Notes under the pieces: model-generated
Told to the model about the DNA's origin: nothing
The model's input: only the letters and a program-made list of their open reading frames with translations
Databases searched by the model: none
Made by a program: the position numbers and the translations under genes
NCBI GenBank assembly: GCA_965226205.1
Contig: CBDDCJ010000023.1
Coordinates: forward strand, 151,901 to 215,900
Origin: Opitutales bacterium
GTDB taxonomy: Bacteria > Verrucomicrobiota > Verrucomicrobiia > Opitutales > UBA2987
Direction: 5' to 3'
DNA length: 64,000 bases
Part shown: positions 1 to 64,000 of the stretch, piece after piece
Position numbering within the stretch: position 1 is the stretch's first letter
Layout: every line of letters starts with the position of its first letter

Positions 1-366
1 GGCGTTGGCCAAATCATTATTACGGACCGCCGGCACACCCACCAGGGGATTGAGGATGGCGGTTTTAATATTCCAGGTATCGAGCAGTTGTTCTCTGGAA
101 AATGCCGGATCGGTTCCGGGCGCATTTCCATCGGGCGTCCAGGCATCGCGCCGGGCGGCTCTTTCATATACTTTGGGATAAAGAGAGACTCCCGGCAAAG
201 GCATTCCCGATTGGCGGATATAGGCTTTCCAACGGGATGACAGGAAAGGAAAAAAGTCCTCCATGCAAGCGGGATAATTGTGCACATCGGCATCTATGAT
301 GATGGCCGCCGCCGCGGTTTGAGCGGGTTCTGGCTGGGTTGAGGATGTGGCGATTGGCGAAGACAT
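1..366 (-). CDS. Amidohydrolase family protein (amidohydro_2-like), 5' part only; runs off the left edge
   Basis: Not in the ORF track because there is no stop in the window. Manual translation from ATG at 366 is open to base 1: MSSPIATSS...IIIDADVHNYP...RWKAYIRQSG...GTDPAFSREQLLDTWNIKTAILNP. IIDADVH is the metal-binding start of the TIM barrel. Confidence 0.8.
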   Translation of the reverse strand, partial: MSSPIATSSTQPEPAQTAAAAIIIDADVHNYPACMEDFFPFLSSRWKAYIRQSGMPLPGVSLYPKVYERAARRDAWTPDGNAPGTDPAFSREQLLDTWNIKTAILNPLVGVPAVRNNDLANA

Positions 367-430
367 GCTGCGGTAATGAAGATGAGAGGAAGAAACAGGA
401 ATGATGCCGGCAACGCAAACCATTAAAGAG

Positions 431-462
431 TTGACACTTCCGGCACCCGGCAAGTACTTGCC
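431..462 (+). promoter_or_regulatory. Putative sigma70 -35 box (TTGACA) with a perfect 14-bp palindrome over the expected -10 region, upstream of acs
   Basis: TTGACA at 431-436; GGCAAGTACTTGCC at 449-462 is self-complementary; lies in the divergent amidohydrolase/acs intergenic region. Confidence 0.35.
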
Positions 463-567
463 TCTTTGCTTTGAGACTCTATTCAAACGAGGTTAGAACA
501 CCAGGGAAGACAATCCATAAAGTGAACCTTGGACTCTTAATAAAAGGTTATAACACAAAAAATTAAA

Positions 568-2553
568 ATGACTGAGGAAAGCCAATCCATCTCTTCACTG
601 ATGATCGAATCGAGGACGTTTCCTCCACCTTCCAATATTACCGAAAAAGCGCATATTAAATCGCAGGAGCAATACCTCGATATGTATAATCGCTCCGTGC
701 GTGATTCGGATGGTTTCTGGCTCGAACAGGCTGAGAACCTTTCCTGGTTTAAAAAACCGGCCCAGGCGCGCCGGCAAACCTGGAACACCGGGCAGCGCCA
801 GATCGAGCATACCTGGTTTGCCGACGGGAAGCTGAATGTTTCCCATAATTGCCTGGACCGGCACCTGGGTACGCCCACCGCCCAAAAAACCGCCATCATC
901 TGGCAGGGAGAACCGGAGGAGGAAACCCGCCATATTTCCTATCAGGAACTGCATGGGGAAGTCTGCAAATTCGCCAATGTCCTCAAGTCCCTCCAGATTG
1001 GCAAAGGGGACCGGGTCTGCATTTACCTTCCCATGATCCCGGAACTCCCCGTGGCCATGCTGGCCTGCGCCCGCCTCGGGGCCATCCACTCGGTCGTCTT
1101 CGGGGGCTTCAGCGCCGACGCCCTGCGCGGGCGCATCAACGACTCCGACTGCAAACTGCTCATCACCGCCAATGTCTCCCTGCGAGCGGGCAAGCATATC
1201 CACCTCAAGGATATTTCCGATGAAGCCCTCCAGGACACCCCATCGATTGAAAAAGTGGTCCTCGTCAGGCGCAATGAAGAACCGTGCCAATTCATCGAGG
1301 GCCGCGATCTGTGGTATCATGATTTGATGGCGGACGCCTCGGACCAGTGCGAAGCCGCCTCCCTCCAGGCGGAGGACAAGCTTTTTATTCTCTACACCTC
1401 TGGATCGACCGGCAAACCCAAGGGTGTCGTGCATACCACGGCGGGCTATTTGCTCTATGCTTCCATTACCCACAAATATATCTTCGATCTGCACGATGAC
1501 GATATTTACTGGTGCACCGCGGACATCGGCTGGGTCACCGGGCACAGCTATATCGTTTACGGACCGCTGGCCAACGGGGCCACCACGCTCATGTTCGAGG
1601 GCGTGCCCACCTACCCCGACGCGGGCCGTTTTTGGCAAATCGTGGAAAAATACAAGGTGAGCATTTTCTACACCGCGCCGACCGCCATCCGGGCCCTCAT
1701 CCGCCTAGGTAACGAGTGGCCGGCCAAGCATAATCTGGATTCGCTCCGCATCCTCGGCACGGTGGGCGAGCCGATCAACCCGGAAGCCTGGATTTGGTAC
1801 CATGAGCAGATCGGCAAGACCCGCTGCCCCATCGTGGATACCTGGTGGCAAACGGAAACGGGAGGCGTTCTCATAACGCCTTTGCCGGGAGCGCACACCA
1901 CCAAACCGGGAAGCGCCTGCCGCCCCTTTTTCGGGATCGAACCGGCCATCCTGCGCGACGACGGTTCCGAATGCGATGTCAACGAAGGCGGCAAGCTCAT
2001 TATCAAGAATTCCTGGCCCGGAATGATGCGGACCAACTGGGGCGATCACGACCGTTTTATCGACACCTATTTCACGATGTACAACGATGTCTATACCACC
2101 GGCGACGGCTGCCGGGTGGACGAGGATGGCGATTACTGGCTGATGGGCCGAATCGATGACGTGGTCAATGTCTCCGGCCACCGCATAGGCACGGCGGAGG
2201 TGGAAAGCGCCCTTGTCAGCCATACCAAAGTGGCCGAGGCGGCGGTCGCACCCATGCCTCACGAGATCAAGGGACAGGGCCTCTACGCCTACGTCACCCT
2301 GGTGGAAGGAGTGGCCGAAAGCGAAGAGTTGAAAAAAGAGCTTGTCCTGCACGTGCGCAAAGAAATCGGCCCCATCGCGGCGCCCGACAAAATACAATTC
2401 ACGGACGCCCTACCCAAGACGCGCTCGGGCAAGATCATGCGGCGGATATTGCGAAAAATCGCCGAAGGAACGGTGGACAGCGAATCCCTGGGCGACATCT
2501 CCACCCTGGCCGACCCATCCACGGTCAATCAACTGGTCAAGGGCCGCCAATAA
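568..2553 (+). CDS. acs: Acetyl-CoA synthetase (acetate--CoA ligase)
   Basis: 661 aa; AMP-binding [44 protein letters not shown], and [11 protein letters not shown] with the acetylatable Lys. Confidence 0.97.
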
Positions 2554-2577
2554 GAAAGACAGGCAGCCCAAAGGACA

Positions 2578-3648
2578 TTGGACACCGAACTGCTGGATTT
2601 TGACTTGCCGGAGGCGTGCATCGCGCAAACCCCGGCCTCGCGGCGTGACGATGCCAGGTTGTTGCTCGTCAACCGCCAAAACGGCCGCCTGGAACACCAT
2701 ATTTTTCGGGACTTGCCGGATTTATTGCCGGATGGCGGGCGGTTGTTCCGCAATAACGTGAAGGTCATCAAAGCCCGGCTGAGGGGCCGCAGACCGACCG
2801 GCGGAGAGGTGGAATGCCTGCTCCTTCATCCTGCCATCGGCAGGCCGAACCAATGGTGGTGCCTATTGAAGCCCGGCCGCAGGCTCAAACCGGGTTCCAC
2901 TTTCGGGTGCGAGGGCCAATATTCGGCCAGGGTGATGGCCAAATCGGATTCCGGCCAATACCGGGTTGGGTTTAATCTGGCAAACTCTGAAAGCATCTTG
3001 CAACTGACCCGACTAATGGGGGAAATGCCCCTGCCGCCCTATATTCGCCGCCAGAAACCCAATCCACTGGACTCGGAGCGTTACCAGACGGTCTATGCCC
3101 ATCCCGGGAAAGAGCTGGCGGCAGCGGCGCCCACCGCGGGCCTGCATTTCAGCCCCGAATTGATCGACCGTTTGGAGCGGCGGGGATTCTCTTTTCATGA
3201 CCTCACCCTGCAAATCGGGCTGGATACTTTTCAACTGGTGCAATGCGAAAAAATCGAAGACCACCCCATCCACAAGGAGAGTTATGAAATCCCAGGGTCC
3301 ACCTTATCAGCCCTCCAGCCCACTCCGGGGGCGGCCAGGATTGCCGTCGGCACCACTTCGGTCCGTGCCCTGGAGCACTCTTGGACCCATCGGCAGGCAA
3401 TTCCCGAAGTCGAGGAGACTTTCCGCTCGGAAGCCGATCTGTTGATTTTTCCGCCCTATCGGTTTAAGGTCGCCGATGCCCTATTGACCAATTTTCACCT
3501 GCCGCGATCAACCCTCCTTTGCCTCGTATCGGCTTTTCTCACACCGGGGGAGGCCACCGGCATTAAATGGTTGAAAGCCATCTATGGTGAAGCTATCTCG
3601 TTGGGTTACCGGTTTTTCAGCTACGGGGACGCCATGCTCATTCTATGA
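2578..3648 (+). CDS. queA: S-adenosylmethionine:tRNA ribosyltransferase-isomerase
   Basis: TTG start; LPPYI, RYQTVYA, AAPTAGLHF, AVGTTSVRALE, TNFHLPRSTL, YRFFSYGDAMLI. Confidence 0.96.
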   Translation: MDTELLDFDLPEACIAQTPASRRDDARLLLVNRQNGRLEHHIFRDLPDLLPDGGRLFRNNVKVIKARLRGRRPTGGEVECLLLHPAIGRPNQWWCLLKPGRRLKPGSTFGCEGQYSARVMAKSDSGQYRVGFNLANSESILQLTRLMGEMPLPPYIRRQKPNPLDSERYQTVYAHPGKELAAAAPTAGLHFSPELIDRLERRGFSFHDLTLQIGLDTFQLVQCEKIEDHPIHKESYEIPGSTLSALQPTPGAARIAVGTTSVRALEHSWTHRQAIPEVEETFRSEADLLIFPPYRFKVADALLTNFHLPRSTLLCLVSAFLTPGEATGIKWLKAIYGEAISLGYRFFSYGDAMLIL

Positions 3649-3679
3649 ATCAGCCATTGAATTACATTTTGCCAATGCA

Positions 3680-3707
3680 GGCAACATTGACCGGGAATAA
3701 AGTCTAA
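3680..3707 (+). promoter_or_regulatory. Putative ECF-sigma autoregulatory promoter
   Basis: GGCAAC (3680-3685), 16-nt spacer, GTCTAA (3702-3707), directly upstream of the ECF sigma gene; resembles the GGAAC-N16/17-GTC ECF consensus. Confidence 0.4.
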
Positions 3708-3709
3708 AA

Positions 3710-4237
3710 ATGGATGCTCCCAAACAGGTAAACCCACATTTGGATTTTAACGAACTGGTGAAAAATTATTATACGCCGCTCTTCCGTTTTGCCTACAGCC
3801 TGGCCGGAAATGAGGACGACGCCTGCGATCTTACCCAGCAGACGTTCTACATCTGGGCCACGAAGGGGTCTTCCCTGCGGGATGCCTCCAAGGTGAAGTC
3901 TTGGCTTTTTACCTCGCTCTACCGCGAGTTCCTGAGGGTGCGCCGCCGGGGCAGAAACATGATCTCTTACGAACCCGAACTGCTGGAATCTGAAATGCCC
4001 GCCGTGACGCCCGATTACGTGTCTTCGCTCGATGCCGTCGGGGCCGTCAAAGCGCTCGCCGAGGTGGATGAAATTTACCGCGCGCCGATAACATTGTTTT
4101 ACCTCAAAGACTTGTCCTACAAAGAGATAGCGGCAGCTTTGGAATTGCCCATCGGCACCGTCATGTCCCGCCTCTCAAGGGGCAAGGCGCAATTGAAAGA
4201 AATTTTGTTAGGCAAAGAAAAGGGGTTAAAAGTTTGA
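3710..4237 (+). CDS. ECF RNA polymerase sigma factor (RpoE-like)
   Basis: 175 aa; region 2 (DACDLTQQTF, KSWLFT) and region 4 (LSYKEIAAALELPIGTVMSRLSRGK). Confidence 0.93.
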   Translation: MDAPKQVNPHLDFNELVKNYYTPLFRFAYSLAGNEDDACDLTQQTFYIWATKGSSLRDASKVKSWLFTSLYREFLRVRRRGRNMISYEPELLESEMPAVTPDYVSSLDAVGAVKALAEVDEIYRAPITLFYLKDLSYKEIAAALELPIGTVMSRLSRGKAQLKEILLGKEKGLKV

Positions 4238-5025
4238 TGGATAAAAACGAAGCCAGAGAAATCCTGCGGGCCTATCGAGCCGATCTTTTCGAAATGGACG
4301 ACCCGGATATCAAGGAGGCCCTGCGCATGGCCGCGGAAGATCCGCAATTGCAGGCTTTGCTGAAAGAAGAACAAGCCTTCGACCGCGCCTTCTCGGAAGT
4401 ATTGAAGGATATCGAACCGCCGTCCGATTTGATGGAAAAGATTTTAAGCGGGGCGCCAGCCGCTGCCGAAACCCAAACGAAACAAGCCAAAATTATCTGG
4501 TGGAGACATCCCGGGACATGGGCGGCGGCCGCTTGTTTAACGGCTCTCCTGGTAGTGGCGGCGGTTTTCACCCAAAACAAATCAATACCGCCCCCCGGCG
4601 GGGAGATTGCCCTGTTGGATAATTTTGCCCGGGCCGCGGCCATGCATTCGCCCACCATTCGGACTCTGGATTTTGGAGACACCAAAATCGATGACCTGAA
4701 CACATTCCTGATCAAAGAAGGAGCGCCCAACCCGCATCGGCACCCCCACCCCCAGAGGCTTCCGGAAAATATGGATCAGTTGTCCGGATTGGGATGTTTA
4801 ACCTTTAATTGGGAAAATTCCCAAGTCGGCGTTCTCTGCCTCAAAGGCAGCAAATTTTACAATTTATACGTGCTCAACCGGGAGGGAATCGACTCCCAAC
4901 GCAATCAAAAAAAACCGGCCTACAAGCAATTCGGCGATTACGCCACGGCCCTCTGGATGGAGGGCAACCTGATCTACGTATTGACAGTTGAAGGCAAAAC
5001 GGAAGACTTGAGCCCGCTGCTTTAG
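4234..5025 (+). CDS. Membrane-bound anti-sigma factor (DUF3379-like)
   Basis: Overlaps the sigma stop; soluble N-terminal domain, one TM helix (WAAAACLTALLVVAAVF), extracytoplasmic C-terminal domain. Confidence 0.75.
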   Translation: MMDKNEAREILRAYRADLFEMDDPDIKEALRMAAEDPQLQALLKEEQAFDRAFSEVLKDIEPPSDLMEKILSGAPAAAETQTKQAKIIWWRHPGTWAAAACLTALLVVAAVFTQNKSIPPPGGEIALLDNFARAAAMHSPTIRTLDFGDTKIDDLNTFLIKEGAPNPHRHPHPQRLPENMDQLSGLGCLTFNWENSQVGVLCLKGSKFYNLYVLNREGIDSQRNQKKPAYKQFGDYATALWMEGNLIYVLTVEGKTEDLSPLL

Positions 5026-5091
5026 ATTGATTGACAGCGCCGCTATATTAAGGAATCTTTTTTTTCTAAACAAAAAAACAAGGAATCCACC

Positions 5092-5688
5092 ATGAAATTG
5101 CCTACCTGGAAAATATCCCTACCCCTTTGCTTTGCCGCCACCGCCCTTCTTTGCGGGTCCGCGCAGGCTGCTGTCGATACCTACAAACTCGATCCTACGC
5201 ATTCCAGTATTTCTTTCCGTGTGCGCCATTTTTTCAGCCCCGTGCCGGGAAATTTCTCTAATTTTGAAGGGACCATCCTCTACGATCCCGATAATCCGGC
5301 CAACAACAGCGCCACGGCGATCATCCATGTCAACAGCGTCGATACCAACGAAGATAAAAGAGACAAGCATTTGCGCTCGGATGATTTTTTTCACGTCCTG
5401 ACCCATCCCACCATGACTTTTACGAGCACAAGCTGGGAACCCGCCGGGGAAAACAAGTTCAAAGTAACGGGGGACCTGACCATCTTCGAAACCACCAAAT
5501 CCATCGTTCTGGACGTGACTCTCCTGGGCGCAGGCGAGGTGGGCCAGGGCGACAGAAAAAAATACATCAGCGGGTGGACGGCCACCGCTTCCCTCAAACG
5601 CACCGAATTCGGAATTGATTACGGTTTGCTCTCAATGATCGGTGACGATGTTTCCATTGAAATCACGGTGGAAGCGGTCCGCCAATAA
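5092..5688 (+). CDS. YceI family periplasmic lipid/polyisoprenoid-binding protein
   Basis: Signal peptide ending AQA; YKLDPTHSSISFRVRH, SVDTNEDKRDKHLRSDDFF, RTEFGI. Confidence 0.93.
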   Translation: MKLPTWKISLPLCFAATALLCGSAQAAVDTYKLDPTHSSISFRVRHFFSPVPGNFSNFEGTILYDPDNPANNSATAIIHVNSVDTNEDKRDKHLRSDDFFHVLTHPTMTFTSTSWEPAGENKFKVTGDLTIFETTKSIVLDVTLLGAGEVGQGDRKKYISGWTATASLKRTEFGIDYGLLSMIGDDVSIEITVEAVRQ

Positions 5689-5690
5689 AA

Positions 5691-5711
5691 CACCGACCAC
5701 CGGCCACCGGC
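5691..5711. repeat. Heptamer tandem repeat CACCG(A/G)C x3
   Basis: CACCGAC CACCGGC CACCGGC immediately after the YceI stop codon. Confidence 0.6.
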
Positions 5712-5773
5712 TCGCCATCCGGGAGAAATCTCCGCGATTGCCGGACGCTCATCCGCGCGGGATTTGAATTGGA

Positions 5774-6433
5774 ATGCCGGAAAATTTCGCCATTAGCATT
5801 AGCATCATCATGCCGACGCATAACGAGGCGGCCTCGCTCCCTCATGCTTTAAGCAGCCTGTCGGGCGAAAACGTGAAGGTGGAAATCCTGGTGGTCGATG
5901 GCGGCAGTTCCGACCAAACCCAGAACCTGGCCAGTGAGGCCGGGGCCCGCCTGCTTATCTCCCCCCTGCGCCAGCGGGCGGCGCAAATGAATATGGGGGC
6001 TCGCGCCGCCTGCGGAGAAATCCTCTTGTTTCTACACGCCGACACCCGTCTTCCGGCCCACGCCCTGGAAAAAATTCATTCCTGCATGGCCAAAACTGAA
6101 ACGGTGGGCGGCGCCTTTTGCCGGCGTTTTGACCACCCCTCGTTATTCCTGAAATTGACCTGCCTGCTGGCCGATTTAAGACTGCGTTTATTCGGCTGGA
6201 GCTTTGGCGACCAAGGCATATTCGTCCGAAAATCCATCTTCGAGGAATTGGGCGGATTTCCAGAAATCGAACTCTTCGAAGATTTGGAATTTTCCCGCCG
6301 CCTGGCCCAAAGAGGCAATACGGCCATCCTCAGCCCCCCCATCCTGACCTCGGGCCGCCGCTTTGGCCGAAACCCCGTCCGCAAAACACTTCAGGACCTC
6401 ATTTTAACCTGGAAATACCTCAGAAAATCCTGA
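5774..6433 (+). CDS. GT2 glycosyltransferase, TIGR04283-like (rSAM/selenodomain- or arsenosugar-associated)
   Basis: ISIIMPTHNEA, VVDGGSSD, RAAQMNMGA, LLFLHADT, FGDQGIFV, GGFPEIELFEDLEF. Confidence 0.85.
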   Translation: MPENFAISISIIMPTHNEAASLPHALSSLSGENVKVEILVVDGGSSDQTQNLASEAGARLLISPLRQRAAQMNMGARAACGEILLFLHADTRLPAHALEKIHSCMAKTETVGGAFCRRFDHPSLFLKLTCLLADLRLRLFGWSFGDQGIFVRKSIFEELGGFPEIELFEDLEFSRRLAQRGNTAILSPPILTSGRRFGRNPVRKTLQDLILTWKYLRKS

Positions 6434-6523
6434 GCGACGGAATCCAGCATCCTTCCATGTAAGGAAACCGTCAGGCGTTCGACCAATATTAAAAATTGAA
6501 TTTAACTCACCACCTCGATCAAT

Positions 6524-8008
6524 ATGAAACCGGAAAAAGGCAAAGGAATCTATAATGTCATCGCCATCGGCGCAGGCACAGCGGGTCTGGTGACCACTTC
6601 AGCCATTGCCGGGATGGGGGGAAGAGCCGCCCTCATCGAAAAACACAAAATGGGGGGCGATTGCCTCAACTACGGCTGCGTTCCGAGCAAGGCTCTCATT
6701 TCATCGGCGCGCGCCATTCAGAATATTCGGCAAAGTGAACGTTGGGGACTGGAAAAGCAGGAACCGGTTTTCGAATTCAACAAAGTATTCGAGCGCATGA
6801 GAGAGCGCCGGGCGTTGATCGAGCCAAACGATTCCGTGGAGCGCTACGAAAGCCTGGGAGTGGATGTGTTCGAGGGGGAGGCGCGTTTTATCTCCCCGTA
6901 TGAAGTGGAGGTAAACGGCCAGGTATTGAAGGCCAGAAATTTTGTCATCGCAGCGGGGAGCCGGGCCGGGATTCCGCCCATCGAGGGCATCGAACAAGTC
7001 CCCTATTTCACCAACGAAAATCTTTTTGACCACCTGAATGAAAAACCTGAGAGCATGATAGTGGTCGGCGGGGGCCCCATCGGCTGCGAACTGGGTCAGG
7101 TTATGAACCGTTTGGGCGTAAAAGTGCACCTGGTGCAGCGGCCTTCCCAAATCCTCGTGCACGAAGACCCGGAGGTGAGCCATTTCCTGCGCCAGCGCTT
7201 CACCGAGGAAGGTTTAATCATCCACTCGGGAGTGGAGACCCGGAAAGTTTACCTCGAAAACGGAAAAATTTACCTCGAACTCACCTCTACAGGTAGCCAG
7301 GAAGGTGAAAATAGTCAGCCCGAAACGGTGGTGTCCGACGCCATGCTGATAGCCGCTGGGCGCATTCCCAATATCGAAAAACTCAACCTGGAAGCGGCCC
7401 AAATCGATTTCAACCGGCGGGGAATCATCGTCAACAAAAACCTGCAAACCTCTCAACCCCACATCTATGCGGCGGGCGACATCGTGGGACCCTACCAATT
7501 CACCCACATGGCCGACCATCATGCCCGCACCGTCGTGGGCAACATTGTCAAAAGCCTCGTTCCCCTGCCGCTGCCCAGGAGCAGGGTGGATTACTCCGTA
7601 GTCCCCTGGGCCACCTACACCAGCCCGGAAGTGGCCAGGGTGGGCCTCAACGAGACCGACGCCAAAAAGGAAAACATCCCCTACGATCTCTATACGCAGC
7701 AAATGAACGAGGTGGACCGGGCCATCCTGGAATCCGCCGATGAGGGTTTTGTCAAAGTTTTGACGGCCAAAGGTTCTGATAAAATTCTCGGCGTGACCAT
7801 CGTGGCGGAACATGCCGGCGATCTCCTGCACGAGTTCGTTCTCGCCATGAAGCACGGCATCGGCCTGGGAAAAATTGGCAACACCATACACGCCTACCCC
7901 ACCTTTGCGGAGGCGGCCCGCAAGCTGGGCGACAGCTACAACCGAACGCGTCTGACGGCCAGAGCCAAATCCATTTTCACCTGGCTGTTCCAACGGCAGG
8001 TCCATTGA
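6524..8008 (+). CDS. Class I pyridine nucleotide-disulfide oxidoreductase (dihydrolipoamide dehydrogenase/mercuric reductase-like)
   Basis: GAGTAG FAD motif, redox disulfide GGDCLNYGCVPSK, GGGPIGCE NAD motif, IYAAGD, IHAYPT; no HMA domain and no C-terminal Cys-Cys. Confidence 0.88.
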   Translation: MKPEKGKGIYNVIAIGAGTAGLVTTSAIAGMGGRAALIEKHKMGGDCLNYGCVPSKALISSARAIQNIRQSERWGLEKQEPVFEFNKVFERMRERRALIEPNDSVERYESLGVDVFEGEARFISPYEVEVNGQVLKARNFVIAAGSRAGIPPIEGIEQVPYFTNENLFDHLNEKPESMIVVGGGPIGCELGQVMNRLGVKVHLVQRPSQILVHEDPEVSHFLRQRFTEEGLIIHSGVETRKVYLENGKIYLELTSTGSQEGENSQPETVVSDAMLIAAGRIPNIEKLNLEAAQIDFNRRGIIVNKNLQTSQPHIYAAGDIVGPYQFTHMADHHARTVVGNIVKSLVPLPLPRSRVDYSVVPWATYTSPEVARVGLNETDAKKENIPYDLYTQQMNEVDRAILESADEGFVKVLTAKGSDKILGVTIVAEHAGDLLHEFVLAMKHGIGLGKIGNTIHAYPTFAEAARKLGDSYNRTRLTARAKSIFTWLFQRQVH

Positions 8009-8787
8009 CAAAACAGCTGACGATGCCGCCCCAAAGAATAAACCACACGCTTTTGCGATGGATCGGCCTATGCGTCACAATAGCCCTGTGCCTGGCTGGA
8101 GGGATCGAATTGCTGGCCCAAACGGGAGCGGAAACTCCCGCCGCACCAACTGAATCCGGCCGGGTAGAGGCATTTTACGCCTGGATCGAAAGCCTGGGCG
8201 TCGCCGGTTACGGCGTTTATGCGGCCAGCTACGTATTGGCCACGGTATTTTTCTTTCCCGGCTCCATCTTGACCATCGGCGCCGGTCTGGTCTTTGGCGT
8301 TATCAAGGGATCGATTCTGGTATCGCTCAGCTCGGTCACGGGGGCGGCCCTGGCTTTTCTGGTGGCCCGTTATGTGGCCCGCGAGAGGATCGAAAACAGG
8401 TTTGGAAAAAACCGGAAATTCGCGGCCATCGATAAAGCTATCGGGCGGGAGGGATGCAAAATCGTTTTTCTCTTGAGGCTCACCCCTCTGCTGCCCTTCA
8501 ACCTCAGCAATTACCTTTATGGCCTGACTTCTGTGGCCTTTTGGCCCTACGTGCTGGCCAGTTGGGCCGGCATGATTCCAGGCACTTTTTTGTTTGTTTA
8601 CATAGGATCGCTGGGTAAAACCGCGGCCGAAGCGGCGGCGGGCGGGGCCGATACCGGAAAGCTGGCGCTCAATGCGATTGCCTTTCTGGCCACCATCGCG
8701 GTTACTGTATATGTGACCAAAATTGCCCGGAAAGCTCTCCGGGATGCCAACCTGGAACCAGAACCCGGCACGGTGAACGTTTCCTGA
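8005..8787 (+). CDS. TVP38/TMEM64 (DedA/SNARE-associated) family membrane protein
   Basis: FFPGSILTIGAGLVFG, LLRLTPLLPFNLSNYLYGLT, GMIPGT; several TM helices. True start may be ATG 8023. Confidence 0.9.
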   Translation: MTKQLTMPPQRINHTLLRWIGLCVTIALCLAGGIELLAQTGAETPAAPTESGRVEAFYAWIESLGVAGYGVYAASYVLATVFFFPGSILTIGAGLVFGVIKGSILVSLSSVTGAALAFLVARYVARERIENRFGKNRKFAAIDKAIGREGCKIVFLLRLTPLLPFNLSNYLYGLTSVAFWPYVLASWAGMIPGTFLFVYIGSLGKTAAEAAAGGADTGKLALNAIAFLATIAVTVYVTKIARKALRDANLEPEPGTVNVS

Positions 8788-8793
8788 TTTCCT

Positions 8794-9594
8794 ATGCGAT
8801 TCTTCATTAATTTTCTATTGATTGCCGGATTCTGCGCCGGGGCCGATTACTTGCGCCCCTCGGCGCCATCGGGGATCGATCACTCCCGTTACGAGGAGCT
8901 TTTGCAAAAATATGTCAATGCCCGCGGTCTGGTTGATTACGGAGCCTGGAAGGCCGACCGGAAAGACATGGAGAGGCTAAATCAATACCTCGAACAATTC
9001 GCTACCGCGCCCGGCCCGAAAATCCCGATCGGGGAAGAGGCCGCTTCGCTAATCAACGCCTATAACGCCTTTACCATCAAAGCGATACTGGAAAAATACC
9101 CTGTCGAGAGCATTTTACGCGTAAAGGGTATCTGGTCCTCGCGCCGGCATCTGGTGGGAGGGATGCGGGTTTCCCTGGACGATATCGAAAAGGGCGCCTT
9201 GATTCCGCTCATCGGATGGAAAGTGCACGCCGTGGTCGTTTGCGCGGCCCGCAGTTGCCCGCCATTGCAGAAATTTGCTTATAAATCCGAGAATCTGGAT
9301 GAGCGGATCGAGGCGGTTTACCGGACCTGGCTTTCCAGGGTTGATCTCAACCGGTTTTCCCCAACGGAAAAGCGGGCCGAAATTTCCCGGATTTTTAAAT
9401 GGTACAGTGAAGACTTCGCGGCCGGCGGGGGCATCAAATCCATCTTGCGCAGGCATGCCCCGAATCGGCATAAACCGTTTTTGGCGGCAGGAGATTTCAA
9501 GATCGTATATTCTAAATATAACTGGGGCCTGAACGATCAGGGCGGCCAGGGGGAAAACTACAAAGGCAGCCTGCTGGACATCATCAGCAATTAG
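8794..9594 (+). CDS. DUF547 domain secreted protein
   Basis: Signal peptide; GLVDY, LINAYNAFTI, SLDDIE, VHAVVVCAARSCPPL, ISRIFKWYSEDF, YNWGLN. Confidence 0.88.
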   Translation: MRFFINFLLIAGFCAGADYLRPSAPSGIDHSRYEELLQKYVNARGLVDYGAWKADRKDMERLNQYLEQFATAPGPKIPIGEEAASLINAYNAFTIKAILEKYPVESILRVKGIWSSRRHLVGGMRVSLDDIEKGALIPLIGWKVHAVVVCAARSCPPLQKFAYKSENLDERIEAVYRTWLSRVDLNRFSPTEKRAEISRIFKWYSEDFAAGGGIKSILRRHAPNRHKPFLAAGDFKIVYSKYNWGLNDQGGQGENYKGSLLDIISN

Positions 9595-9706
9595 CGCTAA
9601 CCGGCAATCCGTTCGCGTTTGGTTTTACAAAATTTGGTTACAAGATGATCGGAAGCATCGTTTCGGTCTTGCCTGGAATCTGGATGCGGCTATTAAAAAC
9701 AACAGC

Positions 9707-10183
9707 ATGGGTTTACCCACTCAATCCTACCGTTGTCGAATTTCCACTCTGTTTTTGTGGCTGCTGGGGGCTATCCTGATCCTGGATATAGCGCGGATGT
9801 GGATATGGGTGGGCATTGCTCTCGAACAGATTGAACTGTTTCGCAACCTCAACCTGATCACCATGGTCGCCCTTTTCAGTTCCCTCCTCCTGGTTTTGAC
9901 ATTGAGGAGCGAGATCAGTCCGGAAGGAATCACCAGCTACAATTCCCTCGGCGCGACCCTCTTTATTCCCTGGGCGGAAATCAAGAATGCCAGCCGGCAG
10001 AATATACTCGGGTTGGGTTATTTCCGCATTGTCGATCATGATGGGGACTGCATTTACGTGGCCCGGTATCTCTCCCGCCAACGTGAGTTCGAGGCGATTG
10101 TTTCCGCCATCACGGATAAAAACAATCCCCTGCACCGGTGTATCCTCAATATAGACACTGAGGAAGCGCAGGAGACGGAATAA
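9707..10183 (+). CDS. Hypothetical membrane protein, possible bacterial PH-like domain
   Basis: Two hydrophobic N-terminal segments followed by ISPEGI...FIPWAEI, a bPH-like pattern. Confidence 0.55.
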   Translation: MGLPTQSYRCRISTLFLWLLGAILILDIARMWIWVGIALEQIELFRNLNLITMVALFSSLLLVLTLRSEISPEGITSYNSLGATLFIPWAEIKNASRQNILGLGYFRIVDHDGDCIYVARYLSRQREFEAIVSAITDKNNPLHRCILNIDTEEAQETE

Positions 10184-10195
10184 CGACACCGGCCA

Positions 10196-10789
10196 CTATG
10201 CCTTCCCGGCCACGCGGCAGGTCATGGCATGGCAAAGGGCAACCCCGGTGGCATCGGCCTCGTCGTGCGTGAGGGTTTCGGTGAGTCCCAAAAGACTTTT
10301 CACGGTCCTGGCCACCTGGATTTTACTGGCCCGCCCGTAACCTACCACCGCCTGCTTGACGCGTAACGGCGGATACTCGAAAACGGGCAATTTACGCACC
10401 GCGGCCGCTGTGATGGCAGCCCCGCGGGCAGCTCCCATTACCAGGGCAATTTGAACATTCTGCACGTAAATGATCTGCTCGAGAGCGACGTGGTCCACCG
10501 GATACTGTTCCAGGACCTCGCTTACGGCCCGGAAAATTTCGGCCAGGCAATCCGGCATGGAAAGGGCGGGTTTCAGCTTAACGGTGCGACTGAATAAAAG
10601 CCGGGCGGGGCCATCCGCTTCGTTGTTAAGGACAGCCAGCCCGGTTCCGCGCAGGCTCGGGTCGATGCCCAAAATGGTTCCCCGAAAGGGCTTTCGGCTG
10701 ATAAGCGACCCGGCCTCCGGCCCTCGTGACGATGGCAGATTGCCTTTCAATTTGGCCGCCCATTGGGCTCTCATCGATTTTTTTGCCAT
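10196..10789 (-). CDS. ruvC: Holliday junction resolvase RuvC
   Basis: ILGIDPSLRGTG, VALEQ, EYPPLRVKQAVVGYGRASKIQV, HDEADA; basic N-terminal extension. Confidence 0.95.
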   Translation of the reverse strand: MAKKSMRAQWAAKLKGNLPSSRGPEAGSLISRKPFRGTILGIDPSLRGTGLAVLNNEADGPARLLFSRTVKLKPALSMPDCLAEIFRAVSEVLEQYPVDHVALEQIIYVQNVQIALVMGAARGAAITAAAVRKLPVFEYPPLRVKQAVVGYGRASKIQVARTVKSLLGLTETLTHDEADATGVALCHAMTCRVAGKA

Positions 10790-10794
10790 TGCGC

Positions 10795-11574
10795 TTATTT
10801 GAATGCCGCGGAGAAATTAAAGAACAGCTCGAAACCGACTAAGACAATAATAAACCAGATCGCGATTTCGAAGAATTTTTGGTTGATGTAGCTTATGGCA
10901 AAGCGGCCAAAAACGGCCCCCACAGCCGCCACCGGCGCAAAAACCAGGCTCAACCGCACGGTTTCATTCGTAATGATACCCAAATCTATTTGCAGTGGGA
11001 CTTTGCAGATATTCATGAGGATAAAAAACCAGGCGCTGGTCCCGATAAATGCCATTTTGGGCAACCCGATGGCAAGCAGGTAGAGAGCCGCAACCGGTCC
11101 GGCCCCATTGGCCGTCATAGTGGCGAATCCTCCCGCCAATCCCAATAGTGCGACGTAGCAAACGGAGTTAGGCATGCTATCCTGGCGGTTTTCCTTGAGG
11201 AACCGAGCCATTTGCCAACGGCGAAAAAAATGCAACCCGGACATGCCCAGTAGAATGATGCCGATAAGCCGGCGCACGCCATCATTATCGATATTACCGA
11301 GAGAAAAATAACCGATCAATATACCCACCAGCGACCAGGGCAGAAGTTTCAGCAGGGAGGGCCAGTGGACATGCCCCCTGTAAATCGTTATGGCAACCAG
11401 GTCGGTGCAAAACAGCACGATAAGCATAATGCCGATCGATTCCCTGGCCGGAAAAGCAATGGCATACAAGGCAATGGTCAAGTTGCCCATTCCGGGAATG
11501 CCACCCTTGCTCAGACCGATGAGCAAAGCGCCCAACCAGCCGAGAATCCATTGCCAGGGCTCCATTTCAATCAT
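10795..11574 (-). CDS. Sulfite exporter TauE/SafE family membrane protein
   Basis: GLSKGGIPG, AGGFATMTANGAGP, multiple TM helices. Start placed at ATG 11574; the track's 11640 extension overlaps non-coding-looking sequence. Confidence 0.85.
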   Translation of the reverse strand: MIEMEPWQWILGWLGALLIGLSKGGIPGMGNLTIALYAIAFPARESIGIMLIVLFCTDLVAITIYRGHVHWPSLLKLLPWSLVGILIGYFSLGNIDNDGVRRLIGIILLGMSGLHFFRRWQMARFLKENRQDSMPNSVCYVALLGLAGGFATMTANGAGPVAALYLLAIGLPKMAFIGTSAWFFILMNICKVPLQIDLGIITNETVRLSLVFAPVAAVGAVFGRFAISYINQKFFEIAIWFIIVLVGFELFFNFSAAFK

Positions 11575-11691
11575 CGCGGTTCCGCTCAATGCAGGAAGAC
11601 CGGGCCAGCCTATTAATGGCCTTGGGGTATCTCGCGCCAATTGTAAATGCCAGCAAATCCCACAGATGGAGACCTCTTATCCGAATCCGCA

Positions 11692-12855
11692 TTAAATCGA
11701 AATCACCATGGTTCCCTCGAGGCTGGACCTGGACTTGTTGAGTTCCTCCCAAACCTCGATAAAAGCCGCTCCCAAACCATTCCAGGCAGCCGTGGAGGTG
11801 TCCCATCGGCCGCTTACGCGTAGAACGCGCCCGGCCTCCCCCGATTCTACTCCCATGGCCGCAAGCACATGGGATGGCCCTTCTTTACCCGTCGCGCAGG
11901 CCGATCCGGTCGATACCGTAAAACCGCGTTTATCGAGCAAGGCCACCCATCGGGTATTGGCATATTTTGGCATCAACGCGTAAACCGTATTCCATAATCG
12001 CTCGCTTTGACCTCCGATAACCCGTACCCCCGGAATCTCCTGGCAAAGAGTTTCTTCCAAGGCGTGGCGCCGCGCTTTCTGGTCGGAAATGGTCTGCTCC
12101 AGATTTTGGCAAACATGTTTGAGCGCCGCCACCATGGAGTTGATACCGGCTACATTTTCCGTGCCGGCGCGTCGGCCTTTCTCATGGACCCCGCCCAATA
12201 ATGACCTGAATCCAGCCTCCTCCCGCCCAATCAGGATAAAGCCAACAGCCTTGGGCCCGCCGAACTTGTGCGCGCAAGCAGTCAGGTAATCGAAGTCGCC
12301 GAGACCATCCAGAGGCATCTTCCCCAACCACTGGGAGGCGTCTGTATGAAAAGGCGTCCCCTTGCGGCGGCATATTTCGAGGCATTCCCGCCAAGGCTGC
12401 AAAACACCGGTTTCGTTGTTTGCGGCCATCAGGGAGACCAGCGCCACTTTTGGATTTTCCAGCAATTGGGGAAGCGCGGACAGGTCCGTCACTCCCGTGG
12501 GCAGGGCGGGAAGAAAGTTCACCCGGCCGGGAAATGCGGAGCGGGCCGGTTCCAGAACGCTGGGGTGCTCGATAGCGGATACGACAACCCGCGCGTCGCT
12601 CGAATGTTTGGCCGCCAGGTAGTGGAAAATCGCATTATTGCCCTCGGTGGCGCCGGAATTGAAAACAATGGCCTCGGCCGGGCAACCCAGCCGGGCGGCT
12701 AACCACTCACGATCCCGATCTAATAAATTGCGCGCCCTGGCCGCCGACCGATAGGGGCTGGAGGGGTTTTGCCAATGGTTCCGCGAAGCATTCAAAAAGG
12801 CTTTCTCGGCCGCTTTGCTCAACGGCGTGGTGGCGTTATTGTCAAAATAGGGCAT
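11692..12855 (-). CDS. Cysteine desulfurase (NifS/IscS, class V aminotransferase)
   Basis: YFDNNATT, FNSGATEGN, ANNETG, PLP-lysine AHKFGGPK, persulfide loop STGSACATG. Confidence 0.93.
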   Translation of the reverse strand: MPYFDNNATTPLSKAAEKAFLNASRNHWQNPSSPYRSAARARNLLDRDREWLAARLGCPAEAIVFNSGATEGNNAIFHYLAAKHSSDARVVVSAIEHPSVLEPARSAFPGRVNFLPALPTGVTDLSALPQLLENPKVALVSLMAANNETGVLQPWRECLEICRRKGTPFHTDASQWLGKMPLDGLGDFDYLTACAHKFGGPKAVGFILIGREEAGFRSLLGGVHEKGRRAGTENVAGINSMVAALKHVCQNLEQTISDQKARRHALEETLCQEIPGVRVIGGQSERLWNTVYALMPKYANTRWVALLDKRGFTVSTGSACATGKEGPSHVLAAMGVESGEAGRVLRVSGRWDTSTAAWNGLGAAFIEVWEELNKSRSSLEGTMVISI

Positions 12856-12867
12856 GAATTTTTATTG

Positions 12868-13641
12868 TTAAGGTATCCGCAACTCCACTCCAACCCTCAG
12901 ATCGTCTTGATGGCTCAGCTTGTCCCGATTGGCCTCGAAAATGTCCTTCCAACGGCCCGCATTGCCGTAAACCTTGGCGCTTATATTGCTGAGGTTGTCA
13001 CCGGGTTGAATAATATAAGTTGTGGGCCGCGTCTCGGCATTATTAGCCGCCGCCCCCGAGGGCGCCGCGGCGGCCTGTTCATGTTGGCCACGGCCGGCAT
13101 TGGTCTGGGCGGAATCCGGGAGGACATCTTCACTCAAAGTTGGCGATTCTTCCGCTGTGGCGTCGGCCGCGGCCGCCAATTGCTGGCGTAGCTTTCGATT
13201 GTCGAGTTTCAGTTGATTGACAAGCTCCAGCAAGTCGAGCCGGTCGATATCGTTTTCAAAAGGATGGCCGGCCAAGGTGCGGGCAAATTCCTTTTTGCAG
13301 GTATCGATCAACTGGCGGACGAGACCGGCTTGCACCGAATCGGGCCTTATTTCCAGGTATTTTCTAAAATGGTAGGTGGCCGAAATGGGGTCCTTTATAT
13401 GGTTGAGGAATATCCTGCCCGCCTCCAGGTGCGAATCGGCCGCCTCTTCACGCTGCGCAATGACATTTAAAAAAGCGCTCAAAGCCTCGCTGTGGTTACC
13501 TTCGCGCTCATAGCGCTTGCCGCGGAGAAAGGATTTTTCCCGCTCCTCCGAAACCACCTCCACGGAACTGCCGCCGCAACCGGCCGCAAAGATCAACAAG
13601 AAGGTTAAAAAAAAGGCGTGAAACCAAGTGATCATCGACAA
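12868..13641 (-). CDS. Lipoprotein with TPR-like repeats and a C-terminal LysM domain
   Basis: Lipobox-like FAAGC; helical repeats; LysM YIIQPGDNLSNISAKVYG...IFEAN...LRVGVELRIP. Confidence 0.85.
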   Translation of the reverse strand: MSMITWFHAFFLTFLLIFAAGCGGSSVEVVSEEREKSFLRGKRYEREGNHSEALSAFLNVIAQREEAADSHLEAGRIFLNHIKDPISATYHFRKYLEIRPDSVQAGLVRQLIDTCKKEFARTLAGHPFENDIDRLDLLELVNQLKLDNRKLRQQLAAAADATAEESPTLSEDVLPDSAQTNAGRGQHEQAAAAPSGAAANNAETRPTTYIIQPGDNLSNISAKVYGNAGRWKDIFEANRDKLSHQDDLRVGVELRIP

Positions 13642-13726
13642 TACCTATAATTTATATTTAAATGCTAAATTAATAAAACACAATCGTTAAGATGGCAGGC
13701 AATCCAACAATCCGCAATTCCATAGC

Positions 13727-14716
13727 ATGAGTCTAGATGCTGAATCGCTTTTAAATAAAGCAAGAAATTGCCTCGATCTGGAAATTGCGGCCATTCGGGC
13801 CACCAGAGACCACCTGGGCGCAAGTTTTGTGGCCGTCATCGAGGCCATTCACGACACCATTTTGGCTGGCAAGAAGTTGATTTTGACCGGTGTGGGCAAG
13901 AATGCCCCCATTTGCCAGAAGCTGGCCGGAACCTTTTGCAGCACCGGAGTCCCCGCTTGTTTTCTCGATCCCAACCAGGCCCTGCATGGCGATCTGGGGA
14001 TATGCGCGGAAGGCGATCTCGTTTTCATCCTCAGCAACAGCGGGCAGTCCGGGGAAATTTTCTCCCTCTTTCCCATCCTCAAACGGCTGGGCGCGCAAAC
14101 CGTTGCCATGACGGCTCAAGGAGAATCCGATCTGGCGGCCAATTCGGACCTTGTTCTTACCTACCAAGTGGAAAAGGAGGCCTGCCCCCTGAATCTGGCC
14201 CCGACCGCCAGCACCGCCGCAGCTCTGGCTTTGGGAGACGCCCTGGCCATGGTCTATATCGGGGTGCGCGGATTCGGCCGCGAGGATTTTGCCCGTTTCC
14301 ACCCATCCGGGAGCTTGGGCAAGTCTCTCTTGTTGAAAGCCGGTGAAATCATGCGCGCCGGGCAGAGGTTTGCCCACTTGCCCAAAACCGTTCCCGTGAA
14401 TGAGGCCATTGTCGCCATCACCCAGGCCAAATGCGGCACTATCGCACTGACCAATCCCCAAACGGGAATTTTGGAAGGCGTCTTTTCGGACGGCGATCTG
14501 CGTCGCTGCTCGATTGGGGGCAAGGATTTTCTCTACCAGCCGGTGGAAGATTTCATGACCAAAACTCCCAAGACCATTGAGGTGGAAGCCCTCGCCGTCG
14601 ATGTGCTCAAAATCTTTGAAAACTCAAATATAAACGACCTGATTGTGGTCGATGGGCAAGGGAAACCGGTCGGGTTGATCGACGGGCAGGATTTACCGAA
14701 AATGAAAATCGTTTAG
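13727..14716 (+). CDS. kdsD: KpsF/GutQ family arabinose-5-phosphate isomerase (SIS + 2 CBS domains)
   Basis: LTGVGKN, ALHGDLG, SNSG, EACPLNLAPTAST, FARFHPSGSLG, CBS pair. Second Lys of GKS..I..K region conserved; exact paralog (kdsD vs kpsF) not resolvable. Confidence 0.85.
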   Translation: MSLDAESLLNKARNCLDLEIAAIRATRDHLGASFVAVIEAIHDTILAGKKLILTGVGKNAPICQKLAGTFCSTGVPACFLDPNQALHGDLGICAEGDLVFILSNSGQSGEIFSLFPILKRLGAQTVAMTAQGESDLAANSDLVLTYQVEKEACPLNLAPTASTAAALALGDALAMVYIGVRGFGREDFARFHPSGSLGKSLLLKAGEIMRAGQRFAHLPKTVPVNEAIVAITQAKCGTIALTNPQTGILEGVFSDGDLRRCSIGGKDFLYQPVEDFMTKTPKTIEVEALAVDVLKIFENSNINDLIVVDGQGKPVGLIDGQDLPKMKIV

Positions 14717-14739
14717 TTGGACGTGGGGAAAATCTGCTT

Positions 14740-15717
14740 TCAAAATTGGTTTTTATGGCGGATGCGGTCGATGCCCACGGCCAGTATGATGACCATGCCG
14801 ATAATGATTTCCTGCACATGATTTTCCCAACCCATGAGCTGCGTGCCATTCCGCAATGAGGCCATGATGAGAGCCCCGATGACGGACCCCGTTACGCTGC
14901 CCGTGCCCCCGCTGAGGCTGGCCCCCCCGATGACCACGGCGGCAATCACATCCAGTTCCAAACCCACCGCCACGGTGGGCGAGCCTTGCTGCAAGCGCGA
15001 TGCCTGCATCAAACCGGCCAATCCGTAGAGCAGCCCTGCGCTGCTATACATCGCCACCTTGATGAAACGGGTGCGGATGCCGCAGAGCCGGGCGGTCGCC
15101 TCGTTCGACCCGATGGCAAAAATATGCCGCCCGAAAACGGTATAGTTCAGAATTACTGCGAATACCAGAGCCATCAAAAGGGCCAGGAGCACACCCATGG
15201 GGGGCACCCATAGGGGCCAATGGACGGGGTTGTTCATGGCCAGGTTGACGGGGCTGGCTGGGTCGTAGTTGACGGTTTGGTTGCGGGCCGCCCATTTGGC
15301 CGCCCCGCGGGCCACCCCCATCATCCCCAGGGTAACGATGAAGGGATTCATTTTAAAGCCCGCGATAATCACGCCATTTAAAAGCCCAAATATTCCGCCG
15401 CTGAAAACGGATACCAGCACCACAACCGCCAGAGGCAGCTCGGCCTGCACCGCCAAGGCACCGCACACGCAGGTAAAAGCCACCACGGAGCCCACGCTCA
15501 AATCGATCCCGCCGCTGGCGATGATCATCGTCATTCCGAGCGAGGCGATGGCCACGATGACCGTCTGCGTCAGGATGAACTTGAAATTGATCGCCGTTAA
15601 AAATCCCGGCGCCGCCGAAAACAAGAGCAGGACCACGGCCAGCCCAATGAGCGGTCCCAATTTTTGCCAGGCGCCGACTGTCCAGCGCCATTTTGATAAT
15701 GAAAATTTTTCCGCCAT
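14740..15717 (-). CDS. Sugar ABC transporter permease (RbsC-like)
   Basis: GGIDLSVGS, PFIVTLG, FGRHIFAIGSNEATARLCGI, ELDVIAAVVIGGASLSGG. Confidence 0.93.
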   Translation of the reverse strand: MAEKFSLSKWRWTVGAWQKLGPLIGLAVVLLLFSAAPGFLTAINFKFILTQTVIVAIASLGMTMIIASGGIDLSVGSVVAFTCVCGALAVQAELPLAVVVLVSVFSGGIFGLLNGVIIAGFKMNPFIVTLGMMGVARGAAKWAARNQTVNYDPASPVNLAMNNPVHWPLWVPPMGVLLALLMALVFAVILNYTVFGRHIFAIGSNEATARLCGIRTRFIKVAMYSSAGLLYGLAGLMQASRLQQGSPTVAVGLELDVIAAVVIGGASLSGGTGSVTGSVIGALIMASLRNGTQLMGWENHVQEIIIGMVIILAVGIDRIRHKNQF

Positions 15718-15742
15718 AATTGATTCTCCGGCCGTCTACAGG

Positions 15743-17263
15743 TTATGAGGAATCCTGCCCCTGCCCCTGCCCCAAGGTCGATTCCAGCAAGAGTTGCTCA
15801 CTCCAATCCTCAGCCGGACGCAAATCCGCCAGAATTCCCTTTCGCATGACTCCGATGGTGTGGCAGACGCCGAGGAGTTCCGGAAGGTAGGAACTGACGA
15901 AAATAATCGCCTTGCCCTTGGCGGCCAATTCGTTGATGAGCCGGTAAATCTGCTCTTTGCTGCCGATGTCGATCCCGCGCGTCGGCTCATCCAGCAAATA
16001 AATTTCGGCATCGTGATGGAGAAGCCGTCCGAGGGCGATCTTCTGCTGGTTTCCGCCGGACAGTTCGGCTGCCGGCTGGCTAGCGTGGCGGGCTTTCACT
16101 TGTAGCTTTTTCAGCCAAATTCCGGCCGAATGCCGCAACCTCCGGGAATTGATGAAACCGAAGCGGGTGTAGGGCTCATAGCGAGTGGCGCATAAGTTTT
16201 CGGCCAGACTGCGGTTGAGCATGAGGCCCTCATCTTTTCTGTTTTCACTGAGTAAACCGATGCCATTGGCAAGACGAGCCAAGGGAGTGGAGTGGGTTTT
16301 ATCCTTGCCGTGAATCCAGACCACGCCCCCGCCAATGGCGTCGAGGCCGAAAACGGCCCGCAAAGTTTCCGTGCGCCCGGCCCCCACCAGTCCGGCCAAT
16401 CCAAATACCTCGCCCCGGCGAAGTTTAAGGGAAACCTGGCGCGGTTTTTTTACTCCGGCTAATTTATCCAATTCCAAAATGGTTTCACCGGGTGTATTTT
16501 CCGGTTTGGGGAAAATCTCATTGACTTCGCGCCCCACCATGAGGCGGACGATTTGCCTGAATTCGGTGGCCGCCATATCTCCGCCGCCCACCTTTTGTCC
16601 GTCCCGCAATACCGTAAAGCGGTCGGCCACCTCCCGGCATTCCTCCAGAAAATGGCTGATGTAAATGATCCCCACCCCTCTTTCCTTAAGCTTCCGAATG
16701 ACCGCGAACAAAATCTCCACATCGCCGCCGGAAAGACTGCTGGTGGGCTCGTCCATAATCAATAACCGGGTCGAGCCGAGACAGGCGCGGGCAATTTCAA
16801 TGATCTGCCGCTGGGCCAGGGAAAGACGGCGCACCGGTTCGTCCAGGGGCAGGTTTTCGTGATGCAAGGCGGCCAGGGCCTCCCTCGCCCTCCGGCGGCG
16901 CTCCTTGCGGTCCAGCCAACCCCACCGGGACGGCTCGGCCCCCAGGAGCAAGTTTTCCTCCACGCTCAAATGCAGGGCCAGGGTGAGTTCCTGGTAAATG
17001 GTGGAAATGCCCATCCGCCGGGCATGGATCGGACTGCCCGCCACCACCGGTTTCCCATCCAGTTCAAATGAGCCCGAATCCACTGGATATGCGCCGCTGA
17101 GAATATTGACCAAGGTGCTTTTACCGGCCCCGTTTTCTCCGATCAGGGCGTGCACCTCGCCTTCCTGAACCTCCAGATCGACATTCCGCAAGGCCTGGGT
17201 GGCGCCGAAATGCTTGTAAATTCCGTGAACCGAGAGCAGTGGGGTTTTGTTCCGAAAGCGCAA
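15743..17263 (-). CDS. Sugar ABC transporter ATP-binding protein (RbsA-like, two ABC domains)
   Basis: GENGAGKST, LIMDEPT, LSGGNQQK, LLDEPTRGIDIG. Confidence 0.95.
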   Translation of the reverse strand: MRFRNKTPLLSVHGIYKHFGATQALRNVDLEVQEGEVHALIGENGAGKSTLVNILSGAYPVDSGSFELDGKPVVAGSPIHARRMGISTIYQELTLALHLSVEENLLLGAEPSRWGWLDRKERRRRAREALAALHHENLPLDEPVRRLSLAQRQIIEIARACLGSTRLLIMDEPTSSLSGGDVEILFAVIRKLKERGVGIIYISHFLEECREVADRFTVLRDGQKVGGGDMAATEFRQIVRLMVGREVNEIFPKPENTPGETILELDKLAGVKKPRQVSLKLRRGEVFGLAGLVGAGRTETLRAVFGLDAIGGGVVWIHGKDKTHSTPLARLANGIGLLSENRKDEGLMLNRSLAENLCATRYEPYTRFGFINSRRLRHSAGIWLKKLQVKARHASQPAAELSGGNQQKIALGRLLHHDAEIYLLDEPTRGIDIGSKEQIYRLINELAAKGKAIIFVSSYLPELLGVCHTIGVMRKGILADLRPAEDWSEQLLLESTLGQGQGQDSS

Positions 17264-17278
17264 TTTTTGATTACCCCG

Positions 17279-18283
17279 TTATTGCAGGTATTCGTCAAGG
17301 TCGGGAAAGAGCCGCGACTGGATTTCCATCTGCTGGAAATTGTCAATGGTGACAAGGCTCGCCCCGGTATCGAACCTTTTTTGGGTGGTCAAGCCCTCCA
17401 GATGATCGACGATCAGTTTCACCCCCAGATAGCCCATGCGAAAGGGGTCCTGGATAACAATGGCGTGCAAATCACCGGCCAGGAGTGCGTCCACATTTTG
17501 TTTGCCTCCATCGAAACCGATAAACTTCACCTTCGAGGCCCGGCCGATAGAACGCAGGGCCAAAAGCATCCCATTGGTGCCGGATTCGTTGGGCGTAAAA
17601 ATGCCGTCCACCTCGTTCCCGAATCGTTGCAGGAGGTTTTGGGCGGCGGTATAGGCGGTTTCCCGGGTGGGTCCGGCATATTGATTGGAGGAAAGCACCC
17701 GGATAGCGTCAAATTTCGCAATCGCGTCCAAAAAGCCGGCCTCGCGGGCTTCCGTGCTGGCCGATCCCACCATCAGGCGCAGGAGGATAACATTGCCCTT
17801 GCCTTTCAATAGCTCGCCAAGGTGTTCACCGGCCAGGCTGCCCCCATGATAATTGTCGGTCGAGGCAAAGCTCACATAGTCGGAGTAATCGAGACCGGAA
17901 TCGATAATAACGACCGGGATGCCGGCCGCCTGCGCCTTCCGCACCGGCGGGATGAGCGCTTTGCGGTCGAGCGGCGCCAGGACGATGCCGCTGACTTTCT
18001 GACCAATAAAATTTTCCACCACATTGATCTGGGCCGCCCTGTCGTCCTCCAGCAGCGGGCCTTTCCAGATAACTTGCACCTTGGTGCCCAATGCGTTAAA
18101 TTCCCGCTCGGCCTTAACCACCCCGGCATGAATGGACTTCCAGAAAACGTGCGTCGTGCCCTTGGGAATGACGGCAATTTTATGAACCTTTTCGGAATCG
18201 CGCGAACATTGGCAGCCGGACAATGAAGCCAGGGCCAGCACAATGGCAAAAACACTTTTCATTATCCGGGAAAAATTTGGCAT
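17279..18283 (-). CDS. Sugar ABC transporter substrate-binding lipoprotein (RbsB-like)
   Basis: Lipobox LSGC; IAVIPKGTTHVFWK, VVIIDSG, STDNYHGG, IGFD, IQDPFRMGY. Confidence 0.92.
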   Translation of the reverse strand: MPNFSRIMKSVFAIVLALASLSGCQCSRDSEKVHKIAVIPKGTTHVFWKSIHAGVVKAEREFNALGTKVQVIWKGPLLEDDRAAQINVVENFIGQKVSGIVLAPLDRKALIPPVRKAQAAGIPVVIIDSGLDYSDYVSFASTDNYHGGSLAGEHLGELLKGKGNVILLRLMVGSASTEAREAGFLDAIAKFDAIRVLSSNQYAGPTRETAYTAAQNLLQRFGNEVDGIFTPNESGTNGMLLALRSIGRASKVKFIGFDGGKQNVDALLAGDLHAIVIQDPFRMGYLGVKLIVDHLEGLTTQKRFDTGASLVTIDNFQQMEIQSRLFPDLDEYLQ

Positions 18284-18390
18284 AGAAAATCTGCTGGAAT
18301 ATGCTATGGTTGCGCTTTACGGGTCAAGGTTTAAGACGAGGCGGCAGGAAGCAGTCGAAAAATGAAAAAGTGAAGGAAAAAACGGAGGGC

Positions 18391-19155
18391 ATGGATACAT
18401 TCAATGTTTTGGGGGTAGCCGTTAGCAAATTGAACCTGCCATCGGCCCGGGAGAATATCCTGCAGGCTCTCGCCAGGGGGGAAAAAGGCTATGTTTGCGT
18501 GACGGGTGTCCATGGGGTCAGCGAAGCCCAAAATGATGCCGAATTTCGCGCCATATTAAATCGGGCTTTCTTGAACACTCCCGACGGGATGCCTCTGGTC
18601 TGGCTGGGGAAATATCGTGTCGGGCAAAATGTCAGCCGTGTTTATGGACCCGATTTAATGCTCGAAATATGTGCCGCAACGGAGAACAGCCCTTATCGCC
18701 ATTTTTTTTATGGAGGTGGCGCTGGAGTGGCGGAGACCCTTGGTTTAAAATTAAAAGAACATTTTCCCGGTTTGAAAATTGCCGGACATTATACGCCCCC
18801 TTATCGGCCTCTGTCTCAAACCGAAGAAAGCAAACTGGTGGAGCTTGTGGGAGAAAAAAAAACAGCGATCATTTGGGTGGGATTAAGCACTCCGAAACAG
18901 GAAAAATTTATGGCCGCTTATTTGCGCAAACTGGATACCACGCTCATGATTGGAGTCGGCGCGGCTTTCGATTTTCATGCCGGCACGGTTCGGCAAGCCC
19001 CGAAATGGATACAGCGCTCGGGCTTTGAATGGTTATTTCGTCTGTGTCAGGAACCGAAAAGACTTGGCAGAAGATACCTGAAAAACAATCCCTTGTTCCT
19101 CTTTAAGCTCGCCCTTCAAGCAACCGGTCTGAAAAAATTCCCCATCGAGCGTTAA
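18391..19155 (+). CDS. WecB/TagA/CpsF family glycosyltransferase (GT26)
   Basis: PDGMPLVW, RVYGPDLM, WVGLSTPKQE, GVGAAFDF, RQAPKWIQRSGFEWLFRL..EPKRL.RRY. Start placed at ATG 18391. Confidence 0.92.
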   Translation: MDTFNVLGVAVSKLNLPSARENILQALARGEKGYVCVTGVHGVSEAQNDAEFRAILNRAFLNTPDGMPLVWLGKYRVGQNVSRVYGPDLMLEICAATENSPYRHFFYGGGAGVAETLGLKLKEHFPGLKIAGHYTPPYRPLSQTEESKLVELVGEKKTAIIWVGLSTPKQEKFMAAYLRKLDTTLMIGVGAAFDFHAGTVRQAPKWIQRSGFEWLFRLCQEPKRLGRRYLKNNPLFLFKLALQATGLKKFPIER

Positions 19156-19195
19156 TACGAACCTATTTAATTTTATTTGGAGCAACCAACCAACT

Positions 19196-20200
19196 ATGGA
19201 AAAGAAAATAACGGTGGCCGGGGCTGGTGGGTTCATTGGCGGGCATTTGGTCAATTATCTGCGCTCGCGGGGTCATAAGGATTTGAGGGGAATCGACATT
19301 AAGCCGCTGGAACATTGGTTTCAGAGGTTTGAGGATGTGGAAAATCTGGTTCTCAATTTGCAAAAAGAGGAAGCCTGCCAAAAGGCGGTGGATGAGGCTG
19401 AAATCGTTTATAATTTGGCCGCCGACATGGGCGGCATGGGATTTATTGAAAAAAACAAGGCCCTCTGCATGTTGAGCGTGCTCATCAATACCCACTTGCT
19501 GGAAGCTTCCCGCCAAGCCGACGTGAGGAAGTTTTTCTATGCCTCATCGGCCTGCGTCTATGCCGCCGATAAGCAGAAAAGTGAAGATGTCATACCCCTG
19601 GCGGAGCCGGACGCCTATCCCTCCATGCCGGAGGATGGTTACGGTTGGGAAAAACTTTTCAGCGAACGCATGTGCCGCCATTATCATGAGGACTTCGGCC
19701 TGGAAATCGCGGTGGCCCGTTTTCACAATGTTTATGGGCCCCAGGGAACCTATGATGGCGGCCGCGAAAAAGCTCCCGCCGCCATTTGCCGAAAAATTAT
19801 CGACGCTGTCTTGAATGATTGCCTGGAAATCGAAATCTGGGGCGATGGCAAGCAAACGCGCAGCTTTACGTTTATCGACGATTGCCTCAATGGAATCGAT
19901 CGGCTCATGGGCAGCCATTTTCAGGAGCCCATCAACCTCGGCAGCAGCGAACTGGTTACCATCAATGGCCTCGTCGATATCGTTGAGGCCATCGCCGGGG
20001 TAAAGCTGAAACGGACCTACAATTTGGATGCTCCCAAGGGCGTCAACGGGCGCAACAGCGACAATACCCTCATAAAATCACTGTTTCAATGGGAACCATC
20101 GACCAGGCTGAAAGATTGGATGGAGGCGACCTATGCCTGGATTTATGACCGTATGGCAAATAAATCCAGCGCGAAAAGACACCGATTTACACGCCCTTGA
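19196..20200 (+). CDS. NAD-dependent epimerase, GDP-mannose 3,5-epimerase-like
   Basis: GAGGFIG, NLAADMGGMGFI, ASSACVY (Cys), YGWEK, GGREKAPAAICRK (Lys): the GM35E signature set. Confidence 0.85.
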   Translation: MEKKITVAGAGGFIGGHLVNYLRSRGHKDLRGIDIKPLEHWFQRFEDVENLVLNLQKEEACQKAVDEAEIVYNLAADMGGMGFIEKNKALCMLSVLINTHLLEASRQADVRKFFYASSACVYAADKQKSEDVIPLAEPDAYPSMPEDGYGWEKLFSERMCRHYHEDFGLEIAVARFHNVYGPQGTYDGGREKAPAAICRKIIDAVLNDCLEIEIWGDGKQTRSFTFIDDCLNGIDRLMGSHFQEPINLGSSELVTINGLVDIVEAIAGVKLKRTYNLDAPKGVNGRNSDNTLIKSLFQWEPSTRLKDWMEATYAWIYDRMANKSSAKRHRFTRP

Positions 20201-20245
20201 ATTAGATCAGCAACGGTCGCTTAGGGTAGCCGGGAAAGGATCCGT

Positions 20246-20752
20246 TCAAGCCTCCGATTCTTCGGCTGATCTCTGGCCCGCTTGTGAATCGATTCTCAGC
20301 AGCACACCAACGCTATCCTTGGCCAGCTCGAGCAAATCCACCATGTCCTGCGCGGATTTTTCCTCCTCGACCTGCTCGGTCAGGAACCAACCCAGAAATT
20401 CGAGGGTGGCAAAGTCCTTTTCTTCCTGAGCCAATATAAAAAGATCATTGATCTGGCCCGTGACCTCGATCTCCTGCTTCAAACTATCGGAGAAGATTTC
20501 CAGCGGGGACGAAAAATTCGTCTGCGGTTGTTGGACTGCCTGCAATAGGACCTTGCCGCCGCGGTCGTTGAGATAATCGAAAATCTTCATGGCATGAATT
20601 TGCTCTTCTTCCGCCTGTAGGCGCATCCAGGCGGCAAACCCTTTATAGGGAGTGGATTCCAGAAATGCCGACATTCCCAAATAGGAATAATACGAGGCCA
20701 ACTCGTTGTTGATTTGATGGTTCAAGGCTACTTCGACTCTTTTGCTGATCAT
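20246..20752 (-). CDS. ftnA: Non-heme ferritin
   Basis: LNHQINNELASYYSYL, QAEEEQIHAMK, LKQEIEVT, WFLTEQVEEE ferroxidase-centre residues. Confidence 0.92.
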   Translation of the reverse strand: MISKRVEVALNHQINNELASYYSYLGMSAFLESTPYKGFAAWMRLQAEEEQIHAMKIFDYLNDRGGKVLLQAVQQPQTNFSSPLEIFSDSLKQEIEVTGQINDLFILAQEEKDFATLEFLGWFLTEQVEEEKSAQDMVDLLELAKDSVGVLLRIDSQAGQRSAEESEA

Positions 20753-20780
20753 GATTTTAGTATTCCAAGAGGTTTATTAT

Positions 20781-20795
20781 TTAGAATTATTCTTA
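20781..20795. promoter_or_regulatory. PerR/Fur-type 7-1-7 inverted repeat upstream of ferritin
   Basis: TTAGAAT-T-ATTCTTA (one mismatch from perfect), 29-43 bp upstream of the ftn start, in AT-rich context. Confidence 0.5.
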
Positions 20796-20917
20796 TTAAA
20801 ATTAAGCGTGGCAAGCTTTTTTTGTTATTTCCCGGTGAACCCGTGTCTTTTGCCATCATCATCATCAGGTTTTTTGAAAACACGATCCAATATAAATGAT
20901 TCTCGATTTTTTTCCAC

Positions 20918-20995
20918 CACGGATTGGACGGATGATGGTTAAATACCGCTTGATAACCTCTTTCTGTCTCTGTGCTCATCTGCGAAATCTGCTGT
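20918..20995. repeat. Degenerate inverted 9-mer repeat element
   Basis: CACGGATTG GACGGATGA on the left; TCTGTGCTC ATCTGCGAA ATCTGCTGT on the right (inverted ACGGAT/ATCYG core). Confidence 0.4.
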
Positions 20996-21083
20996 TTTAT
21001 AAAAAATTTCAGAAAAAATGAATAAAACACGATTATCGCCGTCCAATCGACAAACCAATTAATGAATGGAAGGAAGGATTATA

Positions 21084-21527
21084 ATGAAAAAAACAATCAG
21101 CATATTTTTGGCCGCAGCGGTTATCCTGCTGGCCTACACTCCCAAAGCCCAGGCGGGCAATGATGGCTGGGCGGCTTTCGGTGGTTTTCTCGGCGGCGTC
21201 ATCGTGAGCAGCATCGGCCATGACATCAGGAAGCATCGCCACAATAGCTCTTGCGGGCATCATGGCGGCGCGGAAATTCGCTATGGTCGAAATTATGGCT
21301 CCAGCCATCGCTCCAACGGGCATTATGAATACCGCACCATCAAACGCTGGTCGCCCGGTTATTGGGAATACCAGGAACACTACTGCGACACCCCCATAAA
21401 AGTCTGGGTGGCAGGGCATTATGATTACCATAAAGAAAAAGTATGGGTGCGGGATTACGGCCACCATAGCGGCTATAATTCACATCATTGCACATACTAC
21501 AAGCGCTTCGGCCACCACCGGTATTGA
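21084..21527 (+). CDS. Secreted His/Tyr/Gly-rich protein with WxxGxW-like repeats
   Basis: Signal peptide ending KAQA, glycine-zipper-like segment, WSPGYW and WVAGHY; 16 His and 15 Tyr in 147 aa. Confidence 0.75.
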   Translation: MKKTISIFLAAAVILLAYTPKAQAGNDGWAAFGGFLGGVIVSSIGHDIRKHRHNSSCGHHGGAEIRYGRNYGSSHRSNGHYEYRTIKRWSPGYWEYQEHYCDTPIKVWVAGHYDYHKEKVWVRDYGHHSGYNSHHCTYYKRFGHHRY

Positions 21528-21601
21528 TTGGGTAAACTCGCTGAAAATTCTTCCGCTGCCATTGTCCTAATGGCGAAAATAACCATTGTATAGGCGCTGC
21601 C

Positions 21602-22111
21602 ATGAACTGCCAAGAAGCCGAATTACTGATCAGCCAGTCGCTGGATGGAGAACTGGATTCTCTGGCCAGCCAATCTTTGCTTGAGGAACATCTGGAGTCT
21701 TGTCCCGCTTGCCGAAACCGCGATCAGACCTGGAGAAATTTCGGCCAATTCATGCGCCAGGACGAAATTTCCGCGCCCCCGCTGGCGGAAGCGGTCGCGG
21801 CCTCGGCCTGGCGGGAAATCAGGCGGGAAATCCAGTCAGCGGAATCACCCCTGGCCGAAGAAATTCCGGAAATAACCGCGACCGCGTCTCCCTGGTTTTG
21901 GCGCGCGCCCGCCGCCATGGCCGCTCTCCTCGCCTTATCGCTGGGGCTTTATTTTGTTTTGCCCACCGCAAAGGAAAATGCGGCCGCCTACGCTGATGCG
22001 ACCGTAGTTGAATTTATGGAAACCGAAATTCCCGGCGCCGGCACCCTCGTCTATGTGGATGAGGACTCCGGCTGGACTGTTCTTTGGGTAGTGGAATCGG
22101 CTGGGGGTTGA
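21602..22111 (+). CDS. Zinc-finger (zf-HC2/ZAS) anti-sigma factor, orphan
   Basis: MNCQEAELLISQSLDGEL...HLESCPAC (HxxxCxxC); one TM helix; no sigma gene adjacent. Confidence 0.85.
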   Translation: MNCQEAELLISQSLDGELDSLASQSLLEEHLESCPACRNRDQTWRNFGQFMRQDEISAPPLAEAVAASAWREIRREIQSAESPLAEEIPEITATASPWFWRAPAAMAALLALSLGLYFVLPTAKENAAAYADATVVEFMETEIPGAGTLVYVDEDSGWTVLWVVESAGG

Positions 22112-22160
22112 TCGGGAAAGACTTGATCCCGCCGGCAGGAAATTTTATCCACTACCGCAG

Positions 22161-22841
22161 ATGGATAAAAAATACATTGGCTTAACCGATTCTCTTTACG
22201 AATACCTGCAAGATGTTTCCGTGCGAGAGCCGGACATTTTCCGGCGGCTGCGTGAGGAAACCGCCCGCGAACCCTTGGCCATGATGCAAATCTCTCCCGA
22301 CCAGGGCCAATTTATGGCCTTGCTGGCGCGCCTTATGAATGCCCGCCACTATCTGGAGATCGGCGTCTTTACCGGTTATAGCGCCCTTTCCCTGGCTCTG
22401 GCTTTGCCCCCCGAGGGGAAAATAACGGCCTGCGACATCAGCCCGGAATGGACGTCCATAGCCCGCCGCTATTGGCAAGAAGCCGGTATAGAGGAAAAAA
22501 TCGATCTTCGTCTCGGCCCCGCCGCCGACACCCTGGCCTCGCTCCTCGAAAATGGGGCGGAAGCTACCTACGACCTGGCTTTCATCGATGCCGACAAGGA
22601 AAATTATCAGGTTTACTTTGAATACTGTCTCAAACTGGTCAGGGCGGGGGGCCTCATCTTGATCGATAACGTGCTATGGGGCGGACAGGTAATCAATGAG
22701 GCTTTCCAGGATGAAAGCACTGTGGCTATCCGTGAATTCAATCGCCGGCTGAAAGATGACAACCGCGTAAACATAAGCCTGCTGCCGGTGGGCGACGGTC
22801 TCACTCTGGCAGCCATTCCCTTGCCGCCTGCCGCCCTCTAA
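22161..22841 (+). CDS. SAM-dependent O-methyltransferase (CCoAOMT/MdmC-like)
   Basis: MQISPDQGQF, LEIGVFTGYS, AFIDADKENY, LIDNVLWGG. Confidence 0.92.
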   Translation: MDKKYIGLTDSLYEYLQDVSVREPDIFRRLREETAREPLAMMQISPDQGQFMALLARLMNARHYLEIGVFTGYSALSLALALPPEGKITACDISPEWTSIARRYWQEAGIEEKIDLRLGPAADTLASLLENGAEATYDLAFIDADKENYQVYFEYCLKLVRAGGLILIDNVLWGGQVINEAFQDESTVAIREFNRRLKDDNRVNISLLPVGDGLTLAAIPLPPAAL

Positions 22842-23783
22842 TTAATTGACCAGCGGATGCCAAACATCGCCGAAAATCGACCTGAGCCGGGCCATGTCCT
22901 CCTCCGGCAGGGGCGGCCCCTCGACCGCTTTGATATTTTCTTCCAGATGTTCGTTATTCGACGTGCCGCTAAGGATCGTGTGGATGGCGGGATGGGCGGC
23001 CACATATTTATAACCGGCGGCGGGAAGCGATGTTACGGGCCCCTTCACCAGCCAATCGAGCGGTCTGGCTCCGGAAAGCGCATTCGAGTCAAGCCACCCT
23101 TGATCGATAGCTTCATCGAGCCGCTCGCGCAAATGCTCCGGTTGGGCGAGGGAGCGGCGGACCGGGACCATGCAGATCACACCGACAGTCTTTTCCCGGC
23201 AAAGTGGTAGCAAAGTCTTTTCCGGCACCGGATTGAGTAGATTGTAACCAACCATTATGGTGTCGAAACAATCGTCCCGCAGGGCCTTGGCAAGCATCTC
23301 ATGAGGCCCGTCTTGCCCAAACTTCTCCGTCACCCCGATAAACCTGATTTTGCCCTCATCCTTGAGCATGAGCAATGCAGGCATGAGGTTTTCGACCGCC
23401 CGGGCATAGAGTTTCGGCAACAGCCCATGATATTGAACGATATCAATGGTCTCCACGCGCAATCGCACCAGGCTGCGCTCGACCGATTGGACGAGTTGCT
23501 CCGGCTTTGTCGGCTCCTCCAGGCTTCCCACCTGAAATTTTGTCGAGAGAATATAGGATTCCCGCGGAACGCCAAGCAGGGCCCGGCCCAATAGCGCTTC
23601 GCTCTCCCTGTAGCTGGCGGCGGTATCGAAATAATTGATACCGCGATCCAAAGCAAGCCTCACGAAATTGCCGATATCATTTTCGGAAACGCCGCTTTTC
23701 TGGCCAAACTGGCTCGGACCGCCAGTTCCCACGCCAAGCCGCGAGACCCGCAACCCCGTCCGCCCTAATATCCGGTATTCCAT
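22842..23783 (-). CDS. Aldo/keto reductase
   Basis: YRILGRTGLRVS, GINYFDTAASY (catalytic D/Y), ILSTK, SLVRLRVETIDIVQYH, GKIRFIGV. Confidence 0.9.
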   Translation of the reverse strand: MEYRILGRTGLRVSRLGVGTGGPSQFGQKSGVSENDIGNFVRLALDRGINYFDTAASYRESEALLGRALLGVPRESYILSTKFQVGSLEEPTKPEQLVQSVERSLVRLRVETIDIVQYHGLLPKLYARAVENLMPALLMLKDEGKIRFIGVTEKFGQDGPHEMLAKALRDDCFDTIMVGYNLLNPVPEKTLLPLCREKTVGVICMVPVRRSLAQPEHLRERLDEAIDQGWLDSNALSGARPLDWLVKGPVTSLPAAGYKYVAAHPAIHTILSGTSNNEHLEENIKAVEGPPLPEEDMARLRSIFGDVWHPLVN

Positions 23784-24135
23784 GAACCGAGCCTAGGGCC
23801 AGGCAACCTAATGAGTCGAATCGAAAATGAAAAAGCAGTAATATTGGTGAAATACTGCTGATTTGATCGAATAATAAGATAGTAAAATCCTAATGGAAGC
23901 AGAAAATAGGATTGAAATATTAGAAAATAGCTATTTTCAAGGATAGTGAATTTTCAGATGGGAAATCGCAATCAACAACAAATATAAGAGAATCACGTGT
24001 CCAACAAATCCAGTACACCTCAAACCAAAAAAGTGCTTTCATTGACAAAAACTGAATTTTACATCGCTTGTGCAGTTATTTTAGTCTTTGGGGTCGGATA
24101 TATCCTTCAGGTTTTTTCACCCTTGCGCCTAAATA

Positions 24136-25959
24136 GAGGCTGTCCCAAAAACCCGAATTTTGCGAGGGGATTTTGAAGAGTGTTCATTTTAGTGGTATTT
24201 TCTTTTGGGAGGGGGTGACTTTGCTCTCCTATGACGTTAGGATTCTGGTTTTGGGGTCCGTTTGCCTGGTTTTCTTTGTATGGGCCGACAGTAGGCCTGT
24301 GAAAAAGTATTGTCCTTGCTTTTCCGCTCTTTATTTAGGCCGCCGCTTTGGTTTTTAGTTCATCTTGCTGGGCCAGCATCTTGGCCACTTTCCATAGATT
24401 GTGCGAGAGGACCGACCAGGCTACGCTGATCGAGCGGTTGGCAAAGCCTTTGCTGCGCAATCGCCCGGCCTGCCAGCGATTCTTCAATACCCCGATCCGC
24501 CCTTCGGTGCTGGCCCGGCGCTTTTGCAATTGCCTGAAGTGTGGTTCCTCCATCCGTTTTTTCAACTGCTTCGGATCGCGTGGACAGAGCGCATCGTAGA
24601 TGCCCTCCTGGGCTAACTGCCGGCGGGCCCGCTGGGAGGCGAATCCCCGGTCCGCGCACATGGCCGCTATGGGTTCGGCTAGGTTGAAGCGGTTCTGTCT
24701 TTGCAAACTCTCTTGCATTTGTTCATTTTCGCTTGGCGTCCGGCTGCCGTAGAGTTTCCAGTCCAGCAGGTATCCTTCAACGCTTTCACCCAAAAACAGG
24801 GTGTTGCCAAACTCAACCTCTTGGCCCGCTTTGCCTCGCACAATCACCTGCGCATTGGGTTCGTAAACACTCAAAACTTTCTCTGCGTTTTTCACCTGGC
24901 GGCCGCCAATGATTCGCTCGTGCGCTTGCTTGATGACCACCGGGATTAGCTCGCTCATGCGCTCCATCCGGGTAAGGATCTGTTGGACCTGTTTTTCGCT
25001 GTAATCGCTTTGCTCCCAGCAGGCTTGCAATAATTCCCGGTGACTGCGGGCATGCTCCCCGATCCGTTTGAGCAGCTTTTTCATCTGCCTCAAGATACCC
25101 TTGCGTTGCCGCGCGCTGTCCTTTCGCCGCCGGCTGTGGGTCATCTGTATGCACAGCCGATTCATCTGCCGAGCCAAGGGCTCCGGTTCGATCGGCATGC
25201 GATGGCGCAAACCGGCCTTCTCACGGATCAGCCGGATCGCTTTGAGCAGCGTGCCCGCTACATCCTTGAGCAGCACCCAGTCCGTCGGCCAATGAATGTT
25301 GACCTCCAAACAGGTGCCGTCGATCAGGCAAATGGTGGTGTCTATCGGCTTGTCCAATCCCACCACCTGCCGGGCCAGATCGGCATCGCCCACAACCTCA
25401 GTCAAGGTCCGGTGCAAGGCCCTCAACTGCTCTTCGCTGAAAAACTTCGAGGCCCGTTCCAGGGTGCTCTTGGAGATGCCCCTTATGCCGTCGATATGGC
25501 GGACACGACAAAAGTCAGCCAACAGATCGCTGCTGCCCAGAGCCCTCGACAAATGCCGAAACGAAATCCCACCGAGCAGATAACGCAGCGTTTCCATACG
25601 CAACGCCTTGAGGGCAAAATTAGCCCGCTTTTGCCGGGCCTTTACACTCATTGGCTGGCCTCTTTCCAAGGCCAGATCAACGCCCTGCGATTCCACCTCC
25701 GAATCGATCAGCAGCCGGTCGATACGCTCGATGGTGGCGCGAAAGTTATCGTAATCGAGGCAACGGTCGACCACAGTTAAAGCTGGACGCAGGAGGCATT
25801 GGATGGCTATATTTTTCATAGAAAGGGCTATATTGATTTTCGCTAACGCAATTATAGAACCCTTTTTTAGCCGGATCGAGCAAAAAAATGCTCTTTCCGG
25901 CTATTTTTATAAACGTCATCCAGTTGACTACAAAATCTTTATATTTTTGGGACAGCCTC
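24136..25959 (-). mobile_element. IS5-family insertion sequence, copy 1 (1824 bp)
   Basis: Terminal IRs GAGGCTGTCCCAAAA (24136) and TTTTGGGACAGCCTC (ending 25959); same length as and near-identical to 31683-33506, in inverted orientation. Flanks CTAAATA / TATGGTA are not a direct repeat. Confidence 0.93.
24335..25819 (-). CDS. IS5-family DDE transposase (494 aa)
   Basis: DDE motifs LIDGT, CADRGF, STEGRIG; IHWPTD..LL and GKAGQEVEFG typical of long IS5-type transposases. Confidence 0.9.
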   Translation of the reverse strand: MKNIAIQCLLRPALTVVDRCLDYDNFRATIERIDRLLIDSEVESQGVDLALERGQPMSVKARQKRANFALKALRMETLRYLLGGISFRHLSRALGSSDLLADFCRVRHIDGIRGISKSTLERASKFFSEEQLRALHRTLTEVVGDADLARQVVGLDKPIDTTICLIDGTCLEVNIHWPTDWVLLKDVAGTLLKAIRLIREKAGLRHRMPIEPEPLARQMNRLCIQMTHSRRRKDSARQRKGILRQMKKLLKRIGEHARSHRELLQACWEQSDYSEKQVQQILTRMERMSELIPVVIKQAHERIIGGRQVKNAEKVLSVYEPNAQVIVRGKAGQEVEFGNTLFLGESVEGYLLDWKLYGSRTPSENEQMQESLQRQNRFNLAEPIAAMCADRGFASQRARRQLAQEGIYDALCPRDPKQLKKRMEEPHFRQLQKRRASTEGRIGVLKNRWQAGRLRSKGFANRSISVAWSVLSHNLWKVAKMLAQQDELKTKAAA

Positions 25960-26245
25960 TATGGTAGTGGAGTAGTTTGAAACCGAATTGTAGCAGACTA
26001 TTTTCTTGGTTTAATCATTGGAGTGCCTGAGATTTATACTTACCTCATATTAATGAATATATCGATTGTTTACACTATTGGAGGATGGCCGATTTATAAA
26101 ACAGCTAATAGGGTTGTATATCAATCCATTGATAGAGAACCCTTCAATATCTATATGAAAGCGAATGTATTTGTGATTGTTGAAATGGACGGGGAAAACT
26201 GGACAGTGGAATAAGGTGGTCTTGAACCACTAAATCCTCTAACCT

Positions 26246-26551
26246 ATGAATGTTATTAAATCACGAAAGAGAAGACAATACAGTGCTGAGTTTAAAGCCC
26301 GAGTGGCCCTGGAAGCCATCAGGGGCGCTCATACCATCAACGAGATCGCCGGTCGTTTTGAGGTGCATCCCAACCAGGTGACCCAATGGAAGAAGCAGCT
26401 TTTGCAGGGAGCAACGGAGCTGTTTTCGCGCCAGCGGCAGACTCTCAGCAAGGACAACGAGACGGAAAAAGATCACCTTTACCAGGAGATTGGAAAGCTG
26501 AAAGTAGAATGCGATTGGCTAAAAAAAAAGTCTGAACAACTCGGTTGGTGA
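26246..26551 (+). CDS. IS3-family transposase OrfA (HTH)
   Basis: RRQYSAEFKARVALEA...EIAGRFEVHPNQVTQWKK; ends WLKKKS over an A9G run (26521-26530). Confidence 0.9.
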   Translation: MNVIKSRKRRQYSAEFKARVALEAIRGAHTINEIAGRFEVHPNQVTQWKKQLLQGATELFSRQRQTLSKDNETEKDHLYQEIGKLKVECDWLKKKSEQLGW

Positions 26552-26561
26552 GAGGCGCAAG

Positions 26562-27425
26562 ATGGTGCAACCACTTCAAAGAAAAATCAGTATCGGCAGG
26601 CAATGTCAGTTGCTGGGGCTGGCCCGCGGCAGCTATTACTATCGGGCCCGTGCCCAGTGCGAGCAGAACGTTCTCTACATGCATCGCATGGATGAGCTCT
26701 ACACCCAATATCCGTTTTTTGGTTCTCGCCGGATGACCCAGTGGCTGCGTCGAGAGGGCCATGCAGTGGGACGAGGCCGCATCCAGCGGCTCATGCGCCA
26801 AATGGGCCTGGAGGCTATTTATCCGCGTCGAAACTTGAGCCAGGGGCACCGGCAGCACCGCATTTTCCCTTATCTGCTGCGGGGTTTGGCGGTCGAGCGG
26901 CCCGACCAGGTATGGTGCAGCGACATCACTTACCTGCGGCTGAGCCGAGGATTCCTTTTCTTGACCGTGGTGTTGGACTGGTTCAGCCGCTACGTGTTGA
27001 GCTGGCAGCTTTCCAACACCCTGGAGAGCCGCTTCTGTGTGCTCGCCCTGGAGGAAGCTCTGAGGCGGGCCCAACCTCAAATCTTCAACACCGATCAAGG
27101 CAGCCAGTTTACTGGCAGCGAGTTCACCTCGGTGCTGGGGCAAGCCGGGGTGCGCATCAGCATGGACGGGCGTGGCCGCTACCTGGACAACATATTTGTT
27201 GAACGCTTTTGGAGAACCCTCAAGTATGAAGACATTTACCTGCGCGAATACGCCACGGCAAAGGAAGCCAGCGAAGGGATAGCCCGCTACCTGGACTTCT
27301 ACAACCACCTGCGCCCCCACCAAGCCCTGGGCTACCGGACCCCGGCCGAAGTCCATGCAATCGGAGCAAAACCAACCTCCCCGCCAATACAGCTTGCGGG
27401 CACCTGCGTGCCCGTCTTTGGCTAA
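26562..27425 (+). CDS. IS3-family transposase OrfB (integrase core)
   Basis: RQCQLLGL, YPFFGSRRM, QVWCSDITY, DWFSRYV, FNTDQGSQF, DNIFVERFWRTLKYE, YNHLRPHQAL. Frame is open from 26523. Confidence 0.92.
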   Translation: MVQPLQRKISIGRQCQLLGLARGSYYYRARAQCEQNVLYMHRMDELYTQYPFFGSRRMTQWLRREGHAVGRGRIQRLMRQMGLEAIYPRRNLSQGHRQHRIFPYLLRGLAVERPDQVWCSDITYLRLSRGFLFLTVVLDWFSRYVLSWQLSNTLESRFCVLALEEALRRAQPQIFNTDQGSQFTGSEFTSVLGQAGVRISMDGRGRYLDNIFVERFWRTLKYEDIYLREYATAKEASEGIARYLDFYNHLRPHQALGYRTPAEVHAIGAKPTSPPIQLAGTCVPVFG

Positions 27426-27776
27426 GGACAAAATATATTTTTAAAAAATAATATGAACACGATTTCCACCTTAATCCCACGTCAAAATTGTCCAAACAAC
27501 CCCGTCCACTTCATGTTATCAGTGTAATACGGCTTGAAAGGAGCAAAATTGGATCGAAATATTTGAATGTAGTTATTTTCAACGATTATGAATTTTCATA
27601 TGGGAAATTTCGTAAAATTAATTGCCAACATGCTTGAAATGGGCAAGATGCAACCGTTCAGGCGAAAAGACGACCCGTTTCAATGTATTCGAAGATTAAA
27701 TGGAAACCATATAAAGGATGGGAGAATATCAGGAATTAACTGAGTTATAATCAGACACAACTACCGAAGAAGAAAT

Positions 27777-29141
27777 ATGGAAACCGGAAAGGATACAGGG
27801 AGACGGGGGATCGTTAAACGATTGAGGAAATTAAGGAAAAGCTGGGACAAGGTTTATTTCATAATGGCTATAGCTATGGTGATATTTGCTTACGGTATGG
27901 CGGTCGGAAGGTTTGAGATATTTCCTTATCAAATAGTGAAGAGTTCTGCGAAGACGGCTAGAAACTGGATAATCTTTTATAAGCACTATCTGGGGATAAA
28001 ACCGATAAAACATATAAGCAAGGCCCGGCACAAAGGAGAAACCATAGAAACTTATCTTCCGGACAAAACCTATGAAGGAGTTACCTTTATCGTAAGTATG
28101 TGGGATCATACCCTCGGCATGAAATTAATCGATATGGATGGTTCGGTGATTCATAAATGGAGGGTATCATTCAGTGAGACTTTCTCCGAAGAATTCCAGA
28201 AGGGGATTAGGGAAATCGATGATTGGGATGTAGATATCCATGGAACCCTTTTGTATCCAAACGGCGATGTAGTTTTTAATTTTGCACGTAAGGGGCTGGT
28301 GAAAATTGATAAATGGTCGAAAGTTATCTGGAAGCTGCCCAACAGAACTCATCATTCCATATTTGAGGACACTGAAGGTAACTTGTGGGTGCCTGCAACC
28401 AAAACACATAGTCATGTGTTGAACCGATTTCCTCTATTGAAGGCACCAATCCAAGAAGATTTGATACTCAAAATATCGCCTTCAGGGAATATTTTAAAGC
28501 AAATCTCTATTCTTGATATCTTCTATAATTCAGGACAGGAGGGGGTACTTTTTGCGAATGGGCATTTCAAACCCAGTCAAATAGCAAGAGACATCACGCA
28601 TTTAAACGACATCGAGATTCTAGATGAATCCATGGCAGATCAATTTCCTTTATTTGAAGCTGGCGATATATTGATAAGTTTGAGGCACCTAAATCTGATT
28701 ACGGTTATCGATCATGTAACAGAAAAGATAAAATGGTCGATGACAGGGCCCTACATTCGGCAACATGATCCCGACTTTCTTAGCAACGGGCAGATTATGG
28801 TATTTGATAATCGCACTGATGGTTCGGGGGGGGATATTCTGGGTGGCAGCCGCATTCTTAGCATTGACCCGGTTATGCGAAAAGTGCATACCATCTATAA
28901 AGGAGGCCCCCAGAACAAGTTTTATACGAAAGTTCGAGGCAAACAGCAACAGCTTCCCAACGGAAATATTCTAATTACCGAGCACGACGCCGGAAGAGTG
29001 TTTGAAGTCGCTTCATCCGGTGAAATCGTATGGTCCTACCATAACAGGTATGATGAGGACGAAGTATACGAAATTACTCAAGCAACGCGACTGGAGCGTG
29101 ATTACATTACATTTACAGAAGTAAAAGTACCTGAAAACTGA
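27777..29141 (+). CDS. Arylsulfate sulfotransferase (ASST, PAPS-independent, beta-propeller), N-terminally membrane-anchored
   Basis: One TM helix near the N-terminus, then THHSI, DITHLNDI, ISLRHL, RQHDPDF, VFDN, QQLPNGNILITE: His/Asn/Arg/His motifs in ASST order. Confidence 0.8.
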   Translation: METGKDTGRRGIVKRLRKLRKSWDKVYFIMAIAMVIFAYGMAVGRFEIFPYQIVKSSAKTARNWIIFYKHYLGIKPIKHISKARHKGETIETYLPDKTYEGVTFIVSMWDHTLGMKLIDMDGSVIHKWRVSFSETFSEEFQKGIREIDDWDVDIHGTLLYPNGDVVFNFARKGLVKIDKWSKVIWKLPNRTHHSIFEDTEGNLWVPATKTHSHVLNRFPLLKAPIQEDLILKISPSGNILKQISILDIFYNSGQEGVLFANGHFKPSQIARDITHLNDIEILDESMADQFPLFEAGDILISLRHLNLITVIDHVTEKIKWSMTGPYIRQHDPDFLSNGQIMVFDNRTDGSGGDILGGSRILSIDPVMRKVHTIYKGGPQNKFYTKVRGKQQQLPNGNILITEHDAGRVFEVASSGEIVWSYHNRYDEDEVYEITQATRLERDYITFTEVKVPEN

Positions 29142-29171
29142 AACAGATGTAAAGATAATTGAATTTGAGCT

Positions 29172-29444
29172 ATGAATGCAATACGGATTACAATGGAAAT
29201 TTGGCAGACCGTTCTTTTATTTGATTTGAGCGGCTTTTCCAATGCAGTCGCTTACATCGGGCCTGGTGGAGGCATTACGCTGTTGGGCGCTTTGTTTGCC
29301 GTGCTACTTGCAATATTGCTCGTAGTGGGCGGTATCCTCGTATGGCCCGTCCGGGTTTTATTAAGGCGTATGAAACGCAAGGCCAGGCCTCCCGAAGATG
29401 CAGAAGAGGGAGCGCCGGAAAGTGAAGATGGCACGGAATGTTGA
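29172..29444 (+). CDS. Small membrane protein with AYIGPG motif
   Basis: AVAYIGPGGG followed by one long TM helix, basic RRMKRK and an acidic tail. Alternative start 29193. Confidence 0.7.
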   Translation: MNAIRITMEIWQTVLLFDLSGFSNAVAYIGPGGGITLLGALFAVLLAILLVVGGILVWPVRVLLRRMKRKARPPEDAEEGAPESEDGTEC

Positions 29445-30202
29445 ACATTGTTTTCCAGTTGTTCACCGCTATCGATTTATGGATTGCATTATTTCTGCCG
29501 TTGTATGGGCGCTTATTGCTTTGGGGCGCGGTCGCGGGAGTGGCAGCCATGGGCATTTATGCCGCCGTATCTAACCAGAGCGCCATAGCGGCGCTGAAGA
29601 CGAAAACTAAAAACCTCAGACGCCAGATGCTTGATCCTTCACTTGAGAAGGGCTCAGAGTTTGCCGCATTAGCGAAGGCCAATCTCAAGACATCACTGTT
29701 ATATCTGGGTAAAGTGATTGGCCCGGCCTTGCTTTCAACGCTTCCAGTGTTGCTCTTAGCTGTGTGGCTTGATACTTATCATGGTTATGAACTTGCGGAA
29801 GATCGGGAAGAGGTATTCGTTAGTATAGTTCCCTCTCATCTTGATTTCGATATTATCCCCGCGGAGATAGTGCGCCTTAAAGAGATGGGCGTTGTGAACA
29901 TCGAGCCGGTAGAGCGCGGGGACGCCATTACGGTTAGAACAGGCGGCGAGACGATTTATTCCGGCCCACTTTTAGAAAATCCGGTACCTGTTATCAAAAA
30001 AAAGAATTGGTGGAACCTGTTGCTTGCGTCCCAAGCCGGATATATCGTATCCACTTCAGCGATCGAGGGAATTCATGTGAATTTGGCAAGAAAGAAAGTG
30101 TTAGGACGATTCCCTGATTGGGCGGCGGGATGGGAGGGGGCATTTTTTATGAGTGTGCTTATAACGACATTAGCGTTTAAAGCTGTGTTCAAGATTCATT
30201 GA
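29438..30202 (+). CDS. Hypothetical membrane protein (DUF106/EMC3-like topology in the N-terminal half)
   Basis: TM, basic coiled coil (ALKTKTKNLRRQML), TM, soluble domain, C-terminal TM; start overlaps the previous gene by 7 bp. Confidence 0.6.
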   Translation: MLNIVFQLFTAIDLWIALFLPLYGRLLLWGAVAGVAAMGIYAAVSNQSAIAALKTKTKNLRRQMLDPSLEKGSEFAALAKANLKTSLLYLGKVIGPALLSTLPVLLLAVWLDTYHGYELAEDREEVFVSIVPSHLDFDIIPAEIVRLKEMGVVNIEPVERGDAITVRTGGETIYSGPLLENPVPVIKKKNWWNLLLASQAGYIVSTSAIEGIHVNLARKKVLGRFPDWAAGWEGAFFMSVLITTLAFKAVFKIH

Positions 30203-30243
30203 AAGAGACGAACCCAGTCAGTCACTGACTGTGGGTAATTGCA

Positions 30244-31335
30244 ATGCAGGTATCACGCTTTAAAGACTTTCTCGGAGGGTTGGCAGCACGAAATACCGCG
30301 TTTTTTCTGAAGTTGGGCAATATCGAATCTCGATGGCTGAAAGATGCCATTAAGGAAAAGGAGGTTGACCGGCCAATATATATATGCGGATTAGCGCGCT
30401 CAGGGAGCACGATCCTGCTTGAGCTGCTGGCGGCCCATCCCGATGTGGCATCCCATCAGTACAAGGATTTTCCGCTCGTTTTTACGCCATTCTGGTGGAA
30501 CTGGTTTCTGAACCGAGCGAGTAGCGGAAAGGATGAGCTTGTTGAACGAGCGCACAAAGACCGAATCCAAGTTTCGCCGGATAGCCCTGAAGCGATGGAG
30601 GAGATGCTTTGGATGGCTTTTTTTTCACGGAGCCATGATGCAGCGGCCAGTCAAATTATTGGCGCAAGTGACCGTAAACCGGAATTCGATCATTTTTACC
30701 GGGAGCACATAAGAAAGATTCTGTATTTGAGGGATGGGAGAAGGTACATTGCCAAGGGTAATTATAATATCAGCAGGCTTGGGTATTTGGCCGATCTATT
30801 TCCGGATGGGCGTTTCCTTATTCCCGTTCGCGATCCGGCCAGTCATATCGCATCGCTTATGAAACAGCATGAGAATTTTTGTGATGCGGAAACGCGGGAT
30901 CCCAAGGTTCTGGCCTATATGCGGAGAGCGGGGCATTTTGAATTTGGCCTGGACCGAAGAGCCATTAATTTTGGTCGTAGCGATGCGTTACAACGGATAG
31001 AGAACCTGTGGAAGCAGGGGCAGGAAATCAGGGGTTGGGCTGCTTATTGGGCGTCATTACATTCATTTGTGGCAGATCTCTTTGAGAGCGAAGAGCCGGC
31101 AGCGGATATGATGCTGCTAATAGATTACGGCGCTTTCTGTAAAGAACCTGTCAGGATGCTGCAACGGATTTATGCTCATTGTCAGCTTGAAGCTGGAGAT
31201 AGTGTTATTCGGGAGCAAGCATCTCGGATAAGCGCTCCCGATTATTACAATGCCGGTTTTACCGACAGCGAGATAGAGATTATTAATGAGGAAACGGCCG
31301 AAATCGCGGAGCGAATCCAGAGGCTGATTTCGTAA
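30244..31335 (+). CDS. PAPS-dependent sulfotransferase
   Basis: 5'-PSB loop RPIYICGLARSGSTILLELL and 3'-PB motif IPVRDPASHIAS; no signal peptide. Confidence 0.88.
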   Translation: MQVSRFKDFLGGLAARNTAFFLKLGNIESRWLKDAIKEKEVDRPIYICGLARSGSTILLELLAAHPDVASHQYKDFPLVFTPFWWNWFLNRASSGKDELVERAHKDRIQVSPDSPEAMEEMLWMAFFSRSHDAAASQIIGASDRKPEFDHFYREHIRKILYLRDGRRYIAKGNYNISRLGYLADLFPDGRFLIPVRDPASHIASLMKQHENFCDAETRDPKVLAYMRRAGHFEFGLDRRAINFGRSDALQRIENLWKQGQEIRGWAAYWASLHSFVADLFESEEPAADMMLLIDYGAFCKEPVRMLQRIYAHCQLEAGDSVIREQASRISAPDYYNAGFTDSEIEIINEETAEIAERIQRLIS

Positions 31336-31682
31336 TGGGAATGGAAATATTTACGGCTAATCTTACTTGTTAACCCATCAGCCTAAACGTTACGGCAATC
31401 GGCCGCAATAGACCTTTGTGTCGTATTCGAAATGGATCAGACCATCCACCTCGCGCCGGTCGAAAATTTCATTCATTCGTTTCAGCATGGGCTCGTAATT
31501 GGGATGATCGGGGGCTGGGGTATAGGAAGAGGAAAACAAACGTCCGGTCAAACCGTCGCGGTTTAAAGGCTGTATATATTCAAATTCGCCATATTTAATT
31601 TGGGTATGGCCGAAAAATTCTTGCATCTCCTCAAGGCCCAAACCACGATGGAGAACCTTTCCATATTCGATGCCGTATTTTA

Positions 31683-33506
31683 GAGGCTGTCCCAAAAATA
31701 TAAAGATTTTGTAGTCAACTGGATGACGTTTATAAAAATAGCCGGAAAGAGCATTTTTTTGCTCGATCCGGCTAAAAAAGGGTTCTATAATTGCGTTAGC
31801 GAAAATCAATATAGCCCTTTCTATGAAAAATATAGCCATCCAATGCCTCCTGCGTCCAGCTTTAACTGTGGTCGACCGTTGCCTCGATTACGATAACTTT
31901 CGCGCCACCATCGAGCGTATCGACCGGCTGCTGATCGATTCGGAGGTGGAATCGCAGGGCGTTGATCTGGCCTTGGAAAGAGGCCAGCCAATGAGTGTAA
32001 AGGCCCGGCAAAAGCGGGCTAATTTTGCCCTCAAGGCGTTGCGTATGGAAACGCTGCGTTATCTGCTCGGTGGGATTTCGTTTCGGCATTTGTCGAGGGC
32101 TCTGGGCAGCAGCGATCTGTTGGCTGACTTTTGTCGTGTCCGCCATATCGACGGCATAAGGGGCATCTCCAAGAGCACCCTGGAACGGGCCTCGAAGTTT
32201 TTCAGCGAAGAGCAGTTGAGGGCCTTGCACCGGACCTTGACTGAGGTTGTGGGCGATGCCGATCTGGCCCGGCAGGTGGTGGGATTGGACAAGCCGATAG
32301 ACACCACCATTTGCCTGATCGACGGCACCTGTTTGGAGGTCAACATTCATTGGCCGACGGACTGGGTGCTACTCAAGGATGTAGCGGGCACGCTGCTCAA
32401 AGCGATCCGGCTGATCCGTGAGAAGGCCGGTTTGCGCCATCGCATGCCGATCGAACCGGAGCCCTTGGCTCGGCAGATGAATCGGCTGTGCATACAGATG
32501 ACCCACAGCCGGCGGCGAAAGGACAGCGCGCGGCAACGCAAGGGTATCTTGAGGCAGATGAAAAAGCTGCTCAAACGGATCGGGGAGCATGCCCGCAGTC
32601 ACCGGGAATTATTGCAAGCCTGCTGGGAGCAAAGCGATTACAGCGAAAAACAGGTCCAACAGATCCTTACCCGGATGGAGCGCATGAGCGAGCTAATCCC
32701 GGTGGTCATCAAGCAAGCGCACGAGCGAATCATTGGCGGCCGCCAGGTGAAAAACGCAGAGAAAGTTTTGAGTGTTTACGAACCCGATGCGCAGGTGATT
32801 GTGCGAGGCAAAGCGGGCCAAGAGGTTGAGTTTGGCAACACCCTGTTTTTGGGTGAAAGCGTTGAAGGATACCTGCTGGACTGGAAACTCTACGGCAGCC
32901 GGACGCCAAGCGAAAATGAACAAATGCAAGAGAGTTTGCAAAGACAGAACCGCTTCAACCTAGCCGAACCCATAGCGGCCATGTGCGCGGACCGGGGATT
33001 CGCCTCCCAGCGGGCCCGCCGGCAGTTAGCCCAGGAGGGCATCTACGATGCGCTCTGTCCACGCGATCCGAAGCAGTTGAAAAAACGGATGGAGGAACCA
33101 CACTTCAGGCAATTGCAAAAGCGCCGGGCCAGCACCGAAGGGCGGATCGGGGTATTGAAGAATCGCTGGCAGGCCGGGCGATTGCGCAGCAAAGGCTTTG
33201 CCAACCGCTCGATCAGCGTAGCCTGGTCGGTCCTCTCGCACAATCTATGGAAAGTGGCCAAGATGCTGGCCCAGCAAGATGAACTAAAAACCAAAGCGGC
33301 GGCCTAAATAAAGAGCGGAAAAGCAAGGACAATACTTTTTCACAGGCCTACTGTCGGCCCATACAAAGAAAACCAGGCAAACGGACCCCAAAACCAGAAT
33401 CCTAACGTCATAGGAGAGCAAAGTCACCCCCTCCCAAAAGAAAATACCACTAAAATGAACACTCTTCAAAATCCCCTCGCAAAAATCACCCTTTTGGGAC
33501 AGCCTC
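31683..33506 (+). mobile_element. IS5-family insertion sequence, copy 2 (1824 bp)
   Basis: IRs GAGGCTGTCCCAAAA / TTTTGGGACAGCCTC; flanked by TATTTTA at 31676-31682 and 33507-33513. Confidence 0.95.
31823..33307 (+). CDS. IS5-family DDE transposase (494 aa), copy 2
   Basis: Identical to copy 1 except EPD vs EPN; at least one synonymous difference (CTA vs CTG Leu). Confidence 0.9.
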   Translation: MKNIAIQCLLRPALTVVDRCLDYDNFRATIERIDRLLIDSEVESQGVDLALERGQPMSVKARQKRANFALKALRMETLRYLLGGISFRHLSRALGSSDLLADFCRVRHIDGIRGISKSTLERASKFFSEEQLRALHRTLTEVVGDADLARQVVGLDKPIDTTICLIDGTCLEVNIHWPTDWVLLKDVAGTLLKAIRLIREKAGLRHRMPIEPEPLARQMNRLCIQMTHSRRRKDSARQRKGILRQMKKLLKRIGEHARSHRELLQACWEQSDYSEKQVQQILTRMERMSELIPVVIKQAHERIIGGRQVKNAEKVLSVYEPDAQVIVRGKAGQEVEFGNTLFLGESVEGYLLDWKLYGSRTPSENEQMQESLQRQNRFNLAEPIAAMCADRGFASQRARRQLAQEGIYDALCPRDPKQLKKRMEEPHFRQLQKRRASTEGRIGVLKNRWQAGRLRSKGFANRSISVAWSVLSHNLWKVAKMLAQQDELKTKAAA

Positions 33507-33513
33507 TATTTTA

Positions 33514-33811
33514 GAGGCTGTCCCAAAGTTATAACCATTTGTTTTACAGTAAGTTAACTTGTTTATAAAGCTGTCATAAAGACCGTTTTTAGGGGATTTT
33601 GGGCAATTTCGATGTCTATAACACCGTCAGCCTTTCTCTTGTTTTGCATATTCAAATACAATTCTACCATAGACCTCTGTCTGACGCGATTATATTTATA
33701 ACGAATAGAGGCCTTATACAGCGTTTTTGACGGAATTGAATGACTTACGTTCCCTTACAGTTCGGAGTCGAATATCTCAATTTGCAAAATTCGGGTTTTT
33801 GGGACAGCCTC
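33514..33811 (+). mobile_element. 298-bp non-autonomous element (MITE) with IS5-type ends
   Basis: Begins GAGGCTGTCCCAAA, ends TTTTTGGGACAGCCTC; AT-rich interior with no ORF in the track; flanked by TATTTTA (33507-33513, 33812-33818). Confidence 0.88.
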
Positions 33812-34420
33812 TATTTTAAGAGCATTTCTTCATAATCGCTTAAAAATGGCGTTGAGAGATGCCTGCGGGCGTTCCACAGCACAGCCGCATAACCATCCGG
33901 TTTCAGAACCCTTTCAAATTCACGGCGGGCCGGCACCGGCTCGAACCAGTGAAAAGCCTGGGCCGCCGTAACCAGATCCACCGACGACTTGGGAAGATGG
34001 GTATTTTCGGCCTGTCCGTCGATCGCCCGAAATGGATCGAATCGAGTTAAAAATGCCTCCCCCGCCTCGCGCATTTCCCGATTGGGCTCCACCCCCCAAA
34101 CCGGGTAATTCCGCTCCAACAGCAGTTTGGCAAAGAGGCCGGTGCCGCACCCGATGTCGGCAATGACCGAATCCCGTGACAAACCGCATTTTTCTTCCAG
34201 GAAGTCGATTGCCTGGGGCGGATAAGAAGGTCTATATTTGCGGTAATCATCGACGCGGCTGGAAAATCTGGCGGTGGGATCGAGCATCTTTTTTGAAGAT
34301 TTTGATAACCGTTTCAGCCGGAACCGCAATTAGATACGAAGGCCGCAGGTCGTTTTTTCTGGAATTGTGCCGCTCTCTTCTATAAATCCAATCAGCTTTG
34401 AACCATTGACTGACTCTGAC

Positions 34421-35680
34421 ATGGAAACAATGAATTTCATGACCCCTCAACAGGCTGAAGAGATCCGAAACCTTTTCGGAACGCCGGTCTATGTCTATGA
34501 CGAACGCTCTTTGCGCCTGGTGGCGGAGTCTTTGCTCGATTTTCCCCATGCCTATGGTTTGACCGCCCGTTACGCCATGAAGGCCTGCTCCAATGCGGCC
34601 ATTCTGAAAATTTTCGACCGTCTCGGTTTGCAGTTCGACGCCAGCAGCGGTTTTGAGTGCGAACGAGCCTTCAGGGCCGGTATCGACCCAAAAAATATCA
34701 GTCTCAGCAGCCAGGAATTTCCGCGCGATTTTGACCGTCTATTTGAGAAAGGCATCCATTTCAACGCCTGCTCGCTTTTGCAGCTCGAGCGCTTCGGGCA
34801 AATGTTTCCGGGCCGTGAAATAGGGCTGCGTTTCAACCCTGGGCTCGGCTCCGGCAGCGCCAACCGCACCAATACGGGTGGTCCCGCCGCCAGTTTCGGC
34901 ATCTGGCATGAACATCACGAAAAAGTTCGTCAACTGGCTCGCAAATACGACTTGACGGTCGGCCTCATCCATACCCACATCGGTTCCGGCAGCGACCCGG
35001 CCCTATGGCAGCGCGCCGCCGACCTCAGCCTCGGCCTGGTGCGGCAATTCCCGGAAGTGCGAACCCTCAACCTGGGAGGTGGCTTCAAAGTCGGCCGTAT
35101 GCCCGGCGAACCGGCCAGCGATCTTTCCATTATCGGGCAGCCGGTCAAGGCGGCCTTCAATAAGCTGCATGAGGAAACCGGTCGCAAAATCCATCTGGAG
35201 TTGGAACCCGGCGCCTTCCTGATGGCCAATGCCGGGGCTATCCTGACGACTGTGCGCGACATCGTCGATACCGGTCAGAAGGGTTATAAATTTCTCAAAC
35301 TGGACACTGGCATGAACGACATCCTACGCCCTTCCCTCTACGGGGCGCAGCATCCGCTTGCTATTGTCCCCGGCTCCGGCCCCCGCCCACAAAAGGAGCC
35401 AAGGGAAACCTATGCGATTGTCGGGCATTGCTGCGAGTCGGGCGATTTGCTTACGCCGCAGCCCGCCCAACCGGAATTGCTGGCCCCTCGGGAAATGGCA
35501 ACAGCGGTCGTGGGCGACCTCTGCATCATCGGGGGAACCGGCGCTTATTGCTCTACCTTGGCGGCCGTCAATTACAATTCATTTCCCCAATCGCCCGAGG
35601 TCTTAATTACAGATAACGGGGAACTTCGCCTCATCCGCCAACGCCAGACCCTCGACCAGATACTCCAGAATGAGCTTTAG
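34421..35680 (+). CDS. lysA: Diaminopimelate decarboxylase
   Basis: FGTPVYVYD, PLP-lysine RYAMKA, LRFNPG, HTHIGSG, NLGGG, LEPG, GHCCESGD, GAYCS. Start placed at ATG 34421 (34430 or 34439 possible). Confidence 0.92.
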   Translation: METMNFMTPQQAEEIRNLFGTPVYVYDERSLRLVAESLLDFPHAYGLTARYAMKACSNAAILKIFDRLGLQFDASSGFECERAFRAGIDPKNISLSSQEFPRDFDRLFEKGIHFNACSLLQLERFGQMFPGREIGLRFNPGLGSGSANRTNTGGPAASFGIWHEHHEKVRQLARKYDLTVGLIHTHIGSGSDPALWQRAADLSLGLVRQFPEVRTLNLGGGFKVGRMPGEPASDLSIIGQPVKAAFNKLHEETGRKIHLELEPGAFLMANAGAILTTVRDIVDTGQKGYKFLKLDTGMNDILRPSLYGAQHPLAIVPGSGPRPQKEPRETYAIVGHCCESGDLLTPQPAQPELLAPREMATAVVGDLCIIGGTGAYCSTLAAVNYNSFPQSPEVLITDNGELRLIRQRQTLDQILQNEL

Positions 35681-35700
35681 AACCTATCTCAGGTGAAACG

Positions 35701-35736
35701 AAAACTATGAATAACAAAACTATGAATAACAATAAC
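35701..35736. repeat. 15-bp tandem duplication over a start codon
   Basis: AAAACTATGAATAAC x2 (35701-35730) followed by AATAAC. Confidence 0.8.
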
Positions 35737-36723
35737 AAGCATCTCAAATGGTTTAAGGGCAATACCCATACCCATACCCTCAATTCGGACGGCGATAGCC
35801 CTCCCGGAGAAGTGGCCCAATGGTATCGCGATCATGATTACGATTTTCTCGTCTTGAGCGACCACAATTACCTCACAAAGATTGAAGAGTTGCAAGATCA
35901 GCTCGATGACCAGGGCAAGCGCCATGAATACAAGCCTTTTTTGCTCATACCGGGAGAGGAGGCATCCAGCGATATAACCATTGGAGATAAACGTCAAGTG
36001 ATCCATGTGAATGGCATCGATACCGAAAAGGTTGTCGGCCGGCAGGAGGGAGATACCGGTCGTGAAATTATGCAGAAATCCATTGACGAGATACATCGCG
36101 GGAGCGGGTTCCCCCACCTCAATCATCCCAATTTTTATTGGTCCATCAACGCGGACGACCTCTATTCTATGAAGCGCCTGCGCCATTTCGAAATATATAA
36201 CGGCCACCAGAAAGTCCACGTTTTCGGGGGCGGCGGCCGCCCCAGCCTGGAGGAATTGTGGGACGACCTCCTCAGCCGGGGCCGGATTTATTACGGAGTG
36301 GCGGCCGATGACGCCCACTGCTTCCAGGAATGGGGGCCTCATGCCGCCAACCCCGGCCGCGGGTGGATTGTGGTTAGGGCCGCTGAATTGACTCGCCAAT
36401 CCGTGGTCGCAGCCATGCGTCTGGGAGATTTTTACGCATCCACCGGCGTTTTCCTGGACGATGTTTCCAAGGCCGGCGATTCCTTACGTTTAAAGATAAA
36501 GCAAGAAGATTTCCAAGAACCGAAAAAAAGCCTGAACGCCGATCGCTACCGAACCTATTTTATCGGCCGGGGAGGGAAGGTTCTCAAGATTGACGAATCC
36601 ATGGAACCCGCTTACCGGCTCCAACCGGAAGACCTCTATGTCCGGGGCAAAGTGGTATCCAGCAACGGCCGAAACGCCTGGACCCAGCCCCTCTTCGCAC
36701 CCGGCCAGGGCGCCTTCGAGTAA
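35707..36723 (+). CDS. PHP-domain metal-dependent hydrolase (CehA/McbA-like)
   Basis: WFKGNTHTHT, LSDHN, PGEE, HVNG, NHPN, EIYNGH, ADDAH. Confidence 0.85.
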   Translation: MNNKTMNNNNKHLKWFKGNTHTHTLNSDGDSPPGEVAQWYRDHDYDFLVLSDHNYLTKIEELQDQLDDQGKRHEYKPFLLIPGEEASSDITIGDKRQVIHVNGIDTEKVVGRQEGDTGREIMQKSIDEIHRGSGFPHLNHPNFYWSINADDLYSMKRLRHFEIYNGHQKVHVFGGGGRPSLEELWDDLLSRGRIYYGVAADDAHCFQEWGPHAANPGRGWIVVRAAELTRQSVVAAMRLGDFYASTGVFLDDVSKAGDSLRLKIKQEDFQEPKKSLNADRYRTYFIGRGGKVLKIDESMEPAYRLQPEDLYVRGKVVSSNGRNAWTQPLFAPGQGAFE

Positions 36724-36758
36724 ATCCCACCCAAAAAACGCGAATAGGCGGTCCGCGG

Positions 36759-37910
36759 TCAGGCGGTTGGTTCGTAGGAGCCGTCGGCTCTTTTGATGAG
36801 GATTTTATTTAATTCGAGCATCATGAGGGCTGCGGTGACTTCGTTCAATGGCAGGCCGGTGATTTCGTTGACGATGTCGGGGTAGAGGATGGAGCCGTCG
36901 GCGAAACATTGGGCAACGGTTTTTTCGGTTTCGCTAAGATTATCGGGCAAGTATTTTTCCGGCGGAGGTTCTTTAACCCCGCTGGCGGATGAATCGAGGT
37001 CGAAACTCATTTGACCGGTGTAACGCAGTTCCTCGACCAGATCGTCCACCGACGAAAGCAATGTTGCGCCGTCCCGGATCAGGCGGTTGCAGCCCCGGCT
37101 GGCCGCCTGGTCGATACGCCCTGGCACGGCGAAAAGGAAGCGCCCGTGCTCCCCGGCAAATCTGGCCGTAATCATGCTGCCGCCTTTAAGGTCGCTTTCT
37201 CCCACGATGATAGCCTGGCACATGCCGAAAATGAGGCGGTTTCGCATGGGAAAGGTTAGCCGGTCGGCGCGCCGCCCGAAACGAAACTCGGAAATAACGG
37301 CCCCGGCCCCGGCCCCCGGCTGAACAATGCGCCGATAAAGTTCCAGATTTTCCGGGGGGTAAATGATATCGAGCCCGCAGCCCATGATGGCCACCGTTTT
37401 GCCCCCGGCATCGAGGGCGCCTTGATGGGCTTCGCTATCGATTCCGCGGGCAAACCCGCTGACCACGCAAAATCCCAGCCGGATTAAATCTCCCGCCAGC
37501 CGCGCAGCCACCGAACGCCCGTAGAGCGTGGGCCGCCGGGTTCCCACTATGGCGGCATAAGTGGTTTTTAAGAGGGAGTCGCCCTTGCAATAAAATCCGG
37601 CCGGCGGGTCGTAAATTTCCCGCAACAAGGGTGGATACTCCTCGTCATTAATGGTGATGAAACGGGCGTTGTGTTTTTGCAGCAAAGATTCTTCCCGCGA
37701 GAGGTCGAAATGCTTGGGCCAGTCAAGAATCGCACGGGAGGATTTTTGGCCGATTCCTTCAACTTCGAGGAGGGATTTTTGCCCCGCTTTGAAAATGGCC
37801 AGGGGCTCGCCCCCGAATCGTTCGAGCAACCGGGTGGTGGAAACCGGCCCGATTCCAGGCAGGCCGTTCAGAACCATGAGGGCCTGCCGCTCGTTTACAA
37901 TTTCACTCAT
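36759..37910 (-). CDS. dprA: DNA-processing protein DprA
   Basis: N-terminal SAM domain (LPGIGP), YPPLLREIYDPP, AIVGTR, VVSGFARGID, FPMRNRLI, GGSMITA, winged-helix C-terminus. Confidence 0.95.
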   Translation of the reverse strand: MSEIVNERQALMVLNGLPGIGPVSTTRLLERFGGEPLAIFKAGQKSLLEVEGIGQKSSRAILDWPKHFDLSREESLLQKHNARFITINDEEYPPLLREIYDPPAGFYCKGDSLLKTTYAAIVGTRRPTLYGRSVAARLAGDLIRLGFCVVSGFARGIDSEAHQGALDAGGKTVAIMGCGLDIIYPPENLELYRRIVQPGAGAGAVISEFRFGRRADRLTFPMRNRLIFGMCQAIIVGESDLKGGSMITARFAGEHGRFLFAVPGRIDQAASRGCNRLIRDGATLLSSVDDLVEELRYTGQMSFDLDSSASGVKEPPPEKYLPDNLSETEKTVAQCFADGSILYPDIVNEITGLPLNEVTAALMMLELNKILIKRADGSYEPTA

Positions 37911-39465
37911 GCCGCAACACCGCGCTCAGATATTCGATCATGTCCGTTGTGGCCACTGCTGTGGGGCCCTTTGCGCGGGCCAGGGCATCGGCGGCCAATC
38001 CGTGCCAGACAACCGCCCGGCAGGCCGCCTCGAATGGGTTCGCACCGGGAAAAGCCAGGCGGCTTCCGGCCAGACCGCTGAGGATGTCTCCGCTGCCGCC
38101 CCTGGCCAGGATGGGGCCCCCGAATGGGCTGACCATGATCCGGGAACCGTCGCAAATGCGGGTCAAGGGGCCTTTCAAGACAACAATAACACGGTTATCC
38201 CGGCAGAAGTTTAAAAGTTCCGATCCGTCGAAATCAGTATTATCGGTCCCCGCAATACGCCTGAATTCGCCCCTGTGAGGAGTCAGGAGAACGCTTCCGG
38301 AGGAGGGTGGCCTGAGCGCCGCCGCAGCCACCACCTCGGGTTGGAGGGCATCGGCATCCAGGGCCAGAGGCAGGGAAATTTCCCGCACAACTCGCTGCAT
38401 CAGGGCCTGTGTCTCCTTTTCCCGGCCCATTCCGGGACCGGCCAGAACGGCGGTGGCCCGGCCCAGGTTTTTCTTCAACAAATGAAATCCCTCCAGGGCG
38501 AGGTCGCCTTCGGGAGTTTCCGGCCAGGAAACCCACATGGCCTCCGGGGCGGCGGCGGCAAATTGAGCGGCAACGGATTCGGGCACGAAGGCCGTGAGCA
38601 AACCAACGCCGCTTTGCAATGCCGCCCGCACAGCCATGAGAACCGCTCCGGGCATGGATCGGGACCCGGCCAAAACAAAGAGATGCCCGTAGGAGCGTTT
38701 GTCCGTCTGCGCGGGCCTGAGCCCACCCAACGGATGCAAAACGGAAGGTAGAAGAATGAAATTTTCCCTCTCCTCCGCTTGGCCGCTATCGAAAAACCCG
38801 ATGTCGAGATAGCGCACACGGCCCACATGGGAAGCATTTTCGGGGACAAAAAGCGGTTCCTTGGCGATTCCCGTGGCATAAGTGAAATCGGCCCGGAAAC
38901 ATTCCCCGGCGCAGGCATCCCCCACCCCGCTGGGCAGATCGACGGCCGCCCGCAGCCGGACCGACGGCAATTGGTTTATCCAGGCCACGATGGCGTCGCC
39001 GGGCGGTCGTATGGGCGGCTTGAACTGCATCCCGAGGATGCCGTCGAGGCAAATGTGAAAGGCAGGTTCTCCGGCGGCGGCAATCGTTTTTTGAGACCAG
39101 GAAAGGGTTTCGACGCGCTCTCCGCCCGCCCGCAGAAGGTTGTCCAGACAGCGATGGGTGAGGGGTTTCAAGTCCTTCGAGCCGTAAACGAAAAGCAGCT
39201 TGAGGCGGGCGGCGGGATGCTCCTGAAGAATTTCCTGACAGGCGATGAGAGCGTCTCCGGCATTGTGCCCCTTGCCCAGCAAGGCGAGGACGCGGAGGGT
39301 TGCGGGAATCGGCCCTATTTCCCCGTAATCGCGCAAAATGGCCCTTCCGAGGGAGCGCCCGGCGCGGTTCATGGCATCCCATTCCTTATCTTCCGCTCCG
39401 CCCAGGAGGCGACGCTCGAAATCCATGGCTTGCTGGCAAGAGAGGATGGGGTGGGCGTGAATCAT
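37903..39465 (-). CDS. nnr: Bifunctional NAD(P)H-hydrate epimerase/dehydratase (YjeF)
   Basis: GKGHNAGD, DGILG, AVDLPSG; KRSYGH, GPGMG, LDADAL, LTPHRGE, LKG, ARGGSGDILSG. Confidence 0.93.
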   Translation of the reverse strand: MIHAHPILSCQQAMDFERRLLGGAEDKEWDAMNRAGRSLGRAILRDYGEIGPIPATLRVLALLGKGHNAGDALIACQEILQEHPAARLKLLFVYGSKDLKPLTHRCLDNLLRAGGERVETLSWSQKTIAAAGEPAFHICLDGILGMQFKPPIRPPGDAIVAWINQLPSVRLRAAVDLPSGVGDACAGECFRADFTYATGIAKEPLFVPENASHVGRVRYLDIGFFDSGQAEERENFILLPSVLHPLGGLRPAQTDKRSYGHLFVLAGSRSMPGAVLMAVRAALQSGVGLLTAFVPESVAAQFAAAAPEAMWVSWPETPEGDLALEGFHLLKKNLGRATAVLAGPGMGREKETQALMQRVVREISLPLALDADALQPEVVAAAALRPPSSGSVLLTPHRGEFRRIAGTDNTDFDGSELLNFCRDNRVIVVLKGPLTRICDGSRIMVSPFGGPILARGGSGDILSGLAGSRLAFPGANPFEAACRAVVWHGLAADALARAKGPTAVATTDMIEYLSAVLRHE

Positions 39466-39500
39466 CTAAATTTCACCTGGCTGGCCGGAGAATGTAACTC

Positions 39501-40268
39501 TCAATGAGCAGTTAAAATCATGCGGCGTTTCATTTCCCGCACGGCTTCTTCGATTCCACAAAATAAGGCCCGGCTCATTATACAGTGGCCGATATTGAGT
39601 TCGTAGAGCCAGGGCAATTGCCGGATTTCGACGATATTTATGTAATTGATGCCGTGCCCGGCGTTCACCGTGATGCCCAACTCGTGGGCAAGATCGATAC
39701 CCCGGCGCAATTTTTGCAATTCTGTGTGGCGCGCTTTCAAGTCGTAGTAGGCATTGGCGAAAGCGCCGGTGTGCAGCTCGATGAAGGGGCATTTCATTTC
39801 CGCCGCAGCCTTGATTTGTTCCGGCTCGGGATCGATGAACAAACTTGTGGCGATGCCGTTGGCGTTCAGCCTTTCGACAATCCCGCCTACCCGGTCGCGC
39901 TGCCCGGCGGCGTCCAGCCCGCCTTCGGTGCTCACTTCTTCGCGGCCCTCCGGCACCAGGCAAACGATTTCGGGCTTCACGTCGAGCGCGAACCGCACCA
40001 TGAAATCGGTGCAGGCCATTTCAAAATTGAGACGTGTCTGGATGCATTCGCGCAGCCGCCGCACATCGCTTTCCTGAATATGACGGCGATCCTCGCGCAG
40101 GTGAACGGTTATTCCGTCCACCCCGGCGCGCTCGGCGGACAGGGCCAGGGCAACGGGGTCGGGCTCGACCATCTGCCCGCAATCCCGTCCGGCATCGCGG
40201 TAGCGGGCCTGGCGCAGTGTGGCGCAATGGTCGATATTGAGCCCCAGTAATATTGGTTTCGAGGACAT
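39501..40268 (-). CDS. pdxJ: Pyridoxine 5'-phosphate synthase
   Basis: LGLNIDHCATLRQAR, ITVHLREDRRHI, VPEGREEVSTEGG, SLFIDP, ELHTG, NAGHGI, ELNIGH. Confidence 0.97.
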   Translation of the reverse strand: MSSKPILLGLNIDHCATLRQARYRDAGRDCGQMVEPDPVALALSAERAGVDGITVHLREDRRHIQESDVRRLRECIQTRLNFEMACTDFMVRFALDVKPEIVCLVPEGREEVSTEGGLDAAGQRDRVGGIVERLNANGIATSLFIDPEPEQIKAAAEMKCPFIELHTGAFANAYYDLKARHTELQKLRRGIDLAHELGITVNAGHGINYINIVEIRQLPWLYELNIGHCIMSRALFCGIEEAVREMKRRMILTAH

Positions 40269-40307
40269 GGCAAAGGAAGAATGCCTAGCGCATCCCGTTG
40301 CAATTGT

Positions 40308-41075
40308 CTAATCCAAATTAACGGTTTCCAGAGGAAGGCCGGTTTGTTCCGGGGCGGACTTGTGGGCAAAAATATTTCGCAAAAAAAGAGGCCTGTGCTC
40401 GGCCGTCGGTCCATCCCGTAAAATGGCCGAGCGATGTTCCGAAGTGCCGTAGCCCTTGTTTTGGGCGAACCCGTAGCCAGGACAGGTGAGTTCCATCTCG
40501 CGCATGATTTTATCCCTCGTCACTTTGGCCAGGATGGAAGCCAGGGCGATAGCCAACGATTTGCCGTCGCCTTTGACGATCGCCTTGTGGCCATAGGGAA
40601 ACGGTTTGAGTGGTTTGCCATCGATTAAAATTATGAAGGCCATGTTTTCGCCCTCGCTCGTATTTTGGAACAGGGGGCTGTTGCCGTTTTTCAAGGGCAA
40701 AGTCAGGCCGGTTGGGGCCGTTCTTATAATCGCTTCAAGGGCTCGCCGCATGGCCAGCCGGGTGGCCCCCAGAATATTGTGGGCGTTGATCTCGGCCACG
40801 CTGGCCAAACCGGTTTCGGCCCGCAATTGGCCGGCTTTTTTCAGGTTCTGGATTTCCTTGAAAATGAATTCCCGCTGTGATTCATCGAGTTTTTTCGAGT
40901 CGTCAACGGCGTCCGCGCGCATTTCACACCAGGAACTTTGCAGGAAATTGTGTTGCAGGCATACCGCGCCCGCCACCACCGGACCAGCGAGGCAGCCGCG
41001 CCCGGCTTCATCGATCCCCACCAGCCGCTCACAACCGGCAATATGCTCAAGGTCGAATCGGCGCAGGGAATTCAT
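40308..41075 (-). CDS. rnhB: Ribonuclease HII
   Basis: GIDEAGRGCLAGPV, DDSKKL, ILIDG, KGDGKS.AIALASILAKVTRD, NKGYGT. Confidence 0.95.
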   Translation of the reverse strand: MNSLRRFDLEHIAGCERLVGIDEAGRGCLAGPVVAGAVCLQHNFLQSSWCEMRADAVDDSKKLDESQREFIFKEIQNLKKAGQLRAETGLASVAEINAHNILGATRLAMRRALEAIIRTAPTGLTLPLKNGNSPLFQNTSEGENMAFIILIDGKPLKPFPYGHKAIVKGDGKSLAIALASILAKVTRDKIMREMELTCPGYGFAQNKGYGTSEHRSAILRDGPTAEHRPLFLRNIFAHKSAPEQTGLPLETVNLD

Positions 41076-41101
41076 TTTGATTTAAGGCCGGAAAACACTT
41101 C

Positions 41102-42088
41102 CTAATATTTGACCCAGGTCTTTTTAACCGGGACGGGCAACCCGAGAACTTCGTAGGAGGTTTTGAAATGGAGTTTGGCAAAATCGCCCAAGGCATCGGG
41201 GCCGAGCTGCCCAATCAGCTTGCCCGCCTGCGCTTTGACCAGCGCGCCAGCCCCTTTTTTCAATTCTTCCCCAAAGTCTTTGGATAATTTAAGTATCTGC
41301 CGGACGAACTCCGCCCGTGCCACGATGGAAGCCGCCGCCACGACTGGGTCGGACTCCGCGTGGGTCCGCATTTGCAGGTCGAATTTCACGCCCTTTTCCT
41401 TGAGAGCTTTTTGCACCAGGAGCTGCTTGCTGAACTGGTCCAGCATGCCCCAGGGAACCTCTTTTTTTTGCAGGGCTTCGGCCAGGGCGCGCGCGTGCAG
41501 CCAGGCCATCAACTTGTTCAGGTTGGCCTGGGGGCGGGACATCAGTTGGTTGTATTTGCCCATGCCGCAGAATGCCGTTTTGACCACCGCGCCCCTAGTT
41601 CGACGGATTATTTTATCGAGCCGCAATATTTGTGAATCGGATAACTTTTTGCTGTCCCGCACGCCCTCTTCCATCCATTTGCGGACGATATCGCCATCCG
41701 CGATAACGGTGGCGCAAACGACCGGCCCGAAAAGATCGCCCTTGCCCGCTTCGTCGAGACCGGCATGGGCCTCGAACCACTCGGGATGATGCACCTCGTC
41801 ATAGCCCAGGCGGGGATCGCCGGTAATTTCCGCCTCCAGCACATCGCGCACGAAATCCTCCGTGCCTTTGCCCGAAATTACGAGCTTTCCGCTCTTGTAA
41901 GCGACCACGTTCACCTTCGACATTTTGTTTTTGAAGGCGAACCGGGCGTAATCGACGGCGAAAAATTCCCACAGACGGTAATCGCAATATTCTTTCAATT
42001 TTTCCATCTGGGCATCGTCCAGCGAGATGGTGTAAAGAGTGATTTTTTTGGGACCTTCAGCGTCGGAAAACTTTGCTTTTTTGGCCAT
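41102..42088 (-). CDS. rnhC: Ribonuclease HIII
   Basis: N-terminal TBP-like domain (VVAYKSGKLVISGK), GLDEAGKGDLFGP, VRDSKKL, LDQF, AES, VAAASIVAR, AKLHFKT. Confidence 0.93.
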   Translation of the reverse strand: MAKKAKFSDAEGPKKITLYTISLDDAQMEKLKEYCDYRLWEFFAVDYARFAFKNKMSKVNVVAYKSGKLVISGKGTEDFVRDVLEAEITGDPRLGYDEVHHPEWFEAHAGLDEAGKGDLFGPVVCATVIADGDIVRKWMEEGVRDSKKLSDSQILRLDKIIRRTRGAVVKTAFCGMGKYNQLMSRPQANLNKLMAWLHARALAEALQKKEVPWGMLDQFSKQLLVQKALKEKGVKFDLQMRTHAESDPVVAAASIVARAEFVRQILKLSKDFGEELKKGAGALVKAQAGKLIGQLGPDALGDFAKLHFKTSYEVLGLPVPVKKTWVKY

Positions 42089-42153
42089 TGCAGCGCATTA
42101 ATGCAGATTCCATGCGGCGATTCAACCCACTAACCGGCAATGCCTGAAATCTT

Positions 42154-43176
42154 GTGAAAAACCGGGCCGCTTTTCGGAGAAAACTGGGGCGTTGGTATGA
42201 TGCCAACGCAAGGGCGCTGCCTTGGCGGCAGAAGGCGACGCTCTACCGCGCCGTGGTCTCCGAGTTCATGTGCCAGCAAACGCGCATCGATACCGTGATT
42301 CCTTACTTTCATCGCTGGATGGAGGTATTTGGGGATTTCAAAACCCTGGCCGACGCGAATGAGGAAAAAGTTCTCAAGCTCTGGGAGGGATTGGGTTATT
42401 ATAGACGCGCGCGCAACCTCCACGCCTTGGCCAGGGCGTTGGTGAAACTGGATAAAATACCCACTTCGGCCGCCCAATGGGAAAAGTTTCCCGGCGTGGG
42501 ACATTATACCGCGGCGGCCATCACGAGCATCAGTTTCGGAACCGCCGCCGCCTGCGTGGATGGCAATGTGGTCCGCCTGATGGCACGGATTTACAATGAG
42601 GAAAAGGAATTTAAAAACAGTTCGGAGGCGGTTGGATATTTTCGGGAAAGAGCGGACCGGCTTCTCGATGCCGAAAACCCCGGACGACACAACCAGGCCA
42701 TGATGGAATTGGGCGCAACCGTTTGCCTGAAAACCCGACCCCGATGCCCGCAATGCCCTGTGGCCTCCTTTTGCCGGGCTAGACAGGCGGGAACAGAGGA
42801 ATCACTGCCCCATTTTCGCTCCCGGCAAATTTCCACCGCCAATGTCAACCGGCTATGGGCGCGAAAGGGTGATGCCTTGCTGCTGCACCGGATTCCCCCC
42901 AACGGTCCCCGACTGGCAAACCTCTTTGAATTGCCTCCGTTTGATAATCCACTGCTCAATGGATGCGGGAAAACATTGATCAAAGAGGCCAAGCGATCCA
43001 TCGGCAGCCAAAGGATAACGGAACGCATTTACCGCATAGATGCAGGCAAAGAATGGCCGAGGAAAATCGGTCAAAATTCCGGATTGAGATGGATTTCATT
43101 GGACGCCCTGGATACGATTACCCTCTCCGGGCCGCATCGACGCTGGATAAGGGAAATCCTGAAAAAGGAGGCTTAG
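42154..43176 (+). CDS. mutY: A/G-specific adenine glycosylase
   Basis: GTG start; RALPWR, SEFMCQQT, WEGLGYYRRA, HhH FPGVGHYTA, VDGNV, 4Fe-4S motif C..TRPRCPQCP...C. Confidence 0.92.
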   Translation: MKNRAAFRRKLGRWYDANARALPWRQKATLYRAVVSEFMCQQTRIDTVIPYFHRWMEVFGDFKTLADANEEKVLKLWEGLGYYRRARNLHALARALVKLDKIPTSAAQWEKFPGVGHYTAAAITSISFGTAAACVDGNVVRLMARIYNEEKEFKNSSEAVGYFRERADRLLDAENPGRHNQAMMELGATVCLKTRPRCPQCPVASFCRARQAGTEESLPHFRSRQISTANVNRLWARKGDALLLHRIPPNGPRLANLFELPPFDNPLLNGCGKTLIKEAKRSIGSQRITERIYRIDAGKEWPRKIGQNSGLRWISLDALDTITLSGPHRRWIREILKKEA

Positions 43177-44153
43177 CGGTCGTCGGCTTTTTTAAATTCC
43201 ACGGTCCAATTATCCCCTGTTCCGATATTAAACTTTTCGGTGAAACTGGCCTGATTGATGGCTAAGTCGATATAGTGCGGGGGGGCCGAAGTGTGAATTA
43301 CCATGGGCGCTCCGAGGGCCACATCACCAAAGGCGCGGACGAAGGGTAGAACACTTTGATATTTTATTTCCGCCCCCTCTTTAATAATTACTTCAACCAT
43401 TCCCGAATATTCGCCGACTCCGAGTATTGAAAAAAACTCCAAATCCACATTGGAGCTCACATTGCCGAAAGTATCGATTCCGGTTAGCTTCGCGAAAATG
43501 GTGTTGTGGCGCAATTCCGGCGCAGACATGGGAGGAAGGGCCACCACCTCGGGCTTCCTCAATGGGCCGGCCTGTTCATAGCTGATGATTCCCGCCGCCA
43601 GACGCGCCCCCGTGTAGGAATAAACGTCCCTGCCATGAAAGGTGAACGATTTTTCCGAGCCCGCTCTGCGGTTGACCTTTTCGTCGATTTCCCTAACCGC
43701 CGCAATGCCTAGTTTTTCCGCCACCAGGCTGAGGCTGCCATTGTCCGGGCTGACGATATAATGACCGCTTTGGGTCTTCAGAACGACCGACCGCCGGGGC
43801 GTCCCGACACCGGGGTTAACCACCGAGACGAATACCGTTCCCTCTGGCCAATAATGCACGTTTTGGGCCAGACTGCGAGCGCCCTCGCGAATATCGAAAT
43901 GTCGAATATTGTGCCTGATATCGAAAATTTCAATGTCCCGGCTGACAGTGTGCGCGACCGCTTTCATGATCGCGGCATAGCTGTCGGTGACTCCGAAATC
44001 GGATTGAAAGACAAGGGTGCCATTGGGCTGGCCCCAAAGATTCCCGCCAAGGGTTGAGAGAATGGCCAGGATTGTGGCCCGGAAGACTCTTATTCTGGAT
44101 AATTGGGTTCTATGCATAAAATTGATATTCGGATTCAGGCCGCCGCTGTCCAT
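43173..44153 (-). CDS. DUF62 / SAM hydroxide adenosyltransferase family protein with an N-terminal signal-like sequence
   Basis: FQSDFG, VVNPGVGTPRR, SPDNG, TFHGRD, IDTFGN; hydrophobic leader ATILAILSTLGG. Start may be ATG 44117. Confidence 0.88.
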   Translation of the reverse strand: MDSGGLNPNINFMHRTQLSRIRVFRATILAILSTLGGNLWGQPNGTLVFQSDFGVTDSYAAIMKAVAHTVSRDIEIFDIRHNIRHFDIREGARSLAQNVHYWPEGTVFVSVVNPGVGTPRRSVVLKTQSGHYIVSPDNGSLSLVAEKLGIAAVREIDEKVNRRAGSEKSFTFHGRDVYSYTGARLAAGIISYEQAGPLRKPEVVALPPMSAPELRHNTIFAKLTGIDTFGNVSSNVDLEFFSILGVGEYSGMVEVIIKEGAEIKYQSVLPFVRAFGDVALGAPMVIHTSAPPHYIDLAINQASFTEKFNIGTGDNWTVEFKKADDR

Positions 44154-44163
44154 TAAAATTATC

Positions 44164-44425
44164 GTAACTGTTTAGCGTAGGCGGCACGCATTCAAAACGC
44201 CCTGAAAGGGCAATATTCGTCAGCCAGGGGGTGAAACCCCTGGACGCTTGGAGGCATGCTTTTTTTTATTAAAACCCTGAAGGGGTTTCATTCCTTTTTT
44301 CTGGGGAAATGTGAGGAGTAGCACACCTTCAGTGTGAATCATAGCCACATCATGAATTTCCTGAACGGCAGGAATCGCGGTTGCTGTTATAACCGAATCC
44401 ACCTAAAATTACGCTAAACAGGTAC
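44164..44425. mobile_element. 262-bp MITE/REP-like element with 16-bp terminal IR and internal hairpins
   Basis: GTAACTGTTTAGCGTA ... TACGCTAAACAGGTAC (one mismatch). Hairpins at 44199-44211, 44224-44243, 44272-44288, 44322-44336, 44358-44374. Confidence 0.65.
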
Positions 44426-44452
44426 AATTTATCTGGGTTCACCGTTTTCATT

Positions 44453-44468
44453 TGTGAGAATTTTCACG
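44453..44468. promoter_or_regulatory. CRP-like binding site
   Basis: TGTGA-GAATTT-TCACG, 9/10 match to TGTGA-N6-TCACA, 92 bp upstream of the TonB gene start. Confidence 0.45.
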
Positions 44469-44559
44469 AATTCAATTATTTGTTCATTTTTTTTCTAATT
44501 TTTTCCGGCCTGAAACGTATTAACTATAAGAACACGAATTAAAACTGGAAAACTCTCCC

Positions 44560-45222
44560 ATGAAGAAAAACACCACCTATCATCCGCCAGAATCCAAAAA
44601 TAACATCAGTATTTCGTTTGGAGGAGCTTTGACGCTTTCCGCATTGATATTTCTGGCCCTGCCGCTGACCCAGTTGCTGAGCGGTTTCAGCAAACCGCCA
44701 ACGGTGGTCATCACAGAACCGCCGGGCATCCCGCCACCTGCGGCTATTCCGCCGGATCCGCCACCGGTAGATGAAACCGAACCGGAGCCGGAACCCCCCG
44801 AATTGGAAAAGGAACTTAAACCCATCGATTTGGCTGCTATCGATAGAATTCTTAATCCAGGTTACGGCGATTCACTAATGCCGGGCAAGATGCCTGGACT
44901 TGATGAATACACGAATACAATTGATGACATGGGTATATTCGATATTGGGGTGCTCGACAAGCTCCCGAAACGAATTGTGGCCATCGCTCCGGTTTACCCC
45001 TTTCAATTCAAGCGCGAGGGCATCGAAGGCTGGGTCAAGATGGTTCTCATCATCGACCAGCGAGGGAACGTCATCAAGGCAAGCATCAGGGAGTCAAGCC
45101 ACAGGGAGTTCGAGAAACCTTCCATCGAAGCAGTCCTGCAATGGAAATTCGAGCCGGGAACGAGAAACGGCAAAGCGGTTAAAGTGCGCCGCATCCAACC
45201 TTTTAGTTTCAAACTGAACTAA
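44560..45222 (+). CDS. TonB family energy transducer
   Basis: One N-terminal TM helix, Pro/Glu-rich spacer (PPGIPPP...EPEPEPPE), TonB C-domain (PVYP...GIEGWV...IDQRG.V...WKFEPG..NGK.V). Confidence 0.9.
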   Translation: MKKNTTYHPPESKNNISISFGGALTLSALIFLALPLTQLLSGFSKPPTVVITEPPGIPPPAAIPPDPPPVDETEPEPEPPELEKELKPIDLAAIDRILNPGYGDSLMPGKMPGLDEYTNTIDDMGIFDIGVLDKLPKRIVAIAPVYPFQFKREGIEGWVKMVLIIDQRGNVIKASIRESSHREFEKPSIEAVLQWKFEPGTRNGKAVKVRRIQPFSFKLN

Positions 45223-45267
45223 TACCTATTCTAATGAGAATGATAAAATTGTTTCCGGCAGATCGTG

Positions 45268-46917
45268 TCAGCCGTGGCCGTTGTCCAATGACTCGCCGTA
45301 CTTCCGCAGAAGCCAGGTTGCCCTTTCAAAAAGGTTGGTCAGGTCCAGCAGTTCGGCTTGAGATTTCGGGTCTATGTTTTCCGCAAGGGCCAGGTATTCG
45401 GCCCGGATTTTCTTCATCAGGCCACCCTTATCCGAGGTCATCCGCACCAGTAACTCAATGTCATCGTCCGATCCTTGAGCGGCATCCACTGCGGACAAAA
45501 GCACCGTCTGGGTTCCTTCGAGGAATTTACCGGCGATATCCTGGAATTCGAGCGTCTGGTTTTCGGCAAGGAGGATCGTTGTGATTTTGTTTACGCTCTT
45601 CTCCAGGGAATCGAGCAAGCCCTGCCTTTCCAGAATGCCCAGCAGCTGGCGGGTGGTCTGGTGGGAAACATCCTTGTTGATGATCAAGGAAAGGAACTGG
45701 TGGACCTCGCGGCTGATGGCTCTGAAGGCTTCGCTTCTGGTTTTGAGATCGACCTGGTCCTGGGGTTCGAATTCTGGACGAGCCAGTTCGAGATACCCCG
45801 GCAGACGCGCGAGCAAGTCAATCTGTTCCCGTTCGGCCAGTTCCAACCCGGTGTCGGGATCGCTGGCAGCGCCTATGATGAGGTGTCGCGGATGGCTCAG
45901 GTTTTCCGCTCCTGCCCGGTCTGGAACGAGGAGCGTTACCAGCCGCGCCAGCAACGGAAGGAAGGGCAGGAAGATCAGGGTATTGGCTACATTGAAGCCG
46001 GTATGGACAAGAGCGATACCCTGGCGGATATAGGGATACGCGCTTTCACCATTCGCATCGATCACGGGAGTCCCGGGGTTTACCCCCAAGAATTTTTCCA
46101 CAAATTCGATGTAAATCGGAAAGACGGCAGTGACCACCACGACTCCGATGACGTTAAACAGCATATGAGAATAGGCAGTGCGTTTGGCGCTGGTGGAAGC
46201 GCCAATCGATGATAAAAAAGTGGTGATTGTGGTCCCGATATTCTCTCCCAGGACGAGGGCGGCTCCGGTTTCGAAATTGATGACGCCAGCCGAAGCCAGG
46301 CCCATGGTAATGCCAAGGGTGGCGGAAGAGGATTGGACGATCAACGTCAGGACGCAGCCGGCAAAGGCGCATTTCAAGACGCCGAAATACCCGGTGGCCT
46401 GGAAGAAGGCGAACCACTCCACGAACTCCGGCATCATCCGCAGCGGCTTGAACCCGTTCGACATGGTTTCGAGACCAAAAAAAACCATTCCGATCCCCAT
46501 TAGCATCATGGCCACGAACCGGACTTTTTCGTTCTTGGTGAAAAGGAAAAAAAAAGGCAGCCAGGCCCAACAACGGCAGCCCCATTTGCCGACTTTGAGC
46601 ACCAGTATCCAACCCGTTATAGTGGTTCCGAGAATTACCCCGATCGCCTGGTTCAATGTCATCAACCCGCTATTGACGAAGCCCACGGTCATGACCGTGG
46701 TAACGCTGGAGGATTGGATCATGCAGGTGACGAAAACACCAACCAGACATGCGAAAATGCGGTTGTTGGTGCCGGCGTGGATCAATTGCCGAAGCCGGTT
46801 GTCGGCAATCGCCTGCATCCCTTCAGACATGTATTTCATGCCTAGAAGGAAAAGCCCGAGTCCTCCGACCACGCCGAAGATGAGTTGCGTAATCAGTTCT
46901 GTATCCATCGCCTCCAC
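45268..46917 (-). CDS. Na+/Pi cotransporter family protein (possible lesions)
   Basis: GGLGLFLLGM, IQSSSVT and VQSSSAT repeats, LGENIGTT. First GANIGTT motif truncated, and a short out-of-frame patch. Confidence 0.85.
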   Translation of the reverse strand: MEAMDTELITQLIFGVVGGLGLFLLGMKYMSEGMQAIADNRLRQLIHAGTNNRIFACLVGVFVTCMIQSSSVTTVMTVGFVNSGLMTLNQAIGVILGTTITGWILVLKVGKWGCRCWAWLPFFFLFTKNEKVRFVAMMLMGIGMVFFGLETMSNGFKPLRMMPEFVEWFAFFQATGYFGVLKCAFAGCVLTLIVQSSSATLGITMGLASAGVINFETGAALVLGENIGTTITTFLSSIGASTSAKRTAYSHMLFNVIGVVVVTAVFPIYIEFVEKFLGVNPGTPVIDANGESAYPYIRQGIALVHTGFNVANTLIFLPFLPLLARLVTLLVPDRAGAENLSHPRHLIIGAASDPDTGLELAEREQIDLLARLPGYLELARPEFEPQDQVDLKTRSEAFRAISREVHQFLSLIINKDVSHQTTRQLLGILERQGLLDSLEKSVNKITTILLAENQTLEFQDIAGKFLEGTQTVLLSAVDAAQGSDDDIELLVRMTSDKGGLMKKIRAEYLALAENIDPKSQAELLDLTNLFERATWLLRKYGESLDNGHG

Positions 46918-47016
46918 TTCATGGTTTCACTAAATGCCGCCAGCCGTCAATGCGGGACCGTCGGTATCGCGCAAAATATGGAATAAGGCGCCAACCCGGT
47001 TCAAATTCGCGGAGCC

Positions 47017-48342
47017 TCAATCGCTCAACAAAAGCCTGACATCTCCTTTGGCTCTGGTCAGGGAGAGGCGGCTGAGGTTATATTGATATCGGATTTCGAT
47101 CATTTCATCGCTGGCGTCGGCCAGGGCGGCCAGGGCGTCGATGATTTCCCGGTTGTCGGCCACTCCTTCGGTAAATCGGGTGCGGGCCAAATCGAGTTCC
47201 TCTTCGCTCAGTTCCACCCTTTTTCGGGTGATGCCGATTTGGTCGTAGCGTGAGCGGGCGTCCTGCAGGGCCAGTTTATAATCGGCCCCGACCTGGTTTT
47301 CAATGTTTTGAATGACCAGTTCCTGGGCGTGTATGAGGGCTTCGGCCCGGCGTTTGTTGGAGCGGATGCGATGTCCTTCGAATATGGGCAGGCTCATGGA
47401 TATGCCGGTCAACCAGGCATTCCGGTCGCACCCGTCGAAGGCGGTCTCGGTGGCATATCCCCACTCGCCGAAGAAGTTGATGCTGGGCAGTCTCTCCAAC
47501 CCCGCATATTTGCGCGCGGCCAGATTTCGCTCCAGCCGCTCGACGGCAATGAGGTAGTTCGGACGGGCCTCCAGCAAAGCCGTCCGGTTGTATTCTTGAC
47601 GATGAAACTGGATCGGTTTCAAGCGTTCGGTGGATTGCAGGCGCAGTTGAGCATCCAGATCGAGATCGAGCAGGAGTTGGAAACGGAGGGCGCTTTCCAA
47701 AACGATGGTATCTTGCTGCAGGCGCTGCTTTTGATCGGTGGCCACCCCGGCATTGAGCTGGTTGATGGCCAGATCGAGGAGGGCTTCATCGCGTTCGATA
47801 TTGGCATCGAGCACGTCGATGCGTTTGAGGTTGCGCAAATGGCTGTAAAACGCATTGGCGGCATTATTCAGGCTGTCTTGCAGCACACTCTCCAGGGTCA
47901 GCTCGGAAATATGATGGTTGTAGCGGGACAATCGCCAGGTGGCGTAATTGACTACATTGATCAAAGGCACGGTGCCGACCATCTTTCCATCGAACCGGTT
48001 GACCGGAGGGGAGCTGGGAAATTCGAATCCAAATCCGACCGGAGCAATCTGGGTGCGTATCTGGGCGGCATCGAAGGAAATCCGGGGGATCAGTTCCGCG
48101 CGGTCCCTCAAGGCAATTTGAAAAGCCTCCTCGACCGCCTGCCTCTGGATGAGCACTTCGAGGTTTTGTTTTTCAATCCAGGTAAAAGTCTCCGCCAGGT
48201 TAAGGCTGACCACTTCGCCCGAAAGAGGATTGAGCAAAGGCCCGCAAACCATCGCCAAAAGAGAAGCCGGAAAAAACTTGAGCTTGCCTCGAAAGGAAAA
48301 TTGGGGTCTTAAAGCTCTGGAAATTTTAGTTATTTGTTTCAT
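47017..48342 (-). CDS. TolC-family outer membrane efflux protein
   Basis: Signal peptide, OEP repeats ([31 protein letters not shown]). Start placed at ATG 48342 (48366 possible). About 12 aa appear missing in repeat 1. Confidence 0.82.
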
Positions 48343-48393
48343 AATTATGTCCGCTATTTTAGCCATAAAAACCTCTCGATTCAGGGCAGAGCA

Positions 48394-50034
48394 ATGAAAA
48401 TCGGCCTGGCCCAGATAAACACCATCGTCGGCGATCTGCCGGGAAACCGGCACAAGATAATCGATGCCTACCGCCAACTTTGTGAAAATGGAGCGGAGCT
48501 GGTTGTATTCCCGGAGCTGGCCGTTTGCGGTTATCCCCCCAGAGACTTGCTGAGCAAGAGCCGTTTCGTCCCCGACAACGAAACCTCGTTACAGGAAATT
48601 GCGGCCCAGTGCGGGCAAACGCCACTCCTCATCGGTTTCGTGGAACAAAATCACTCCGGCAAAGGCAGAGACTACTACAACGCCGCCGCCTGGTGCGCCG
48701 GTGGTGGTGTGGTCAAAACTTTTCAAAAATGCCTTTTGCCCACCTATGATGTTTTTGACGAAGTGCGGCATTTTCACGAGGCCGCCGATCCGCGTTTCAT
48801 GGAATTTAAAGGATGCCGCATCGGGATCACCATTTGCGAAGACATCTGGACGGCCCGGTTTGTGGACACGCGCCAAAGGTATGATTTCGACCCGGTCGAG
48901 GCGCTTTCCAGGATGGAACTCAACCTTCTGGTAAACCTCTCGGCCAGCCCCTGGCAATATGGCAAAAAAGCGTTCCGCCAAAATCTGGTCGTCAGCGCGG
49001 CCGAACGCTGCCGCTGCCCTGTCGTTTTTTGCAACGCCGTGGGGGGAAATGATGAACTCATTTTCGACGGGCACAGCATGGCGGTCAAAGCCGAGGGGAA
49101 AGTGGTCGCCGCTCTGGCCGGTTTCCGCGAAGAGTGCGCGGTTATCGATACCGAATCCAGCGAAGAATACATTTCCACCACTTTCCACCAAGATCCGATG
49201 GCCGATATACACGACGCCCTCGTCCTCGGATTGAGGGATTACGCTCACAAATGTGGATTTCGAAAAGCCCTCCTCGGTTTGAGCGGGGGCATCGATTCAG
49301 CCGTCACGGCGGCTTTGGCGGCGGACGCGCTGGGACCGGAAAATGTCATCGGCATCAGCCTCCCCTCCTCTATTTCCAGCCGGCACAGCCGGGATGACGC
49401 CGCCGCCCTGGCCGCCAACCTGGGCATCGAGTACCAAACGCTTCCCATTTCGGAATTGGTCTCCGCTGCCGATAAAACGCTCTCGCCGATTTTCGAGGGC
49501 CGCTCGGCGGACGTGACGGAGGAGAATGTGCAGGCCCGCAGCCGAGGCCTTCTGCTCATGGCGGTTTCCAACAAATTCGGGGCCCTCCTTTTGTCCACCG
49601 GCAACAAGAGCGAATTGGCGGTGGGCTATTGCACGCTTTACGGGGACATGTGCGGTGGACTGGCCGTGATTTCCGATCTGCCCAAGGTCAAAGTTTACGA
49701 ACTGGCCCGGTGGATGAATCGCAACGGCGAGGTCATCCCCGTGAACACCATCGAAAAAGCGCCTTCGGCAGAACTGCGCCCCGACCAAAAAGACGAGGAT
49801 TCACTGCCGCCCTACGATATCCTGGACGCCATCCTGGCCCTCTATGTAGAAGAAGGGAAATCCTCACAGGAAATCACCGAAGCCGGGTTTGACCCCGAAA
49901 TCGTCCGGGACATCATCCGCAAGGTTGATCTCAACGAATACAAGCGCCAACAAGCCGCCCCCGGCTTGAAAATCACACCCCTGGCATTCGGGGTAGGAAG
50001 GCGCATCCCCATCGTCCAAAAATACATCGGATAA
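48394..50034 (+). CDS. nadE: Glutamine-dependent NAD+ synthetase
   Basis: Nitrilase domain ([18 protein letters not shown]) fused to the synthetase domain ([41 protein letters not shown]). Confidence 0.96.
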
Positions 50035-50078
50035 ATGGGATCCAGCATCCTGAAACATAAAATTTACTTAACCCTGAC

Positions 50079-51362
50079 ATGAAAACCACAACTTCAGAAA
50101 ATCTGTTTGCCAAAGCTAAGGAATTGATGCCGGGCGGGGTTAATTCCCCGGTGCGCGCTTTCCGTTCCGTCAATGGATCCCCATTTTTTACGGAACGGGC
50201 GGATGGGGCCACCTTAACCACCGTCGATGGTGAAGTATTGATCGATTATGTGTGCACATGGGGTCCGGCCATTCACGGCCACAACCATCCGGCCATTCGC
50301 TCCGCCCTGGCCGAAGCCCTGGAAAAAGGAACCAGTTTCGGCACCCCCAATCCCTACGAAGTTGAAATGGCGGAACGCATCTGCGAAATGGTTCCATCGG
50401 TGCAAAAAGTGCGCATGGTCAACAGCGGGACCGAGGCCACCATGGCTTGCATCCGCCTGGCCAGAGGATACACAGGGCGGGATAAAATCGTCAAATTCGC
50501 CGGCTGTTATCACGGGCATGTCGATTCTCTTTTGGTCAAAGCAGGCTCTGGGGCAATGACATTCGGGCATCCCGACAGTGCCGGGATTCCCGCCGGTTTT
50601 GCTCGTGAAACCATCGTTTTGCCATTCAACGATGAAGCGGCTCTGGAGGATGCTTTTAAAACTCGAGGCGGGGTAATTGCGGGCCTCATTGTGGAACCCT
50701 ATCCGGCCAACAACTGCCTCATCCTGCCCCGAAAAGGTTTTTTGCAAAAACTTAGAGACGTTTGCGCCAGGCATGGCAGCGTGCTCATATTCGATGAAGT
50801 GATGACCGGGTTTCGGGTCGCTCCCGGCGGAGTTCAGGAAAAAGAGGGCGTTGTGCCCGACTTGACCGCGCTGGGCAAAATCATTGGTGGCGGGCTGCCC
50901 GTGGGAGCGTTCGGGGGCAAAGCCGAAATCATGGATTGCCTGGCGCCCGACGGGCCTGTTTACCAGGCCGGCACTTTAAGTGGCAACCCGCTGGCCATGA
51001 CCGCCGGAATCACCGCATTATGGCTGTTGAAAAAAGAAAATCCCTATCACAAGCTGGACCAAATGGGCAAAAGCCTGGGCCAGGCATTGCTCGAAACGGC
51101 CGAGGCGAAGGGCATCGCGTTGCAATTTCCGCAAACCGGCTCCATGTTCTCACTCATATTTTCGGAAGAACCGGTAACCAATTTCGAGCAAGCCCTCAAG
51201 ATAGATGCCGCGAAATTTGGGAAACTCTTTCACTACGCCCTGGAACACGGGGTCTATCTGCCGCCGTCGGCATACGAAACCTGCTTTATCAGCGCCGCCC
51301 ATACCTCACGAGACCTCGAAAAAACCGCCGAAATATTAGTGGCAGGAATAAGGGCGCTCTGA
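50079..51362 (+). CDS. hemL: Glutamate-1-semialdehyde 2,1-aminomutase
   Basis: [44 protein letters not shown]-lysine [24 protein letters not shown]. Confidence 0.97.
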
Positions 51363-51379
51363 TGCGGGAGTCAAGATGG

Positions 51380-51477
51380 TTTCAGGTGTCTGGTGCCGGG
51401 ACTCGGCATCCGATGGTTTTTGCTTTTATTAACGTCATTTTTCCAGACACCAGACACCAGACACCAGATACCTGAAA
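51380..51477. repeat. Heptamer (CCAGACA) array forming a long inverted repeat between hemL and the PPTase gene
   Basis: TTTCAGGTGTCTGGTG (51380-51395) pairs with CACCAGATACCTGAAA (51462-51477), one mismatch; CCAGACA x3, CCAGATA, CCTGAAA at 51443-51477. Confidence 0.8.
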
Positions 51478-51481
51478 AACT

Positions 51482-52210
51482 GTGAACTGGCTGCCTCCAC
51501 CGGAGAGTATTTGCGCAACCGAAAAGACGGTCGATATATGGCGGCTGCCGCTTTTCACGGATAGCGAAAATTTGCTCGATTGCCTCTCCTGGCTCTCCCC
51601 CGACGAGAAGGAACGGGCCGGGCGTTTTATTAAGGAAATCCACAGTCGGCGTTTTATTCTGGGCCGGGGCGGTTTGCGCAAGATTCTCTCTCGCTATAAG
51701 CGGACCCATCCCTCCAAAATCAATTTCCGCTACAATGCTCACGGCAAACCGGAACTGGCCGGCAATGATAGCCTGCGCTTCAATCTCTCCCATTCCAAGG
51801 ACCTTGCCCTGGCAGCCGTTACGGCAAATAAGGGGGTCGGGATCGATGTCGAGTATATGCGCGAAAATGTGGATTACCTGAAACTGGCCGAACGTTTTTT
51901 TGCCCAAAATGAGGCCGGGGCCCTAAAAAAAATGCCCGCCTCTTTGCAAAAAGAAACCTTTTTCCGCATCTGGACGCGAAAGGAGGCCTACATTAAAGCG
52001 CATGGCAAAGGTCTTTCCCTCCCGCTGGATCAATTCGAGGTTTCCACCGCAAAGGACGATCCGCCGCGACTGCTCTCCACTCGGCACGACCCGAAGGATA
52101 AGGAACGATGGAGTTTTTTTGAAATCGAAACCTGGAAAAATTACACCGCCACACTAATATGGGAGGGAATCGGCGCCGGCATCCGTTATTGGGAAGACCC
52201 CTGGAATTAA
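51482..52210 (+). CDS. Sfp-type 4'-phosphopantetheinyl transferase
   Basis: GTG start; HGKP, FNLSHS, GVGIDVE, FFRIWTRKEAYIKAHGKGL. Confidence 0.92.
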   Translation: MNWLPPPESICATEKTVDIWRLPLFTDSENLLDCLSWLSPDEKERAGRFIKEIHSRRFILGRGGLRKILSRYKRTHPSKINFRYNAHGKPELAGNDSLRFNLSHSKDLALAAVTANKGVGIDVEYMRENVDYLKLAERFFAQNEAGALKKMPASLQKETFFRIWTRKEAYIKAHGKGLSLPLDQFEVSTAKDDPPRLLSTRHDPKDKERWSFFEIETWKNYTATLIWEGIGAGIRYWEDPWN

Positions 52211-52225
52211 AGAGTTTAGGGGAGA

Positions 52226-52642
52226 TCACATTTTGAATGCCCGCATCTGCCTCTGCACATCGGGAGTGAAATAGGTGCCCCCCTCAATGATGGCTTCCAC
52301 CGCCATCTTCAATTGGTCCAGGCCGCATGATTTTTCAACAAAACCCTCCGCTTTGCCATGCAGCGCAATACGGATGGTTTCCGGATTAACGGTGGCCGTG
52401 AATATAAGCACCTTGATGCCGGGAATCTTTTTCTTCAAAATATGAAGAATCTCCAACCCGTTGATTTCGGGCAGCCGAATGTCGATGATGGCAAGCTCGG
52501 GTTTTAATTTGAGACATTCACGCAGAGCTTCCGCTCCATTGCCGCTGAAACCAATAACTTCGAGCTGCGGCATGGTGGCATTGAAAAACTCCACGCATAA
52601 ATCCCGTAAAACAACCTCGTCCTCGATAAAGTAAACTTTCAT
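52226..52642 (-). CDS. Stand-alone response regulator receiver (NarL-like REC, no HTH)
   Basis: IEDE, LAIIDIRLPE (phospho-Asp), IFTA, GFVEK, YFTPDV, then stop. Confidence 0.88.
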   Translation of the reverse strand: MKVYFIEDEVVLRDLCVEFFNATMPQLEVIGFSGNGAEALRECLKLKPELAIIDIRLPEINGLEILHILKKKIPGIKVLIFTATVNPETIRIALHGKAEGFVEKSCGLDQLKMAVEAIIEGGTYFTPDVQRQMRAFKM

Positions 52643-52735
52643 TTTCAGCGCCAACTAAGACAATACAACCGAAAGCAGGCTGTCAACGGAACATATCGCC
52701 AAGCTACGCCCTGCCCTGTTCTATGCTTATCGTCT

Positions 52736-53194
52736 TCAGTAGGCAGCGGCCGAGGCCGTCGCAGGGGAATCGGAAGCATTGTAACTTTTCACCTGCCTGA
52801 GAACATTGGGACTGAAATATTTTTCTCCGGAAAAAATAGACCCCAATGCTGTCTTCAGTTGATCCAGCCCGCCCGCTTTTTCAATAAACCCATCCGCGCC
52901 TCCACGCACGGCTTCGTTTATGGTATCAGGGCAAACGGAACCGGTCAGGAACCCGACTTTGGCATCCGGGTTTTGCGCTTTGATTATTTTGAGCAGTTCC
53001 AGGCCGCTGATTTCGGGCAGCATGATGTCCAGCAAAACAAGATCGGGCTGCAGCTCCAGGCAATCCCGCATAGCCTGGCTGCCATCTGCGCCCATTCCCA
53101 CAAGATCATATTCAGGCAGAGCCAGGGCAAAATAATCGCGGTACAAATCACGCAAGACGGATTCATCCTCAACAATATAAACCTTATTCATCAC
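52736..53194 (-). CDS. Stand-alone response regulator receiver (NarL-like REC, no HTH), paralog of the neighbour
   Basis: VEDE, LVLLDIMLPE, FLTG, GFIEK, YFSPNV, short Ala-rich tail. Confidence 0.88.
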   Translation of the reverse strand: MMNKVYIVEDESVLRDLYRDYFALALPEYDLVGMGADGSQAMRDCLELQPDLVLLDIMLPEISGLELLKIIKAQNPDAKVGFLTGSVCPDTINEAVRGGADGFIEKAGGLDQLKTALGSIFSGEKYFSPNVLRQVKSYNASDSPATASAAAY

Positions 53195-53343
53195 AACATA
53201 CAGGGAATAGCGTCCAAGCTACAATTCCGTGATTTAGAAAATCGGCCCGATTCTTCGCTTCTTTACCGGAATTTCATATTTTCCCGGACTTAAAAATTCG
53301 AGTGGCCAGTGGCCGCCAGCCCTTGACGGACTGGAATCCGCAA

Positions 53344-54475
53344 TCAATCAGAAGAAACGGGGGGAACAAGCCCTTGGTCCAAAGAGGGCCCGCCCGCTTC
53401 CTGCAGGGATTTGAGAGTCGAAAGATAAGTCGTCATAACCCCTTTGCCTTTTACATCGATAACACCCCTGAGGACAAAGCCGTTCTGGCCCGGCAGCCGT
53501 TTAAGGGTTTCTTCCGCTATCTGGATGCTGCCAGGCAAACCGAGAGACTCCATGCGGCTGGCCAAATTGACGGTCTCGCCCCATAAATCGTAAGCAAACC
53601 TGGTCTGGCCAATGACCCCCGCCACGACGGGACCGGCATGCATGCCAATACGCAGTTGCAGGCTCATGTTATGGTCCTCGTTGAACTGATTCATGTAGCG
53701 CAGGCAAGCAAAAGCAAAATCGAGGCAGTTTTTCTCATGATTTTCTATATTCGGCGCAATACCCCCCACCACCATGTAGGAGTCGCCGATGGTCTTGATT
53801 TTTTCCAATTGAAAATCGAACACCATTTTATCGAAGGCGCTGAATATGTGGTTGAGTAAATAAAGCAGGGTATCGGGGCTGATTTGAGAAGATAATTTCG
53901 TAAACCCGACCAAATCGGCGAAAAGGACGGTGGCGTCTGCTATATTTTCCGCGATGTTGTCCTCTCCTTTTTTCAATCTTTCGGCAATGCTCCGGGGCAA
54001 TACGTTGTATAAAACCGTTTCCGATTTTCTTTTTTCTTTCTCCACCAATTGAAAAAGGTACCTTTCCTGGTCTCGCAGGTATTTGCGTTCGAGGCTGGCC
54101 CCCACGCAGGAGCGTTTCCTCAACGGGTTTAGTCAGGTAATCCTCGGCCCCACTCTCGATGCACCGGATGACGCTGTCCAATTGGTCCAAAGCGGTAACC
54201 ATTATGACGGGTATAATGCGAAGGGTCTTCTTGTCCTTCATGTAATCGAGGACTTCATAGCCGTTCATTTCCGGCATGTTGATATCTAGTAGAACCAGGT
54301 CTATATGTTTGTGGCTTTCGATAAACTCGATGGCTTTCTTGCCATCCATGGCCGTATGCAAGTTCTCGTAGCCATGATCTTCGAGCAAGGCCAGGACCAA
54401 ATCCAGATTGTCCTCATGGTCATCCACCACGAGGATATTCATATTAAGAAGATTTTCCTGTAACTTATTTTTCAA
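53344..54475 (-). pseudogene. REC-class III adenylate cyclase fusion, frameshifted near 54105
   Basis: REC part (VVDDH, LLDINMP, YLTKP) in ORF 54475; cyclase part (VGASLERK, VLFADLVGF, KIKTIGDSY, YDLWGETVNLASRMES) in ORF 54123 in another frame. Could be an assembly error. Confidence 0.85.
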
Positions 54476-54581
54476 TCACATTTCCCAGGTTGACAGAGTT
54501 CTATTCATGAACTCGGAATTATCTAGACATCGCGATTGATGTCAAAAACCGTAGTCGAAGGAAAGCAGAAACGGTGAAAAT

Positions 54582-57152
54582 TCAATCCTTTACCGGTTCT
54601 TTAAACATTTCTTCTCCTTTGACCATGATTTTTTCCGCCCGCGATTCAAGCCATTTGCGCTCTGCCATGGACAGGCTCTTGGCCGTAATCACGATGACCG
54701 GGATTTCGGAAAATTTTTCCATGCTTCGAAATTCCTGCAAAAAGGTCAATCCGTCCATGACCGGCATCATGAGGTCCAGAAACACCACATCGGGGGTAAA
54801 GGTTTTGAGAACCTCAAGGGCTTCCTTGCCATTGCCAGCGGTGTGGATTTCATTCAGGTTGTCATCCAGCCAAAGTCTCATCAGCTCCTGGTACTCGACC
54901 AAATCGTCCACGATGAGGATTTTCCGGTTGGTGATTTTATCCGAATTGAGGGTCCGGCGGATGCAGGCGAGGAAATCTTTTTGCACAACCGGTTTGGTCA
55001 GCGCATCAATCGCCCCCAAGGTGACCGCTTTCTGCCGATCGGCCACCATGCTGACGATGACCACCGGCACATCGGCCGTTTCCGGGCTGGCTTTCAATAC
55101 ACCGAGGACTTCCCAACCGTTGCTATCGGGCATCATGATGTCCAATGTGATTAAATCGGGTTTGTGCTCTTTAACCATGGCCGGCACTTTGAGGGGCTCG
55201 CCGCACTCAATCGCAACAGCGCCCAAGTCTTTTACATATTGCACGATAAACTCTCGGGCATCGGGATCGTCGTCCACGACCAGAATGCGCTTTCCCGGGG
55301 CAATGGGTAAAATTTTCTTCAAATCATCCGCGGCGGCCTCCTCTTCCACCCTTTGGACGGTTGCGGCCGGGTCCACCTGGGCAAGCGGCTTTTCACTAAC
55401 AACCGGCTTTTCCACCGTTTTCCTCTCCGGCTTCTTCTCAGTTTTTTCCGGGGGGACGGTTTTACTTTGGTCAGCCACTGGTTCGGAAATTTCAATCAAT
55501 GGCAGATCGACCGTAAAGGTGGAGCCTTTGTTGACTCCCTCGCTGGCCACGGTCAAAGTTCCGCCCAGCAGTTCGATAATGGAGCGCGAAATGGTCAGGC
55601 CCAAACCGGTGCCGCCAAAATCACGCGAGGTGCTGCTATCCTGCTGGCTGAAGGCGCGGAAAATCAGCTCCATGCTGTCGGCCCGTATGCCAACGCCGGT
55701 ATCGATCACCTGCAACCGGATTTTTTTCTTCCTGCCATCCAATCGAGCGGCCGTTAATCGGACCGAGCCTTCCTTCGTAAATTTAATGGCGTTGCCGACC
55801 AGATTGATGATCACCTGTTTCAATTTGTAACCATCGGTCTGCGACCGCAGGGAATCCTCCGAACATTCATAAAGCAGATTCACTTGCTTGGCGTCGGCCT
55901 GGGGTTGGAGCATTTCCACCACATCGCGCAAAAACGGGATCAGGTCGGTATCTTCATTGATGATGTCCATGCGGCCCGATTCGATTTTGGAAAGATCGAG
56001 TATGTCATTGATCAAACTGAGCAGATGCTTGCCGTTTCGATTGATTTTCTCCACCCGGCTCAGTTCGCTCTCACCCAATATGCCCTTGCGGTTTTTCAGC
56101 AATATGCCCGAAAACCCGATAATCGAATTGCGCGGCGTGCGTAATTCGTGGCTCATGTTGGCAACGAATTCGCTCTTGTGCTTATGGGCGGCAAGTAATT
56201 CCTGATTGGCTTCTTCCAGAAGAATGGACTGTTTTTGCACCGACCGGTAGGTGTCGGCATTGAAGAGGGCGTTGCCGAGCGCCTCAACTTGGTTGGAAAG
56301 CACCTGGCGGGTGTTCGAATCGACCCGGCTGATACCCGCCAATATAATAACTCCTAAAAATTTCTTCTGAAATTGTATCGGTATGCCGTAGAAATTTCTG
56401 ATTTTCGCTTTTGCGAAACCTAGATTGAGGTCGGGCAGAGCCCCCTCGTCGATGTCTTCCAGGGTGATCCATTGCTTGCGGCGCATTATTTCACCAGGCA
56501 GCCCCTCCATGGCGTTTGCGTCTGTGCCGGTAAAATTTCTGAGGAAAGACTGGTCCAGGCCCCGCTGGCTGATGGTATGGAATTCACCACTCTGCTTGTT
56601 GAAAAGGTAGAAAATGTCCACCTGGCAATTGGAAATCTCGATCACCGAATCGAGGGTCGCATTGGCAATGACATTGATTTCGATCGAGGATATGCGGGAC
56701 AAAAATTCGCCGAATTTTTTCCGTATCCCCACACTGTCGGAAAGTTCCCTGTTTTGTTCTTCCAGGTCCGCCTGCGATTCCTCCAGCTTTTCCTGCGATT
56801 CTTCCAGCTCCTCGATGGTAGCGCCGATTTTGGCCGCCATCAGGTTGGTGGCGTACGAGAGCCGCCCGATATGGTCGCTGCCCTTGACCTTCGATCGAAC
56901 TCCGTAAACTCCCCGGCCAATGGCATTGGCTACCCTCAAGACCTCCCTCAACCGCTGGTTGGTGCGGTGGAACTGGATCAATATCAATAGCATGGTCGAC
57001 ACAATGAGGGTGCCCACGGCCTGCTGCGGGCTGATAACATCACTCGATTCTATGAGTTCCGGACGGGATACAATTACTAGCAAGAATAGCAATATCCCCA
57101 TGGGTAAAACCCATAGGGAAATTCGCGGTATCCATGGAACCCCCCCCTTCAA
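54582..57152 (-). CDS. Hybrid sensor histidine kinase (2TM-HAMP-GAF-HisKA-HATPase-REC-REC)
   Basis: H-box NMSHELRTP, LVGNAIKFT, DTGVGI, GGTGLGL, GSTF; two receivers (LDIMMP, LDLMMP). Confidence 0.92.
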   Translation of the reverse strand: MKGGVPWIPRISLWVLPMGILLFLLVIVSRPELIESSDVISPQQAVGTLIVSTMLLILIQFHRTNQRLREVLRVANAIGRGVYGVRSKVKGSDHIGRLSYATNLMAAKIGATIEELEESQEKLEESQADLEEQNRELSDSVGIRKKFGEFLSRISSIEINVIANATLDSVIEISNCQVDIFYLFNKQSGEFHTISQRGLDQSFLRNFTGTDANAMEGLPGEIMRRKQWITLEDIDEGALPDLNLGFAKAKIRNFYGIPIQFQKKFLGVIILAGISRVDSNTRQVLSNQVEALGNALFNADTYRSVQKQSILLEEANQELLAAHKHKSEFVANMSHELRTPRNSIIGFSGILLKNRKGILGESELSRVEKINRNGKHLLSLINDILDLSKIESGRMDIINEDTDLIPFLRDVVEMLQPQADAKQVNLLYECSEDSLRSQTDGYKLKQVIINLVGNAIKFTKEGSVRLTAARLDGRKKKIRLQVIDTGVGIRADSMELIFRAFSQQDSSTSRDFGGTGLGLTISRSIIELLGGTLTVASEGVNKGSTFTVDLPLIEISEPVADQSKTVPPEKTEKKPERKTVEKPVVSEKPLAQVDPAATVQRVEEEAAADDLKKILPIAPGKRILVVDDDPDAREFIVQYVKDLGAVAIECGEPLKVPAMVKEHKPDLITLDIMMPDSNGWEVLGVLKASPETADVPVVIVSMVADRQKAVTLGAIDALTKPVVQKDFLACIRRTLNSDKITNRKILIVDDLVEYQELMRLWLDDNLNEIHTAGNGKEALEVLKTFTPDVVFLDLMMPVMDGLTFLQEFRSMEKFSEIPVIVITAKSLSMAERKWLESRAEKIMVKGEEMFKEPVKD

Positions 57153-57158
57153 AATCTG

Positions 57159-57533
57159 CTATCCGCCTATTACTCTTAATATTTCCCCTTTCAGGGCCTC
57201 TTCTTCGACAATCGGTTTGCTCACATAACCGTCGAATCCTGAAGCGATGAAACGCCTCTTGTCATCCTTCATGGCATGCGCGGTAAGGGCTATCATGGGA
57301 ACATGCTGGTAAGTTGCCTCATCCTTTATCTTATTCATCAGAGTGACCCCATCCATTCCCGGCAGGCTGATGTCCAGAATAAATATGTCCGGTTTTTCAA
57401 TTTCCGGTTTATAGAGATAAGTAAGCAGCTCGACCGCGCTGGAAAACCGTTTAATATCGTATTCATCGCAGAGCATGTCCACCACCAGTTCTGCGTTGTC
57501 GGGATTGTCCTCCACCAGGTATATTTTTTTCAT
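57159..57533 (-). CDS. Single-domain response regulator (CheY/DivK-like)
   Basis: LVEDNPDN, ILDISLPGMDG, IALTAHAM, GFDGYVSKP. Confidence 0.92.
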   Translation of the reverse strand: MKKIYLVEDNPDNAELVVDMLCDEYDIKRFSSAVELLTYLYKPEIEKPDIFILDISLPGMDGVTLMNKIKDEATYQHVPMIALTAHAMKDDKRRFIASGFDGYVSKPIVEEEALKGEILRVIGG

Positions 57534-57647
57534 TTATCGATTATTTATTGGATTGCACCCAATGGCCGGAACCGCGGGTCGCGCGAAATTTTTGACCGGA
57601 CTCATTTTGGCAAGCTCATTAACTTAGCAGATGCTCAGTAAATGAAA

Positions 57648-58191
57648 CTCCCCGTAGCAAGCTACGGGGTATCTAAGAAAGAAATTCATGATCACCACAG
57701 CATCAATTGTTGCAACTGCTTCTTCGGTTTGCCCTGTTTTCTTACGTAGGCCTCCACACTGGCCCAATCCCCACGCTCCCCTACCGTTCCAACATAATAC
57801 CCGTCACTCCAAAACTCCCCTCCCCACAGCTTCTCCTTCACCCAAGGTTCGCGCCGAAAGATCTCCCGCGCCGTTATGCTCTTATATTTCTGAACGATTC
57901 GCCCGGGTGCTTCTTTCGGATGCGCTCCACACAGCAAATGCACATGGTCTCCATCCATTCCCAGTGCTTCCATCTCTATTTCATAGCGCTCGGCTATCCC
58001 AACGCTTGTTTCTTTCAGCACCTCTTGCACCCGCCTTTCCAAGAGCATCTTCCGATACTTCACAGGGAACACCATATGGTAGTGGATCTGCCACACGCAA
58101 TGGCTCGCGCGCCTCAAATGCTCCCGTTTCTCTTCGCTCATTCATCTCTGTTATAAAGTTACCGCTCCCCGTAGCAAGCTACGGGGTATCT
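57648..58191 (-). mobile_element. IS200-group element (tnpA only); boundaries approximate
   Basis: Identical 27-bp direct repeats CTCCCCGTAGCAAGCTACGGGGTATCT (57648-57674, 58165-58191), each containing the hairpin CCCCGTAGC-AA-GCTACGGGG. Confidence 0.88.
57692..58141 (-). CDS. tnpA: IS200/IS605 Y1 (HUH) transposase
   Basis: YHMVFPVKYR, HUH DHVHLL, KSITAREIF, LWGGEFWSDGYY, catalytic Y...Q (AYVRKQ). Confidence 0.95.
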   Translation of the reverse strand: MSEEKREHLRRASHCVWQIHYHMVFPVKYRKMLLERRVQEVLKETSVGIAERYEIEMEALGMDGDHVHLLCGAHPKEAPGRIVQKYKSITAREIFRREPWVKEKLWGGEFWSDGYYVGTVGERGDWASVEAYVRKQGKPKKQLQQLMLW

Positions 58192-58262
58192 GAAATTAAA
58201 TGAAAAGACTTTTTATCCATTCCCATGCAATGATCCTTCCGCGCCCCCAGGCGACTCGCCAT

Positions 58263-59267
58263 TCAATCCCCGTCGGATTGGGCAATATATTCGACAAGCA
58301 AGCCGCCTACAACGAGTTGCAGAAAATGATAACAGATCAGCGGGAGTAGGAGAATCCCTAAATCGATGGATCCCGCTCCGCCCTCGTTTGCGGTTTGGGC
58401 GGCAAATATGGAACCGGCTATGGGCACCCCGGCAGCCAAGGACTTTTGGGAACCGCAAAAAAATGCCGCAATCCGGTCCGGCCGGTTAAGCCGGCATAAG
58501 CGGGCCCCAAACCATAAAAACCCTTTCACCAATACCAAAAGGAATAGCGAATAACCCAATACCGTAAGAGCAAAATGCAGGCCTCCCTGTGCCCATACCC
58601 CGCTATTGATGGAATCGCAGGAAACCGCGTAAAAAATAAAATAAACGAGTCCCGCATTAAGTTGCATCAACATCATTCTTCGCTTCGCCGCCATGTTTTT
58701 CAGGCCCGGCCGCAGGATTTTACCTACCGCCAATGGGACCAGCACAAGCAGGGCGATCTTTAAAAATTGGGGGCCCAGAGGAATCTCTTGCACATCTCCC
58801 ACCGTTATGAGTAAAGCCGTCAGCAATGGGACTAAAATCACCGCCAGGACATTGGAAAGGACCGTATCGAAAAGGGCCCCTCCCAAATTGCCGCCCGATA
58901 AGCCGGTAAATATTATGGCCGTTGTAAAAGTCGAGGGAAGGATGGCCAGGAATAAGAACCCGAGCCGAAGTTGTGGGCCCATTATCAAGACCCCGATCGT
59001 GTCCAGGAACATTACCAGCGCCGGTATAAGAACGTAACCAAACGTCTGGATAAAGAGATGCAGCTTCCAGTTCAGAATATCGGCCATCAGATTTTCGGTC
59101 GGCAATTGTATTCCCTGCACCAGGAATATCAGCATGACGGCAAGCTGGATCGTCACTTCGGGATGGAGCGTTCCCCCCACCGCTCCGGCTTCCGGAAAAA
59201 TCACGGCCAGGACCAGTATGACCAAAAAACCTGCCGCAAACACGCGGGTGGATACCTTTTTGTTCAT
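58263..59267 (-). CDS. Bile acid:sodium symporter family (SBF-like) transporter
   Basis: IFLVQG, GFLFLAILPST, GGN..GA, CGSQKSLAAGVP, YHFLQL; about 10 TM helices. Confidence 0.88.
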   Translation of the reverse strand: MNKKVSTRVFAAGFLVILVLAVIFPEAGAVGGTLHPEVTIQLAVMLIFLVQGIQLPTENLMADILNWKLHLFIQTFGYVLIPALVMFLDTIGVLIMGPQLRLGFLFLAILPSTFTTAIIFTGLSGGNLGGALFDTVLSNVLAVILVPLLTALLITVGDVQEIPLGPQFLKIALLVLVPLAVGKILRPGLKNMAAKRRMMLMQLNAGLVYFIFYAVSCDSINSGVWAQGGLHFALTVLGYSLFLLVLVKGFLWFGARLCRLNRPDRIAAFFCGSQKSLAAGVPIAGSIFAAQTANEGGAGSIDLGILLLPLICYHFLQLVVGGLLVEYIAQSDGD

Positions 59268-59286
59268 AGCATCGTGGCGTTAACCT

Positions 59287-60855
59287 TCAATTCCTCAAAC
59301 CCAACCGTTGCAACAGGGTATCGAGAAGCTCTCGCCCCTCGGCTATTTCCTCAAAACGCAACAATCGCAAAATAACCAAATAGACAACAACCGCCAGCGG
59401 GATGATTATGCCTATGACCAGGAGCCCTTCTATTTTTGAGGGCAGCAAGAGCAGCCCGGCCCCTTTATGCAGCATCCAGGTAAATCCACCCATTCCCACC
59501 GTGGCCACAATGATTTTCAATAGGGGCAGGTTGCGGAAACGCTTCTTTTGCAAAACCCCTTTGCGCAGGAACAGAAGATTCATCATTAAAATGCTGTGAA
59601 TAACGATGGCCAGCACATTGGCCAGGGCCAGGCCGGACATTCCTAAAAAACGCATCAAGAACAGGCTGAAACCGATATTCAAAATAAAGTTCAAAAGGGC
59701 CAGGCGCATCGGGGTGCGGGTATTTTTTTGGGCGTGAAAGGCCCGCGTGCAATAGGTCGCAATGCCGTAAAATGGAAGACCGCAAGCATAGATGCTGAGA
59801 ATGGCATTGGCGCTCACAACATCTTCCCGGCCAAAGGCCCCCCAGGCAAAAAATAGCTCCAGGACTGGCTTGCCCACGAGAACCAGGCCAACCGCCGCCG
59901 GAATCGTAATGGCCAATATGAGCCGCATGCCTTGGCCGAAGGTTTCCCCAAACTCCTCCTGCCGGCCAGCCGCGGCATGTCTGGACAGGCTGGGAAAAGT
60001 GACCGTTGTCACGGCAATGGCAAATACCCCCAGGGGCAGCTCGATGAGCCGGTTGGCCAAATAGAGTAAAGCCACCGCGGTTTCATCCACCCACAGGGCC
60101 AACAGGCGGGAAACGGCCACGTTCACCTGGATGACGGCTGCCCCGGCCAATCCAGGCAATAATAGGGACCACAACTCTTTCAGCCGGGACGATCCGTCCA
60201 GTGAAAACCTTGGCTTCCATCCTTTTTTTCGCAAAGCAAAACCGGGAACGGCCATTTGCAGCATGCCCCCCCCCAGCACCCCCAGGCAAAGATAGCCAAC
60301 CAACACAACCGGCGAAAATGCGAACCAGCCCCCAGCAACCAGCAGGGCCGATATAATGGCTAAATTCAACCAGACTTGCGAGAGGGCAACCACCGCAAAC
60401 CGGTTCAATACATTTAGCCCCGCCCCGATCACCGCGGCCAGACAGACGAATATCATGTAGGGCAGCAGAAGGATTCCGAAACCGGCTCCCATTTGCCAGC
60501 GTTCCTCCAATCCGGGTATATAGAAAATAGTCCACAGAAGCAACGATCCGGCAATTACCAGACCCAACAAAACCAGGAAGGTCCTCGACAATACTCGGTT
60601 GAGCAGTTCAAAGGCGGCCGGGCGGCGATCCTTTTCCATCTCGTCGGCCAAAATGGGAACCAGGGCGGATGTCAATGCCCCCTCCCCCAGCAATCGCCGA
60701 AAAAGGTTGGGCAAGGTGAAGGCGAATATGAAAGCCGAACTGATCGATCCGGCCCCCAAAAAGGCAAAGAGCAGAATATCCCGCAAAAGCCCCAAAATGC
60801 GCGACAGCACGGTGGCGATGGCCACGATGGATGTATTTTCCAAAAATTTAGCCAT
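59287..60855 (-). CDS. murJ: Lipid II flippase MurJ/MviN
   Basis: SRILGLLRD, AFTLPNLFRRLLGEGAL, LYLANRLIELPLGVF, RAFHAQKNTRTP. Confidence 0.96.
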   Translation of the reverse strand: MAKFLENTSIVAIATVLSRILGLLRDILLFAFLGAGSISSAFIFAFTLPNLFRRLLGEGALTSALVPILADEMEKDRRPAAFELLNRVLSRTFLVLLGLVIAGSLLLWTIFYIPGLEERWQMGAGFGILLLPYMIFVCLAAVIGAGLNVLNRFAVVALSQVWLNLAIISALLVAGGWFAFSPVVLVGYLCLGVLGGGMLQMAVPGFALRKKGWKPRFSLDGSSRLKELWSLLLPGLAGAAVIQVNVAVSRLLALWVDETAVALLYLANRLIELPLGVFAIAVTTVTFPSLSRHAAAGRQEEFGETFGQGMRLILAITIPAAVGLVLVGKPVLELFFAWGAFGREDVVSANAILSIYACGLPFYGIATYCTRAFHAQKNTRTPMRLALLNFILNIGFSLFLMRFLGMSGLALANVLAIVIHSILMMNLLFLRKGVLQKKRFRNLPLLKIIVATVGMGGFTWMLHKGAGLLLLPSKIEGLLVIGIIIPLAVVVYLVILRLLRFEEIAEGRELLDTLLQRLGLRN

Positions 60856-60868
60856 TTTTAAGACCGCA

Positions 60869-61669
60869 TCAGGTCATTCCGGGGGGATCAAAGCGGCCGT
60901 CCACCGCCGTCCAGCCCCCATCCACATAAAGGACCGTTGCGGTGATATAACTGGCCGCATCGGATGATAAAAATACGGCCGGGGCGGCAATCTCCTCGGG
61001 CCGGGCCCAACGCTTGAAAACGCATTTGGCCGTATAAGCGTCGTTCCAGTCCTTGTTTTTTTTAATCTGTTGAGTCAAAGGCGTGTCCACCACTTCGGGG
61101 GCAATCGCATTTACGCGGACCCCGCTGGGACCCAATTCAGCCGCCGCCGTCCGTACCATCTGGACGATTCCCGCCTTGGTGGCCGCGTAAACCCCTTGTC
61201 CGGGCTCAACCACCAGCCCCCGGATCGATGAAAATAAAAGGATGCTTCCCCCTCCCTGTGCGCCCATAATGGCCCCCGCCGCCTGCAAGACGTGCAGCCC
61301 CCCCTTCAGGTTCAAATCGATGACTTTGTAAAACTCCTCCTCCCTATAGGCGGCCAGCGTTTTTCGAAAATTAACCGTCGGGGTGGATATCACGATGTCG
61401 AGTCGGCCATCGGAACCGCAACTCGCTTTTAGGGCCGCTTGGACAGCAACAAAATCGCGCACATCGAGAGCGGCGGCCTCAGCCCTGCCACCCGCGGACT
61501 GGATTTCCTGGGCCGTCTTTTGAGCCATCTGCAAGTTAATATCCAGGCAGGTCACCGAGGCGCCCTGGGCAGAACAGGCAATGGCCACGGCTTTACCGAT
61601 TCCGGAGCCAGCCCCGATAATGGCCGCAGTTTTGTTTTCCAGACTGAATGGGGAAATGTTTTTTTTCAT
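60869..61669 (-). CDS. SDR family NAD(P)-dependent oxidoreductase
   Basis: GAGSGIG, catalytic S...YAATK, VRVNAIAP, LYVDGG. Confidence 0.9.
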   Translation of the reverse strand: MKKNISPFSLENKTAAIIGAGSGIGKAVAIACSAQGASVTCLDINLQMAQKTAQEIQSAGGRAEAAALDVRDFVAVQAALKASCGSDGRLDIVISTPTVNFRKTLAAYREEEFYKVIDLNLKGGLHVLQAAGAIMGAQGGGSILLFSSIRGLVVEPGQGVYAATKAGIVQMVRTAAAELGPSGVRVNAIAPEVVDTPLTQQIKKNKDWNDAYTAKCVFKRWARPEEIAAPAVFLSSDAASYITATVLYVDGGWTAVDGRFDPPGMT

Positions 61670-61695
61670 AATCAGGTTGTCCTTCCAGATTTATT

Positions 61696-63096
61696 TCATG
61701 ATTCAGCGGAGTTTCGCCAACGCATAATCAAATGAACCAAAAGAAAAACAACTGCGGCCCCGATCAAGCCAATCATGAATGGCCGCAGCAGGCCGAATCC
61801 GACGCCGCCGGTCAATAGATGGGAACCCAGCAGGAATAGAATACCACCGCCGATGGCCGTCAGTGCCTCCGGTGTTCCCGCCCGTTGCAAATAAAGTCCC
61901 GCTATCACCGGAACAAAAAGACAGACGCTCAAAAGCGAATAAAAGATGCCCAAAGACCCGATGACGGAGGGCAGCGCAATAGCCAGGGCCACACCTAGAA
62001 CGCCTCCCGCCATCGCCGCCATTCGGGCCGCCTTGAGTAATTGACGGTCGGTTGCCTCCGGGTTGAGAAACCGTCTATAAAGATCCTGGGAAAGCGAGGT
62101 CGCCAGCATGAAAAGGATGGCGTCGGCGGAGCTGATTTCGGCCGAGAATATGGCCGCCAAAGCCAGACTGCCTACATAAACCGGCAGGGCCTCCTTCAAC
62201 AAAGTAGGCAGCGCAAGCTCATGTCCCTCCAGTTCCGGGTAAAGAACTTTTGCCGCCATACCGAAAAAAACCGGCACGAAGGCAAAAAGCAAAAGAACCA
62301 CTCCCTGGCTGGTTACGGCTATCCGCACCGTCCGCCGGTCCCGTGCCCCATAGATCTTTTGAAGAAGCCCCGGTGATATAATAAAAGCGGGCCCCAACAG
62401 GAGCAAGTAAACCCAGCCAGAGCTTCCATGTCCCCAGAAATTCAGGGCCCCGGGATCGGCCACCGATGCCATTAAGCCGCCGAAACCTCCTATCTCAGAC
62501 AAAATCAGGGGAATGGCCAGGGCGAACCCGACCAGCAGGACGGCCAGTTGAAGAATGTTAATCCAGGCCGAGGCGAGCAACCCACCGGCCGTAAAATAAA
62601 CCGTCATAACCACTCCACCGGCCAGGCATCCGGCATATTTGGGCAAACCGGCCACCACATGGAGCACCCACGCCAGGGCAATCAACTGGCCAGCCAAAAT
62701 AGCCAGCGTGCCGACCCAGAGCAGGGCCGCCACGATTCCCCGTACGGTTTTATTGTAGCGGCGCTCCAGATAATCTCCAACCGTGTATAAATTATTTCGC
62801 GCCGCCACTTCCCACATTTTCGGTCCCACCCACAAGCCGAGCGCGATGGACCCGATTCCGGCCGATCCGACCCACCACCAGGCGCTCAAGCCATCCCTAT
62901 AACCGAGACCGGCGGCGCCCACGGTGGAACCGGCCCCTATGTTGGCCGCCAGCATTGTGGAAAAAATCAGGACCGGCCCTAGTTTTCGGCCCGCCACAAA
63001 AAAAGTCCCGGAAGATTGCACCATCCGCCCGATGCCCAAACCGAGGAGCGTCAGCAAGGCCGCATAGGCCAACAGGAAAACGAGGTGGATATTCAT
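61696..63096 (-). CDS. Sodium:solute symporter (SSF) family protein
   Basis: FFVAGRKLG, ANIGAGSTVG, DYLERRY, GGL.A..W...LQ, AIFSAEISSAD; about 13 TM helices. Confidence 0.92.
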   Translation of the reverse strand: MNIHLVFLLAYAALLTLLGLGIGRMVQSSGTFFVAGRKLGPVLIFSTMLAANIGAGSTVGAAGLGYRDGLSAWWWVGSAGIGSIALGLWVGPKMWEVAARNNLYTVGDYLERRYNKTVRGIVAALLWVGTLAILAGQLIALAWVLHVVAGLPKYAGCLAGGVVMTVYFTAGGLLASAWINILQLAVLLVGFALAIPLILSEIGGFGGLMASVADPGALNFWGHGSSGWVYLLLLGPAFIISPGLLQKIYGARDRRTVRIAVTSQGVVLLLFAFVPVFFGMAAKVLYPELEGHELALPTLLKEALPVYVGSLALAAIFSAEISSADAILFMLATSLSQDLYRRFLNPEATDRQLLKAARMAAMAGGVLGVALAIALPSVIGSLGIFYSLLSVCLFVPVIAGLYLQRAGTPEALTAIGGGILFLLGSHLLTGGVGFGLLRPFMIGLIGAAVVFLLVHLIMRWRNSAES

Positions 63097-64000
63097 TCCA
63101 GCCCGCTTCTCAATTCGTTGGCCGAAGGTATTCCGGGAAGCCCCTCGGCCTGGCGAATGCTTCGCAAAACCGCCTCCGCCATCACATCGGCAGCCAATGC
63201 GCCGAGCACCAGCAGGTTGGTTTTTTTCTCATAACCGCTGGTGCTGAGAGCAAAAATAGTGTCCCCATCGACCGGCGTGTGGGCCGGGTAAATGGTTCGG
63301 GCCAATCCGTCATGGGCCATTTGGGCCAGCTTGGTGGCTTCGGCCTGGGTTAGATCGGCATTGGTGGCGATGACACCCAGGGTGGTATTTTCGCCGCGGG
63401 CTCCGATTGCCTGAAATCCCGAATGAATCAAATGGCGAACATCGGCCAGGGACTTCCCATCCGGGCCGCGCATTCCAGCCACAACCCGGCCGCTTGCCGG
63501 ATCAATCACGTCTCCCGCCGCGTTCACAACCACCAGGGCGGCCACCACCAGGCCATCCGGCATGACCAAGGCAAAACTGCCCACCCCGGACTTCATGGGT
63601 AAGGGCGGGGCGCCCAGTTTGCCCACCGTGGCCCCGGCTCCAGCCCCCACGCTGCCTTCTTCCACGGGACCTCGAGTGGCGTTTTGGGCCGCCCGGTAGC
63701 CGCTGGCGGCATCGGGGCGCGGGGTGCCCTCCCCTATCCCCAGGTCGTATAAAATGGCTGCCGGCACGATCGGCACGGGTCCGGCCCTAGTGGGAAAACC
63801 AATCCCTTTTTCTTCCAGATAACGGACCACCCCGCTGGCCGCGTCCAGGCCAAATGCGCTCCCCCCGGCCAGAACGATGGCGTGCACTTTTTGCACCATA
63901 TTGACCGGATTAAGCAGGTCGGTCTCCCTGGTGCCGGGGGCCCCGCCCCGCACATCCACACCGGCCACGGCACCCCCCTCCACCAGGATAACAGTGCATC
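63093..64000 (-). CDS. P1/DmpA-family peptidase (L-aminopeptidase/D-esterase-like), 5'-truncated by the window edge
   Basis: Frame open to the window end (..CTVILVEGGAV); DVRGGAPGTRETDLL, LAGGSAFGL, GAGAGATVG, NTT, DGDTIFALST. Confidence 0.9.
   Translation of the reverse strand, partial: CTVILVEGGAVAGVDVRGGAPGTRETDLLNPVNMVQKVHAIVLAGGSAFGLDAASGVVRYLEEKGIGFPTRAGPVPIVPAAILYDLGIGEGTPRPDAASGYRAAQNATRGPVEEGSVGAGAGATVGKLGAPPLPMKSGVGSFALVMPDGLVVAALVVVNAAGDVIDPASGRVVAGMRGPDGKSLADVRHLIHSGFQAIGARGENTTLGVIATNADLTQAEATKLAQMAHDGLARTIYPAHTPVDGDTIFALSTSGYEKKTNLLVLGALAADVMAEAVLRSIRQAEGLPGIPSANELRSGLE

Follow-up and report, generated by a model that had tools for sequence, protein, structure and literature searches.

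How a sulfuryl group taken from PAPS, which is found in the cytoplasm, might reach an acceptor beyond the inner membrane is the question raised by four adjacent genes of the window, the 64,000-nucleotide stretch of bacterial DNA analysed here. Together they appear to be a hitherto undescribed system for moving sulfate across this membrane, probably for surface sugars. The preliminary description did not recognise the four-gene arrangement, and no account of it was found in the literature searched. The best explanation as a whole, to which a probability of roughly 0.58 is given, is a four-part membrane-spanning sulfation module of a diderm bacterium that would act on envelope glycans in two steps, as Cpz8/Cpz4 do. 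The genes are:

27777-29141, + strand: predicted membrane-anchored Cpz4-like arylsulfotransferase (ASST), 454 aa, from the ORF list and Pfam
29172-29444, + strand: AYIGPG microprotein, 90 aa (83 aa from the ATG at 29193)
29438-30202, + strand: polytopic membrane protein, 254 aa, with no known fold
30244-31335, + strand: predicted PAPS-dependent Sulfotransfer_3 enzyme, 363 aa

Their spacings are 30, -7 and 41 nt, and no + strand terminator-like site was found inside the cluster. Every feature and coordinate first given for these four co-oriented, close genes was confirmed. The same holds for their location in an AT-richer island rich in IS elements, with a GC content of 42-48% at 27-32 kb and of ~50-60% in the flanks, an inverted IS pair and an IS3-type orfAB element. 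Its recurrence in many unrelated contigs puts the four-gene arrangement far outside what chance would produce. A TolC-family outer-membrane gene within the window indicates a diderm host.

The last gene codes for a sulfotransferase (Pfam Sulfotransfer_3, PF13469; 4e-19, 70 bits against a cutoff of 27). The residues of its 5'-PSB motif, R52-x-G54-S/T-T56, and of its 3'-PB motif, R196...S204, are invariant among 40 relatives, as are E101-R102-x-H104-x-D106, E119/E120 and H231. The best PDB sequence matches are TPST1/2 (E 6e-5), with only two stretches of ~38 residues aligned, around the PSB and the PB; GLARSGST and IPVRDPASHIASL align to the corresponding loops of TPST1. The protein has no transmembrane segment, no hydrophobic window reaching 1.5 and no signal-like N-terminus, and in natural fusions its domain is preceded by a basic stop-transfer stretch. 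Sequence and modelling predict a cytoplasmic PAPS-type enzyme, which upholds the signal-less sulfotransferase with intact PAPS motifs proposed at the outset.

The product of the first gene is recognised by Pfam PF14269 (Arylsulfotran_2; 3e-42, 145 bits against a cutoff of 27) and PF05935 (4e-17, 62.7 bits against 24.2). Its AF2 model is a beta-propeller (pLDDT 93.9) whose top five Foldseek matches in the PDB are Cpz4 and E. coli ASST (E 2e-16 to 3e-12). Cpz4 comes first (9KF6/9KF4, E 2e-16, TM 0.55), at a sequence identity of only ~17%, and is followed by E. coli ASST (E ~2e-12). In a profile alignment the invariant Q329-H330-D331 falls on Q435-H436 of the E. coli enzyme, whose His436 is catalytic (PMC13426309). 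With the chain of the E. coli H436N mutant the Q-H-D stretch drops out of the alignment. The codon of H330, the predicted sulfo-histidine, lies at 28764-28766. H192/H193, H275-x-N277, R303 and Q329-H330-D331 are conserved or invariant in 60 ASST relatives. Further sulfate-binding residues of E. coli ASST are presumably His252, His356 and Arg374, to which H193, H275-x-N277 and R303 are comparable by order only.

A single transmembrane segment (residues 26-44) follows 25 residues that include 10 K/R, and by the positive-inside rule the N-terminal tail is predicted to be cytoplasmic and the propeller periplasmic. The protein would then be a Cpz4-like PAPS-independent ASST, held by its transmembrane segment on the periplasmic face and predicted from sequence and model to keep the catalytic histidine. 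The Pfam matches, the single anchor and the conserved residues agree with the membrane-anchored ASST with His/His-x-Asn/Arg/His motifs of the preliminary description; its competence is likewise predicted, by the Cpz4 fold match and the alignment of H330 with His436.

The microprotein opens with a signal-peptide-like segment that runs to A-V-A, followed by the invariant Y28-I-G-P-G-G-G. The motif A27-Y28-I-G-P-G leads into a strong transmembrane segment, the only one, as expected of the AYIGPG small membrane protein initially reported. The C-terminal tail, basic then acidic, is predicted to be cytoplasmic; only ~7 residues are extracytoplasmic, and the tyrosine has no acidic context. The alternative start at 29193 yields the 83-aa form that is found in a sister strain. 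Tyr28 (codon 29253-29255) is invariant in 64/64 unique sequences and is the +1 residue of an AxA signal-peptidase-like site, with Ala occupying position -3 of 50/64 and position -1 of 57/64 (family motif AxA|Y[VI]GPGAG). It is predicted to lie on the periplasmic membrane surface. The family counts at least 2,319 clusters, every one of 70-95 aa and without informative names.

The 254-aa protein has 3-4 hydrophobic segments and a beta-rich loop domain of ~105 residues, in the order two N-terminal hydrophobic helices, basic cytoplasmic helical hairpin, transmembrane segment, periplasmic beta domain and C-terminal transmembrane segment (AF2 model, pLDDT 86.9, pTM 0.76). It has no Pfam or NCBIfam match, and Foldseek gave no PDB fold match with E < 0.1 for its model. 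An identity with Oxa1/EMC3 (DUF106) was rejected: PF01956 (EMC3_TMCO1) matches 1 of 11 members only (E 0.09), there is no Oxa1-like fold, and the JGI 'DUF106' labels carried by relatives are unsupported. The protein has 308 relatives, always adjoining microprotein and sulfotransferase genes in the loci inspected. Elsewhere it is replaced by unrelated membrane proteins of 124 aa or 244 aa, or is fused to the sulfotransferase; the multi-TM protein is thus present as originally stated but is not a fixed part of the module. No homology is detectable among the small (3-4 TM) polytopic partners, and their size and lack of mutual homology argue against one conserved conduit. The probable role of the 254-aa protein is to tether the sulfotransferase to the membrane or to be its partner there.

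The association of the four families was followed in 80 metagenomic loci with ASST relatives, many of them short contigs: 53 have the microprotein gene, 32 the sulfotransferase gene and 10 all four genes. Among the 15 loci that are well flanked (at least 2.5 kb on either side), the microprotein gene is present in 14, adjoining that of the ASST, the polytopic partner in 11 and the sulfotransferase in 10. The microprotein, at first taken for a minor component, is the constant partner and, as judged from gene neighbourhoods, the constant element of the module. One locus (L001) has the same four genes at 49-59% identity. Gene order varies: the ASST gene may precede those of the microprotein, polytopic protein and sulfotransferase, or follow these three, or stand between sulfotransferase and microprotein genes. 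Sulfotransferase-ASST junctions are translationally coupled by 4-nt overlaps in L030 and L048, and a membrane domain is fused to the sulfotransferase in L030, L080 and L082. A natural fusion of 956 aa (P0357) combines a membrane protein of the 124-aa type, Sulfotransfer_3, a transmembrane helix and Arylsulfotran_2; by its predicted topology it argues strongly for coupling of both enzymes, on opposite membrane faces. At the level of gene order and fusion, these loci, from many lineages, show genetic coupling of the two enzymes.

Co-occurrence of the four families elsewhere is thereby established (L001, the 10/80 loci and the 956-aa fusion). The placement of the enzymes in different compartments is borne out by prediction, from a sulfotransferase without transmembrane segment or signal, an ASST with its N-terminus in and propeller out, and the fusion. 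On every point named beforehand as able to speak against two-step sulfation that could be examined in silico, the outcome favoured that reading.

By analogy, it is rather probable that the four genes form a coupled trans-membrane sulfation relay. The cytoplasmic sulfotransferase would form an aryl sulfate at the expense of PAPS; from this, the ASST in the periplasm would transfer the sulfuryl group, via sulfo-His330, to an acceptor out of the reach of PAPS, most likely an exported envelope polysaccharide. Neighbours of the module elsewhere include Wzy_C, GT4, Wzm/Wzt and a heparinase II/III-like gene, GtrA with GT-C (L001), and rml with GT2. The 254-aa polytopic protein would anchor the sulfotransferase to the membrane, a task that an analogous domain fused to the sulfotransferase N-terminus would have elsewhere. 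The preferred carrier is the microprotein, with Tyr28 as sulfotyrosine, a protein-borne aryl sulfate. This tyrosine is a candidate because sulfotyrosine belongs to the donor class that ASSTs use; bacterial ASSTs take Tyr peptides and tyrosine methyl ester as substrates (PMC13426309, table). Its carrier role, drawn by analogy, is the tentative part of the proposal and somewhat doubtful. Direct loading needs an extra step, since prediction puts the tyrosine in the periplasm and the sulfotransferase in the cytoplasm; loading could take place before export or via a conduit built by the membrane partners.

The relay could also be real with another carrier, a small or lipid-soluble phenol such as a quinol or other common aromatic metabolite, though this is unlikely. 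The membrane-tethered sulfotransferase would sulfate the phenol, which would then be flipped or exported as in Cpz8/Cpz4, while the microprotein and the polytopic protein would serve as a scaffold or a flippase. Such a scheme is nearest to the sole characterised precedent (PMC4257720), whose Cpz4 is the best fold match, and avoids the loading problem of a periplasmic tyrosine; a sulfotransferase always tethered by, or fused to, a membrane protein suits a membrane-resident substrate. However, the window locus has neither a type III PKS gene nor another gene for making a shuttle, and no gene for the biosynthesis of a dedicated phenolic shuttle, such as a type III PKS, is among the neighbour families found in at least 3 loci. 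The scheme also leaves unexplained why the invariant Tyr stands exactly at +1 of the AxA site and why the ASST and microprotein genes are near-obligate neighbours even without a sulfotransferase nearby.

More unlikely again is that no relay exists, the ASST and microprotein using environmental aryl sulfates while the sulfotransferase independently sulfates a cytoplasmic precursor, lipid-linked glycan or nucleotide sugar, with clustering due only to a shared sulfated envelope product. Bacteria usually sulfate glycan precursors in the cytoplasm. A related sulfotransferase is absent within ~7 kb of the ASST and microprotein genes in 5 of the 15 well-flanked loci, because of which this pair may work without it. 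Proteobacteria also have a sulfotransferase-microprotein-membrane protein triad without ASST; in Gammaproteobacteria alkaline-phosphatase-superfamily enzymes take its place, and the sulfatase-domain member lacks the C/S-x-P-x-R motif. Independent action is nevertheless hard to reconcile with a membrane partner, sulfotransferase and ASST joined in one polypeptide, which calls for direct cooperation; the translationally coupled junctions weigh equally against it, as does the linkage of the microprotein to both enzymes in separate lineages. That the microprotein is the end product, its Tyr sulfated for signalling or surface charge like RaxX by RaxST and the ASST editing or removing the sulfate, is very improbable: the invariant tyrosine and the tyrosylprotein sulfotransferases as best PDB sequence matches would suit it, but the few extracytoplasmic residues without acidic context and the neighbouring polysaccharide genes, in place of peptide exporters or proteases, do not, and a sulfuryl-transferring propeller as most constant partner would have no explanation.

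The proposed sulfation relay lies, in this strain, among genes damaged by IS elements:

23997-24135, + strand: 5' stump (~46 codons) of a PMT_2-like GT-C glycosyltransferase gene
24131-25961, - strand: left IS copy with a 494-aa DDE transposase, interrupting the GT-C gene
26246-27425, + strand: IS3-family orfA/orfB element, immediately 5' of the cluster
31390-31680, - strand: C-terminal fragment of the split methyltransferase gene, from translation
31681-33511, + strand: right IS copy, inside the class I methyltransferase gene
~33811-34329, - strand: N-terminal fragment of the split methyltransferase gene, from translation

The IS copies are near-identical, 1,831 nt long and inverted. The GT-C stump shows 88% identity over residues 1-51 (tblastn), and the gene matches Pfam PMT_2 at E 2e-5, under the curated cutoff. 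Sister strain L105 has an undamaged GT-C gene (455 aa) adjoining the four-gene cluster, an undamaged methyltransferase gene (237 aa) and, at the position equivalent to the IS3-type element, a gene with Pfam rve/HTH; the methyltransferase orthologues of L104 and L105 match Pfam Methyltransf_11/23/25. A composite transposon mobilising the enclosed genes as one unit was rejected, because the right IS leaves the methyltransferase halves inside and outside the pair and because in L105, where the IS pair is lacking and the methyltransferase is intact, the cluster occupies the same chromosomal site. The IS pair is secondary; its outer flanks lack the match expected of a target-site duplication, and the flanks of the left copy form none. 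Because IS activity destroyed the adjoining GT-C and methyltransferase genes, the sulfation pathway may no longer be complete here.

Among known systems, the Gtr type (GtrA/GtrB/GtrC) has a similar succession of cytoplasmic activation, membrane crossing and transfer to an exported glycan, and the module has GtrA and GT-C genes on its flanks in L001 and a GT-C gene in L105. It differs in its carrier, undecaprenyl phosphate, and in the group, a sugar; none of the four window proteins is related to Gtr proteins. The DltX/PatA tyrosine is a precedent for a tyrosine group shuttle, in MBOAT-SGNH envelope acylation (PMC12148441). The resemblance, of logic only, lies in a membrane microprotein or tail with an invariant extracytoplasmic tyrosine; this residue is proposed to receive an activated group from an enzyme supplied by the cytoplasm and to hand it to a transferase outside the membrane that modifies an envelope polymer (PMC12148441). 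None of the loci inspected showed an MBOAT or SGNH gene, the window motif is N-terminal and not the C-terminal FxYxxF of DltX, and the group on the candidate carrier intermediate would be sulfuryl, not acyl.

E. coli AssT (PDB 3ELQ, 3ETT, 4P05) shares with the window ASST the beta-propeller, the predicted extracytoplasmic location and the catalytic His436, equivalent to H330. It is a soluble, Sec-exported, disulfide-dependent dimer of 571 residues (PF05935) without known physiological donor, whereas the window protein is of the PF14269 type, membrane-anchored, 454 aa long and encoded beside a PAPS enzyme. In caprazamycin biosynthesis of Streptomyces sp. MK730-62F2, Cpz8/Cpz4 lead from PAPS to an aryl sulfate and, through the ASST, to the final acceptor (PMC4257720). 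There, as here, the genes of a PAPS-dependent sulfotransferase and of a PAPS-independent ASST lie together, with the same apparent transfer logic, the coupling of the enzymes at the window locus being deduced from synteny and P0357. In contrast to Cpz8/Cpz4, the membrane is predicted to separate the two enzymes of the window, the ASST carries a transmembrane anchor at its N-terminus, two dedicated membrane proteins are added, and the gene context is that of envelope polysaccharides and not of an antibiotic cluster.

PAPS stays in the bacterial cytoplasm, and it is therefore a puzzle how molecules that were already exported could become sulfated. The four-gene cluster at 27777-31335, in which the preliminary description had seen a two-step trans-membrane sulfation system, probably codes for a coupled sulfation relay across the membrane (probability of roughly 0.6). 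Its genes and the neighbouring insertion element are:

27777-29141, + strand, ORF of protein 1, ASST-like propeller (454 aa)
29172-29444, + strand, ORF of protein 2, AYIGPG microprotein (90 aa)
29438-30202, + strand, ORF of protein 3, polytopic protein (254 aa)
30244-31335, + strand, ORF of protein 4, sulfotransferase (363 aa)
26246-27425, IS3-type element

The four genes are spaced by 30, -7 and 41 nt and no terminator-like site was found between them on the + strand.

Protein 1 matches the PAPS-independent arylsulfate sulfotransferases (ASSTs; Pfam Arylsulfotran_2, 3e-42; Arylsulfotrans, 4e-17). Among PDB folds, its AlphaFold2 model (pLDDT 93.9, pTM 0.90, 60 relatives in the alignment) is closest to the caprazamycin ASST Cpz4 in its two crystal structures (E 2e-16, TM 0.55) and next to E. 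coli ASST (E ~2e-12). The family profile places the invariant Q329-H330-D331 on E. coli Q435-H436, and the catalytic histidine His436 is conserved in all known ASTs (PMC13426309). Full or near-full conservation among the relatives is likewise seen for H192/H193, H275-x-N277, R303, N345 and E410, so the list of ASST motifs made at first reading is real. A single transmembrane (TM) segment spans residues 26-44; the 25 residues before it include 10 K/R, which predicts an N-in, propeller-out topology. The TolC-family outer-membrane gene at 47017-48477 indicates that the host is a diderm and that the term periplasm thus applies. The ASST family comprises ~1,400 clusters at 50% identity (E <= 1e-30); natural donors and acceptors are not known for almost all bacterial ASSTs (PMC13426309).

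Protein 4 is a Sulfotransfer_3 protein (Pfam, 4e-19) without any hydrophobic segment. Its 5'-PSB and 3'-PB PAPS loops are kept and can be aligned to TPST1/2, with R52, G54, T56, R196 and S204 invariant among 40 relatives, in agreement with the signal-less enzyme with intact PAPS motifs first described. No likeness to tyrosylprotein sulfotransferases was found outside the PAPS loops; as these loops alone align, an assignment as true TPST or RaxST orthologue was not adopted. Two homologous loci code a second sulfotransferase, distantly related to the window enzyme (E ~1e-7), on the - strand (L031:9549-10511 and L035:9549-10496), convergent to the module's sulfotransferase gene and directly after it.

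A natural fusion joins the two activities. P0357, a single chain of 956 aa met among the ASST representatives, consists in this order of a 124-aa-type three-TM protein, a Sulfotransfer_3 domain, one TM helix and an Arylsulfotran_2 propeller. The membrane part is 41% identical to a protein of L031 (E 2e-16) and the Sulfotransfer_3 domain shares 34% identity with protein 4 (E 2e-49). This architecture, found once among the sequences examined, argues strongly that sulfotransferase and ASST work together. It also puts the enzymes on opposite sides of the membrane, the key testable prediction of the preliminary description.

The four families co-occur elsewhere. In L001, a metagenomic locus found from the protein 3 family, the four genes follow each other as in the window at 49-59% identity, with GtrA and GT-C genes on the flanks. 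A metagenome scan with a 10-sequence ASST alignment yielded 80 loci at 41-63% identity, 10 of them with all four genes; the microprotein gene is present in 53, nearly always directly adjoining the ASST gene, the sulfotransferase in 32 and protein 3 in 12, most contigs being short. Where at least 400 nt are available on each side of the ASST gene the microprotein is found in 32 of 37 loci. With at least 2.5 kb on each side it is found in 14 of 15, the sulfotransferase in 10 and some polytopic partner in 11. Many proteobacterial loci from the protein 3 search have only the sulfotransferase, the microprotein and protein 3. The order of the genes varies (ASST-small-TM-ST, small-TM-ST-ASST and ST-ASST-small, where small is the microprotein, TM the polytopic membrane protein and ST the sulfotransferase). 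That the gene content stays constant nonetheless speaks for a functional link more than for descent from one ancestral operon. A tandem pair of ASST paralogues precedes one microprotein gene at L063:2336-5090 and L069:2-2262.

In every lineage it is the microprotein that is linked to both enzymes. Protein 2 has a signal-peptide-like hydrophobic start ending in A-V-A, followed by Y28-I-G-P-G-G-G, a strong TM segment and a basic then acidic tail. The family has at least 2,319 clusters; all the 120 listed are 70-95 aa long and none of them carries an informative name. All 64 unique homologues found in the loci collected have the tyrosine, with alanine at -3 in 50 and at -1 in 57. AxA before the tyrosine is the signature of signal peptidase I, whose predicted cleavage would leave the tyrosine as first mature residue at the periplasmic membrane surface.

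Protein 3 gave no match to Pfam or NCBIfam. Its model (pLDDT 86.9) features N-terminal helices, a basic helical hairpin, a TM segment, a beta domain of ~105 residues and a C-terminal TM segment, and Foldseek found no PDB match at E < 0.1. The Oxa1/DUF106-type insertase identity implied by JGI names was rejected on this absence of fold match and on a Pfam hit in only 1 of 11 members (E 0.09). In other loci protein 3 is replaced by a 124-aa three-TM protein (10 loci), a 244-aa membrane protein or a membrane domain of ~260 residues fused N-terminally to the sulfotransferase (L030, L080, L082). The 254-aa family aligns weakly with the 244-aa/sulfotransferase-fused domain in hhalign (colinear over 192 columns, probability 4%, E 0.009) and not at all with the 124-aa family; profile comparisons did not establish homology among these partners. 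They are accordingly treated as positional analogues rather than one family, the third component being a role, and what they appear to share is holding the sulfotransferase at the membrane on its cytoplasmic side.

A variant module is found in Gammaproteobacteria (L006, L009, L010, L012 and L014-L023, e.g. L017:4354-9988). A PF00884-domain protein and a ~630-aa PF01663 lipoprotein are followed by the sulfotransferase, the microprotein and a 253-aa protein; none of these loci has an ASST and the variant always adjoins tadA-guaA-guaB. The PF00884 proteins lack the C/S-x-P-x-R formylglycine motif, which rules them out as true formylglycine sulfatases. Upstream there is often another, divergent sulfotransferase-PF01663 pair as well as a TonB-dependent receptor.

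The neighbours of the module are rich in envelope-polysaccharide genes, from which the acceptor is inferred to be an exported glycan. A Wzy_C-type gene lies directly upstream of the ASST gene in four loci, GT4 glycosyltransferases are among the recurrent or adjacent neighbours, and rml genes with a GT2 are found near the module in alphaproteobacterial loci. At L080:4793-9305, and likewise in L082, the module with fused membrane domain and sulfotransferase immediately precedes genes for a Wzm/Wzt O-antigen-type ABC exporter, which has a Wzt_C domain, and for a heparinase II/III-like protein. A 455-aa PMT_2-like GT-C gene precedes the cluster in the sister strain L105. Further polysaccharide genes are present in the window ~8-9 kb upstream of the module (18301-20200): one for a WecG/TagA/CpsF-family (EpsA-like) glycosyltransferase and, beside it, one whose counterpart in the sister strains L104 and L105 is annotated as NAD-dependent epimerase.

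The AT-richer, IS-rich island of the preliminary description was also found. The cluster stretch has 42-48% GC vs ~50-60% around, lies next to the IS3-type element and is bracketed by an inverted pair of near-identical 1,831-nt IS copies (24131-25961 and 31681-33511). The right copy sits inside a methyltransferase gene of the - strand (halves at 31390-31680 and ~33811-34329); the left one truncates a GT-C gene after ~46 codons, at 24135, the remainder being deleted, and its flanks give no matching target-site duplication. The same pair is present in L104. In L105 the cluster occupies this chromosomal site too, but the pair is missing and the methyltransferase gene is intact. The split gene, the unmatched flanks and the L105 site rule out a composite transposon carrying the cluster. 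All four core genes are intact in the window. The two neighbours destroyed by the IS copies may be pathway members, so the sulfation system may be incomplete in this strain.

Close to one end the IS copies differ at 5 positions of a 7-nt stretch (24151-24157 vs 33485-33491), and elsewhere by two single substitutions (24856, 25271), one difference causing an N/D change between the two 494-aa transposases. A solitary IS terminal inverted repeat (TAGAGGCTGTCCCAAAG) at 33512-33528, 3 nt past the end of the right copy, suggests an earlier insertion or rearrangement there. The gene calls of L105 give only 240 aa for the sulfotransferase (L105:11173-11895) and 425 aa for the ASST; genuine decay or an error in long-read assembly may be the reason.

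Within the relay, PAPS would be spent on sulfating the microprotein tyrosine, which would then serve as aryl-sulfate donor to the periplasmic ASST. Loading would occur before export or through a conduit not visible here, and in Gammaproteobacteria alkaline-phosphatase-superfamily enzymes would take the place of the ASST as users of sulfotyrosine. As an aryl sulfate, sulfotyrosine belongs to the class of donors that ASSTs use. Bacterial ASTs act on Tyr peptides and on tyrosine methyl ester (PMC13426309), and DltX and the PatA C-terminal motif offer a precedent, a tyrosine proposed to take a group from an enzyme fed by the cytoplasm to a transferase outside it (PMC12148441). These points make the tyrosine the favoured carrier, a tentative choice with the odds against it. 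That AxA|Y[VI]GPGAG microproteins of 70-95 aa are protein-borne sulfuryl carriers for ASSTs or for the gammaproteobacterial enzymes is, as a general proposal, doubtful. Counted against the tyrosine are its predicted periplasmic position with a sulfotransferase predicted to be cytoplasmic, the third of well-flanked ASST loci without a nearby sulfotransferase, and the use of other periplasmic enzymes in the gammaproteobacterial variant.

The carrier could instead be a small or lipid phenol; no shuttle-making gene recurs among the neighbours of the module. That the microprotein, with its invariant tyrosine, is itself the end product of sulfation is unlikely. Independent action of the two enzymes, with which loci lacking a nearby sulfotransferase are consistent, is opposed by the P0357 fusion.

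Glucosylation, acetylation, D-alanylation and phosphoethanolamine addition are envelope modifications that take place after export and need a membrane carrier. Sulfation joins them if the relay is real; the relay could account for sulfated polysaccharides of environmental bacteria and be a source of PAPS-regenerated ASST systems for biocatalytic sulfation. A widespread module linking a PAPS enzyme to a periplasmic ASST makes the questions of donor, acceptor and post-export sulfation testable with four small genes. Were the tyrosine the carrier, sulfotyrosine would be a catalytic intermediate in the transfer of sulfate through the inner membrane to glycans of the envelope, and a large ASST family would gain its first identified physiological donor.

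No description of the module was found in literature searches on its enzymes, its Pfam family and the shuttle concept. It is classed as a new variant of two-step PAPS-to-ASST sulfation, which would become categorically new if the tyrosine carrier holds. To our knowledge, no pair of PAPS enzyme and ASST other than Cpz8/Cpz4 has been characterised. Its Cpz8 makes sulfated triketide pyrones, phenolic sulfates that Cpz4 then takes as donors (PMC4257720), whereas the present module has no recurrent gene for making such a shuttle. The microprotein would be the sulfation counterpart of DltX: the DltX shuttle is proposed to carry an acyl group on its tyrosine, and the microprotein would carry a sulfuryl group.

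Follow-up and report, generated by a model that had tools for sequence, protein, structure and literature searches.

Successive insertion of an insertion sequence and a MITE at one TATTTTA heptamer, a probable origin for a transposon stack in a marine Opitutales bacterium

Background

Two insertions into the same target have been described as the source of tandem dimers of the P element, hobo and R1 in Drosophila, and bacterial IS dimers have been cited alongside them (McGurk & Barbash 2018, PMC5932611). Such dimers keep the target-site duplication (TSD) in their junction and are produced by elements that clearly prefer certain targets (PMC5932611). The stack described here, found in a window of 64,000 nucleotides from an Opitutales genome, resembles the Drosophila dimers (PMC5932611) in that the target duplication is kept in the junction and the spacer matches an ordinary duplication in both length and motif. 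Unlike them, it combines an autonomous IS and its MITE rather than two alike elements, all three allelic states exist in natural strains, and inverted and MITE-MITE versions also occur. Double insertions of this kind have been described before. The stack is the ordinary behaviour of a very abundant transposon with a strict target; it is a clean natural case of bacterial double insertion and leaves the knowledge of transposition unchanged.

The IR-IR junctions, or (IS)2 dimers, of IS30, IS256, IS911 and IS21 are reactive transposition intermediates (cited in PMC5932611). They also show abutted ends and a spacer of duplication length, but there the transposase itself, in the course of transposition, links the two ends of one element. 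In contrast, our junction joins two different elements and is stably inherited, and an allele with the IS alone indicates separate arrival, so that the stack does not correspond to such an intermediate.

In the ISfinder tables, the IS5 subgroups have duplications of 2-4, 8 or 9 bp, and the IS5 group of this family uses a 4-bp YTAR target. The ISDol1 group (ISNCY) gathers elements of 1.6-1.9 kb with one DDE ORF, terminal inverted repeats and 6-7 bp direct repeats. Other TA-centred targets are those of IS630/Tc1-mariner (TA) and piggyBac (TTAA). The element studied here shares with the IS5 family an IS4/IS5-type DDE domain and a TA-built target preceded by C and followed by G, like a split CTAG. 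It differs from IS5, IS630/Tc1-mariner and piggyBac by a duplication of 6 or 7 bp carrying two TA steps, instead of 2-4 bp.

Organisation of the stack

The features of the locus and the stacks found elsewhere are collected in Table 1. A direct check of the coordinates in the window gave the order TATTTTA, IS of 1824 bp, TATTTTA, MITE of 298 bp, TATTTTA, exactly as in the original prediction. The window contains 6 occurrences of the 14-nt terminus shared by both elements, where 0.7 would be expected. Even when the TA-NNN-TA constraint is granted, the odds of three identical heptamers are about (1/64)^2, and their identity is therefore not due to chance. An Rfam search of the stack region returned no real match, the one sub-threshold hit lying on the palindromic end-to-end junction. 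The left junction was found independently in a short-read contig (L011), and a 39-nt short-read contig (k=31) spans the internal IS-MITE junction with one mismatch; since contigs at k=31 do not link IS-specific to MITE-specific sequence over the 7-bp spacer, they bring no independent confirmation of the internal junction.

Table 1. Coordinates of the features in the window and description of the stacks found elsewhere
Feature	Position	Strand	Remarks
TSD copy 1, TATTTTA	31676..31682	.	corresponds to the sole heptamer of empty alleles
Autonomous IS, 1824 bp, ISNCY-like, IS5-related	31683..33506	+	identical transposase at many sites, three long-read assemblies
IS terminal inverted repeats, 15 bp perfect, GAGGCTGTCCCAAAA	31683-31697 and 33492-33506		
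Transposase ORF, 494 aa, DDE_Tnp_1 type, only ORF of the IS	31823..33307	+	Pfam PF01609, NCBIfam ISNCY_1 and IS5_1
TSD copy 2, TATTTTA	33507..33513	.	spacer between IS right end and MITE left end
MITE, 298 bp, oriented as the IS	33514..33811	+	absent from IS-only allele L081
TSD copy 3, TATTTTA	33812..33818	.	
Methyltransferase, class I SAM-dependent, N-terminal part	33819..34287	-	likely start Met at 34287
Methyltransferase, C-terminal part of the same gene	31390..31675	-	
Second IS copy (copy 1), 7 differences from the stack IS	24136..25959	-	flanks TAAATA and TATGGTA
Triplicated stack IS-TACATTA-MITE	L006		same locus as C17:784674
Triplicated stack IS-TATAATA-MITE			inverted
Triplicated stack MITE-TAACTA-IS			
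Triplicated stack MITE-TAACTA-MITE			
Abutment MITE-TAACTA-IS			triplication not demonstrated
Abutment IS-TAATTA-IS, twice			triplication not demonstrated

The stack interrupts a methyltransferase gene, whose truncated ORF stops at a TAG made up of the element terminus and TA. When position 31675 is joined to 33819 through one TATTTTA, an uninterrupted minus-strand frame of 267 codons is obtained, which aligns over 94% of its length with class I SAM methyltransferases of 253-254 aa and matches Pfam Methyltransf_11 at 1e-18. The expectation that the empty site rebuilds within this ORF is thus borne out, with one heptamer kept and a conserved methyltransferase restored.

Target site and duplications

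We took a census of 94 complete (paired) IS and MITE copies, mostly from one Opitutales MAG. Among them, a duplication of 6 bp was present in 27 and one of 7 bp in 32. The TA-NNN-TA target first proposed holds and can be widened to TA-N2/3-TA, which describes 58 of these 59 duplicated copies, the exception being TAGGTG. The flanks of other copies, where an absence of TA bias would have spoken against the proposal, show TA adjoining 201/212 unique termini and the full TA-N2/3-TA motif at 193/212. Moreover, C at -1 and G at +1 each reach about 45%, for a C background of 26%.

The same data bear on the alternative that the ends include TA and that the duplication is only the 3-bp TTT. TAGGTG stands on either side of one copy, whose left junction therefore reads ...TG/GAGG (the slash marks the junction), and CA-flanked termini are found at left and right ends alike and in each of the two IS subfamilies. 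Together, these cases speak against TA as a part of the element with a 3-bp duplication, and this reading was rejected.

Classification of the IS and its MITE

The transposase contains an IS4/IS5-type domain (Pfam PF01609, DDE_Tnp_1, residues 359-475, 27 bits for a cut-off of 23). Its best HMM is NF033593 (ISNCY_1), covered from position 54 to 443 of 444, with 213.7 bits for a curated cut-off of 325. NF033578 (IS5_1) gives 119.1 bits for a cut-off of 275; the remaining IS5 models score below 20 bits, and no IS5 model passes its curated cut-off. Homologues at 64% identity have been labelled "IS5 family" by JGI. Relatives annotated ISNCY by PGAP, at 25-29% identity, carry the duplications TAGCTA (6 bp, Rhodococcus plasmid) and TAGTACTA (8 bp, Skermanella plasmid). 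Like the ISNCY-annotated IS, including the PGAP "ISNCY-like element ISRjo3", the element has a single DDE ORF, a size of 1.8 kb and TA...TA duplications, but its score lies under the cut-off (213.7 versus 325) and its identity to named relatives is only 25-29%. Its length of 1824 bp, its single DDE ORF of 494 aa, its 15-bp perfect inverted repeats and its direct repeats of 6 or 7 bp agree with the traits of the ISDol1 group, whereas this duplication length falls outside that of the IS5 subgroups.

From the HMM scores and the annotated relatives, the element appears to be IS5-related and best placed with ISNCY. The initial label "IS5" was right as to relationship, although the best model is ISNCY (both models remaining below their curated cut-offs). 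A 7-bp duplication had also been regarded as long for many IS5 subgroups. This puzzle dissolves because the transposase is closest to ISNCY models and distant relatives annotated ISNCY carry similar TA...TA duplications. A literature search on the features of ISDol1 and ISNCY found no table of duplication lengths, and an exact-protein look-up gave no match for the transposase of copy 1, for the diaminopimelate-decarboxylase-like neighbour or for P0124.

The IS is very abundant. A genome scan yielded 189 confirmed transposase stretches, the best 80 of the 189 all belonging to one Opitutales MAG; at least about 95 copies were counted in the 1.36 Mb sampled, and the word depth of the IS exceeds that of its flanks by about 100-fold or more.

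The MITE is identical to the IS over the terminal 14 nt and similar over 27 nt on the left (85%) and 28 nt on the right (82%), while its interior is unrelated to the IS and its 298 bp contain no ORF of at least 50 aa. In the sample, 12 of its 14 complete copies have a TA...TA duplication of 6-7 bp, and, relative to the flanks, its word depth is raised about 40-170 times. It is therefore a MITE in the usual sense, that is short, non-coding, multicopy, and with the termini, target and duplication length of the IS. Its presence or absence at the stack site (the latter in L081) demonstrates its mobility without designating the agent; considering the common ends and target, the MITE is presumably moved in trans by the IS transposase. 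A previously unnamed, very abundant IS/MITE pair of marine Opitutales is now defined, which is of practical use for annotation (IS family, target rule and MITE consensus).

Alleles of the site and order of insertion

An empty site and a single element, which it had been advised to look for, were both found, and the site occurs naturally in three forms, namely empty, with the IS only, and with IS and MITE as in the window. The empty site was recovered in short-read contigs from six runs; in the Logan contigs of X5-X8, position 31675 is joined to 33812 with 7 letters shared, and the empty allele in X1 and X2 comes from a variant strain. The IS-only allele of strain L081 is collinear with window positions 29006-33513 (99.56% identity across 4508 nt) and resumes at 33784 onwards, lacking exactly the MITE and one heptamer. 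These alleles back the proposal of two successive insertions, of which the later one hit the duplication that the earlier one had created. Given the three states, and as judged from a single IS-only allele (L081), the IS most likely preceded the MITE, which would have entered its right-hand duplication. The double-insertion scheme (PMC5932611, Fig. 1C) expects a junction duplication identical to the outer ones, as found here for the three TATTTTA and at four further sites, and is completed by the single-insertion allele of L081 and the short-read empty alleles. The three alleles thereby document a base-perfect pile-up of a transposon and its miniature derivative under a strict TA-N2/3-TA target.

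We consider it very probable that two independent transposition events, of the IS and then of the MITE, used one heptamer and that the reuse of the register was set by the target rule. The 1824-bp IS would have inserted into the TATTTTA of the methyltransferase gene and duplicated it; in the lineage of the window, the 298-bp MITE would then have entered the right-hand TATTTTA and duplicated it again, giving three copies. In the staggered cut that we propose, each transposon 3' end would be joined 5' of a TA step, the two TA steps being 6 or 7 bp apart. A C in front of the TA-N2/3-TA target and a G behind it are mildly preferred. Because the element termini contain no TA, the duplication is the sole legal target beside a resident end, and the TA-N2/3-TA specificity makes a second insertion there fall into the same register. 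As the methyltransferase gene was already broken, a further insertion would come without added cost to the host, and such neutrality may be the reason why stacks persist. Since each genome carries around a hundred copies or more, stacks recur.

Recurrence of the stacks and alternative explanations

Beyond this locus, the sample contains one fused stack and six further places where ends abut with a spacer of 6-7 bp between them. Triplicated sites were found at four of them (TACATTA/TAATGTA, TATAATA, and TAACTA twice), in an independently assembled MAG. In total, 7 independent stacks (8 with possible duplicates) were seen for about 3 expected under uniform choice of TA-N2/3-TA sites (P about 0.01-0.03), the MITE being involved in 6 of the 7 (P about 0.003). 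Pure chance does not account for all of the stacking.

This excess of about 2-3 times could mean that stacks are programmed, a resident terminus, or transposase bound there, attracting the incoming element. The favoured C at -1 (about 45% versus 26%), which the terminus supplies as CCTC/TA, would fit with such attraction, as would the direct orientation of 6 of the 7 independent stacks and the short-read junctions of abutted ends with spacers TAAATTA, TAATTA, TAAATA and TATTTA. However, the enrichment is modest and borderline in a sample centred on IS copies, the bias in orientation does not reach significance (P about 0.06), unstacked copies make up more than 90% of the total, and relaxed selection at already broken sites accounts equally well for the excess. 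We therefore regard end-directed targeting as unlikely.

A different history would be an ancestral stack from which the IS-only allele derived. The shared terminus and the duplication together form a 22-bp direct repeat, TTTTGGGACAGCCTCTATTTTA, around the MITE, and precise loss of the MITE from an IS and MITE ancestor would yield the same IS-only allele. Microhomology deletions are indeed seen at other stack junctions (one of 43 bp elsewhere in the sample, another at copy 1, whose right end is chimeric), but repeats of 22 bp generally give rise to deletions less often than an element with about 100 or more active copies gives rise to insertions, which makes this history quite improbable. It would in any case still require two insertions at the same heptamer and would leave the mechanism unchanged.

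Movement of both elements as one composite, through the IS left end and the MITE right end, is very hard to reconcile with this locus, even though fused forms exist and a MITE-TAACTA-IS unit is found once more between outer flanks that differ: a composite would bring its old internal spacer along, whereas here the spacer equals the outer duplication, and the L081 allele indicates that the parts arrived, or left, separately. An assembly artefact, conceivable for very high-copy repeats and in view of a confusing related contig (L080, with a 216-bp flank duplication, which might be a haplotype chimera), is rejected as extremely unlikely, since the layout recurs at four other sites of an independently assembled MAG, a typical long read is longer than the 2.1-kb stack, L011 contains the left junction, and the IS-only and empty alleles match the coordinates to the base.

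Fused and chimeric forms

While two insertions set by the target rule remain our preferred reading of the locus, a less probable view is that the transposase favours stacking, resident ends attracting copies, and that stacks might serve as a workshop for new elements. If so, microhomology deletions over abutted ends would fuse MITE to IS, as in the 2085-bp MITE::IS form bounded by a TATTTA duplication, and would also swap ends, which would offer a concrete route for end exchange between IS and MITE and for new autonomous variants. Copy 1, the second IS copy of the window, is such a chimera: its right end is of the MITE type over the last 28 nt. This copy is without target duplication; the TATGGTA flank reported for it is confirmed and lies beside its left end, the opposite flank being TAAATA.

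Structure and alleles of the stacked insertion

The insertion sequence (IS) and its miniature derivative (MITE) lie end to end inside a methyltransferase gene, and the original prediction of their layout, with the heptamer TATTTTA present three times, proved exact at base level when the coordinates were checked directly (see table). The IS has perfect 15-bp terminal inverted repeats (GAGGCTGTCCCAAAA). The MITE shares 14 terminal nucleotides with the IS ends, resembles the IS subterminally across 27-28 nt and has the same left-to-right orientation in the window; internally, it bears no relation to the IS. Against an expectation of 0.7, this 14-nt terminus is found six times in the window, and the two occurrences outside the stack are the ends of a second, inverted IS (copy 1; the IS of the stack is copy 2).

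Features of the window and other stacks of the two elements
Feature or locus	Position	Strand	Arrangement and spacer	Outer flanks
Second IS copy (copy 1)	24136-25959		inverted	
IS3-family element	26176-27518			
IS3-family HTH ORF, 101 aa	26246-26551			
IS3-family integrase-type ORF, 287 aa	26562-27425			
Target-site duplication, first TATTTTA	31676-31682			
IS, 1824 bp (copy 2)	31683-33506			
Transposase ORF of the IS, single, 494 aa	31823-33307	+		
Target-site duplication, second TATTTTA	33507-33513			
MITE, 298 bp	33514-33811			
Target-site duplication, third TATTTTA	33812-33818			
L006	same locus as C17:784674		IS, TACATTA, MITE; order and orientation as in the window	triplicated
contig_4 (C04)			IS, TATAATA, MITE inverted	triplicated
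MAG contig C17	C17:719621		MITE, TAACTA, IS	triplicated
MAG contig C17	C17:745159		MITE, TAACTA, MITE	triplicated
MAG contig C17	C17:848625		MITE, TAACTA, IS	TAATTA and TATTATA, mismatched
MAG contigs C14 and C10	C14:478078 and C10:246763		IS, TAATTA, IS	

Joining the flanks through one TATTTTA gives an open frame of 267 codons on the minus strand. Its product aligns over 94% of the length with class I SAM-dependent methyltransferases of 253-254 aa (best match 79% identity, thousands of matches at ~50%) and matches Pfam Methyltransf_11 (1e-18). The empty site, predicted to rebuild inside this ORF, also exists naturally: in Logan contigs of the short-read runs X5, X6, X7 and X8, position 31675 is joined straight to 33812 with seven letters common to both sides, one such contig, of 656 bp, reaching 180 nt leftwards and 476 nt rightwards from the joint. 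Runs X1 and X2 contain the empty allele too, here from a strain whose left flank carries a G-to-A variant, and the occupied left junction (L011) is present in the same runs as the empty allele. The truncated methyltransferase fragment pointed to L081, a contig of 378 kb from another long-read assembly, which is collinear with window positions 29006-33513 without gaps (99.56%), resumes from 33784 onwards and has exactly 7 + 1824 + 7 bp between the flanks; it is the IS-only allele of a closely related strain.

The site therefore exists in three states (empty, IS-only and IS + MITE), and these support the proposal of two successive insertions, the second into the duplication of the first. In the simplest history the IS came first and the MITE entered the right-hand duplication copy afterwards. 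The reverse, in which precise loss of the MITE between the 22-bp direct repeats TTTTGGGACAGCCTCTATTTTA gave the IS-only allele, is improbable, and it too needs the heptamer to have been hit twice. For this locus, transposition of IS and MITE as one composite unit is excluded. The stack is very probably the result of two independent insertions at one heptamer, an ordinary double insertion driven by an almost absolute TA-N2/3-TA target in a genome overrun by copies. Double insertions at one target with the duplication kept in the junction are known for P elements, hobo and R1, and bacterial IS dimers have been cited as well (PMC5932611). The present case combines an IS with its own MITE, and its intermediates occur in nature; it is a clean example from bacteria of a mechanism that is not new.

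A third version of the locus was observed in L080 (ERZ28669063 ctg5728, ~3700-4790 in window orientation). The left flank, TATTTTA and a decayed 500-bp left portion of the IS are followed by ~270 bp that resemble the remnant of an IS200-type transposase and include a GC hairpin; next come 216 bp of the left flank once more, TATTTTA and the right flank (the empty-site junction). Either the locus was genuinely rearranged, or two haplotypes have been joined into a chimera.

Target specificity

Three long-read metagenome assemblies encode the identical transposase at many sites. A reference-genome scan confirmed 189 transposase stretches; the best 80 of these 189, which were kept, all belong to one MAG labelled Opitutales bacterium and to two subfamilies (100% and ~94% protein identity). 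Merging 78 loci with the window gave 1.48 Mb of non-redundant sequence, in which 94 complete elements (80 IS and 14 MITE) were paired. Duplications measured 6 bp in 27 elements and 7 bp in 32, 35 having none, and all 59 read TA-N2-TA or TA-N3-TA with the sole exception of TAGGTG. TA adjoins 201 of the 212 unique termini and CA adjoins 8; 193/212 flanks read TA-N2/3-TA, with a mild bias outside the TA core for C before and G after (~45% vs 26% background). The predicted TA-NNN-TA target was borne out but is too narrow, as it leaves aside the 6-bp class. MITE copies follow the same rule, which suggests that they are moved by the IS's own enzyme.

Since the termini of both elements are devoid of TA, the only legal target directly beside a resident end is that end's own duplication; an insertion there is forced into the same register, which accounts for the triplicated site.

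The 35 elements lacking a matching duplication still have TA-N2/3-TA on each flank (loci L001-L079 merged), and several flanks recur at many places, e.g. cccacgatgTAACTAacttcgttg. These observations point to frequent recombination among the copies and to their insertion into other repeats.

At canonical sites, a 6/7-bp duplication cannot be distinguished from a TA belonging to the element ends with a 2-3 bp duplication, a reading originally given as equivalent (with 3 bp). The copy in L010, however, has TAGGTG on both sides (left junction ...TG followed by GAGG): a 6-bp duplication fits directly, whereas the shorter one demands a mutated end and a coincidental flank. Termini adjoining CA are spread over left and right ends and over the two subfamilies (e.g. 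C16:660233 15957-17761 and C13:465243 9861-11677), and an inherited end variant fits them less well than occasional non-canonical targets or local mutation. Because of this spread and of the L010 copy, true 6/7-bp duplications are favoured. Two copies have a duplication that matches perfectly bar one base, in each case the one beside the right end (TATTATA/CATTATA and TAAATTA/CAAATTA); non-canonical targets or a mutation hot spot may lie behind the CA termini.

Family assignment

The predicted 'IS5' label holds only in the loose sense of IS5-related. The transposase matches Pfam DDE_Tnp_1 weakly, and homologues with 64% identity carry the JGI label 'IS5 family', but the best NCBIfam model is ISNCY_1 (213.7 bits, cut-off 325), ahead of IS5_1 (119.1 bits, cut-off 275). 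The closest annotated plasmid relatives, which share 25-29% identity, are labelled as transposases of the 'ISNCY family' and of 'ISNCY-like element ISRjo3'. Ends were located for two ISNCY-annotated relatives on Rhodococcus and Skermanella plasmids (L082 890-2540 and L083 1017-2593). Their duplications, TAGCTA (C before, G after) and TAGTACTA, show a TA...TA target with a 6-8-bp stagger to be a trait of this wider group. This agrees with the 6-7-bp repeats given by ISfinder for the ISDol1 group of ISNCY.

Recurrence of stacks and possible derived elements

Besides the stacks in the table, short-read contigs contain further abutted ends with spacers TAAATTA, TAATTA, TAAATA and TATTTA. With ~4050 TA-N2/3-TA sites and ~110 elements sampled, ~3 abutments are expected if sites are chosen uniformly, against 7 independent ones counted (five non-duplicate MAG abutments, a fused MITE::IS and the window's stack; 8 if the two possible MAG duplicates are counted instead), a 2-3-fold excess (P ~0.03 to 0.01). 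This excess could be explained without a dedicated mechanism by the neutrality of insertion into a site that is already broken, by the favourable C provided by a terminus or by a sample centred on IS copies. MITEs make up ~15% of elements and are present in 6/7 independent stacks (P ~0.003). Most likely, tandems of two IS copies get lost, as 1.8-kb direct repeats would recombine and inverted pairs would give rise to long palindromes; collapse of such tandems by assemblers may contribute as well. Orientation is variable (6 direct, 1 inverted; difference not significant). That the transposase favours stacking and that stacks are a source of new elements, a proposal based on the fusion and the chimera described below, is doubtful.

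The MITE::IS fusion (2085 bp; CBDDEL010000017.1, contig_17, ~874119-876203, within loci L014/L018) has the MITE left end, the IS right end and a TATTTA duplication around it. It equals MITE + 6 bp + IS minus exactly 43 bp across the internal junction, the deletion being bounded by CGCAAAA and CCCAAAA, and is potentially a new autonomous element whose leader derives from the MITE. Of the 7 differences between copy 1 and copy 2, 5 cluster in the subterminal right end (24136-24163): copy 1 follows the IS as far as TCGCAAAA, common to IS and MITE, and switches within it to the MITE right end, its last 28 nt being 100% identical to the MITE. This chimeric end is unique among ~90 IS right ends sampled, and copy 1 is without duplication (TAAATA vs TATGGTA). 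A microhomology deletion in an IS/MITE stack like the present one would yield exactly this structure and appears to have produced it. With the fusion, copy 1 suggests that stacks decay into new elements.

In run X3, a joint 33506/33550 (depth 10.5) fuses the IS right end to MITE position 37 at TAAGTTA: elsewhere in the population, an internal TA-N3-TA site of a MITE copy has received an IS.

Copy load and neighbouring repeats

Across window positions 31628-33874, word depth in runs X1-X8 is ~100-3700 for the IS, ~35-550 for the MITE and 2-8 for the unique flanks, and 1.36 Mb sampled from one Opitutales MAG contains at least ~95 IS copies. Such massive expansion resembles that in host-restricted or recently bottlenecked bacteria. 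An overlapping ORF pair (201 aa, and 62 aa on the opposite strand) lies near IS copies in several loci (L003-L008; e.g. L003 1969-2679); it has no Pfam match and is probably another repeated element. The IS3-family element, 217 bp from copy 1, reaches up to 14 copies in the 1.36-Mb sample.
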